Source: Auanema rhodensis
Lineage: Eukaryota > Animalia > Nematoda
Assembly (NCBI GenBank): GCA_964057225.1
Contig: OZ059900.1
Span: 6,138,001-6,202,000 of the forward strand
Length of the DNA stretch: 64,000 bases
Reading direction: 5' to 3'
A program made the translations under genes and the position numbers. This document shows, in pieces, positions 1 to 64,000 of this stretch (its first letter is position 1; the number at the start of each line of letters is the position of its first letter). Below the pieces are notes generated by a model, which was not told the origin of the DNA, made no database searches, and was given only the letters and a program-made list of their open reading frames with translations.

Positions 1-84
1 GCATAATAAAGAAACTAACCAATAATTTTTGTAATCACCAAAATGTTTAATCAACATGCTAGATGCTAATTCTAGAACACCAGT

Positions 85-4024
<3,940 letters not shown>

Positions 4025-7000
4025 CGTTACCGACCACAAGTTATTAACATCATTAATGAATAAAAAAGGCTATTCTGAAGTAGATTTGATTAAAAGAGAT
4101 TACAATACACATCAAATTCGATTAACAAGAAATAAAACCGACAAAAAATTCACAAAAAGAGAAAAAGGACATAGTTGATTCATTGAAAGCATAAAAATAC
4201 TCAAAGATGAGAAGAGAAGATTCAATTTAATATGAAAATCTTTTCAGTTTCTAGGTTTTGTTTAACAGAGCGAAATAGAAAAGTAAAAAAATCAATAGTA
4301 TAAATTTGAAAAAAATAATTAGTAGTTGGTGTACACACAAACAGTCCGTTGAAATATGATTGGACAGAGCAAGCGGTGGACAAAACAATATGCCAACTTT
4401 AGCCATTTGTAACGTTTGAAATTAAGAAAAACAAGAGAGAAGTTCGTTATCTTTGACAATTGTGTGAAAGAACGAGAGGAATGTATAGTTTACAATAGTA
4501 GAAGAAGAAGTGGTGGTAAGAACATTTTCCAAGACTTGATCTCAACAACAGTTGTAGCCAATTTCTTGAACTGAAGATGATTTTCTTACAAACTGAATAA
4601 ACAAATCTACTTGGGCATGTTTGTGTGCAGCGGAAGTGGAAAATCTTAGTTTGTATTCTGAACATGGCCAGAGGGGAAAATATATTTTTCTTACTTCCCA
4701 CGTCCTGAAGTAGGACAGCAAAATGAAATAAACGATAGAAATGAGAAAGACGTTTAATTTAAAAAAAACTTGAAACAAGTTGTATATGTTCGTTTATACG
4801 TTATTTTTAATCTGAATTCGAATACGTAACATCTTAGTTTTTTCACTGAAAGCAGAATGTGAAATTATCGGCTTTTATGAATAATTTTATATAATCATAA
4901 TATATATTCGGAAACAAAAACTCCAAACATATATATTTGTAGAAAAATTCGAAATGAAAAATTAAAATATATGACATCATGATTTTCATGGCGGCAAAAT
5001 ACGATGCAGACCAATGCTGGAGTAGATGTAACGAGATGGGAGTGGCTTGGACTAGAAGATATAGTCTGTTCGGAACATCATAAATCCCGAAAATGAGCAC
5101 AGCGTGCATGCACAAGTGTGCAACAAGATGATGCTATCGTCTATGTTGAAGAAATAACGATAAAGACAAGAAAATAGCCCCCATGGCATTATTTCTGATG
5201 TAGCACTTTAATCGCAAAAGAGAGGTCAAATAGTAACGTAGCACAAAATTCTCAAAGCAGGACGTCTGTTATTAAAAAATTCGAAAATACGATACAAAGA
5301 AAATGAGAAAAGCAACCATTTGAAAAAATAGTAAGTGAACAACTGATTAGTTTGATTCCGAAGCCAGATAGCTGGAAAACTAATTGAACAAGGAATGCAA
5401 GAGACGGATGTGTATGCCAAAAGAGGGACACGAGGGAAGTATATCACATAAGAAGAGCAATAGAAAGAGGTGAGTAAAGAGAAAAAGTAACAGAAGAGAA
5501 ACCAAAAAGGGTATAGAAACGAAAAGAAAAGAATAAGACAGCTCATGAATGTGGAAAAAGCCATCAAGCATTCTGTTTCACTTGGCGTGAGTTGGTTTCG
5601 TGTAACGTTGAATGATGCCATAAGAGTTGAGGCTAAGCCAAATTGATTGAGGCAATTAATAATGAGTTTATTAATTAAGGCAATTTCCTCAAATTTATAT
5701 AATCCAAATTAGAATGAAATCAATTTGTCCTCTGATCTCAGCGGCGTCCTACCTAATTATGGAGCAATCATGCGGAGGCTTACTAGACAATAAAATGGAA
5801 TTAATAAGAAGTTGAATCTTGATGCTAAGACGGAGCAAGATTTCTCAGAAATGGTGCCAATCTTAGCAGTACTAGTGGACCTAATGTTGTCTTTGGAAAT
5901 GGAGGAAGCAGGAACAAGAAAATATATATGTGTCATTCAACTAAAATTATATATGTACGAGATAAATTATAAGAAATGTTTATAAGGATAAGGCCATATG
6001 ATGCTGAACTTCGATCGCTTTCGAAATGAAGGCTTTCAAATCGTTATCCCATTTTTTCTATTTATTTGCTTCCTCTGTATTGGTCTTCACACAATAATAT
6101 TCGGCTTTTGAAGAGATTTTGTCCCAACTTGTCAAAGTATATGGGCATATGTTATATATGTAAGTTTCAACACTAGAAGCCTTTCATGTGAAATGTTGTC
6201 GATAAATCATAAAACTGAAAAATAATGTCGGCAATAGACAGCGATGAAGTACGACAAGATAAAAGAAAAAGAGCTTTTGATAGCAAGATGAATAGGAGAA
6301 GAAGGGATGAGTGAGAATGGAAAATATGAATATGAACTGAAAAGTTTGTAATAGAACTGATGATCAAAAAATTTGAACGAAAAAACATACTTCAAATAAG
6401 CGGCATCGAGAGAACAAGAGCCTTTCATCCAACATCCATTTTTTCATCTTCTATTTTATATGATAAGCATGATTCAGATTACATAAGAAGAGCACAAAAA
6501 AAAAGATTGAGAAACATGCTGATTTGGCTTCATTTTTTTGTTTTTACAAGTCCATTTTTAGATTCGATATACTCATTCTTAGTCAATATGTTATAATAAT
6601 GCATTATTCACTTAACTATTATCAGAGTGATCACAATAGAAGTGTTCACAACTTACTTGACAGAACTTGAAGCTAAAAAATAAAAATCTATGTGTTTAAT
6701 GAAAATAAAAGTTTTAATAAATGAAAGTGTTTGAAAATGGTCATTTACACACAAAAGCTTAAGTATAGAAATAGTAACAGTTCATAGAGTAAAGTTCATT
6801 TAACTACAAGAACGTTACAAGAAAAAGGCAGTCTAAAGATACATATTCTTATTTTATAAGTGACAGACAAAGAAATGTATAATGAATATTTTAAGGGAAA
6901 AAAGAATGAGGAAGAAGAAAATGGAGGATATGTAAAGATGAAGAAAAATGATGTTGCGGACATTGAGTGAAAAAGTGAGAGATGAATAGAATGAGAGGGA

Positions 7001-10000
7001 GGATAAGATAAGTGAGGTGGCATTTGAATAAAAAATAGGTCAAAGAGCAAATTGAAAAGCTTATTGGATGAATTAATGAATGCAAGAAAAAAACACCCGC
7101 AAAAGTTGCGATAAGCTACAAAGGTCGTAACGGGAACATAAAAACTGTAGCAGATACGATTGTTTGAAGAAAAATAGACGTTATTCATCATTTTAAATAG
7201 CTACTTATTACAATTATAATTTTGTTTGTACATAACAATAATGTTGAGCATTATAATTATAAATAACTAGTAAATGGCATAATGAAGTGGATATTAGGAA
7301 TAGAATATCATTAAAAGATATAGTCATTCATATAATGTTTGTTATTACATGTATATAAAATGATGATGATGAGAATAGCTCATAAATTTACCATTTTCGC
7401 ATTGCTTCAAACTGTTAAAAAGCTATATAATGTTTGTTTTATTGTATAGTACACTGGCTCAATTTCAAATTCGAAAAAAAAGCTGTTAAAAATATAAAAA
7501 AGCAAAATAAGAAAACATAGTTTTATATATATATATATATTCGGGCTTACTCAATGAGAACTATTTTTTTTTCACAATAGAATGAGAAGGATTTTACGTA
7601 TAATATAAACAAAATAGTAAAACTATAAATAATTTTCAACAGTTTTGCTGGGCATAATCGAGCAAATTCACGAAACAGCATAATTGGCGCGACAATAAAG
7701 GTAGTTTTTGGCTTTTTTCCCCTTAACTTCAATATTAACGAATTAACTATTTAGTGAATGTTATGGGAATTAAGATGCAAATGTAGCAGCAATAATCTAA
7801 ATTTGAAAAAAAAGTAGTTGGTTTTATATAGAAAATAGGTTGATATACAGACGCGAAAGTGACGACAAAAGGGCAGGCGAACGGCCGTCGTGTTGCAATA
7901 TTCAAATTGCAGTACTCTAACTTTGTGCCTACACACATAAAAAATAAAATAGAGACAGACAAGTGGATTGTAGAAATGACAAGAAAAATTGCAAAACGAA
8001 AAAGAGAAACGAGAGGTTAGCCTTAAACTAACCCTCGTATCCATCTTTTTCCCTTCTTTGGCGCTCAATAGCTACCCTCATGCTTCATCCAATAACGCTC
8101 TCTGACTGTCTAACATGCTCTCTGTGATTTGCACGCTCTCTCAGTATCTGTCTCTCTTTGCCAACGAGAAGCCTTCAGTGCCATCTATGTGCACACACAG
8201 AACCTACACATAGACACAAGAAGACGAGCGTACGAGCTTTCAACATGCATCTGGCATTTACATGAAAAACAGGCATGAATCGGCTTTTCGTAGTCAATGC
8301 TTTTCAACGTATGTAAGTCCCTCCCTGACGGCAATTGACTGCTCACGTTCAAAATGTTGTGTTGGTCAATGCATGGCGCCTATGCTATTTCTCAAACACT
8401 CTTCTGACCCTATGATCTCTCGCTTAATTTGCTTGCCTAGGCTCATTTATGCCCATATGCTATGCCCGCGTTCTCTGCGTATCTTGCCAGCTGGTCAGAG
8501 AAACGTTCATGATAGACCTCTGTCCCCAGTGGTCAAATGGCTGGACAGATGTCTTAGTCGCATATATACATGCACACGCATAACGCTCTTCTCGGTTTTC
8601 TGGCTCTATGTCTTCTAGCACTATTTTCTCTTAATCTCTTGCTTTCCCATGTTCCACGATTCTCAGAATATTAGTCAATCTTATATGGGTAACATGTATT
8701 TCTTCGTCATTATTTTCTCTCAGTTCTTCTCTAGCATGCTCTTCTTCATCCTATAGCTTCAAAGTAACATTATTTTCCTTATTGAATCTCATATATCAAG
8801 CTATATAGTTTGTTTTGAAAGATGCTTGAAACTGGCAAAAATTCAACGTATCCCTTGGAAAGGAAAGGAGAAATGTTAAAACGAATAAAGTCTGAAGCTT
8901 TCAAATATACAAAAAAACAAAACATGCGAAATAAACTAAAGCCTGACTGATGTAACTATCAAAAGTTCCCTAAAATGCACATAGACAGACAAGCTCAAAA
9001 TATTGAAATAATAAAAAACGTTTTTTCTAAAGAATTACAGGATTAAGTTGAGTTAAAATCGTTCATTGAGACCAATCCTGTATAAGCTTCAGTTCAATGT
9101 TATTTTACTTCTCATTCTCACGGACAAATTGCATATGAATATAAAATGTGTAAAAGACATACTTCAGTAGATCCGTCAACATAGGAAATATGAAAATTGT
9201 ATAAACGATTGAGCATGGAATAATCTTGAAAAATTCAACGGCTCAGACATGACCAGATACTCTGTATAGGGATTACTATTAGCTATTAATCTCTTGCTTG
9301 TGATCTTCTCAAAAGAGAAAGTTCTTTAAGACGTATACATATGCATATAGCTATCACACATTGATCAATTTGTGTTCGCACGTTCTTTTACAAAATCCCT
9401 CGTGTGATTTCTTAAATATACATCTCCCACGCATTCGTCTTATCTATTCAAAATAAGTCCAAAATAATCAGAATTAAATCCCATATTATGCTTTATATAT
9501 TTGACAATAATCAGATGTAGAATACACCTGTCTACCATTATTGCTGATGCAATTAAAGAGAAATTGGTTCGCACAAGCTATATTCACAATTTCTTCCATT
9601 GTTACATAAATGTTTATATGAAATAAATGATAAATTGTAGCGAAAACGGGAAATTGAAGCCAAACGATTGTTATTACAACCTTGATATCCATTTGTATAT
9701 ATCATACTTCTTGAAACTGTTCAATATTTGAATCTTTGATGTTTATCATATATGTATATATGTTTTTCATTTACTATATCTGAATACATATAAAATTGAA
9801 TAGTTTTTTTGGTTCTTTAAACTTAAATGATAACATTATAATAAATAAAAATGGAATTTTAAGTATTCTTAATAGAACGAGAAGAAGATATTCAGTTGGA
9901 ATACTCATTCATAATATTCGATTATATCTTCAACATTTTCATTCATATTCATATATATTAGATATATACATATTAAAGAAAATTGTAACAAATCTTATAT

Positions 10001-11539
10001 TGTGAATGAGCTTTTTATTTTTCATTTCAGAGCTTGAAATTAAAAAAAAACTTATGGTAAAAACGAATCAGAAATAATCAAAACCTGACCATTGCTAGTG
10101 AGTTGTGGCTACTTTTGCCAGAACTGTAATGAATAAAATTTTCTCAAAGTTTAAAATGGCAGCTAAAACGATAACCAAAAATTAAGCAAAATAAATAGAA
10201 AAAATGACCAATATCAACGGTTTGGATGAGCAACAACAGAACGTAAGATGAAGTTCTGTCGAAAGCTTTTACTATAGATTCAAGGCAAATTTTCCCAACA
10301 GGATTCTCTGTTAAAGAGAAAAGAAAAACGGTTAAAAAGGTATAAATACTCATTATTCGGAACTTAGTTCTAGATGGAAATCCTCGATTAGAAAAGCAAA
10401 GCAAGTGACGTTTGGAGAGAATAGCCATACCACAAGCAAGGAAAGTATTAATAAGCATTTCCAATAAGAATCTTGGGTGAAATGAAACTTTTCATCATAC
10501 ATACAAAAATATTTTAAAAGAATATTAAATGATATAATGATATTCATTAATATTAGATCAAAATTGAATAATTTGAAATAATTTGTTATATAAATCAATT
10601 AAAATACCTGCATTTAATTGAGTTGAAAGCCAAAAAATGACTATATGCTCAGAAATTTTCGTATATTTGGAAATCACTCTTATTTAGATAACAACACAAA
10701 TATGCAAAGAAAGAACGTTACCGGAGAATGTTCTCAAAATATAACAACAACTACTACACGAATTTTTCATTATTCTCTCGATCTATCTAGCATTCTTTCT
10801 TTACTTTCTCTCTGTATCTCACTATTCAATGTTTTTCTTCTTTCCTTTTTTCTTTCTTTCTCTATGTCTCTTTTTCTCTTTTTTTTCATCACACACTGGC
10901 AGGAGCGTGATAATCGGGTGGACGAGCTGGGTTATTTAGCAAGCACAAGACGAAAACAAGCTAATTCATACACTAGCTGGATGAACATGCTGAATTTGGC
11001 AGAAAAAAAGAAAAAAGAAAATCACAAATACTATAATGTAGTACATCAAGAATAAGAAATAAAGTTCAGAGAGTTGGAAGTTACATAAATGGTAACTAAG
11101 CAGTTCTATAGAAAAGTTGGAAAGAAAAAAATGGTTGGGAGTTCCATAAAGCGATCGAAGAAACAATTGCCAGGAAATAGTCGTTATATAAACGCCAAAA
11201 GTTACTGCTTATTGCTATGGAAGAAAGTAAAAAAAATAAAATGACAGAAAAGCCAAAAAATAGTGCAAAGTTTTGAGAAATATGGAGAATTAACCAAAGA
11301 ATAATGGCAGCTTTCTTGAAGTTTGTGGCATAACACCATGAAACATCTTTTTGAAAGCTTTTGATTGGTGCAATGACGGCAGCAAATCAATTCTTCTTAT
11401 GTACCCACATAGGGGTACAGAGTGGTAGTGGTCTCTGACAGCTTCAATAGGACAGAAGCTCTAAGCTTGCGAACGAACAAGTGAGAGAGAGTAATCGAGA
11501 GAACAGAGGGAGAAAAGAGTAAAAACAGAAAAAGAATAC

Positions 11540-11546
<7 letters not shown>

Positions 11547-11581
<35 letters not shown>
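11547..11581. repeat. (GA)n microsatellite
   Basis: Uninterrupted GA dinucleotide run. Confidence 0.9.
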
Positions 11582-11584
<3 letters not shown>

Positions 11585-12470
11585 ATATGATAGAAGGATG
11601 AAAATATATTGAAAGTAAAAAGAGCTAAACGGAAAGGATAAAGACATTAAAAGAGAATGAGAGAAGGAGAGAAAGAATTGCAGCTGGCAGAGCTAGGCAA
11701 GCAAGAGAAGAGAATAGTGAACACATGGCGACCGACATATAAGCCCTTCTTGGGTAACCCTTGCGGTCAGTAGGGTTGCGCATTTGAGTCATGCCTTATT
11801 CAGCTGCTTGATGATGAAGACCCTGATGGCAAATACAAATGCACTCTCTAAGAGGGCGGCCTTCAACTGCTCTTGCTACGTTGAAGACAAGAAGTGCGTG
11901 AGAGAGAAAAGAGAATAGCATGAATGAGAGAATGAGAATGAACTGAAGAACGATGATAAATGAGCAAAATGCTGTAGTTAGCACTAGAATGTTGAATCTT
12001 AATTATGGGTCTTCAGGGGTCATTCAGGATAGGATGAGAGCGAAAGTGTTAGAGGAAGTATGTGAGAGAGCACAAATATATTGAACACATGGCCATAGAT
12101 TGGCAACTTACAAAACAAAAGCCTGAAAATTGGAAGATAAAGAAGTATGTATATATGAAAAATAGGAATAACATAATTAATTATAAATGAAAAGAAATCA
12201 TCAATGAAAAAAAAAGAAATAACAATATGGATTAGTAGATCAAACTATATTCTATTTTAATAAGTAAGAAGACATAATATTATTATATCCAGAAGATAAA
12301 TAGGAAATGGGTCATTATTTTTGCTATAAAGACCTCATTAGAAGGAAAAAGACTGAAAAGTAAAACAAAATATATATTCATTCGACAAGCAAAGCTAAAA
12401 CATTTACGACACTAACATTTCACAACAGTTACACAACATACATATTCAACCCATTTCAGAATTTTTTTGA

Positions 12471-15400
12471 CTAATTTTGTTCCAGTAGCTTGCTCTCACA
12501 TGCTTTAGTATCTACGTTATCGGTTCGAGTGAAACTGGCTGGCCTTCCTTGTATCCATAAACAGAAAATGGCATTTGAAATTATCAAAATACTTCCGTGA
12601 ATGATAAACAGCCAAAACCATTGATTCCAAGTAGACTGAGGTGCAATATAGTCGACTGCAAGTTAATATAAGAAAAGTAAGAAAAAAAATTAATAATTGA
12701 TTGTAGTTTAGTCACATGAAAAATCATTCTGCTATTTTTCCATAAGAAATCCAAAAAAGAAAATGCAAAGAATTAAGAAGTAGACTTTTTTTGTGTTGAA
12801 GGTAAATAATATGATTATTCACAAAAAAATAGAGCAAAAAATAATAAAAAATGACATTTCAAATTAAAGATTGAAGTTAAAAAAGTGATAATATTGAAGA
12901 GAGTGTTTGCGACAAAAAATTTTTCGAATTAATATGGTAATATAGGTATAAATTATTCAAAGAATAAGGTTGTGCAAAAAAATGAATAATCAAATTAAGT
13001 TATAAATTCATGAAAATTTAACAGCTAATAACTATGCTATATTGTAAAATATAGATATTTACTATAGATACAAGTAAATGTTGCAAAACAAATATTTTCA
13101 TATGCTTGTTAGCGTATTGAGAGAGTTGTTTGAGTAATATTGCAATTCTAGTTCAAAATTTGCATAATTATTCAAAATTTCAGTGTAAGCAACTAAACGA
13201 TGAAGAAAAAAAATAAAATTGAAGAAAGTTGGAGAAATGTATAAGATTTGAAGTAATCCATAACTGTTCTAAGGGGTTTTATGGCATTTTTTTACTATGC
13301 GATATATTCGAAAGCATTTCAAGTTATATATAAATATATATTTATTTATACCTTTTGAATAAATCAACCTATAATATGTATCAATTTTCTAGAAGAAACA
13401 AGAATGTATCTCAATTATTTTGAATGTTCAGGTTAGTGGCATTAGATTTATGACTTGCAAGAATACAAATTTTGAAAAAAATCAAAAAAAAAAGGGGGAA
13501 AGGTTTCCGTGATACAAGGATGATTGCTGCTGCCTACGACAACAAGAATTCTTTCGACATTTTTTCAAGAACTTGAAGCACCAAAAATCACTATTTGAAA
13601 TTCATTCAGTTGTTTTTGCTCGTTTATAAATAGTCATTGTCAATAAAAAATTCATAATAGGAATGTGCTGAACATTTCTAAGAATTCATCAAAAAATGTT
13701 TTATATGTATATAAGCTAGATGGGCATGAAATTTCAACTTTTTCGAAAGTGAAGTTGAAATGCTTATTTTTTTTTGTTAGGTTGATAGTGAATTCATTTT
13801 CAAGAAAAAAATGTTAAAATGCTTGAGCGGTTGTCTATGCTGAAAGAATGATGAATGAGCGTTCAAAAAGCAAGCATGTATAGAGTAGCTCAGCTGTGAA
13901 TTAGCTCATAGAATGAAAGGAATGTTACCCAAAAATGGCTCCAAAATTGTGCTTGTCGTCAAGATAAATCCGTATAATGTAAGCATCATATGTCCATGCT
14001 GTCTATAAAATATGAATATATCAGAAATTTTTCAGAAAATTTAATGAAATATAAAAACAATTTCCCATTGAAGCTTTTTATTCTGTGAATAAGTAATGCC
14101 TGGTAGGAGTAAGTTTAATAGTTACCTGCCTACGATCACGGCTGCTTTATTAAAGCCAGCTGCGTTAAATCCAATGATTCCTTGCATAAGAGCCAAAAAT
14201 ACAGCGCATGTGTACTGAAAATTGTTAAATCGGTTGGAAAAAAGAAACTATTTTCAGGCTTTTAGTTAAAAAAATGACTTTTAAGTAGAAAACGATAAAG
14301 TTGATGAAAAAAGTATGAGCATGTTTGAAAGGTCAACAGTGTTGAAGCTGAACAGAATTTTCTGCATGAGAGAACTCAGAAATATTCCATAATTTTAAAA
14401 CATTTGCAAGAAACTAGTTTTTCTACTCAAAAAAGAAACGTATATTTTAACTCAACACATAAGTAACACATAAGTAGTAAAGTAGTATATTTCATAAAAC
14501 ATTTAGAGTACCAACCTTATTTCTTTCAGGTATAAATGCTGTGAGAATAGCCATACAACCACAAAGTCCCAATGACAATGTGTTAAATACACGCAACTTA
14601 ATGCTTTCATTAGCTTTCCAATTATCCGTCAATTTTCCTTAATTTTCAAATTGACCAGAAGATTTTTTTTTCATAAAATAATAGTCGTAAAACAAAATTT
14701 TTTGTTAAAGGAAGAATTTCTAAAAGCAATGTGATCATCGTTTTTTCGAATTAAGTTTCTATGTAATTGTACACAAAGTTCTCAGGCTAATTTCTCTTTT
14801 TTCATACTAAAGAGACGTATTTTACTTCCCATCGAATCTTTGAGAACATTAATGTTTCAGTCTCTAGAGAGTTTAAGAGTTAAATCTTTTTCTGTAGCAT
14901 AGCTGAGTACACATAAATTCTCAGCGATTGCTATATAGAGAATATTCGAAAATGTAGAAAAACTATATAAGATGTATTGAAATCAAGAATGTGAGAATGA
15001 GTGATGAGAGAGGAAGAAATTGACAAAACCATGTTGTGAAAAAAAGAGAATTTGATTCCAAATTGAAAACTAGAATGCCATTAAAGTTGAGCATTAAGAA
15101 TCATTGTAGAAAATGCTCAAATTGGCGAAAGGACATTAGCCAAACTCATTGTTTTCATTGGAAACTGGGAAAAAATTTGAAAGTGGCAATTGTTAGAAAT
15201 AATAGGAAAAAAAATCTATCCATTTTTGTAAAAATGGGTAATATTATTCATAAGAATATACTGAATTCAAAATAGAATTTTAGTTTAATTGCAGAAAAAA
15301 ATAATAATGGCAAATAATAGAGGAAAAAAAGATTTTTCAGAAAATGAGAGGAATTAAAAAGAAAAATCAGATAAGAATTAGAAGAAGAACGGCAATTAGA

Positions 15401-17764
15401 ATTGAAAGACAAACGTAAGCTTGATGAAGCTTCAAGATAATTGAGAGAGAGAGAGAGAGAACCTTGGAAATGTTAGATATGAAGCCGAATAAATGGAAAA
15501 CGATTAGACTGAGCCTAAACCATATTATAAGAAACTAATGTTATATTTCACAAAATCATTCAAACATTTTCCGCATAGGAAATTGAATTGAAAACTGCTA
15601 TGAGCAAAAGTGTTTTTTTTTGTAGAGACTTGAAGAGCAGTATTGAATTCCGGAGCTTTTCACTTCTCATCAAAACAGTCACAAGAAAGGAAAAAGTATT
15701 TGAGCTTGCCTCTATAAAACTCGTTGTTGTGTGTAAAAGCTTGTAGTGAAATCCACCTCTTTTTCGTCACATACTTTCTAACTTTCGACTATTTTTAGAG
15801 CGAAAACGGTTCAAATATCAAATCCGGAATCGCAAGAATTTTAAAATCTTCAATTTCAAGAAGCGAATGACAAAATTAAAAAATCCAATTTCAATATACT
15901 TTTCAAAGCATTTCGAAACAAGCCAAATAGTTAAACTAGCTAGTTTGAAAATCAAACAAAAATAACTAACCACTGATTATCTTAGTGAGCAGTTGCATAG
16001 CAAATGAAAATGAATTAAAGTGAGATGCTTCCATATCTGTCATATGTAACCCTTTCTTCATAATAGCGTTCGAAAATATAACAAATGGTGATACGCCGTT
16101 GTAATTTCCTACGCAGGCAATTAGGCAAGCCCAAACCAGCTTTGATTTTAACAATTTTCTGAAAATGAAAATAAAAAAAGTAAATGAATTAAGTAACTAT
16201 GGAACTGTGAAATAACAATTAGATATAGAAAAATAAAACTATTTTCATTATATGTATAGCATACTTCCAAGGCACAGGAGCACGCTTCTTCTCAATGTCT
16301 GATTTACCATTTTCGATTAACTAAAAGAGATATACGTAATTATAACTAAATAATTGAGTTCAATTAATTGAGAATGTTGTGAGTGATGGCTTAGACAAAC
16401 TAGGACACATCTGTCCTATTAGCTCTCAACAATGCCATATGTCAATTAGAGCAAAATCGAAATTTCACAGAGCTTCTTTCATCAAAGCTAGTAAAAAGGA
16501 TTAAAAACGACTTTGCTTATACAATTTGAAAATGAATATATGCATATGTATATATTTTTATGTACATAAATATCAATAAAAGGGAATAAGCATATATATA
16601 CCTGAACTTCTTTTTCATTCATCCAAGGATGAGAGGACGGATCATCTCGGTAAAATATTAACCACAAAATGCCAATACTCATTGAGACAATACCATTAAA
16701 ATAAAAGAGACTTCGCCAATTATATTGCTCGCAAAGTGGTCCAGAAGTTATCATTAAAAACAACAATCCAATCTAGAAATATAGCAACGATCAGAAACTT
16801 AGTTAAAGCAAAAACCTGAGAATAGCAAGTCAGAACAGCGATAAAAATTCCAAGTTCATTTTGAGGTGCCCATAGTGAAGATATACGACCAATAAGAGGA
16901 ATTGTTGGAGCAACAACAGCTCCTTGTAAAATTCTAAGTTACAGCACTGTATCCATTATAAAAAAACATGTATATAGTTATAAAATAACAAATTATGCAC
17001 AGTGCAATCAGCATTACAAATCTGAATACACAAAACGTGCTATAAATTAATTCTGAACATGAACATGAAAATAAAATAATATATTTGGTTTTTCACTAGT
17101 AGATTCATAGATCATGCGATTATTTATAAAATATTGATCATGATATGATCAAATTTTAAATATTTTGATCTTCTTACTTGAGCGGTAATACTGAGTGTGG
17201 ACTCCAGTCATACATAAATGGAATAATGAACGTAAGAATTGAAGATAATATAGTAACTACAAAAATCATTAGGCGTAATGACATTTTCTAAAGAAAATGC
17301 AAATAAGTATCGCAGATATTCACAAACAATACTTGTTAGATATGAAAAAACGCACCTGGAACTGATCAGATAACATGAATGCTAACATTATTGCTGTTCC
17401 GAATGGGTATGCTGAATAGAGATATTTCAGCTCGTTTTCATCAAAGTACATAACTTCTGAATGTGAAGGGTTTCTATAAATCAAAACGTTATCTGTAATA
17501 AATAATTGTGATCAACTGTTCGTATACAGCTCTTGCTCCTTCTGTACTATTGATACCGCATGCAACCGCAAAATTGAATGCAAAACTACATGATAATGCT
17601 ATACCAGCTATTGATGTTGCTAGTATGAGTACAACAACTCGAAGAAATGGTATTTCTTTGATCTATAATACATTTCAACAGATATATCGTAATAATACTA
17701 TAAAAATAGTTAATTTGAAAAATATAAGTAGACTATATTAATTAATTTTAAGTAAACTAACCAT
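12471..17764 (-). CDS. MFS transporter, nematode SLC17-like anion:cation symporter family (multi-exon)
   Basis: Exons read M|IKEIPFLRVVVLILATSIAGIALSCSFAFNFAVACG, GAVVAPTIPLIGRISSLWAPQNELGIFIAVLTCYSQ, SGPLCEQYNWRSLFYFNG..FYRDDPSSHPWMNEKE, GFNAAGFNKAAVIVGR, and a last exon VDYIAPQSTWNQWFWLFIIHG..GRPASFT..EQN* (TAG at 12471-12473). These motifs are typical of nematode SLC17-type MFS proteins. Confidence 0.85.
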
Positions 17765-19529
17765 TTTATTCTATTTTTTTGTTAATTTAGTTACTCAGAA
17801 ATGTTCGACAAATGAAATATTTGCTGAAATATTGTCTTTACGTCAATAAAATGTTTTAATGTATAACTAAACAGAATAAACAATTAGTTCTTAACTTACT
17901 AGGAAAAAAGAAATAAACAGCAAAATTATTTTATTAATATTTATTATGAAAATAGATATTGTAAAAGAATACAGAGGAAACACTGCATAGTTGGCGAAAG
18001 TTTCACTGCTTTTGAGTTGGTCGTTCTAATCGGATGATCGGAAATAGTCAGTAAACATGAATCAAACAGTTATATGAAGAAAGAAAAAACGAACAAAAAA
18101 CGTTTCGTAACATATTCCATGAAATATCAGTTTTCTATGATTCAAAAATGAAGAAAAAACTCTGGAAAAGTTGGAATTATCATTGACTTTTCAATTTATT
18201 AATGAAACATACATCATAATAATTAATATAATATAACAAAAAATAAAATAAATCTGAAACTACATATCAATTATAAAAGAAAAGTTTTTATTTGATTAGA
18301 TTTGTGAATACAAATTATATAATAGCTTTAAAATAGATAAAAATAGAGCTATTTTGCAACATTTGCATAAAAGTACTCATAACAATCAACAATAACACTG
18401 AAAATTTAATCTTTTTTCATCTGATATGAAAATCTAAGAAGAAATAGGTTCATATACCATAACAGAAAAACATATAAACAAGAAAAAGATAATGTTGAAA
18501 CAGGAGGTTAACTACTAATTACATATATTGACTATAATTTATATTCATTCAATAAACTATAAACATAGTTATCATTCAAATAGAATTTTGTATTTTTCTT
18601 TATTTATCCATAATTGAAGATTGAAAGTTTTGAAAGTCGATTGTCTTTATTGGTAAACTTTTCTTCTTCGAGAGCAAAAAGAAGAAGATAAATATTGTTT
18701 TCTCTCTTTACACGTCTTCAGAAGATATTGCCAATTCATATATCTATTCAGATATCTATTTCAATTGATTTTACGTACTTTTCAAAATATTCTTGATCTA
18801 TTACATATGTGACATTCTTCATTAGTTTCAATAAATCATCAAATATCTACATATATATGTATATGTATAATTCATTTTCGATAATTTTATTTTGTCTTAT
18901 TTTCATATATATCTGACGTTGCCGTCTTCTTTACATTATTCTAAAAAATTTGCATTTTGTTTTTCTATATATATGGTTGTATCATCCATTCTTGTCCTAG
19001 CATGTGACCTTCTTCAATTCTTTCATCTTTTTTTTTGAAATTTGTCTCACATTTACTTTTCAGCATGTGTAATCCTAATCGAAGGAATGTTATCTCAATG
19101 TTTATCACCTTTTCTCCAAACTTATTTTCCAAACCGAGTGTACTTACTGACCTAACCAGCTACTCAAGTTCGAATACTCATAGATTAGTAACCTAAATTC
19201 TTTGTGTAAATTCGCACATGATATTTGATTGTTTTAAACATGAATCTTATTTAATTCCCTGTAGATGCGCATCAAATATGCTGCAATAGATAACTCTTAG
19301 CCAATTTGTACATCAATTCAATGACTTATCTCTTTTAAATGTACACAGTGATAAATGAGTATTACAGTCAATTGTCTTCATATCATAATTTTTATTTCAT
19401 TTAGTAATTATCATTATCATTGAAAATATTTTAAATTATCGTAATAGTCAATTTTATTTTGTGGTTGCATCATAGAACATTTTGAAAATATAGAAAATTA
19501 ACAAAAGCAAATCACTCTTTTTGGAATAA

Positions 19530-20645
19530 CAGTATTATTAAAAGTGTTGCAGCTGGCGAACCTTCCCACTCAAAATACGATTTTCTGTACTTCTCAGTCA
19601 TTTTTATGCTTTCGCAAAGCAAAACCGAAGCTTTCGCTAAGTCTTGGGTAACGGAAAACTGGTAATTTTCAAAAATCGTCGATTTTTAGCTCCTTTTACG
19701 GCTTTGGGGAATATGGTCAAACAACTACGCCAACACGTTCCCCACAAATTTAGAAAACATGTTCAATCTTCCCCAAATTTCAATAAGTTTGAAAATTCAG
19801 AAAATGGAAAATACGTACCTCCATTAACATAAAATTACAACGAGTGTATTTAGTATGCAACCTCTAATCAGTTTCGGATAAAGAAGGTGTGACACAGTAC
19901 CGCTCGACCCCTTTTTCCTCTCACAACCCAACCCATTTCTGAACGAAAACTCTTCTATTAATTTATTTGTGAAATCTAAGGACAGTTGTCGTTCACGAAA
20001 ATGCTAAGATTAAAACTGAAAAGATTTAATATTCACTGCAGGAGGTAATTAAATCAAAGACAACACTATATTTTCAAAAATCACCACCTTCAAGCATTTC
20101 TAAGACGAAAAGACAGTAAGAACTATAATTATGCTTACCAAATTGTGGATATCTATTTTTATTTTTTTGTCTTCAACTTTATTTTCAAAATAGTTAATAA
20201 TTTCTTTATGTGGCTCAAACCCCAGAAATCAAATAAACAAGATCAACAATTTTCTCTTCAAATCACAGTGGTTTTTTTCGCGCTAGTATCACATATAAAA
20301 ACACCTCAAACATCTTTCATTTCTAATAGTTTCACGAGAATTAGATAGTCCAAATTGGCTAATGTCAGTAGATTTTTTCGGAATTTTCGCATTTATTACT
20401 CCTTGAAATTATCAAAAAGATTGAAACAATTATCCTGAATTGTAGGAAATGTGTTAGCAAAGTTTTGTAACCGTTTCATCCAAAGCTGTAAAAATAGCCA
20501 AAAATAAAATCTTTCCAAGTTACGAGTTTTATGTTAACTAAAACATTTTTTGCTTGGCAAAAGCAAAAAAATGATTGAAAAGTGCAGAAAATCGTATTTT
20601 GGGCAAAAAAGTGCTCCGACCTGAAGGAGGGAAGTAGAATAACTG
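19530..20645. mobile_element. Old non-autonomous DNA transposon with long degenerate terminal inverted repeats
   Basis: CAAAATACGATTTTCTGTACTT (~19571) is the reverse complement, with 1 mismatch, of AAGTGCAGAAAATCGTATTTTG (~20580). Inverted similarity continues inward (about 19680-19790 vs 20400-20505) at visibly lower identity. No transposase ORF is present. Confidence 0.6.
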
Positions 20646-22788
20646 TTTCAAACCAGTACGATGGATATCTTCACGATTTGAAGCATACACACGTATACTG
20701 GAACTATTTGATATCACTACTGAACATAAGAATTATATATTTTTTCTTTTTTTTTCATCTAAAGATGACATAGACTGGCTTCTATTTCAACAACTAGGTG
20801 AGGGTCGTTGGGGGGGTATGTGGCTGAACGGGATGTATACGTCTGTTCATGTGTCTCTGTCTGCAATTCTCGTCCGTGTATATGTGTGTGATCAAAACAT
20901 TCAAAGGACATTGCGCGACCTAACTGTCGCGAATAGATGTTGATTATTGATTTTTTTCATCTTAGTTTTAATGCATGGTTAATAATGAATAAGTTATGCA
21001 ACAATCTTTGAATGTATGTTCAACTATTTTAATTGAAGCAATTATCTTTAGATTCTATATATTATTCTTGTAATTTCCTAGAAAAGGGATAAAAATTAAA
21101 GTGTTCAGCATTTCTTTTTTCACACTTTTAGTTTGAATCAACTATGTTTAAAATTCTCAGCAAAACTATTTTCTCGTAAATATTATATATATTCCCCGCT
21201 TTTTTTTTGTCGTTTTTAGTTTCATTATTATATTTGAAAACTTTCTTTTTCAGATTTTTTTCTATCCTAATAAATAGTTAGCAAATGCATCGAGTGATAA
21301 TTATGTTGCTGTTGTAGATTTCACAGCGACCTTTCATAATCAAGTAAGTTTACTCATTTAATTTTATAATGAAATAGAGTTTGCACTGTATTAATCTGTC
21401 GATCAATCCATTACTGTTTATGTTTTTTTATAAATGAGTATTTGTTCTATTTGAATTCATTTGCTTCCTTTAACATGAAAATTCAACCTGATAAAGTATA
21501 ATGTACTCTAATACATTACTAATTTTAACCCAGTTTGATGAATTGTTTTCCGTCATTGTTCTGATGACTTACTCCTTCAAAGGTCAAAATTTTGTTAAGA
21601 ACGTTACAAGAACTAATATTTCTTACAATCATGTTTCTTAACATGATGCATACATGGTGTAGAATACTCTGTAGAATATATGCCGTATATTATTATTTAT
21701 TGTTTTATAATTAGCATTTTGCGCATTATTATACTGTATATAACAGTTTTCTCATACTGATCAACATTTTTTTCTGAATATTTCCTTGAATAATCACACG
21801 ATTCTTATTATCATCACAAAATTAGATAATTAAATTATCTCCAGGGCATAGAGGCACTTGGAAAATCAGCATTGTACATGGTGTCGTCGTCCTGAACACA
21901 CACTTTTTAAATTATTTTCTATGCACTTACATGGCACTCTGCTTCATCTATTATTTCTTTAAATTCTTGAGTAAACCTTGTCATTATTCTTCTTTTATTT
22001 TTATTTTATAATATACTTGCATCACAGTATTTCTTAACCAAATAAATTCGCCACACTTTTTACAACAATGCTCAAACCATTATCACAACTGAAAAACTTC
22101 GTAAGCAATGTTTTAGCAAGCATAGTAATTCTCATAGTTTTTTCTTCTTTTTTTCTTGAATAATCTTTTTTTTAATTTCAAGTTTTAGCCCAATCACTTT
22201 CTTTTCACCACACACACTTCTATCTTGAAATTCTTCCTTTCATTATACAACATCAAAGTTATTCTATAATTATTCTTATATTTGAAGTATTATTGAAACT
22301 TTAAAATTTTTATTTATAATAGAACTAATACCATCCAAAGCAAAAGCTTAATTAACTATACAAAATCTGGATTGTTTGATAAAAAAAGTGATGAAATTCA
22401 ACATTTAAGAAGATAACATCATCACCATCTTTATATTTTCCATTTATACAGGTACGGATTTACATATATGAACATCTGAAGTGTGGAATTTTTGGTGGCA
22501 GCAGTTGAACTCTAACTAATATCATTTGAAAAAACAAAAAAATATCAATCATAACCAAATATCTTTAGTTTGGTACATGCTTGAATAAGAAATATTTTTG
22601 AATTCTTATACAACTTGTTTGATAAACTTGATTCATTAGAAATATCATCACTATATCAGTGAAAAATTAGTCAAGCTATAGTGAAGAATGCCCGAGTTTT
22701 TTGTGAGTTTATCTCACTATTTCTTCATCTATATCATATTCAGCTGACAGAAAGAACTATTTTTGTAATGTTCTTTCTTATTTAGACT

Positions 22789-24395
22789 ATGCCAGACTTT
22801 GCTAACGAACCTCGCGAGAGCGAGCGAGTAGAAGCAGCCAGTAAGTTTAAAGTAGAATATAACCAAAGCGTTTATGTTTATGAATAGCTCTAAAATTATC
22901 TTTCTTAATTTGTATTTCTAAACATATCAATTAGAAATCAATAGACACTTAACTCATGAGTAATTATATGCTCTTATGAATGAAGTATACAAATTGAGAA
23001 AAAATGCCAGTAATAGAAAAGTAATTGTAGAAGTTTAGTTTATATAGTAAATCAGTTATATTTACATTGGTTTTAACCTTCCTGATCTGCATCATATTGT
23101 TGAATTAGATTCATAGTTTCAGCTCCCAGTGAAACGGACATCTATAGGCGTCTGCGTGCAGCTTATAACACATCACGACAAGCTCAAGATGTAAAACAAT
23201 TTCAAAAAGCATTTGATTATGTTCAAATTGAACATTTTGCAGTATATCAAGATAATTTGGACAGTAGCTCCATTTTTTGGATTTGTAGCCGTAAAATTGC
23301 TGATGGACGAATTTCTGCAATGTGTTCGATGTTTCGGTGGTTGGATCATGCTGTTGTATGGAAATCATAAATTTGTTCGATGTGTTAGGAGAGGTTTATT
23401 CTATTTCTGTTTCTTTTAGTTTGAATATTTTTTTACAGAAGAACAAGAAAACTATTATGTTTACTCAAAAACTCTTTTGATGATAATACTTTTTACATAC
23501 TTATCATCCAATCACATTCTTACTATTGACGATTATAGCACATATGACGTGTTAACATACACTACGCATGTGAGTTTTTGGTTCGAACAAAACTGAAACG
23601 TATATATAAAATCATTCAGAACAAGCCATATACACTAACTCATACAGTGAAAATTGTTTTTTTAACAGGCTATTTTGTGAAATTATGTACAATTCTTGTC
23701 AAACAATTGGTTAGTCTTATGAATTTAACAAAATTTCAATTTCCCAACTTTCAAGTTCTTTCTCCTGCCGTCGGAAATAATCTCTCATTCTACAAAACGT
23801 CGTTTATATCAAACAATTGAATATATTTCTCAGGTATATACTTCATTTATTTTTTAAATTTATTTTTTATTTTTCAACTTCAGGCTTATTGCATTACATT
23901 CCCCACAGCGCAGTGGTTAAGTTTCTTTATGGGAGCAAACTCAGAAGAACCCCCATTGGAATATTTTTTGACTCACGTACTTATATCACTTGGATATGCA
24001 TACTTCAAGGTTAGTTAAGACTTTTGGTTTTTTATACTTTTTTTTCATTTTAGATTCGTCGTTTCATGGAAGCTTACTTCGAGCTTAAAACAAGTATTCT
24101 TGAACTGACTGAAATGCATACGAAACCTGATCGACAAGAAATAGAAAATGCACAGATTTGTCCAATTTGTCGAGACGAATTCCGTCAGCCGTATAAGGTT
24201 CGGTTAACTATAATTAAGCCTAAATTAAGTTAAATGTGTATTCAGCTTTACTGTCTTCATATATTCTGCACTGATTGTATAAATGCATGGTTTGAGAAGA
24301 CGAGAACTTGTCCGATTTGTCGTGAACATGCACCGTTAAGTAACAACATTTGGTATACGGATGGTGCAACTTCTCAACTTATTCCATTTTGGTAG
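22789..24395 (+). CDS. RNFT1/RNFT2-like RING finger and transmembrane E3 ligase; possibly frameshifted
   Basis: Exons give MPDFANEPRESERVEAA|TPSETDIYRRLRAAY, APFFGFVAVKLLMDEF..LLYGNHKFV, AYCITFPTAQWLSFF..LGYAYFK, and a C3HC4 RING CPICRDEFRQPYK|LYCLHIFCTDCINAWFEKTRTCPICRE followed by WYTDGATSQLIPFW*. The DGATS tail is typical of the RNFT family. A possible upstream exon lies at ~21278-21342. I could not make the exon at ~23439-23569 phase-consistent. Confidence 0.75.
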
Positions 24396-27023
24396 AATAC
24401 TTGAGAGTAGACCAAAACATAGCCAGACATTAACTGTCTTTTCTATGTATTTCTAATCTTTTATTATTTATACTAATAACCTATAGCCATAACTGTTAGC
24501 CCGGATTGTCTCAATGATTCTCAACTGTTTCTGTGAGCTTTGGACAAAAAACTTAATTTCCTTTCATAATATTCCGACGAAATAGCATCAGATGACAGTT
24601 CAAACTATTTAATGCAGATACACGTTCTTTTATTTGTTTTTTTTTCGAAGTAATATCCAAACAAATAATATTAAAGTTAAAAATTATTCTCCCGTTCACT
24701 TTGAATGCAATTGTTTTTTGTAGTTTGTATAGTTTATAGTTTATCTTAATTGTCTAATAAATTGTATAATGATTTGAGTGAGTAATCTGTTTCTATAAAA
24801 TCAATCATTTCATTTGTACTATCAAAGTCAATATTTATTTCTTAAAGTATATATGTATATGTGAATTTTAGTAAAATTGATTCTAACTTCATCTTATACT
24901 AGTCAAATTTTCAATTAATAATGTTATAACACGTTTTTAAAATTATTAATTGTATTATTGTAGTTCCAATAAATGTTTTCTGTCTGTTGAATCGTTTTGT
25001 GTTAGATACTTTCATTACAGGAACTGCAACTCGGATTACTCTAGTTTATTAAATATTTTATGAAGGTAACCTTATAAGATGCAGAATTTGAAGATTTTTT
25101 TGCTAAATTCTAACAAAAGTTTCTTTTATTAAATCAAAATTGCTTAAAGCATATCTTTAAAACACTTTCATATAAGCTAGAGCTACTATACTATGTTCAT
25201 TTGATTTTTATGAACATATTCCTCAATTGACAGGAAAAAAATTATCTTCTAATTGATTTATCTCTCAGTTTCTTTTAGGTTTAAGCCTTGAGGGGATGTT
25301 TAATCCTTTTTCTCATGATAGCCTTTTTTCCTTTATTTTATCTTTTTCATTGTTCTCAACTCATTCAATGTCAGTTAAACTTTTCTTATAATTTTTTGGA
25401 AAAAACTTCTTTTATCGTTTTTTCAATTGGTTAGAACTCATCACTTTTCGAACATTTATTCCATATATGACGTACAGATAATAGTATCATCCAGCATTAT
25501 ACTTTAGAAATTATGTTCATGAGATACATGATTTTAAGACTTATAAGTTAAATTGAGAATGTACTTCCGCTTTTGTTCTCTAATTGAATCATGTATTCTT
25601 TTAATGTATATCATATGAACATTGCATTATGTCAAATTCATAGTCTTAATGCAATTCAAAGTTTTCATAGAAAATTTGATTTTGTTTCAAGTAATAGAAT
25701 TGATCTATTTTAAGTATATCTCAGATTAAATTCAGTGACGACAGCTATTGCTGAACTTTGCTTTTGAAAACCGACAGCAACAAGGTTTCCATTTTTCATC
25801 ACAGTATGGTTTCATGAATGATAATTCGAACCAAATTTATATTTTAATCAATTTTCTAAAGTTTCGCTAAAATTGATTTTTAATTATTTTAATCAATTTC
25901 ATTATAATTAGACAATTTTTAGTGTATAATACTAATATACTGAGAAAAATGATTGCAATTATTTATTCAAAGCTTACTCAATTTTCTTCATTGTTTTTCC
26001 CACCTATACTAGTCATTACCTCACCTCATTATCCTCTTCCTTTGCTTTATGGTCGTACTACATCTTTGGTCAAGCACACAAACACATAGACTCACATAAA
26101 TAATATGCAGTAAGAGAAAAAGAGGGCTGTGGCCTAGATTGATCAAGCTGGCCTTACATGGTTTCATGCGTCTCTGTTCGTTACCAAGGAGACTAAAACC
26201 ATTCAGTCGTCTGTGTCTCTGTAATCGCATCACCTGTCTCTTACTCCCTGTATTACTCTATTCAAGTGACTCTCTGAGCGTTGTTGTTGCTAGCTCAGTA
26301 TGCTTCCTCCAGCTCTCTGTCGCATTATCACCTGATATAGAACAAGAGATTATAGATACCGAAGAGATTCAGAGCACGAGACTATTCCAGCTTCTGCTTC
26401 CATTCTCATTAGTTACTGGACGCTTTCATATCTCTGTCGCTTATCTGCTTAAACCATTGAGCTACTTTGCTGTTCTGCCAAAGCAAACTGAAACATATTC
26501 TGCAGTTAAGCATCACTAATCTACGTTAGCCATCCCTATTCGCTTCTTCGCCAATCCAAGAAATTGGATTTATTCTTATTTATTATCTGCAACCTTTGAA
26601 ACATTTAATTCATAACAACTAATTTGTTAATTGTTATAACGAGCAACCCGCTCTCATTGATCACCACCCTCAATCAGTTCTAACATCAGACTCGCTCTAA
26701 TTTAATTTTGACTGTTATCTGGTGGTACTCTGCTCACCTTTGATATAAGGTGAATTATCCACTGATATTGTTGACAGCTAAGCTCAAATAATCTGAAAGA
26801 CTGTCGCGAATATCATATCCCATTTGTACTTCTACATAGATTATCATTTGAGATAAATACCTAGTCAAGTGATATCCGGATATTTCACAATTATATACAG
26901 CTCAAACCTATAATTATTTCATTAAACGACTTATATTATCCCACCTGCCTTCAAATTATCTATTTGTCCTTTGATTATTGATATCTGCTGTTCACGAAAT
27001 ATTCTACTATATTAATTAAAAAA

Positions 27024-28384
27024 ATGAGCGGTGTAATTATTTCGGAGCCTGAGCATGAGCCAACTCCATCAAAAAAAATTTGTCTCTGCATATCACCTAG
27101 CGTCAGTGGCGTTGTATCGCTGTGTGTTCAATTCATCACTCTAGTTGTAACTATGCTTGTGTGCATCTTCCTCTTCTACCATGCGGGAGGTTATGAGTAC
27201 ATGGGGTGGAATGAAAATTCAACAATGTTTGATCCTATAACATACGAGGCGTATTTGGATAGATTGTCTGATTTACCTGTTGGATTACCCGAATATGCTA
27301 CGGTATTCGAAAAATTAATCATTTTCATATACAAGTTGGGGATTATTTCAGAACGTAGATGAGAATAACTCAAGAAACGATACTTCTGACACATTTTTGA
27401 CCAATGCAACAACTTCTAATGAGCTTGAAATGGTATTCTTTCCCAGTTGCAATAGTTGCATAAAGCAAGAACACAAATTTCAGACAGACGGTGACAACAC
27501 GACAGAATACGACTATGGTGCTCATTTACTCGCTTTTGCCAATCATACGGTCAGTTCTCTTCAAACTTTCTAGCATTGTATATATTTTTGTTTTAATTTT
27601 TTAATTTAAAAAATTCAGAGAACTGAATTAGAAATGCTAGAATTAGCTCGTCTGTCAACTTTGGTCTACTTTGTTATTTGCATATTATGGTTCATGTCGT
27701 TATTCCTGCTCTTGACTTCAATCAAATACGAAATTTTGGATCTTGTGTGTGTTAATTCGTTCATATTAACAGTTGCCTCACTATATGCACTGATGCATGC
27801 GTTATTCGTATGTGTTCTACTATACTATCAGGTGATTATAGCAAACAAATTATATTAAAAATATCTCGTGAAGAAGCCTTATTCAAAATCAAGAAATTAA
27901 GCCTTATTAATAATTAGAACAATATTTAACTTTATATTCTATAACACATAGTGTATACATGTATATATTAATATAATCCTTGTTTAATCTAGCCTCAGAC
28001 TTCTTGGCGAACTTTGGCTATTGTAACTGGATCCGTAATCGTACTCATGGCTGGAACAATGCTCGGAGGATTTGCACTTCATCTAGATATTACCTGGTAC
28101 AAGTACATTGTTCATGTACATGGACAAGAAAAGGTAATTTCACAAAATCATCAAAAGTCAAAAAAAAAACAGAAAATACTCTCCTTTCGTTAACTAAAAA
28201 TGTTGAGACAAGGCATATCAAACCAATCAAAACTTGTTTCTAGTTCTTACTCATGGACTGGGTCGTTGGTTTAATTAAATGCAAGAAATGTTCTACTACT
28301 GAAGCAACTCAGCCAAGCTTAACTTACCAACGAGGATCTGAGCCAGGTGGATCCAATGATCAAGTTGTGTTCAGTGCGTTTTAG
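27024..28384 (+). CDS. Uncharacterised multi-pass (about 4 TM) membrane protein, 6 exons
   Basis: ATG at 27024. Hydrophobic exons VVSLCVQFITLVVTMLVCIFLFY, LVYFVICILWFMSLFLLL, FILTVASLYALMHALFVCVLLYYQ and TLAIVTGSVIVLMAGTMLGGFAL are joined by GT-AG introns. The protein ends ..DQVVFSAF* (TAG 28382-28384), with AATAAA at ~28435. Confidence 0.75.
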
Positions 28385-28521
28385 ATATTGGACACAATAT
28401 CGTACAGCCATCAATCGAAAAAAAATGATTCTTTAATAAAGCCTTACAATTTGAGAAAAATTCACATGGAGCAAGTCAATACAAACAAAACTAAACAGGA
28501 AAACATTTTGTAGTTTAACCC

Positions 28522-31500
28522 AGAAAAATCTCGTCGTCTAACATCGCTTTACATGATACGCCAATTCTCCACTTTTTCCACAATGCCTATCCTTCTCTAA
28601 AAATCTCCTCATTCCCCACAATGCATGAACCATCTCGTCGTCTAACATCGCTTTACATGATCCGCCAATTCTCCAGTTTTTCCATACTGCCTATCCTTCT
28701 CTAAAGATCTCCTCATTCCCCACAATGCCTGAGCCATCTCGTCGTCTAACATCGTTTTACATGATACGCCAATTCTCCAGTTTTTTAATACTGCCTATCC
28801 TTCTCTAAAGATCTCCTCATTCCCCACAATGCATGAACCATCTCGTCGTCTAACATCGTTTTACATGATACGCCAATTCTCCAGTTTTTCCATACTGCCT
28901 ATCCTTCTCTAAAGATCTCCTCATTCCACACAATGCCTGAGCCATCTCGTCGTCTAACATCGTTTTACATGATACGCCAATTCTCCAGTTTTTCCATACT
29001 GCCTATCCTTCTCTAAAGATCTCCTCATTCCCCACAATGCATGAACCATCTCGTCGTCTAACATCGTTTTACATGATACGCCAATTCTCCAGTTTTTCCA
29101 TACTGCCTATCCTTCTCTAAAGATCTCTTCATTCCCCACAATGCCTGAGCCATCTCGTCGTCTAACATCGTTTTACATGATACGCCAATTCTCCAGTTTT
29201 TCCATACTGCCTATCCTCCTCTAAAGATCTCTTCATTCCCCACAATGCATGAACCATCTCGTCGTCTAACATCGTTTTACATGATACGCCAATTCTCCAG
29301 TTTTTCCATACTGCCTATCCTTCTCTAAAGATCTCCTCATTCCACACAATGCCTGAGCCATCTCGTCGTCTAACATCGTTTTACATGATACGCCAATTCT
29401 CCAGTTTTTCCATACTGCCTATCCTTCTCTAAAGATCTCCTCATTCCCCACAATGCATGAACCATCTCGTCGTCTAACATCGTTTTACATGATACGCCAA
29501 TTCTCCAGTTTTTCCATACTGCCTATCCTTCTCTAAAGATCTCTTCATTCCCCACAATGCCTGAGCCATCTCGTCGTCTAACATCGTTTTACATGATACG
29601 CCAATTCTCCAGTTTTTCCATACTGCCTATCCTTCTCTAAAGATCTCCTCATTCCCCACAATGCATGAACCATCTCGTCGTCTAACATCGTTTTACATGA
29701 TACGCCAATTCTCCAGTTTTTCCATACTGCCTATCCTTCTCTAAAGATCTCCTCATTCCACACAATGCCTGAGCCATCTCGTCGTCTAACATCGTTTTAC
29801 ATGATACGCCAATTCTCCAGTTTTTCCATACTGCCTATCCTTCTCTAAAGATCTCCTCATTCCCCACAATGCATGAACCATCTCGTCGTCTAACATCGTT
29901 TTACATGATACGCCAATTCTCCAGTTTTTCCATACTGCCTATCCTTCTCTAAAGATCTCCTCATTCCCCACAATGCATGAACCATCTCGTCGTCTAACAT
30001 CGTTTTACATGATACGCCAATTCTCCAGTTTTTCCATACTGCCTATCCTTCTCTAAAGATCTCCTCATTCCCCACAATGCCTGAGCCATCTCGTCGTCTA
30101 ACATCGTTTTACATGATACGCCAATTCTCCAGTTTTTCCATACTGCCTATCCTTCTCTAAAGATCTCCTCATTCCCCACAATGCATGAACCATCTCGTCG
30201 TCTAACATCGTTTTACATGATACGCCAATTCTCCAGTTTTTCCATACTGCCTATCCTTCTCTAAAGATCTCCTCATTCCACACAATGCCTGAGCCATCTC
30301 GTCGTCTAACATCGTTTTACATGATACGCCAATTCTCCAGTTTTTCCATACTGCCTATCTTTCTCTAAAGATCTCCTCATTCCCCACAATGCATGAACCA
30401 TCTCGTCGTCTAACATCGTTTTACATGATACGCCAATTCTCCAGTTTTTCCATACTGCCTATCCTTCTCTAAAGATCTCTTCATTCCCCACAATGCCTGA
30501 GCCATCTCGTCGTCTAACATCGTTTTACATGATACGCCAATTCTCCAGTTTTTCCATACTGCCTATCCTTCTCTAAAGATCTCCTCATTCCCCACAATGC
30601 ATGAACCATCTCGTCGTCTAACATCGTTTTACATGATACGCCAATTCTCCAGTTTTTCCATACTGCCTATCCTTCTCTAAAGATCTCTTCATTCCCCACA
30701 ATGCCTGAGCCATCTCGTCGTCTAACATCGTTTTACATGATACGCCAATTCTCCAGTTTTTCCATACTGCCTATCCTTCTCTAAAGATCTCTTCGTTCCC
30801 CACAATGCATGAACCATCTCGTCGTCTAACATCGTTTTACATGATACGCCAATTCTCCAGTTTTTCCATACTGCCTATCCTTCTCTAAAGATCTCCTCAT
30901 TCCCCACAATGCATGAACCATCTCGTCGTCTAACATCGTTTTACATGATACGCCAAATCTCCAGTTTTTCCATACTGCCTATCCTTCTCTAAAAATCTCC
31001 TCATTCCCCACAATGTCTGAGCCATCTCGTCGTCTAACATCGTTTTACATGATACGCCAAATCTCCAGTTTTTCCATACTGCCTATCCTTCTCTGAAGAT
31101 TTCCTCATTCCCCACAATGCCTGAGCCATCTCGTCGTCTAACATCGTTTTACATGATACGCCAATTCTCCAGTTTTTCCATACTGCCTATCCTTCTCTAA
31201 AGATCTCCTCATTCCCCACAATGCATGAACCATCTCGTCGTCTAACATCGTTTTACATGATACGCCAATTCTCCAGTTTTTCCATACTGCCTATCCTTCT
31301 CTAAAGATCTCCTCATTCCCCACAATGCATGAACCATCTCGTCGTCTAACATCGTTTTACATGATACGCCAATTCTCCAGTTTTTCCATACTACCTATCT
31401 TTCTCTAAAGATCTCTTCATTCCCCACAATGCATGAACCATCTCGTCGTCTAACATCGTTTTACATGATACGCCAATTCTCCAGTTTTTCCATACTGCCT

Positions 31501-34500
31501 ATCCTTCTCTAAAGATCTCCTCATTCCCCACAATGCATGAACCATCTCGTCGTCTAATATCGTTTTACATGATACGCCAATTCTCCAGTTTTTCCATACT
31601 GCCTATCCTTCTCTGAAGATTTCCTCATTCCCCACAATGCATGAACCATCTCGTCGTCTAACATCGTTTTACATGATACGCCAATTCTCCAGTTTTTCCA
31701 TACTGCCTATCCTTCTCTAAAGATCTCTTCATTCCCCACAATGCATGAACCATCTCGTCGTCTAACATCGTTTTACATGATACGCCAATTCTCCAGTTTT
31801 TCCATACTGCCTATCCTTCTCTGAAGATTTCCTCATTCCCCACAATGCATGAACCATCTCGTCGTCTAACATCGTTTTACATGATACGCCAATTCTCCAG
31901 TTTTTCCATACTGCCTATCCTTCTCTAAAGATCTCTTCATTCCCCACAATGCATGAACCATCTCGTCGTCTAACATCGTTTTACATGATACGCCAATTCT
32001 CCAGTTTTTCCATACTGCCTATCCTTCTCTAAAGATCTCCTCATTCCCCACAATGCCTGAGCCATCTCGTCGTCTAACATCGTTTTACATGATACGCCAA
32101 ATCTCCAGTTTTTCCATACTGCCTATCCTTCTCTAAAGATCTCTTCATTCCCCACAATGCATGAACCATCTCGTCGTCTAACATCGTTTTACATGATACG
32201 CCAATTCTCCAGTTTTTCCATACTGCCTATCCTTCTCTAAAGATCTCCTCATTCCCCACAATGCATGAACCATCTCGTCGTCTAACATCGTTTTACATGA
32301 TACGCCAATTCTCCAGTTTTTCCATACTGCCTATCCTTCTCTAAAGATCTCTTCATTCCCCACAATGCCTGAGCCATCTCGTCGTCTAACATCGTTTTAC
32401 ATGATACGCCAATTCTCCAGTTTTTCCATACTGCCTATCCTTCTCTAAAGATCTCTTCATTCCCCACAATGCATGAACCATCTCGTCGTCTAACATCGTT
32501 TTACATGATACGCCAATTCTCCAGTTTTTCCATACTGCCTATCCTTCTCTAAAGATCTCTTCGTTCCCCACAATGCATGAACCATCTCGTCGTCTAACAT
32601 CGTTTTACATGATACGCCAATTCTCCAGTTTTTCCATACTGCCTATCCTTCTCTAAAGATCTCCTCATTCCCCACAATGCATGAACCATCTCGTCGTCTA
32701 ACATCGTTTTACATGATACGCCAAATCTCCAGTTTTTCCATACTGCCTATCCTTCTCTAAAAATCTCCTCATTCCCCACAATGTCTGAGCCATCTCGTCG
32801 TCTAACATCGTTTTACATGATACGCCAATTCTCCAGTTTTTCCAAACTGCCTATCCTTCTCTAAAGATCTCTTCATTCCCCACAATGCAAGAACCATCTC
32901 GTCGTCTAACATCGTTTTACATGATACGCCAATTCTCCAGTTTTTCCATACTGCCTATCCTTCTCTAAAGATCTCCTCATTCCCCACAGTGCATGAACCA
33001 TCTCGTCGTCTAACATCGTTTTACATGATACGCCAATTCTCCAGTTTTTCCACACTGCCTATCCTTCTCTGAAGATTTCCTCATTCCCCACAATGCCTGA
33101 GCCATCTCGTCGTCTAACATCGTTTTACATGATACGCCAATTCTCCAGTTTTTCCATACTGCCTATCTTTCTCTAAAGATCTCTTCATTCCCCACAATGC
33201 ATGAACCATCTCGTCGTCTAACATCGTTTTACATGATACGCCAATTCTCCAGTTTTTCCATACTGCCTATCCTTCTCTAAAGATCTCCTCATTCCCCACA
33301 ATGCCTGAACCATCTCGTCGTCTAACATCGTTTTACATGATACGCCAATTCTCCAGTTTTTCCATACTGCCTATCCTTCTCTAAAGATCTCCTCATTCCC
33401 CACAATGCATGAACCATCTCGTCGTCTAACATCGTTTTACATGATGCGCCAATTCTCCAGTTTTTCCATACTGCCTATCCTTCTCTAAAGATCTCCTCAT
33501 TCCCCACAGTGCATGAACCATCTCGTCGTCTAACATCGTTTTACATGATGCGCCAATTCTCCAGTTTTTCCATACTGCCTATCCTTCTCTAAAGATCTCC
33601 TCATTCCCCACAATGCATGAACCATCTCGTCGTCTAACATCGTTTTACATGATGCGCCAATTCTCCAGTTTTTCCATACTGCCTATCCTTCTCTAAAGAT
33701 CTCCTCATTCCCCACAATGCCTGAGCCATCTCGTCGTCTAACATCGTTTTACATGATACGCCAATTCTCCAGTTTTTCTATACTGCCTATCCTTCTCTAA
33801 AGATCTCTTCATTCCCCACAATGCATGAACCATCTCGTCGTCTAACATCGTTTTACATGATACGCCAATTCTCCAGTTTTTCCATACTGCCTATCCTTCT
33901 CTAAAGATCTCTTCATTCCCCACAATGCATGAACCATCTCGTCGTCTAACATCGTTTTACATGATACGCCAATTCTCCAGTTTTTCCAAACTGCCTATCC
34001 TTCTCTAAAGATCTCCTCATTCCCCACAATGCATGAACCATCTCGTCGTCTAACATCGTTTTACATGATACGCCAAATCTCCAGTTTTTCCATACTGCCT
34101 ATCCTCCTCTAAAGATCTCCTCATTCCCCACAGTGCATGAACCATCTCGTCGTCTAACATCGTTTTACATGATACGCCAATTCTCCAGTTTTTCCAAACT
34201 GCCTATCCTTCTCTAAAGATCTCTTCATTCCCCACAATGCATGAACCATCTCGTCGTCTAACATCGTTTTACATGATACGCCAATTCTCCAGTTTTTCCA
34301 TACTGCCTATCCTTCTCTAAAGATCTCCTCATTCCCCACAGTGCATGAACCATCTCGTCGTCTAACATCGTTTTACATGATACGCCAATTCTCCAGTTTT
34401 TCCACACTGCCTATCCTTCTCTGAAGATTTCCTCATTCCCCACAATGCCTGATCCATCTCGTCGTCTAACATCGTTTTACATGATACGCCAATTCTCCAG

Positions 34501-37500
34501 TTTTTCCATACTGCCTATCTTTCTCTAAAGATCTCTTCATTCCCCACAATGCATGAACCATCTCGTCGTCTAACATCGTTTTACATGATACGCCAATTCT
34601 CCAGTTTTTCCATACTGCCTATCTTTCTCTAAAGATCTCCTCATTCCCCACAATGCATGAACCATCTCGTCGTCTAACATCGTTTTACATGATACGCCAA
34701 TTCTCCAGTTTTTCCATACTGCCTATCCTTCTCTAAAGATCTCCTCATTCCCCACAATGCATGAACCATCTCGTCGTCTAACATCGTTTTACATGATACG
34801 CCAATTCTCCAGTTTTTCCATACTGCCTATCCTTCTCTAAAGATCTCCTCATTCCCCACAATGCCTGAACCATCTCGTCGTCTAACATCGTTTTACATGA
34901 TACGCCAATTCTCCAGTTTTTCCATACTGCCTATCCTTCTCTAAAGATCTCTTCATTCCCCACAATGCATGAACCATCTCGTCGTCTAACATCGTTTTAC
35001 ATGATACGCCAATTCTCCAGTTTTTCCATACTGCCTATCCTTCTCTAAAGATCTCTTCATTCCCCACAATGCATGAACCATCTCGTCGTCTAACATCGTT
35101 TTACATGATACGCCAATTCTCCAGTTTTTCCATACTGCCTATCCTTCTCTAAAGATCTCCTCATTCCCCACAATGCATGAACCATCTCGTCGTCTAACAT
35201 CGTTTTACATGATGCGCCAATTCTCCAGTTTTTCCATACTGCCTATCCTTCTCTAAAGATCTCCTCATTCCCCACAATGCCTGAGCCATCTCGTCGTCTA
35301 ACATCGTTTTACATGATACGCCAATTCTCCAGTTTTTCCATACTGCCTATACTTCTCTAAAGATCTCCTCATTCCCCACAATGCATGAACCATCTCGTCG
35401 TCTAACATCGTTTTACATGATACGCCAATTCTCCAGTTTTTCCACACTGCCTATCCTTCTCTAAAGATCTCCTCATTCCCCACAGTGCATGAACCATCTC
35501 GTCGTCTAACATCGTTTTACATGATGCGCCAATTCTCCAGTTTTTCCATACTGCCTATCCTTCTCTAAAGATCTCCTCATTCCCCACAATGCATGAACCA
35601 TCTCGTCGTCTAACATCGTTTTACATGATGCGCCAATTCTCCAGTTTTTCCATACTGCCTATCCTTCTCTAAAGATCTCCTCATTCCCCACAATGCCTGA
35701 GCCATCTCGTCGTCTAACATCGTTTTACATGATACGCCAATTCTCCAGTTTTTCCACACTGCCTATCCTTCTCTAAAGATCTCCTCATTCCCCACAATGC
35801 CTGAGCCATCTCGTCGTCTAACATCGTTTTACATGATACGCCAATTCTCCAGTTTTTCCATACTGCCTATCCTTCTCTAAAGATCTCCTCATTCCCCACA
35901 GTGCATGAACCATCTCGTCGTCTAACATCGTTTTACATGATACGCCAATTCTCCAGTTTTTCCATACTGCCTATCCTTCTCTAAAGATCTCTTCATTCCC
36001 CACAATGTCTGAGCCATCTCGCCGTCTAACATCGTTTTACATGATACGCCAATTCTCCAGTTTTTCCATACTGCCTATCCTTCTCTAAAGATCTCCTCAT
36101 TCCCCACAATGCATGAACCATCTCGTCGTCTAACATCGTTTTACATGATACGCCAATTCTCCAGTTTTTCCATACTGCCTATCCTTCTCTAAAGATCTCT
36201 TCATTCCCCACAATGCATGAACCATCTCGTCGTCTAACATCGTTTTACATGATACGCCAATTCTCCAGTTTTTCCATACTGCCTATCCTTCTCTAAAGAT
36301 CTCCTCATTCCCCACAATGCCTGAGCCATCTCGTCGTCTAACATCGTTTTACATGATGCGCCAATTCTCCAGTTTTTCCATACTGCCTATCCTCCTCTAA
36401 AGATCTCCTCATTCCCCACAATGCATGAACCATCTCGTCGTCTAACATCGTTTTACATGATACGCCAATTCTCCAGTTTTTCCATACTGCCTATCCTTCT
36501 CTAAAGATCTCCTCATTCCCCACAATGCATGAACCATCTCGTCGTCTAACATCGTTTTACATGATGCGCCAATTCTCCAGTTTTTCCATACTGCCTATCC
36601 TCCTCTAAAGATCTCCTCATTCCCCACAATGCATGAACCATCTCGTCGTCTAACATCGTTTTACATGATACGCCAATTCTCCAGTTTTTCCACACTGCCT
36701 ATCCTTCTCTAAAGATCTCCTCATTCCCCACAATGCATGAACCATCTCGTCGTCTAACATCGTTTTACATGATACGCCAATTCTCCAGTTTTTCCATACT
36801 GCCTATCCTTCTCTAAAGATCTCCTCATTCCCCACAATGCATGAACCATCTCGTCGTCTAACATCGTTTTACATGATACGCCAATTCTCCAGTTTTTCCA
36901 TACTGCCTATCCTTCTCTAAAGATCTCCTCATTCCCCACAATGCATGAACCATCTCGTCGTCTAACATCGCTTTACATGATACGCCAATTCTCCAGTTTT
37001 TCCATACTGCCTATCCTTCTCTAAAGATCTCCTCATTCCCCACAATGCCTGAGCCATCTCGTCGTCTAACATCGTTTTACATGATACGCCAATTCTCCAG
37101 TTTTTCCATACTGCCTATCCTTCTCTAAAGATCTCTTCATTCCCCACAATGCATGAACCATCTCGTCGTCTAACATCGTTTTACATGATACGCCAATTCT
37201 CCAGTTTTTCCATACTGCCTATCCTTCTCTAAAGATCTCTTCATTCCCCACAATGTCTGAGCCATCTCGTCGTCTAACATCGTTTTACATGATACGCCAA
37301 TTCTCCAGTTTTTCCATACTGCCTATCCTTCTCTAAAGATCTCTTCATTCCCCACAATGCATGAACCATCTCGTCGTCTAACATCGTTTTACATGATACG
37401 CCAATTCTCCAGTTTTTCCATACTGCCTATCCTTCTCTAAAGATCTCTTCATTCCCCACAATGTCTGAGCCATCTCGTCGTCTAACATCGTTTTACATGA

Positions 37501-38415
37501 TACGCCAATTCTCCAGTTTTTCCATACTGCCTATCCTTCTCTAAAGATCTCTTCATTCCCCACAATGCATGAACCATCTCGTCGTCTAACATCGTTTTAC
37601 ATGATACGCCAATTCTCCAGTTTTTCCATACTGCCTATCCTTCTCTAAAGATCTCCTCATTCCCCACAATGCATGAACCATCTCGTCGTCTAACATCGTT
37701 TTACATGATGCGCCAATTCTCCAGTTTTTCCATACTGCCTATCCTTCTCTAAAGATCTCCTCATTCCCCACAATGCCTGAGCCATCTCGTCGTCTAACAT
37801 CGTTTTACATGATACGCCAATTCTCCAGTTTTTCCATACTGCCTATACTTCTCTAAAGATCTCCTCATTCCCCACAATGCATGAACCATCTCGTCGTCTA
37901 ACATCGTTTTACATGATACGCCAATTCTCCAGTTTTTCCACACTGCCTATCCTTCTCTAAAGATCTCCTCATTCCCCACAGTGCATGAACCATCTCGTCG
38001 TCTAACATCGTTTTACATGATGCGCCAATTCTCCAGTTTTTCCATACTGCCTATCCTTCTCTAAAGATCTCCTCATTCCCCACAATGCATGAACCATCTC
38101 GTCGTCTAACATCGTTTTACATGATGCGCCAATTCTCCAGTTTTTCCATACTGCCTATCCTTCTCTAAAGATCTCCTCATTCCCCACAATGCCTGAGCCA
38201 TCTCGTCGTCTAACATCGTTTTACATGATACGCCAATTCTCCAGTTTTTCCACACTGCCTATAATTCTCTAAAGATCTCCTCATTCCCCACAATGCATGA
38301 ACCATCTCGTCGTCTAACATCGTTTTACATGATACGCCAATTCTCCAGTTTTTCCACACTGCCTATCCTTCTCTAAAGATCTCCTCATTCCCCACAGTGC
38401 ATGAACCATCTCGTC
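28522..38415 (-). repeat. Satellite array A: 104-bp monomer x95
   Basis: Monomer on + strand: TCTCGTCGTCTAACATCGTTTTACATGATACGCCAATTCTCCAGTTTTTCCATACTGCCTATCCTTCTCTAAAGATCTCCTCATTCCCCACAATGCATGAACCA. First TCTCGTC at 28529 and last at 38409, i.e. exactly 95 x 104. The + strand is pyrimidine-rich. Strand is given by the orientation of the shared box. Confidence 0.98.
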
Positions 38416-41400
38416 AACATGGGAAACGAACCCAGGCGACGAGATGGTTCAGATAGCATTGCAACTGCCGAGGTAGTTAGAGAGTTGTAGATATCATGAG
38501 AAAGTAAGATGCTAAGCTCAATATGGGAATGGACGCTAGATGACGAGATGGTTCAGATATCATTGAAACTGCCGAGGTAGTTAGAGAGTTGTAGGTATCA
38601 TGAGAAAGTAAGATGCTAAGCTCAACATGGGAAACGAACCCAGGCGACGAGATGGTTCAGATAGCATTGCAACTGCCGAGGTAGTTAGAGAGTTGTAGAT
38701 ATCATGAGAAAGTAAGATGCTAAGCTCAATATGGGAATGGACGCTAGATGACGAGATGGTTCAGATATCATTGAAACTGCCGAGGTAGTTAGAGAGTTGT
38801 AGGTATCATGAGAAAGTAAGATGCTAAGCTCAATATGGGAATGGACGCTAGATGACGAGATGGTTCAGATATCATTGAAACTGCCGAGGTAGTTAGAGAG
38901 TTGTAGGTATCATGAGAAAGTAAGATGCTAAGCTCAACATGGGAACCGAACCCAGGCGACGAGATGGTTCAGATAGCATTGCAACTGCCGAGGTAGTTAG
39001 AGAGTTGTAGATATCATGAGAAAGTAAGATGCTAAGCTCAATATGGGAATGGACGCTAGATGACGAGATGGTTCAGATATCATTGAAACTGCCGAGGTAG
39101 TTAGAGAGTTGTAGGTATCATGAGAAAGTAAGATGCTAAGCTCAACATGGGAAACGAACCCAGGCGACGAGATGGTTCAGATAGCATTGCAACTGCCGAG
39201 GTAGTTAGAGAGTTGTAGATATCATGAGAAAGTAAGATGCTAAGCTCAATATGGGAATGGACGCTAGATGACGAGATGGTTCAGATATCATTGAAACTGC
39301 CGAGGTAGTTAGAGAGTTGTAGGTATCATGAGAAATTAAGATGCTAAGCTCAACATGGGAAACGAACCCAGGCGATGAGATGGTTCAGATAGCATTGCAA
39401 CTGCCGAGGTAGTTAGAGAGTTGTAGATATCATGAGAAAGTAAGATGCTAAGCTCAATATGGGAATGGACGCTAGATGACGAGATGGTTCAGATATCATT
39501 GAAACTGCCGAGGTAGGTAGAGAGTTGTAGATATCATGAGAAAGTAAGATGCTAAGCTCAACATGGGAAACAAACCCAGGCGACGAGATGGTTCAGATAT
39601 CATTGAAACTGCCGAGGTAGTTAGAGAGTTGTAGATATCATGAGAAAGTAAGATGCTAAGCTCAACATGGGAATCGAACCCAGGCGACGAGATGGTTCAG
39701 ATATCATTGAAACTGCCGAGGTAGTTAGAGAGTTGTAGATATCATGAGAAAGTAAGATGCTAAGCTCAACATGGGAATCGAACCCAGGCGACGAGATGGT
39801 TCAGATATCATTGCAACTGCCGAGGTAGTTAGAGAGTTGTAGATATCATGAGAAAGTAAGATGCTAAGCTCAACATGGGAAACGAACCCAGGCGACGAGA
39901 TGGTTCAGATATCATTGAAACTGCCGAGGTAGTTAGAGAGTTGTAGATATCATGAGAAAGTAAGATGCTAAGCTCAACATGGGAAACGAACCCAGGCGAC
40001 GAGATGGTTCAGATATCATTGAAACTGCCGAGGTAGTTAGAGAGTTGTAGATATCATGAGAAAGTAAGATGCTAAGCTCAATATGGGAAACGAACCCAGG
40101 CGACGAGATGGTTCAGATAACATTGCAACAGCCGAGGTAGTTAGAGAGTTGTAGATATCATGAGAAAGTAAGATGCTAAGCTCAACATGGGAAACGAACC
40201 CAGGCGACGAGATGGTTCAGATATCATTGAAACTGCCGAGGCAGTTAGAGAGTTGTAGATATCATGAGAAAGTAAGATGCTAAGCTCAACATGGGAATGG
40301 ACGCTAGATGACGAGATGGTTCAGATATCATTGAAACTGCCGAGGTAGTTAGAGAGTTTTAGATATCATGAGAAAGTAAGATGCTAAGCTCAATATGGGA
40401 AACGAACCCAGGCGACGAGATGGTTCAGATAACATTGCAACAGCCGAGGTAGTTAGAGAGTTGTAGATATCATGAGAAAGTAAGATGCTAAGCTCAACAT
40501 GGGAAACGAACCCAGGCGACGAGATGGTTGAGATATCATTGAAACTGCCGAGGCAGTTAGAGAGTTGTAGATATCATGAGAAAGTAAGATGCTAAGCTCA
40601 ACATGGGAATGGACGCTAGATGACGAGATGGTTCAGATATCATTGAAACTGCCGAGGTAGTTAGAGAGTTGTAGATATCATGAGAAAGTAAGATGCTAAG
40701 CTCAACATGGGAATGGACGCTAGATGACGAGATGGTTCAGATATCATTGAAACTGCCGAGGTAGTTAGAGAGTTGTAGATATCATGAGAAAGTAAGATGC
40801 TAAGCTCAATATGGGAATATACGCTAGATGACGAGATGGTTCAGATATCATTGAAACTGCCGAGGTAGTTAGAGAGTTGTAGATATCATGAGAAAGTAAG
40901 ATGCTAAGCTCAACATGTTAATGGACGCTAGATGACGAGATGGTTCAGATATCATTGAAACTGCAGAGGTAGTTAGAGAGTTGTAGATATCATGAGAAAG
41001 TAAGATGCTAAGCTCAACATGGGAATGGACGCTAGATGACGAGATGGTTCAGATATCATTGAAACTGCCGAGGTAGTTAGAGAGTTTTAGATATCATGAG
41101 AAAGTAAGATGCTAAGCTCAACATGGGAAACGAACCCAGGCGACGAGATGGTTGAGATATCATTGAAACTGCCGAGGCAGTTAGAGAGTTGTAGATATCA
41201 TGAGAAAGTAAGATGCTAAGCTCAACATGGGAATGGACGCTAGATGACGAGATGGTTCAGATATCATTGAAACTGCCGAGGTAGTTAGAGAGTTGTAGAT
41301 ATCATGAGAAAGTAAGATGCTAAGCTCAACATGGGAATGGACGCTAGATGACGAGATGGTTCAGATATCATTGAAACTGCCGAGGTAGTTAGAGAGTTGT

Positions 41401-43859
41401 AGATATCATGAGAAAGTAAGATGCTAAGCTCAATATGGGAATATACGCTAGATGACGAGATGGTTCAGATATCATTGAAACTGCCGAGGTAGTTAGAGAG
41501 TTGTAGATATCATGAGAAAGTAAGATGCTAAGCTCAACATGTTAATGGACGCTAGATGACGAGATGGTTCAGATATCATTGAAACTGCAGAGGTAGTTAG
41601 AGAGTTGTAGATATCATGAGAAAGTAAGATGCTAAGCTCAACATGGGAATGGACGCTAGATGACGAGATGGTTCAGATATCATTGAAACTGCCGAGGTAG
41701 TTAGAGAGTTGTAGATATCATGAGAAAGTAGGATGCTAAGCTCAACATGGGAAACGAACCCAGGCGACAAGATGGTTCAGATAGCATTGCAACTGCCGAG
41801 GTAGTTAGAGAGTTGTAGATATCATGAGAAAGTAAGATGCTAAGCTCAACATGGGAAACGAATCCAGGCGACGAGATGGTTCAGATATCATTGCAACTGC
41901 CGAGGTAGTTAGAGAGTTGTAGATATCATGAGAAAGTAAGATGCTAAGCTCAACATGGGAAACGAACCCAGGCGACAAGATGGTTCAGATAGCATTGCAA
42001 CTGCCGAGGTAGTTAGAGAGTTGTAGATATCATGAGAAAGTAAGATGCTAAGCTCAACATGGGAAACGAACCCAGGCGACAAGATGGTTCAGATAGCATT
42101 GCAACTGCCGAGGTAGTTAGAGAGTTGTAGATATCATGAGAAAGTAAGATGCTAAGCTCAACATGGGAATGGACGCTAGATGACGAGATGGTTCAGATAT
42201 CATTGAAACTGCCGAGGTAGTTAGAGAGTTGTAGATATCATGAGAAAGTAAGATGCTAAGCTCAACATGGGAAACGAACCCAGGCGACGAGATGGTTCAG
42301 ATATCATTGAAACTGCCGAGGCAGTTAGAGAGTTGTAGATATCATGAGAAAGTGAGATGCTAAGCTCAACATGGGAATGGACGCTAGATGACGAGATGGT
42401 TCAGATATCATTGAAACTGCCGAGGTAGTTAGAGAGTTGTAGATATCATGAGAAAGTAAGATGCTAAGCTCAACATGGGAAACGAATCCAGGCGACGAGA
42501 TGGTTCAGATATCATTGCAACTGCCGAGGCAGTTAGAGAGTTGTAGATATCATGAGAAAGTGAGATGCTAAGCTCAACATGGGAATGGACGCTAGATGAC
42601 GAGATGGTTCAGATATCATTGAAACTGCCGAGGTAGTTAGAGAGTTGTAGATATCATGAGAAAGTAAGATGCTAAGCTCAACATGGGAAACGAATCCAGG
42701 CGACGAGATGGTTCAGATATCATTGCAACTGCCGAGGCAGTTAGAGAGTTGTAGATATCATGAGAAAGTGAGATGCTAAGCTCAACATGGGAATGGACGC
42801 TAGATGACGAGATGGTTCAGATATCATTGAAACTGCCGAGGTAGTTAGAGAGTTGTAGATATCATGAGAAAGTAAGATGCTAAGCTCAACATGGGAAACG
42901 AATCCAGGCGACGAGATGGTTCAGATATCATTGAAACTGCCGAGGCAGTTAGAGAGTTGTAGATATCATGAGAAAGTGAGATGCTAAGCTCAACATGGGA
43001 ATGGACGCTAGATGACGAGATGGTTCAGATATCATTGAAACTGCCGAGGTAGTTAGAGAGTTGTAGATATCATGAGAAAGTAAGATGCTAAGCTCAACAT
43101 GGGAAACGAACCCAGGCGACGAGATGGTTCAGATATCATTGAAACTGCCGAGGTAGTTAGAGAGTTGTAGATATCATGAGAAAGTAAGATGCTAAGCTCA
43201 ACATGGGAATGGACGCTAGATGACGAGATGGTTCAGATATCATTGAAACTGCCGAGGTAGTTAGAGAGTTGTAGATATCATGAGAAAGTAAGATGCTAAG
43301 CTCAACATGGGAAACGAATCCAGGCGACGAGATGGTTCAGATATCATTGCAACTGCCGAGGTAGTTAGAGAGTTGTAGATATCATGAGAAAGTAAGATGC
43401 TAAGCTCAACATGGGAAACGAACCCAGGCGACAAGATGGTTCAGATAGCATTGCAACTGCCGAGGTAGTTAGAGAGTTGTAGATATCATGAGAAAGTAAG
43501 ATGCTAAGCTCAACATGGGAAACGAACCCAGGCGACGAGATGGTTCAGATATCATTGAAACTGCGGAGGTAGTTAGAGAGTTGTAGATATCATGAGAAAG
43601 TAAGATGCTAAGCTCAACATGGGAAACGAACCCAGGCGACGAGATGGTTCAGATATCATTGAAACTGCCGAGGTAGTTAGAGAGTTGTAGATATCATGAG
43701 AAAGTAAGATGCTAAGCTCAACATAGGAAACGAACCCAGGCGACGAGATGGTTCAGATATCATTGAAACTGCCGAGGTAGTTAGAGAGTTATAGATATCA
43801 TGAGAAAGTAAGATGCTAAGCTCAACATGGGAATGGACGCTAGATGACGAGATGGTTTA
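38416..43859 (+). repeat. Satellite array B: 104-bp monomer x52, diverged homolog of array A in inverted orientation
   Basis: Monomer: GACGAGATGGTTCAGATATCATTGAAACTGCCGAGGTAGTTAGAGAGTTGTAGATATCATGAGAAAGTAAGATGCTAAGCTCAACATGGGAA-[TGGACGCTAGAT or ACGAACCCAGGC]. First box at 38438 and last at 43846, i.e. exactly 52 x 104. The + strand is purine-rich. Confidence 0.98.
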
Positions 43860-44050
43860 ATGTATTTAGATTCATAGTTTTCGGTGTTCTGTTTTTGTTA
43901 CTCAGCCAAACTGTTGAAACAATGTTGTCCATCTTTTTGTCATATTGCATATGAGACGGTTGAAAGTTTATGTAGTTTTTGTATATTTCATGTTATTAAA
44001 GAAGAAGATATGGTAGTTTGACCTATATCCTGATAGTCAGGAATACTTTT

Positions 44051-44060
44051 TTGGCGCGAA
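44051..44060 (-). promoter_or_regulatory. E2F (EFL-1/DPL-1, DREAM-type) site upstream of coiled-coil paralog 1
   Basis: TTGGCGCGAA is the reverse complement of TTCGCGCCAA, the canonical nematode E2F element. It lies ~600 bp upstream of the ATG in otherwise very AT-rich DNA. Confidence 0.5.
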
Positions 44061-44655
44061 TCACAGTTTGTGTTACGAAATTAATCTTATTCTGTTATGT
44101 CATATAATATTGAGACGCTCTCTATTCAATATTCATTTCAGTCTTTCAGTTTAATTCATTTTGTTTTTACCCTCTCCTGTTTTGTAAGATAAAAAAACTT
44201 TTCTTTCCAAAGTATATGTGGACCAATCTGTGATTTATCACGATGTAATGGTTCTTCACGTTCTAAAAATTACTAGTATATCTTTGCTGAATTATCTAAA
44301 TGAAAGTATTTTTTAATTTCTGTTTTGCTTTAATCTTTTTCAAAATTCGTTTGTACTATATATTCAGATACTGTTAATCAATTGGTGGGGTAATTAATTT
44401 CCCCAGTGCCATAAATATATGATAATTATTTTGTCTGTGAGTACGGTAGTCAAATATATATGCATATTTTCACGTATGCGTTGTTTTTTTGGCGTCTAAA
44501 ATTGAGTTGAAGTTTTTATATATTCTATTTGTCTAGTGATTTATAATTATTTTCTTATTTCTTTCAACATATTGTCTTTTCTCTTCTATTTGAATTATTT
44601 CTTTTCAGGAGTTAGCTTTCGAATTGGTCTTCAAAGATTCAGTTCGGATTACAAC

Positions 44656-45243
44656 ATGGTTAGTTATATTAAGTATATGATATAATTTTTTCTTGTTTAG
44701 GTAATCGAAAAACCCTTTTATAGTGATTTTGATATGTTTCTGGAAAAAGGTGATGCTTTAGATCGGGAAATTCGTGAAGAAGTTGTAAAACAAGAAGCCG
44801 TTGCTGAAGAAATTTATAATGAAAAAGACAGACGGGCCCAACGTATGGGAGCATTGATCAACGTTCCCTCGAATCATACTATGCAAATGCTGGATACTCA
44901 AAGACGATTGGAAGTCACTGAGGATGATCTGATCACGGAGATGAAAGAAAGCAATAAGCTATCATCTGAAGTATTGGAGATGAAGAGAAAGCTGGCACAG
45001 ATTAGAAGACTACTCGAAATCAAAACGAACGATTTGAGTGTGGAAGAGAGACATTATTACTTGATGCAAGTGGAATATCGTAAACTTCATGCAATGATGA
45101 TTGATTACATGAAATTCATTCATAGTCAATTGCAAAACTATTTCGACGAATGTATTCGTATACCTGTGGATGTGATGGAAGAATATCATATCCATCTAAA
45201 TCAATTCAAACAAGTGAAACGCCTTTTAAAAAGTAAACTGTAA
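44656..45243 (+). CDS. Uncharacterised ~181 aa alpha-helical/coiled-coil protein (paralog 1)
   Basis: ATG 44656-44658, a 42-nt intron (44659-44700), then an exon in frame with the 169-aa ORF: M|VIEKPFYSDFDMFLEKGDALDREIREEVVKQE... There is a TTTTCAG acceptor at ~44608 and AATAAA at ~45387. The protein is E/K/L/M-rich and homologous to the next gene. Confidence 0.8.
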
Positions 45244-45662
45244 GTTTGTGATAATTATTTTCATAATGATAACAAGTTTCTTTTAGTGATGATATGCAAC
45301 GTCAACCCATTGATGAATTATAATTGTTCTTGTGAATTAGCAATGTTATTTGTTGTTTTGTTTTGATTTTGAATGCCCTGCATTTCAATAAAATTTTTTT
45401 CTGTTATTTTTTTTATTTTATAGAAATACTATTTAATTCTATAAAAATGAAACTTTTTGCTTTAAAAAATTTGAAAAAGATTTCTTTTGCACATATAAAT
45501 TGATATTGTTTGTGTTTTAAAAACAAAAATTTGATTTTGTAATTATAATCAAGTTTTTGAGTCGATATGCTTAGAAGTAGGATAACGTAATGATCAACGG
45601 TTGTCAAGAATATTTAATATAATAATTTGAGCGCTCAAAAAGTAATTTTTTTGAAAGGAGTG

Positions 45663-45672
45663 TTGGCGGGAA
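45663..45672 (-). promoter_or_regulatory. E2F site upstream of coiled-coil paralog 2
   Basis: TTGGCGGGAA is the reverse complement of TTCCCGCCAA. It lies ~500 bp upstream of the ATG, with TTTGAA (CHR-like) a few bp away. Confidence 0.5.
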
Positions 45673-46162
45673 TATTTGGATTCTTACATTGCTGACATAT
45701 CATTTATCTTACGATATAACACTGTACTCGATATATTTTACAGTTTTCTTATTAATATTATTGATTTTTTCAATATTTTTTATTCGTTTTTACTTTTTGC
45801 TTATTTTTTGATATTTGTTTTTATTTGTATTTCTTTTTCATTTTGATTTAACTTTATTTGATTAATTCAGTATTTTATCTCAGATATCAGCTTTTGTATA
45901 ATTGTGCACAAAAAACAAAACTGCTGCATGATATTTGAGGAAATGTTTGAAAACTGATAACCAATTCGTCGTATCTAATAACATTGATCATGTGCCATTT
46001 AATTATTTTCACGAAGTTGTCTTATAGATCTTATTCATTGTTTTTTCTAAGGAATAAGCTTTGAACATTTCTCATTGACTAGCTACACGTTTGTTTTCAT
46101 TGATAAAGGTAAGCTATAAGAATCTTTTTTTCCTCGTATATTAATGTTTCAAGTTATTCAAG

Positions 46163-46618
46163 ATGCCATTCTATAACGATTATGAAATGTTTGCTAATGA
46201 AGGAAAAGTTTTCCGAGAAGAACTCAATGATGAAATTGCTGTACAAGAAAAAGAATGTGTACTGATCTATGAGAATAAAATGAGTTCTGAACAAAACGAA
46301 ATTGTTCAACTCATAAATGCCGATCATGAAGAACTAAATTCTCCACAACAAGTCCGCCAACATGATCCGAGAAATGAAATCTGGACAGACATAGAAGAGA
46401 AGTTTGCTCATGTTAAAAATATTCTGGACGTGAAAACTGATGAGATGTCTGACATGACAAGAAATGCTTACTTAAGCCAACTGGAATGCCATAAACTCGC
46501 GCTGATGACTGATTACTTGAAATTTGTATTCAGTCAAGGTGATGACTACAGAGAAGAGTTTCTACTAACGAAACAACATTTTAAAGAACTTGAACATGCT
46601 CTGAATATGAAATCGTGA
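46163..46618 (+). CDS. Uncharacterised 151 aa alpha-helical/coiled-coil protein (paralog 2)
   Basis: MPFYNDYEMFANEGKVFREELNDEI aligns to PFYSDFDMFLEKGDALDREIREEV of paralog 1. LDVKTDEMS..YLSQLECHKLALMTDYLKFVFSQ aligns to LEIKTNDLS..YLMQVEYRKLHAMMIDYMKFIHSQ. An intron at 46109-46153 is in the equivalent position, and AATAAA lies at ~46765. Confidence 0.8.
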   Translation: MPFYNDYEMFANEGKVFREELNDEIAVQEKECVLIYENKMSSEQNEIVQLINADHEELNSPQQVRQHDPRNEIWTDIEEKFAHVKNILDVKTDEMSDMTRNAYLSQLECHKLALMTDYLKFVFSQGDDYREEFLLTKQHFKELEHALNMKS

Positions 46619-47107
46619 GTTTTGTTGCAACAGTTCAGTTTATTGAGCCTTTCTTCCAGTAACGAATTGGATAATATGGAACAACGTGATATTTGAATTA
46701 ATACTATTGTAATAACTAGGTTTTTAAATTAATTTTACTCATAATTTGTAAATTATCGTTTTTCAATAAAAGTTTTTTCACCATTCGAATGAATTTCTTC
46801 ATTTTACTGGGAACAGACATAGAAAAGAAAGACTTTGGACTCATGTTATGTACATTTGAAAAGTTAACAATAATTGAAATTTTGAAAAATAATGTGATAT
46901 CTCATCAACCAAATATAGTTAGAGAGAGAGGAATTAAATCTTCAAACAGTATAATTCAAATATATTCTAAGAAAATATAATTAGATTATTGATTGAATAA
47001 ACGTGTAATAACCATTTTGAAACTATATTATATATAGCCTAGATTCTTTGTAAAAAAACAAGACAACCATCATTTACCGTAGTTTGCTCATGTATTATTG
47101 AATTTTG

Positions 47108-49736
47108 GAAAACATATCTGTTATTAATAGATTGATTAGTATAACATCTTGGTATAGTTGATGTGTTCCAGGTTAGTTGAAAACTTTCATTGGTTCAAAT
47201 CCTCTCTAAGAAATTTATAAAAACAAAAAATCTCTCTCTTTCTCTCTCTCTCTCTCTCTTTCTCTCTATAAATACGTATCCTCACTTGAATCTTGAAACA
47301 TCTCTGAGAACTCAATTCTAAAATACGACTTCAGAAAACTTCGATTCCAGCAAAAACTTGATAGAAGTTTACTAAAAAGAAATTCTCCAAACATTTCTGA
47401 AATATTCAACTTTTTAAGTTTATAACAAACATTATACTTTATTAAACTGAAGGAAATGATATAGACTACTATGAGCAGTATGGCCTAACGGTGTACTGCA
47501 TGGATTACAGGTTAGGTAACTGAGTTCAATACCTTTCTCTGTTTTTTAAGAAAATCAATATCAAATCGAGAATCCAAAAAACGGTCGAATGGATTTGGAC
47601 TGTGAAAAATCGTTCTTTTTCAAAGTTTTGAGCTTTGTAGCTCAGTTAGAAATTAATATTTTTCAATTTTGATTGAACGGGCAAATTGTGGAAGATGAAC
47701 TCTTTCATCTCACCAAATCTTAATATCCTATCTGGTCTAGTATAGAAGTTGTAGCCTCCTAAACAGGAGAGATAAAGTCAAAAACGTGACTTTGAAACGT
47801 TATATCTCCTTAACCGTTGAGTTTTTCTGGAAACTTTTTGCGGATCTGAATTCTACGTGAAAAGATCTTTTAGAAAAGCTGCCTATATTGAAGATTGGAG
47901 TAGTTTGAAATTTTGAAAAATAGAGAATTCGACCAATTTCCGGTTTGAGAAATAAAAATTTCGAGTTTTTTAAAAATTGAGGGTTGCATCTGATAAAGCT
48001 TGAAATGCTGGTTTCAAATATGAAAAGCAAATTTCTTCATTCTCATTGTGAAAGGAGTTATGAGACTTTTTATGTTTTGATGTTTTGTTTTCAGAAGGCC
48101 TTATCTACCTTCAGACGACATTTGAGGAATTTTTAGTTAACAGAATCGTTTTCTACGTGTCTGTTTTACTTGGTCAACTTAGTTTCAAATCATTTTGTTC
48201 GAATTTTCAATTTTCGATCAAATGGTCGAAATCCATGTACCCCTTACCTACTTTTTCATCAAAGTTGACCATCATCACATGAAATTTTAAGATTTTCACA
48301 AGTTTTTTGTTGTTTTCCAATTTGAAACAACTTCTAACTTGAGAGATTTGTAATGAAAGCAGTGTTCCACGAGAATCGGAATAGTCACAAGTTTTAGGTT
48401 AACAAGATTTGTTGAGCATCTGAATAATTGTTAGATGAGACAATCATTTCTTGAACTTTCAAAGTATATTTATTAATTCTTTTCTAATATCTTTAATTCT
48501 TATTTTTATAAAATATAATTAAAGAAAAAAACTTGAGAAAATCTTAAAATTTCATGTGATGATGGTCAACTTTGATGAAAAAGTAGGTAAGGGGGTAGTA
48601 CATGGATTTGGACCATTTGATCGAAAATTGAAAATTCGAACAAAATGATTTGAAACTAAGTTGACCAAGTAAAACAGACACGTAGAAAACGATTCTGTTA
48701 ACTAAAAATTCCTCAAATATCGTCTGAAGGTAGATAAGGCCTTCTGAAAACAAAACATCAAAACATAAAAAGTCTCATAACTCCTTTCACAATGAGAATG
48801 AAGAAATTTGCTTTTCATATTTGAAACCAGCATTTCAAGCTTTATCAGATGCAACCCTCAATTTTTAAAAAACTCGAAATTTTTATTTCTCAAACCGGAA
48901 ATTGGTCGAATTCTCTATTTTTCAAAATTTCAAACTACTCCAATCTTCAATATAGGCAGCTTTTCTAAAAGATCTTTTCACGTAGAATTCAGATCCGCAA
49001 AAAGTTTCCAGAAAAACTCAACGGTTAAGGAGATATAACGTTTCAAAGTCACGTTTTTGACTTTATCTCTCCTGTTTAGGAGGCTACAACTTCTATACTA
49101 GACCAGATAGGATATTAAGATTTGGTGAGATGAAAGAGTTCATCTTCCACAATTTGCCCGTTCAATCAAAATTGAAAAATATTAATTTCTAACTGAGCTA
49201 CAAAGCTCAAAACTTTGAAAAAGAACGATTTTTCACAGTCCAAATCCATTCGACCGTTTTTTGGATTCTCGATTTGATATTGATTTTCTTAAAAAACAGA
49301 GAAAGGTATTGAACTCAGTTACCTAACCTGTAATCCATGCAGTACACCGTTAGGCCATACTGCTCATAGTAGTCTATATCATTTCCTTCAGTTTAAAAAA
49401 GAATAATGTTTGTTATAAACTTAAAAAGTTGAATATTTCAGAAATGTTTGGAGAATTTCTTTTTAGTAAACTTCTATCAAGTTTTTGCTGGAATCGAAGT
49501 TTTCTGAAGTTGATATCGTATCTTAGAATTGAGTTCTCAGAGATGTTTCAAGATTCAAGTAAGGATACATATTTATAGAGAGAAAGAGAGAGAGAGAGAG
49601 AGAAAGAGAGAGATTTTTTGTTTTTATAAATTTCTTAGAGAGGATTTGAACCAACGAAAGTTTTTAACTAACCTGGAACACATCAACTACACCAAGATGT
49701 TATACTATTCAATCTATTAATATCAGATATGTTTTC
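47108..49736. mobile_element. Foldback / long-TIR non-autonomous element: ~1.2 kb near-identical inverted arms with ~215 bp spacer
   Basis: The left arm (~47108-48308) is the reverse complement of the right arm (~48525-49736). The ORF track gives identical 76-aa peptides on opposite strands (47800-48030 minus and 48808-49038 plus). Only scattered substitutions and small indels separate the arms. No transposase is present. Confidence 0.9.
47473..47534 (+). other. tRNA-derived Pol III A/B-box-like cassette inside the foldback arm (mirror copy ~49304-49365 minus)
   Basis: TGGCCTAACGG (47481-47491, A-box-like) and GAGTTCAATAC (47522-47532, B-box-like) at tRNA-like spacing. No convincing acceptor stem, so it is not called a tRNA. 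Confidence 0.45.
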
Positions 49737-50388
49737 TATGTAAACTTCAAATAGACTGGAATGTAGTATGTATGATATCTATAATATATAAAATAATATA
49801 ATATATTATTCAGATGAAACAATCAATTTATTGATAATAAACCACAAAAGATTTGGTGTGTATTTTGTTCTGAACTATGAACATATTTCTTTATAATTTA
49901 AATTTTTTCTTAAATTAATATCAATAGTGAGAAGCTTACATTCTAGTTTTAGTTACTGGATACAAATTTTTGATCAAAGTTGCCCATTATTTCACAAATT
50001 TTCGAAAATTTCTGAAATTTTCTGAAAGAAAACTCATCCTATGATAAGATTAAAATGAAGAAAAAGTTTAAAACTCTTCAAAGTTGGCATAATGAAGATC
50101 GATGTCGATTCGAAGCCAATATTAAAATGGCCAGTTTGAAAAATCTTTGTGAATATGTGACGGAAATTGTTTTTTTAATTTAATCCTCTTAATGGCCCAA
50201 GTTATTTTTTCATTTTTTTAAAATCATAATGTTAAAATTTCTTTCAACGTACCTATTCTGAATACAGTTTTTGGAGAAAAAACTGAGTGATTATGAAAGA
50301 AATTACGATTGTGTTATATAGATTACACTTATTATATACATATACATTTTTAGATACTTTATTTCAACTTATTTTTATTTAAAAATAT

Positions 50389-51126
50389 TTATTGTTTTAT
50401 AAGCTTAAACATGTTTTTTTTCCAATCAACATCGATAGACAACTTCAAATTTTCCATTGCATTTGCTCCAAGAATATTAACAAACTTGAAATTGCCTTTT
50501 GAAACTTGACATTCGATATTGCTTTCCTGGTCCTAAATATTCGTAACTATTTATTAAATTACACACAAAGGAGAAAACTAACTTGAATCGAAAAACTGTA
50601 GAGAGATCGAGTAGCTTTTCCTGAGCCAAAGAACGCCTCTAATGACTTCACAGTAAGACATGTGAAAGGGGAAGCAGTGTCAACGAAGAACCAAACGAGC
50701 ATGGCTTTCAAATCCTTTTTACCAGCAGGCTGACAAACCAAAGGAATCATTAAGCGATTGTTTAGACCATGAATACAACCACTGACTGGAAAAGCTGGAG
50801 AAACAAAATTGCTGGGACTTGTGAAGTGTTCAATTTCATTATGGTGGCCAATCTCAAAACACAAAATTTAGAATAAATCATAAAAACCTTTATCCTACTT
50901 TTATGAGAACTTCCTCTGTGATATCACTTAGCACAACGTCAAATTCTTTAAAAGGAATAGCCAACTTAGAGAAATATAATGTAAAGATTGTAAAAAGAAA
51001 AATATATACTTACTTCATAATACGTATCTGTCGAATTCTGAAAATCTCTCATTCTAATTGAATTGATTAATACAGCTAAAAATAAAAAAAAGGAATAAAA
51101 CAAAAATTGTGAACTAACGCAAACAT
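50389..51126 (-). CDS. Stand-alone retropepsin-like (clan AA, peptidase A2-like) aspartic protease domain protein
   Basis: Exons LAIPFKEFDVVLSDITEEVLIK|IGHHNE..RLMIPLVC..VWFFVDTASPFTCLTVKSLEAF..SFSIQ|DQESNIECQVSKGNFKFVNILGANAMENLKLSIDVDWKKNMFKLIKQ*. It has a D-T-(A for G)-S catalytic motif plus the downstream NILG motif. The 5' exons (MFA|IRQIRIMK) join with a 1-nt phase problem. Confidence 0.7.
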
Positions 51127-51309
51127 GAAAAATAAACAAATACTACTATCTCGGAGAATGTATAATCTCAATATAATACGAAAACAAAAAGCGGGAAATA
51201 TTATATAAAGTTATTACAGATCATAGCTGAATCAACAAACTACAACAAGATGTGAATATAGAAACTATCTTCCACTATAACCAATGATCAAAATTTTGAA
51301 AAATTGACT

Positions 51310-51462
51310 AGACAACGATCATGTACCGTAGTTTGCTCGAGTATTATTGAATTTTTGAAACAAGAAGTGAATTTAGGAATTATCTACCACTCTAACCAGA
51401 AATATATCTGATATTAATAGATTGAACAGTATGACATCTTGGTGTAGTTGATGTGTTTCAGT
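51310..51462 (+). repeat. Dispersed direct copy of 47061-47172 (outer end of the foldback element)
   Basis: AGACAACGATCATGTACCGTAGTTTGCTCGAGTATTATTGAATTTT vs AGACAACCATCATTTACCGTAGTTTGCTCATGTATTATTGAATTTT. After a ~40 bp insertion, ATATCTG.TATTAATAGATTGA..AGTAT.ACATCTTGGT.TAGTTGATGTGTT is again shared. Confidence 0.8.
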
Positions 51463-51779
51463 TGGACAGAAGTGTGTAAACCAAACTTAACATCAAATAA
51501 CAAATCTACCAGAAGACTAAATTGATGAAAAAAATGAAATTTTAAATAGCTTCATAGGAAGCTCTTCTCACCTTCAATTTCCAATTAAAATTACCAAAAT
51601 CGTAATACCATAATTGTTAGAAATATGATTGCTTTGTACTTTTGAGACTCTAAAGGCAGAAGCAATGCTAGGTACTCAACATAATTCAATAATGACATTA
51701 AAAATTTCAAAATTATGAGACTCAAAAGTATTTCGAAATTCTATGTTGTTCAGAAGCTTTGATATTTCTTACAACTCAA

Positions 51780-53487
51780 TGTTGATTCTGAAATATTAAA
51801 CCAGAAAAAAGATAAAAAAGTGAGATCTGTCTTGCATTTCTTGAATATATATAGGGATTTTTACCTTTTATCTTCTCAAAACTTACGATTTCATATCCGA
51901 ATTGTATCCAAGTTCTTTCAAATGTCCATTTGTAAATAGTGAATCTTTCTCTGTAATCATCACTTCGACTAAACTTCAAATAAAGTTGTTGGCCTTGTAT
52001 GATTTCCCCACTTATAGAGTGAGGATCCAAAAATTGTCGTATGGGTCTTGTTAGGCCACATGCATAGTTTGAAACTAGAGTCAACAGTAAAGTTGATTGC
52101 ATTGTGTTTATAGTGTGCCGTATACCATCTGGGTGGCATGAAAAGATATTTCACTTCAAGTTGTGTGAACAAATGTGAGATTGTTTGGTATAAAGTATTT
52201 CAGAAGATTTTTTTCAAACACACTAAAGCAAAAACAATTAATATTATTTATATTTATCGCTAATAGTTTCAATTGAATAATAGCAACAGTGATAAATCAA
52301 TTTAATTAGATTATAATGATATAATAATGATTGTTATTCTTGTACACTATTCGTCTTGAGGAATAGTTATGGTATAAACTGCTTTTTCTTCAAACATGTT
52401 TGTTGTTGTTAATGCTTTTGAGCTAAGAGAATTTGCTAGCAATTGAGATTTTTCCATCCATCTATAATATATTTGATTTTATTTAGAAAATTTTCAAATT
52501 GTTCTACTCAATTAAAGTTTTGCATTCGTAATTTCCTTGATAGATATATGCTTGTTCATTGATGAAACTGAAAAGCATTGGTTCACTCGGAATATTGTAC
52601 TCAGTTTCACAAATATGTTTCTCCAAAAAACACGAAGAAAAAACAAATTTAATCTGAATATCAACCAGTTACTATATCTCTGAAAAGGTGCATACATTCT
52701 TTTCACTGTATGCTTTAGCCAGAGATTGAAAATCCGTTCTTAGAGTAACGTACTCATTAGATACATGTCCTGAATATAGGAAAAGTACAGTTATATAGGC
52801 TGGTTTCTTTATTCTAAACAAGTTAAAATTATGGTCATTCGTTTGGATTTGAAATACTTTTTCATATCTATTGCCTGATTAAAGTATTCTACAACACTGT
52901 TGCCTCCAAAAAAATTTCCAAACTGAATACGTGGATACTGCAACGAAAATGAGCTGAAACACTTCTTTGATTGACAGATATCTGATATTGCCGCAAACTT
53001 TGTTGGTTCCAAAATAGGTATAGCCAATATGAAAAAAACAAAGACAAAGAGAAAACCCAAGCATAAGCATCCATCTACAGGCTTATGATCCGTATTTGTG
53101 GGAGTACACGGTTCATCTATCTGATAGGCTTCGTCGTCTTCAGGTGCCAATACAGGATCAATGTCTAATCTATTCAAAGTGCGAACCAGCTCTGAAACGT
53201 TTCGATATTGTTGTGCTCAGGCAAGCCTCACCTTCGCGAGATAGCTTTTCTGGCCGTGTGTTTTTATTTGTACTTCTAGTTTCATATTCCGATTCTGCGG
53301 TAGTAATGCTCTCAACAGTTGTAGCAGTAACTGGTTCTACAATTCATTTCTTTGTTAGAAAAAAATAGTTTCTGAATTTGTTTCTGAATTTTTTTCTTGA
53401 AAATGTATCGTAAATGTTTTGAGATAAAAAAAGAAAATTTAAACCTCTAGGTCTTTTTCTTCTGTTCCTAAGAGTTGTTGTTTTCAT
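51780..53487 (-). pseudogene. TXNDC11-like single-pass membrane thioredoxin-fold protein, apparently disabled
   Basis: Exons 53487-53445, 53336-53232 and 53191-~52815 splice in frame: MKTTTLRNRRKRPR|EPVTATT..SRE|ELVRTLNRLD..TM(CLCLGFLFVFVFFILAIPIL)..FGNFFGGNSVVEYFNQAIDMKKYFKSKRMTIILTCL. They are followed by GHVSNEYVTLRTDFQSLAKAYSEKN|IKFVFSSCFLEKHICETEYNIPSEPMLFSFINEQAYIYQGNYECKTLIE, a thioredoxin-fold pattern without CxxC. A splice donor is missing at ~52814 and there are stops/frameshifts downstream. The 3' limit is approximate. Confidence 0.55.
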
Positions 53488-55548
53488 TATAGAACAAAGA
53501 GAAAAATACAAAATGCACACAAGTCTAAAATTCATATCAAAATAAGCAGATATTTTTAGAACATTTGAATCAACTTAAAAAATAAATAAGATAGAAAAAC
53601 GAAATAATTGCCACAACGGTGTGCTGTTCAACTGACAAATCAGTTAATATGAGCAGTTGCATTGATACATTTGCGTATTAATAGCATTGAGCCATATGAT
53701 TGCTTAGCTCTAAGTCACGCCCCAATAGCCTCCAGATAATTACTTCAACATAAAACCGAATGGCATACATAATATAATGATATACTAAACTTATCGGTTG
53801 TGTGAAAAAAGCGGAACAAAACTCGATTAATCCGGTGATGAGTTTATTGATATATATTCTAAAAGTAGTAGCAAATGTAATTATTCGTATCTACAAATTT
53901 CTTTGTGAAATTACTTCTCGTTGTAATAGGCCAAATGATGAAATAATCAGAAACGTATCTGTTTTAATGACGTATATCTCTATAACTAAAGGATTAAATT
54001 ACTCATCTGAAAATAGCATATTTTGCGTAATCCATATGAATTTTCAGTAAACAAAATATTTATTATATTGTGAGCATCTTTACGTTATGCCATTATATGA
54101 TGAAAAACTAAGAACTGGAAATCATTTGGAATATTTGTTTTCTAATATTCAATATTGAAAGAAGAGGAAGTTTCTGCATTTGTGTTAAAATGAATCCAGC
54201 TATGTTGAGAGATTTTTCGACAAGTATAAGCACGTTGAGGTGAAGGTGATAGGAATACCCGTTTGTAGCTTGGTAAATTGAATTCTCATTTCCTCATGAC
54301 CATGCAGGATGCAAAGGGAAATATAATTCCGTTATTATTCGTTCCTACTTTTAGTAATCAAATATAGATGAGGTTGTAGAAATAAAATATGATTACGTAG
54401 AGATAAATATTATAAACGAACACATATGATTAGAAATTTATTCAGTTAATAACATAAAACGATAATAAGTGTTGGAAAGTTATTTCACAGTCAGCTCTTA
54501 AGTATATTTGTTGTTGTTGGTATTGTTGTTTTTGTTTTCTTTTTCTTTACACCAATTGGGCTACTAGATCAAATGAAAGGAGAAAAATGTACAATTTCAG
54601 TCAAGAAAAAAAGAATTTTAATCAGCTCTAAAAATACCACAAATTATTTGGAAAAGAATCATTAAATGAATCAATGCTAGATCGAAATGTATTTCAATTT
54701 CGTTACGATGTAAGATGTTGGACAAAACATATTCATAAGCAAACATGGTGTAGATATTGAGAATGTTGAGATTAAAGTTATCTATCTCTTATTTTGGAAT
54801 ATATTCGATATAAAGGAAAAATGAAGAACAAAAAAAACTTTTTTTTTAAATTTTAACAAAATCACACACATCTCAAAAAAAAATTGGAAAGAATTAATTG
54901 CTGAAAAGCGTCATGTGTGTGGCATTTGAGGACTATGACACTGCTGAAGGAACATTGCACACAAGACTAGTCAATTACACAAACGGTTATCAAGAAAAAG
55001 AAAAAAAATGATATTATCAAACATCAAGATGATATTGATACAATCATTTTGGATGAACAAACTACATAATCGTTCTGTGGAATATATATCTTTTCTTGTG
55101 GAAACTGTTTTCAACGGGCAAAAATGGGCCAAATATATTATGTAAAATATCAAACAGATAATCCATAACAAAACTTCTGTATGAATTGAAAATATTTGAG
55201 AAATGATTGGAAAAAAAAATTTTATTTCAAAAATACCAGACGATTTGATGGCAACTTGTTATTAAAGAGATACCGTTTTGAATAGCCCAGATTCGACTAG
55301 AGAAATGAGATTGATTTGTCATCATGCTTTAACACAAATAAGTTATGAGAATTACAAAATAAAAAGAGCGATTGTGAGAGTGTAAATGATATTAAGAGAT
55401 GAATAATTATTTTTTTATATATAAATTCAATTATAAATATATCTATATCTATGTATTTTTGTAAAAATGATTATTTTTGGTGCTGATTCATTTTCATTTG
55501 TGGATTTATAAAAGGTTAATGTTATGAGAAAAATGTATAGAGAAAGCT

Positions 55549-58318
55549 CTAAACATCATGCATTTTTCCCTCCTTGTTATCGCAATAGTTATTCCAAAGT
55601 GTTTTGGCTAACTCATAACACGGTAGCTCACCAGCATGTGTTGCAACCATTCGTAATAAAAACACTCCATCCTGGAAAGAATTATAAAGTTATAGATGCA
55701 TCAAGCTGTACATCTACCTGTCGTAGGAAATGAAAGACAAATCGTCTGAGAGATTGTGAGTCAACCATTTTATATCCTTCTATTCCAGTCAAATATTTGC
55801 CGACAAAGTTTAGTTGTCTGTAAATTAACGAATTAGTATAAAATTCAATTCAGGTGACAGCTGATAAGGCTATGCATGCGTATAGTAATAGAAACATACC
55901 TGCTTGGAACAACAGAGATATAAATCCAATAAAACAATGAACACACGGTAGCACCTGCTAGTAAGAAATACCAAAACCATAAAAACAGGAAGATTTTCTC
56001 ATTAAACATATTGATCATGAGAACACATTGTACAGTATGTCGGTGGACATTACCTAGCACCTAGATATGAACAATTAATAATGTTTCAGCAGATGGTTGG
56101 AAATTTATAAAAATAAAACGAACTTTAACTTCGAAATCGCACAAAGTAACGCGAGGGAAATGCCCGGATTCTTCCCATTCACGTCCATTCATCAAATCAT
56201 TTAAGACCTAAATATAATAAATAATTTTAAGTTTTATTGTATTGTGAGAATGAAAATTTTCAAATTATTATTCAATCCATACCTGCAGTCCATACCATTT
56301 GCTTCTATTACCAAGGAACGTATTAAGCAAAAATATTTGTCCTACGATATTAACGGTATAAAGTATTTTAATGGAAATATATAAAAATGTAACAGCTGCA
56401 CCGGATGATCTCGTACATATGATCAGGTTAAGCAGTTTCAAACGATTGCCACTCATCTGCAAATGAGGGTATTAATAAAGCAATTGGGATTAAGAGTAAT
56501 TGTGGATATCATGCCATTCAATCTGAGCCATGATCTGAAAATACACACTCACCACTTGATGTTTTACATGTAAAGCTTCTTCAACATTTGTTGCAATCGT
56601 TTGCAATGCTCGATTACGTGATTCAAGATCCAGTAAGCGAGAATCGCATGCCATTTGAACTAGGGATTGTACATGAATGCCTAAAAATCAGCAATTATAT
56701 CATTTTCATTATTAGTAATCTGTCATTACCTGACTGCCAGCTTAATAAACGCCATACAATGGTTGGAACATAAAACAGTAGCGCTTCTAAAGCGAGAACA
56801 AAAGGGACCCATTGATAGTAACTGAAAAAAGCCAATTTCAATATTAACATATAACAGAAAATATTCTATTATATTATTTTTCAATTTCTTTTCTGTTTCC
56901 AAGATTATATTGAACATAAATATTTTTTGTTTCATTAATAATTGAAAATGAAATAGTCTCGCTTATGCGATATATAATAAAAGGCGTTGAGGAATGAGAA
57001 AAAAAAGTAAAGTCGGCTGATGGGAAAAAAATAATCAAGAAAAAAAATATATAAATAGAAAAAAACCAATTATCTATAATAGCAGTAAAAATTTCGAATG
57101 GTTATTCAAAAATTATAAAGAACACCTTATCTTTAATGTCAAAAAAATGAGAAAAAACATTTGACTGTTAGCTTTTTCTCCAAATTTAGAAAAAAAACTG
57201 GTGAAAGTGTATATAATTTTAAATTGAAATGAAATGTTTCTTGTAGAGTGTAATGAAAATATTGCGAAGTAAAGTAACAATTTCATAAAAGAACATTGAT
57301 AATGGCTGGCTTTAATTTTATTTTAACTCTTATAATGTTTAATTTTTTTCCAATATAAATTAAAATATGAACATACCCGATTTGTCTATTTTCTCGTTCT
57401 GCATAATTATGTGGAATATAATCATGAAGGGGCAGAAAATATGTATTCTGAACCCAACAATAGTTTTCTGTGTACTGCTCCATTGGTTCCGTAAAAGTGG
57501 CTGGTACCCAGCATTGAATTGGAAATCCTGAAAAATAAATGTTCAAGTAAACTTCAATAGCTAAAAAAAAGTTTTACTTTGTAGTGTTTTTCTTAGCACA
57601 AGCATTTATGTATGCATACATGTATCTTTATAGTGTAGTGCTAACAAATGTTTGTGAAAGTAACTCGGGCTTTCTTTTTGCCTTGTTCTTTTTTTTGTCA
57701 TTTTCAAATTTTAGCCGTGTAACCAAATATAATTTGAAAATAAAAAAATGTTTTCTATTTAGATATAAGGAGAAAATATTGAAAATTACATAAAATATAT
57801 GCTTTTATGGTATTTGCACATTAAAAATTGTTTCAATTTCAAATGCAAAAACATTTACTCATACATATACAGGTACATGTACATTAACAGACTGCATAAA
57901 ATATGAATATAAGCTGATCTGTTAGTGTAAATAACAAAAGACTAGCTGTTGCCATTGTTTAAATTATATATTTTGTAATATCTCTGGTTATTTATATAAA
58001 GATGTATATATTTATACTCACCTACATACTGTTTGGCCGAGACAAGAATGGCAAATACTGAAAAGAAGAGAAAATTACATAAGAAGTTACTAAGCTTAGT
58101 TTATTTAAAATGAAAAAGAAAAGAGAATTTAGGCATAAAGGTCTGTTTGTTTTTCTTTAAAGAAAGATTTATTGCAAAAAAATCTATATTTCAAGCGTGA
58201 AGATACTCTTACCTGTTATGATAGCAGTGGTATAATAATAATTAAGTTTATCAATAATATCATCATCAACGTGAAACTGTATCGATTTGACAGCGCTAGC
58301 AAAATAGTATAGTAGCAT
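55549..58318 (-). CDS. unc-9: Innexin (gap junction protein) UNC-9
   Basis: [35 protein letters not shown]|[12 protein letters not shown]|[51 protein letters not shown]|[51 protein letters not shown]. This is essentially the C. elegans UNC-9 sequence as I recall it. Confidence 0.97.
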
Positions 58319-58948
58319 TTCTATTCAAAAAATGTTGCGTGAAAGCTGTGCGCAGTCAGTTAGAAGAAATACGTCCGTTCTAAATAAGTCATCACAAGAA
58401 CTATCTGACCTGGTGTTCCTGCAAATAAGAACTTTGTAAGATATTCAAAGAAAGCGAGCAAAAAAAAAGAAAGAACCCAGACATAACGACAGACGACAGT
58501 GGAATAATAACGAAAACCAAAATGAGATAACATGGATTAGAGAAAAAGATGAGTAAAACAAAAAAAATGTAAAAAGCTAATGTAAAAATAGAAAACAAAA
58601 CAAAAGTATTAGAAAATTACATTAAAAAAATGTGAGAAAACTGATGAGAACTATAGAGTACGATCGAAAAAACTGTCGAAAGGTGGCATGAATGAATTTC
58701 CAAGTTTCTTAATTCGAATAATGTTGAGAATGCTCATGTTTTGTCTATTTATACGTATATGACGATTTATACGTGATGCTGTGGCAAGAAAAGTAAGCAG
58801 TTTCATTATTTATTACTTGCCTTTTTGCTTTTAATAGACGGAAAAAATGACAAAAAAGCTGTAGAAATATGAATTTTCGTAAAATGCCAAAACCAAAAAA
58901 GGCTGAGAAAAATCTGAAGCTATTTAAGCAAAGAAGTAATGCGGCAGC

Positions 58949-58992
58949 ACACACACACAGACACACATGCACATATACACACACACACACAC
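58949..58992. repeat. Imperfect (CA)n microsatellite
   Basis: CA-rich run upstream of unc-9. Confidence 0.7.
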
Positions 58993-61900
58993 AAGCCCTT
59001 ATATATATACTCAGAATATTTATATTTTTCAATGCGCATACAAAAATTAAAAAAAATCTTTATGCGCACATTGCTATCTATTATATGAAATAAATAGATA
59101 ATAAATGAATAGCATCGCATATTCGAGGCCTTAAAGCTTTTTTTTCCTTTTCTTTCTTTTTTTTAATCTTATTTATATACATGAAATTAAAAAAAGATGA
59201 TAATGATGATGTTCTATTATTATAAACATGAATGTATATAATAAGGCATTGAATATACAATGAATAATGAAGAAAAATGAACAAGAATGAGAGATAACTA
59301 TCTCTATGGTTCATTCAATTTTTTTCGAATTTATTCATTTTATTTACTATTTTTTTATTTTTTAATATATTTATATGTATAAGCATAATAGTTATATTTA
59401 TGTATATGTGTATGTATAGTCATGAAGCCAATTTATTTTTTTAGGAAATTTAAGAAAAAAGTTTTTTTTTGATCATCGCATAAACATTTACAATGATGAT
59501 TCAAACGTTAAACGAGACAGGAGCACAGCTGAAAGGTATATGGCGCTGTGCGTTTGAAGATAAATGAAATGTGCAACAAGGGAATAAATTGTATTCATGT
59601 GTTGAATGGCTGGAAAAAAATTGAAAACATTCAAATAAATTTCTTAATGACTTAATGAAAACAGAGGCATCTAGTATAGTCACCTACAAAGCTTGCATAG
59701 ATATATATCTCTGTTTGTCAGTATATGAATAAAGTATATAAATTCATATAGATATAATAGACCTCTTATAGTATATACATCTATATATTAAGCAAGAATG
59801 AAAAAGTTATTATAGGCTAGTCAAATGCATAGGTATGTAAAAGCTCAGCATATTATATAGGCGTATAAGGATATATAGTATATATGGTTATGTTGTCTGT
59901 CACGAAAATTGAGACAAACGGCCGACTGAAAAGGCAGGAAGCAATGCAGGTATGCTGAGACAAGGTTGACCAAATAAAAAAAAAGAGCTAAAAAACATAG
60001 CACACTCCTTACGACATGTATATTCGGTGTGTTACTAGCTTTAAAAGGCCGTTGCTCATATTTGGCTAAATTGGTTGAGCTTACAGCTGACAGGGAAGAG
60101 CGTAAACTCAGTGAGAGTGAGAGGAAGAAAATGAAAAAACTCGTCGAGTTATAAAGAATAAGGGGAGGTGCTAAACCTGAACATAAATTTTGATGAATGA
60201 AAAATGTAAATAGAGCTAATCAAGCTGATTTTAAGCTAAAGCTTGTTCAAAAGAAATAAAAGCAATGAAGTATATTATATTTTCAATCTAATTTGGAATG
60301 AAAAAGTAATACGATCGGATGAAAATGGTACTAATGATGTAAAAAATAAAAATTGATATAAAAAAGTTAAACGTTGAAAAGTTGAATAGCAAAATAATGA
60401 ATGCAATAAAAAGTTTATCAATTTTGAAACGAGGCAAAATTATTCGACACAGTAGCTGTAATTAGCTTTTTATAAATCATATTTGATATCAACTATATGA
60501 ACACCCACTCAGATATAATCTCAAACTTCGGAAAAGATATCATGAATCTCAGGTTGACCACATATCTGATGCCACGTTATAAGAGAAAATTTTTGTGCAG
60601 TAATGCATGCGAAAAAATAATACTTTCAAAGAAGTATACGAGCTTCGAAATTGCTGAGACAGCACACACTACGACGACGAAAATATGAACCTGACCGTTG
60701 TTTAACTCCGCCTCACTGTCGACATTATTTCAAGGGTGTACTAGTAACCAAGAGCACAATTTTCTAATTAGAATATGTGACCTGATTCCACGACAACCCG
60801 ATATTTGGGAAAATAAAAAAAAGGTGTACGAAAAATTATATTACTTCAACACCTTAATGACATATGCAGCCGATGACAACGTACACGACAACGAATTTAC
60901 ACTAACTTATATAAATAACCGCAAAAGAAAAAGTTTAAATACTTGTATGGTAACGAAATGCGTGGCGTCGTCAATGGTTGGATGAATATAAAGACATTTC
61001 TATCTATATATTTATATGTATATATGAGTGCGTGTAACGATGAGAATAAAAAGAACAAGCTGTCATATTGCAGATGATATGACGAACACAGAATCCATGA
61101 CAAGTGACGGAGCACCTAGTTGCTCATTTTCATTGCGTAATGAAGATTCATTATGATCATTGTAATACTAGCTTTATGACGACAATAATGAATAAATACA
61201 ACCGAATATACGCTAACATCAGCTCTCATTCCTTTAAAATAACTGCAAGACACATGGACTACTGTGCGGTCTCCATTTGCGGTTGTTGTTGATTTGCTCC
61301 CAAACAATTTCTCGTCGTCGTCGTGAAATTTGTCCACTTCTTCTACATCTATATGTCTCTTTTCTCTTTTCCAATCATCCTTTTCTCCATCACACTCTCT
61401 TAACTTTGATCTATCTCTCGTATTTTTATTTTTTACTTTTATTTCCTACATTTACTTTTTGAGTTCAGCGCCACCCATCTAGTGTTCTGCTCATTTTATA
61501 TATCTGACCAGTGCTCTGACTCTTATTGCTATTGAGTATGCACGTATGCACGCACATGCACACCAAGTGGACAGTATTCTACTCTATTTTCTCATTTTCA
61601 CTCTCAAGATTTAGAATTTTTATTCAGATTGTGAATCTATTTCTAATGTTTTCATCTACTATACTTGCTCTCCCTTTAACCAGTACTCTTTGGTCTTTTT
61701 ATCTCACATTTTTATTTTTAACATCACTTTATTCTTCCTTTTCCAGATAAATAGGCTTTTCAACATAGACCCCAATCGCAACAAAAAGTATCACATAAGA
61801 TTAATTTTTCACTTTCACATGGATAAATTGGCAATGAATAAAAGAAAGTTATCGACTATAATGTGAATCATGTCCTGGGCAGAAACGATACAACCTATTA

Positions 61901-64000
61901 TACCATATAGATATAGAAAAAACAATATTATATATATATATATCGGATATACATGAGTGAATATGAAAAATTACTTGATGTAATAGTTTTAAACGAATTC
62001 AAAATAGGTTGTATATAATATTCAAGTTCATCAATCAAAGCTAGCAGTAGTACGTACATACTAATGAGAAATAAAAATGTTATTAGGATAGCAAGCACGA
62101 ATAGAAGTAGCGCCTGCAGCACTATTTGTCGACTACAAAAAAAATCAGTTTGAAGGGTGGAAGAACATTGGAGTGGAGAGCAAGTTTCAAACTTTATGGA
62201 AATGGGAAAAATAGACATGAAGAAACAAGCAACATCTATTGTGTCATATTTCCTATCATAATTTCTGAACCATATGAATAGATCACTGTGTTTTTCTTTT
62301 TTTTTGTATCTTCTTTCTCTTCTTCTTATTTTTCTCTACATTTTTTTAGCGTTCTTCGCATTTCCTCTCTTTCAACGCCTTTATTATGAGAGAAAAGACA
62401 GAAAAAATAGAATGTTTATGAAGAAACAAAAAAGGTGGAACACAAACCAAGTAGAAAGAACAAATGTTGATGCGTCATAAAAGAGAGAATCCTAGGTTAT
62501 TATTGTTTGAGCACATAAATATGCTCATTGATGCGGCAAATTTGAAAGTTAGAAATGTACTAAAGAATATGAAAGAATAACATTGAGCTCAGAAAAAAAG
62601 TTCGAAAATGAGGAAATTATTGAGAAGAAACGAAAACATGAATGAGGAAATATTAGCAAATAAATTCCTAATGAATTTCATTCGAAAGTTGTTCGCCAAG
62701 CTGATTATCTTTCAACTTGAATTAGCATTTGATTATTCCAATCCCAAGAAAGTTTTTTTCAATTCTGCGAACACAAGTCAATTGCATCATTGAATGATTT
62801 TTTTTGATGAACTTCAATTTGAGGACTATATAGTAATGGCCATTAAAGCTGAAGATATATACGTTTGTTTTCGAGAATGAGGAAAAGAAACTGATGTTTC
62901 ATCGTGTTATTCCTGACGTTCTGGAATTCGCTATTTATGCGTTAACTATACATATATTTTATTCAAATATATATATATATATAAGAAAATTTCTGAACTT
63001 ATATGATAAAGATGATTTGTTTTCAAATACAACTCTTCATTTATTACTCATATTCCTTAGTCTTCATTATTTCAGGTGGCATTCTATTGACCATATTACC
63101 ATAATGAGAATGTGCTTATGTAAACATACTAAGCTTAAAATCTGGCTGGAGGGCATTGAGTCATATATTTTGGACTAGACAAAAGATGCATAGCAGATAC
63201 AACTATCAGTTTTATTTCAAAACAGCTTGCTCAATACAAACTTCGTTGTATATATTTGATGTTTTGTTTATTTACGATTCTGTCACTATCATAGTTGAAC
63301 AATCCAAAAAAGAAGCTACAAAACTATCTTTTCGCGATATTTCGGATTATCGTAAATATTCAAATGATTATTTTGATAATAAAGGTTTTTGTTATGTTTT
63401 AACAGAATTATTTTTTAATTTTCTTATTTAGTTTTTCACTGTGTCTCGGCTTCACGATAATTTTCTGTTGCAGAAGAATGAATTTGAATGATGTCTAACA
63501 CAGAGCAACTGTGAACACTAGTAGGACACAGTTGGCAATAGCTAAACCAACAAGAACAAAGAAATATGAGTGGAATGTAGAACTTACAACCGACACATCA
63601 CTCGATGTTCTCGTCATGTCATACGATCTTGGAAAGTTCAACTAAAACTAATGAGCTCAACATTCAGACTCATTATCTTCCTCTTCTTGAGACATTAATA
63701 AATAACAATGAAATGACCAAAAACGAAAGAGTAAATTCAAGAAGCTTGCAGTAGTTAGGTATTGGATATTGTCTTCAACTTGTTTTATTTGAAAAAAGTT
63801 CAAAACAAGAACATGAACTAGGCTGATTAAATAACAGAACAAGACAATAGTTTTAACAAAATTTTCGAGTAAAACTATTAGTTTCGTTATGTCTCAGCAA
63901 TGAGTTATAGCTATTACTCATTAGGATCTATGCACTAGTTGAATGTTTGAGCAAGCTATCGATATAAGCTCTTTAGCCTAACTAACAATCTACATTCACT

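Follow-up and report, generated by a model that had tools for sequence, protein, structure and literature searches.

In nematodes, satellites with diverged monomers around a short conserved box have been described in Meloidogyne. In the case of M. chitwoodi and M. fallax the monomers are 32-64% alike and the switches between monomer types sit at the box (PMC3694981), and both features recur at the Auanema rhodense locus described here. However those satellites are multi-family higher-order repeats and their Box 1 resembles the CENP-B box, whereas in A. rhodense two pure inverted arrays of equal unit length are apparently confined to one gene-rich locus, where the box forms a hairpin stem. The M. 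incognita alphaCenH3 repeats are likewise divergent monomers (56-73% alike) with one common box (PMC8097292), but they are 45-83 bp long, their box is GC-rich, dyad-forming and fully conserved, and CenH3 binding has been demonstrated. The A. rhodense monomers are of fixed length, and their box is polymorphic and shows no sequence match to the 19-bp M. incognita box (10/19, p 0.6).

Amplification of tandem repeats within an element that has inverted ends is known from Tetris TIR-220 (PMC4079207) and Xmix/Xstir (PMC6004289), and T2-MITEs have a TTAA border as is also seen here. In contrast to Tetris and Xmix/Xstir, the A. rhodense locus has no clean terminal inverted repeat, its arms are 59% alike, it is single copy and its termini differ from the AG/RR type of Kolobok. 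The C. elegans pairing centres (HIM-8/ZIM) and rex sites are also clustered short motifs on the X. However the 11/12-bp pairing-centre motifs (TTGG..TG) have a TTGG core that is missing from our box, and the best motif match was 8/12, a chance-level result (p 0.36), which agrees with the preliminary description of this DNA, where no match to these motifs was claimed. The rex sites act with condensin I-DC, which needs the SMC-4 paralogue DPY-27, and A. rhodense has no SMC-4 duplicate (PMC12629237). In A. rhodense itself, the main text of a 2026 preprint (bioRxiv 10.64898/2026.08.27.747507) reports tandem-repeat families AT, AC, XT and XR with 167-504-bp units in multi-megabase blocks that are eliminated, in contrast to the 104-bp units and 15-kb extent found here; it also reports that somatic X pieces retain tandem-repeat blocks, and we found no description of a 104-bp array in that main text.

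The A. rhodense locus is best read as a single-locus, soma-retained, intergenic satellite that forms an interrupted palindrome.

The arrays and their setting

The window is the whole 64,000-nucleotide stretch that was analysed, and the arrays and their neighbours lie in it as follows.

27024 to 28440, plus strand: left neighbour, a multi-exon membrane protein gene, homologue of the X-linked C. elegans ZC13.2
28528 to 38415, minus strand: array A, with 95 complete 104-bp monomers and, at the outer end, 8 bp of the box
38416 to 43857, plus strand: array B, a 22-bp partial monomer and then 52 full monomers, with 12 bp of the box outermost
44602 to 45243, plus strand: right neighbour, an orphan gene with acceptor TTTTCAG at 44602-44608 and ATG at 44656

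The exact 104-bp period claimed for both arrays was borne out by TRF, which gave 95.1 copies with 97% matches for array A (28528-38415) and 52.3 copies with 93% matches for array B (38414-43857), with period 104 and 0% indels in each. The purine-rich strand of A runs leftwards, and GC and AT skew both switch at the A/B junction, as had been claimed for purine skew. It is confirmed that the two arrays, back to back and with a common box, are a real structure.

The reverse complement of the A consensus aligns to the B consensus at 61/104 positions without gaps, with 24 transitions and 19 transversions, just as the preliminary description had it. The next best offset gives 41 matches and the mean is 29, and the best global alignment is also gap-free. 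A and B are shown to derive from one 104-bp monomer. Sequence is homogeneous within each arm, but between the arms there are 0.63 substitutions per site (K2P). Array A has 39 distinct monomers with a mean pairwise difference of 3.0 bp. Array B comprises two interspersed sub-variants, B1 (28 copies) and B2 (24 copies), which differ at 7 sites, all within positions 93-104 of the monomer, immediately 5' to the box; the packing of 7 sites in 12 bp has a cluster p of 2e-6, and the other 92 bp have no fixed difference. Block-wise identity with sharp edges thus does arise among 104-bp monomers. A degenerate source copy of the monomer was not found within the window, and the pattern common to A and B had 0 matches in metagenomes.

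There is no indel among about 128 substitution events across the arrays, whereas other non-coding duplicates of the window have an indel to substitution count of 10:105, about 1 indel per 10 substitutions. The probability of zero indels is about 3e-6 at a 1:10 ratio and 0.04 at 1:40, and this suggests a constraint on monomer length.

With regard to the neighbours, the left gene, whose homology search used its first exon only as query, has its last exon at 28244-28384 and an AATAAA at 28435-28440. ZC13.2 is at X:0.88 Mb in C. elegans and contains 21-bp repeats that look like the HIM-8 motif; the position of the neighbour is probably a coincidence. From the C. elegans orthologue of this flanking gene the array locus is probably X-linked. 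No array was found beside homologues of the left gene in other nematodes, a weak test as the species are distant, with about 50% protein identity. The right orphan has a paralogue at 46163-46618, and no homologues were found in our searches, one of them blind to longer or shorter kin.

Depth per window copy in read set X6 is 18.5-21.9, against 22 in unique flank, as fits a single locus whose ploidy equals that of the gene-rich flank, and therefore neither a genome-wide family nor eliminated DNA; this holds for near-identical sequence, and diverged relatives would be missed. The array pair thus appears confined to one locus, and as that locus accounts for the X6 depth, a family of near-identical arrays that is dispersed or spread over the X is not supported. 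Copy number is similar between the assembly and a 2024 sample. The proposal of a target of DNA elimination also fails, since depth equals that of the flank and an SFE-type palindrome is absent. The SFE feature, according to the preprint's main text, is a 29-bp palindrome with telomere addition (bioRxiv 10.64898/2026.08.27.747507); no such palindrome was found in the arrays or at their ends, and no telomere hexamer within the arrays.

The common box and its variation

The box common to the A and B consensus sequences is GACGAGATGGTTCA. A search allowing up to 1 mismatch gave 147 matches spaced exactly 104 bp apart, of which 94 are on the minus and 53 on the plus strand, against a chance expectation of 0.01. 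With one further A copy that has more than 1 mismatch, and a partial box at the left end, this accords with the claim of about 149 boxes pointing outward from one junction. The longest circular run of matches between the reverse complement of A and B is 15 if the majority consensus is used and 14 if B2 is used, and the next is 7. The claimed invariance of the 14-bp box therefore stands between consensus sequences, but within the arrays the copies vary: box position 11 is altered in 28/95 A copies, in 27 of them by T>C linked to G at position 15, and there are 7 box changes in the 52 copies of B. The variants are mostly rare, and the common one is the T/C transition.

With regard to the probability of such a run under neutral divergence, permutation gives p 0.014 for a run of at least 14 and 0.008 for at least 15, rising to 0.04-0.16 under clustered substitution, so that significance is modest. 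Lag-1 autocorrelation of matches outside the box is 0.04, and there are 22 match runs against 25.5 expected (p 0.11). Segregating sites are 6/28 in the box and 45/180 in the rest (p=0.82), so there is no reduction within arrays, while an MK-like test of fixed against polymorphic sites, box against rest, gives p=0.03. Three of the 4 array ends fall in the box (p 0.011), and the block in which B1 and B2 diverge likewise adjoins it.

The box resembles a tRNA 5' end and A-box, a weak mir-3473 match shows a string similar to it, and the B1 minus strand has a T-loop-like string. A tRNA or Pol III relic was rejected, as ARAGORN found no tRNA and Rfam gave nothing at gathering score and only chance-level matches at E up to 10. 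A structured RNA monomer was also rejected, the fold z of -1.1 to +1.5 being no better than shuffles. In array B, GTAAG and TTCAG occur at a distance of 53 bp. A tandem exon-intron gene was rejected as the 51-nt exon is stopped in all three frames of the consensus, A has no donor and there is no spliced joint; array circles are unspliced in a putative RNA read set. A literature string search for the box sequence gave no relevant match among the papers listed.

The junction and a possible fold-back origin

The junction and the two outer ends are as follows.

28514 to 28535, plus strand: left outer end, TTTAA at 28514-28518, CCC, a 6-bp spacer and the last 8 bases of the reversed box
38402 to 38451, no strand: interrupted palindrome at the junction, box at 38402-38415 (minus), 22-bp loop at 38416-38437, box at 38438-38451 (plus)
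43846 to 43860, plus strand: right outer end, box through GG and then TTTAA at 43856-43860

The junction has a perfect 14-bp hairpin stem, with the arms in register outwards, and a B1-type loop with an inner 4-bp stem. Folded as DNA it gives -19 kcal/mol (z -7), and the native B1 bottom strand has a weak fold about the junction register (-2.5 kcal/mol, not significant). The start of the box coincides exactly with the junction, within a 2-bp microhomology (TC at 38414-38415), and the chance that all of positions 3-14 beside the junction match, given 61/104, is 0.001.

The explanation that we favour, though tentatively, is that the locus is a fold-back palindromic satellite whose arms were homogenised apart and whose box has stayed alike through template switching at the hairpin of the junction. 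An ancestral 104-bp array would have been copied by fold-back, through a template switch that left the 22-bp loop. Opposite orientation would then isolate the arms, with separate turnover in each by unequal exchange and conversion. The hairpin would be the sole place for short-range pairing of A with B; template switching there, a process by which inverted-repeat arms are homogenised (PMC8604942), would re-equalise the loop-proximal stem, and the re-equalised stretch would later spread through the arms by re-amplification. The junction would thus define the box and not the box the junction, the period of 104 would be maintained by in-register exchange between units of equal length, and no selected function would be required.

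Since the box coincides with the hairpin stem, there is a route to its identity free of selection. This explanation is favoured because the shared block starts at the junction end of A, with a chance of 0.001, because the junction is a strong hairpin, because the box is as polymorphic as the rest with about 30% of A copies altered in it, and because the X6 depth fits one locus.

However a fold-back origin requires a converted junction monomer to have recently swept a whole arm, an improbable event without amplification polarised from the junction, and the A monomer adjacent to the junction matches B at 59/104, no more B-like than other A monomers. That both outer ends are in the box and bordered by TTAA is explained only if they mirror one ancestral end, and the flanks are non-homologous: searches outside the arrays found no significant homology and no significant long terminal inverted repeats at the arrays. 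The zero indels and the MK-like result fit selection equally well or better. No contig bridging 38415/38416 was found among those listed for four read sets, public contigs being filtered such that rare links are dropped; the left array edge is present in two read sets, as loose ends in X6 and X8. For a mirrored order of variants across the junction there are no shared variants to compare, the arms being too diverged and separately homogenised.

Rival readings and significance

A selected binding site is a close rival of the fold-back origin and a real, if lesser, possibility. The locus would be a cis-element of about 150 outward, helically phased candidate protein-binding sites (104 bp is about 10 helical turns) at one probably X-linked site, serving pairing, segregation, kinetochore seeding or chromatin insulation, and rearrangement would also be concentrated at the box by the protein bound there or by its chromatin. 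The box-run p of 0.008-0.014, the MK-like p, the indel count set against the local 10:105, the array ends in the box, the like copy number in the assembly and the 2024 sample and the rarity of most box variants are all in keeping with it. The CenH3-bound Meloidogyne repeats with their common 19-bp box are a precedent (PMC8097292), and the preprint's main text speculates on X-specific repeats in pairing and drive (bioRxiv 10.64898/2026.08.27.747507). However segregating-site density in the box is not lowered, the p-values are post hoc, and there is no near-identical array elsewhere, unlike the dispersed boxes of CENP-B, pairing centres, rex sites and Meloidogyne; the flanking-gene homologues of other nematodes also have no adjoining array, and matches to the HIM-8/ZIM and Meloidogyne motifs are at chance level. 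The earlier claim of selection on box and spacing is thus supported in part: it is right on homology, exact length and the common box, and the zero indels and the MK-like test agree with it, but within the arrays the box is no less polymorphic than the rest. Some constraint on the arrays is plausible from their sequence, and a protein-binding role of the box is possible.

In the case of the roles that had been proposed, recruitment of condensin or dosage compensation is not supported, as the DPY-27 paralogue is absent and A. rhodense has one SMC-4 homologue (PMC12629237 Table 2), and nor is a pairing-centre-type array, the C. elegans HIM-8/ZIM motifs being no better than shuffles. It is quite unlikely that the locus is a unique soma-retained X cis-element whose back-to-back phased arrays of candidate sites recruit a protein and aid the unusual pairing or segregation of the X. 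If so, it would be compact, deletable and single-locus, unlike pairing centres, rex sites or SFEs.

A relic of a non-autonomous transposon with a TTAA target, of fold-back type and with piggyBac-like CC...GG ends, is rather unlikely. Left and right sub-terminal repeats with transposase-binding boxes would have been amplified and then joined by internal deletion, for which Tetris TIR-220 (PMC4079207) and Xmix/Xstir (PMC6004289) are precedents. The outer ends do stop in the box with (T)TTAA borders, CC inside the left and GG inside the right, a pattern with a post hoc chance of 0.009 (loose) or 0.0003 (strict); the boxes face the termini, and the junction microhomology also fits. But the terminal inverted repeat is interrupted on the left by a 6-7-bp spacer, the right TTAA is partly box sequence, a direct repeat of 6 bp close to both ends has a chance p of 0.076, and Kolobok/T2 termini do not fit. 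The arms of fold-back elements are normally near-identical and here they are 59% alike; a second copy and a transposase were not found, and by depth there is a single locus.

Independent drift of two subfamilies, with the 14-bp run and the end positions due to chance, is improbable. The modest p for the run, higher still with clustered substitution, and the unremarkable total of match runs would allow it, but the autocorrelation of 0.04 outside the box shows no strong clustering, the run coincides with the junction at p 0.001, and the zero indels are left unexplained. That the adjacency of A and B is an assembly mis-join of two separate arrays is very improbable: 38415/38416 is unbridged by the contigs listed in four runs, and X6 covers 38425-38444 by a B circle only, but rare links are lost from filtered contigs, B in X6 is one closed circular contig that shows no edge and yet B must have edges, the source assembly is likely from HiFi reads, depth-based copy numbers agree with the window, and a seam at the start of the shared block is not accounted for by a mis-join alone.

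If the fold-back reading is true, the locus would be a clean natural test of the debated question of how conserved boxes in diverged satellites originate, by selected binding or by recombination geometry. As the box lies exactly on a hairpin stem and the locus, 15 kb between two genes, appears to be the only one, the whole could be deleted or mutated. If the bound-element reading is true, it would provide a candidate cis-acting element that can be mapped for non-Mendelian inheritance of the X in A. rhodense, where the main text of the 2026 preprint only speculates on large repeat blocks (bioRxiv 10.64898/2026.08.27.747507).

Structure of the two arrays

The locus consists of two abutting satellites with the following layout.

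28528-38415, array A, monomer of 104 bp, box on the minus strand
38416-43857, array B, monomer of 104 bp, box on the plus strand
38415/38416, junction of A and B

Tandem Repeats Finder reports array A at 28528-38415 (period 104, 95.1 copies) and array B at 38414-43857 (period 104, 52.3 copies), abutting A, with 0% indels in each. The box, a 14-bp block common to both consensus sequences, was found 147 times in the window with at most one mismatch (0.01 expected by chance). Left of the junction 94 boxes lie on the minus strand and to its right 53 lie on the plus strand, spaced at exactly 104 bp. Once reverse-complemented, the consensus of A agrees with B at 61/104 positions without gaps, with 24 transitions and 19 transversions (K2P distance 0.63), and as other offsets reach only 41 matches (mean 29), homology can be taken as secure on sequence comparison. 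The counts given in the preliminary description (period, ungapped match, transitions and boxes) were correct, and the skew flip that it placed at the junction is borne out by computation, the skews changing sign there.

In array A (28528-38415) a series of 7 monomer types recurs identically 24 units apart, one example of block duplications, and such variant order points to recent unequal exchange. Two sub-variants of the B monomer, B1 and B2, are interspersed and each match A at 61/104. The 7 sites that distinguish them are confined to the 12 bp immediately 5' of the box (clustering p 2e-6), so sharp-edged identity blocks do arise in this repeat family.

Searches of the arrays for a tRNA, a member of an Rfam family, a monomer with a stable fold or a spliced frame that stays open were all negative. 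In X10, a public run that we guess to be RNA, both monomers assemble as unspliced circles (depth 14.8 for B and 5.5 for A), and B is about 6x A per window copy against parity in DNA, with a rough binomial p of 0.01 to 1e-6 that varies with the read length assumed. Array B may be transcribed at a low level, perhaps together with the upstream region of the downstream gene. As RNA, the junction (38380-38470) is predicted to form a long hairpin (-36 kcal/mol, z -5.5), which if transcribed would be of microRNA-precursor size.

Constant length and the shared box

It had been proposed that monomer length and box are both held by selection. With regard to length, there are 0 indels among 63 within-array alleles and 0 among about 65 inferred between-array substitutions, against 10 gaps per 105 substitutions in other non-coding duplicates from within the window. 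The absence of indels has p of about 3e-6 at this control ratio, the control sequences being more AT-rich than the arrays and probably more indel-prone, and 0.04 at 1:40. The argument for constraint finds its best support here, although in-register exchange could likewise yield constant length.

In the case of the box, the permutation probability of an invariant run between the consensuses is 0.014 for a length of 14 or more and 0.008 for 15 or more. It rises to 0.04-0.16 under clustered substitution, although the sites beyond the box show an autocorrelation of just 0.04. Within the arrays the box is not protected: position 11 is variant in 28/95 A copies, the B box has 7 changes across 52 copies, and segregating sites number 6/28 in the box and 45/180 outside (p 0.82). 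Polymorphic against fixed sites, box contrasted with the rest, give p 0.03, which would fit weak per-copy selection and also recent conversion between arms. Three of the four array ends lie inside the box (p 0.011), and the shared block starts exactly at the end of A, forming a 14-bp perfect stem with a 22-bp loop. Its coincidence with the junction has a chance of about 0.001, and this position is the strongest signal for the box.

Copy number and genomic setting

The repeat is present in 15 runs from 4 studies. In run X6 depth is 22 for a 2,662-bp contig that spans the left array edge into unique flank, 1,600 and 1,480 for two contigs of A, and 463 for a B circle. Normalised by how often, on average, the 31-mers of each repeat contig occur in the window (77.6, 67.7 and 25.0), the repeat depths become 20.6 and 21.9 for A and 18.5 for B per window copy, figures from one run in which contig depth is rough and blind to relatives that have diverged or to a small number of copies confined to the germline. 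A single locus thus explains the whole family in this sample, at the same ploidy as the gene-rich flank. Eliminated DNA of A. rhodense has coverage of about 29x against 236x in the available text of a preprint on its programmed DNA elimination (bioRxiv 10.64898/2026.08.27.747507), so the array is not eliminated relative to the flank, and retained DNA contains no large family of near-identical copies. An SFE-type 29-bp palindrome is absent from the arrays and their ends, as is the telomere seed.

Array DNA being retained at flank depth, the suggested role as an elimination target falls. Two other proposed roles fare no better: for condensin or dosage compensation, A. rhodense has one SMC-4, and for a pairing centre, HIM-8/ZIM motif matches are at chance level.

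The flanks have about 30% GC (genome 32.2%). The arrays start about 90 bp past the AATAAA of a membrane-protein gene on the plus strand and end about 750 bp ahead of an orphan gene, also plus. The first exon of the left gene finds homologues in strongylids, Mesorhabditis and Caenorhabditis, and the Ancylostoma homologue as query leads to C. elegans ZC13.2 on chromosome X. The window starts with a sad-1-like kinase gene, and sad-1 is X-linked in C. elegans. X linkage of the locus in A. rhodense is probable only, since the C. elegans X represents two ancestral elements that C. elegans linkage does not separate. ZC13.2 is near the left end of X, at about 0.88 Mb, and contains 21-bp repeats (C. 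elegans X sequence L005, 11284-11422) that look similar to the HIM-8 motif, which is probably coincidental. Other features of the window are as follows.

44656-45243 and 46163-46618, tandem orphan gene pair, proteins 27-29% identical
47108-48308 and 48526-49736, arms of an inverted duplication, 98.1% over 1,211 bp, spacer 217 bp
19571-19804 and 20375-20601, older inverted duplication, 69%
46522-46624 and 51877-51981, older inverted duplication, 75%
50559-50864, minus strand, ORF

The first orphan copy has no homologue in protein, Pfam or Atlas searches. The 47108-49736 duplication has a (TC)18 tract per arm and lacks a long ORF. Parts of its outer end reappear at 51307-51461, and it is possibly a fold-back element or young palindrome. 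The two older duplications are in non-coding or unannotated DNA. In the ORF a VDTAS stretch recalls the aspartic-protease active-site motif; a Pfam search gave no match.

Origin of the locus and related systems

The arrays descend from a common ancestor, lie inverted and in register, have been homogenised separately and meet at a hairpin. We tentatively favour a fold-back origin, at a probability somewhat short of even. A fold-back event would have created the inverted arms, template switching, a known process at inverted-repeat stems (PMC8604942), would have continued at the hairpin stem, and the equalised stretch would then have spread via re-amplification. The weak point is that recent sweeps from the junction monomer are required, and the outer ends are accounted for only if they mirror a single ancestral end. 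Selection acting on a putative phased binding site explains box and length directly, but comes with no candidate binder, second locus or lowered polymorphism, and we regard it as possible but on the unlikely side. A relic of a TTAA-target transposon would explain the outer ends, which have TTTAA at both sides with CC and GG inside, but has no clean terminal repeats, further copies or homologous flanks and is improbable. Chance draws on the permutation values under clustered substitution and has against it the placing of the block at the junction; we think it quite improbable. An assembly mis-join is the least likely of all. No contig among those listed bridges A and B, but such contigs drop rare links, as the X6 B circle displays no edge whatever. 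The left array edge is visible in contigs of X6 and X8.

The locus is similar in organisation to the diverged satellites with a common box at their junctions in Meloidogyne chitwoodi and M. fallax (PMC3694981). In M. incognita CenH3-bound repeats carry a 19-bp box (PMC8097292), and in Tetris and Xmix/Xstir satellites have grown within inverted-ended elements (PMC4079207; PMC6004289). Judged on its sequence, the locus would be at most a candidate for any protein-bound satellite class. The available text of bioRxiv 10.64898/2026.08.27.747507 holds no description of the family that we could find. While any function is hypothetical and unproven, the structure is real, and it is an unusual combination: two pure arrays, 41% apart and of equal monomer length, that face opposite ways at one gene-rich site and whose shared block lies on a hairpin stem.
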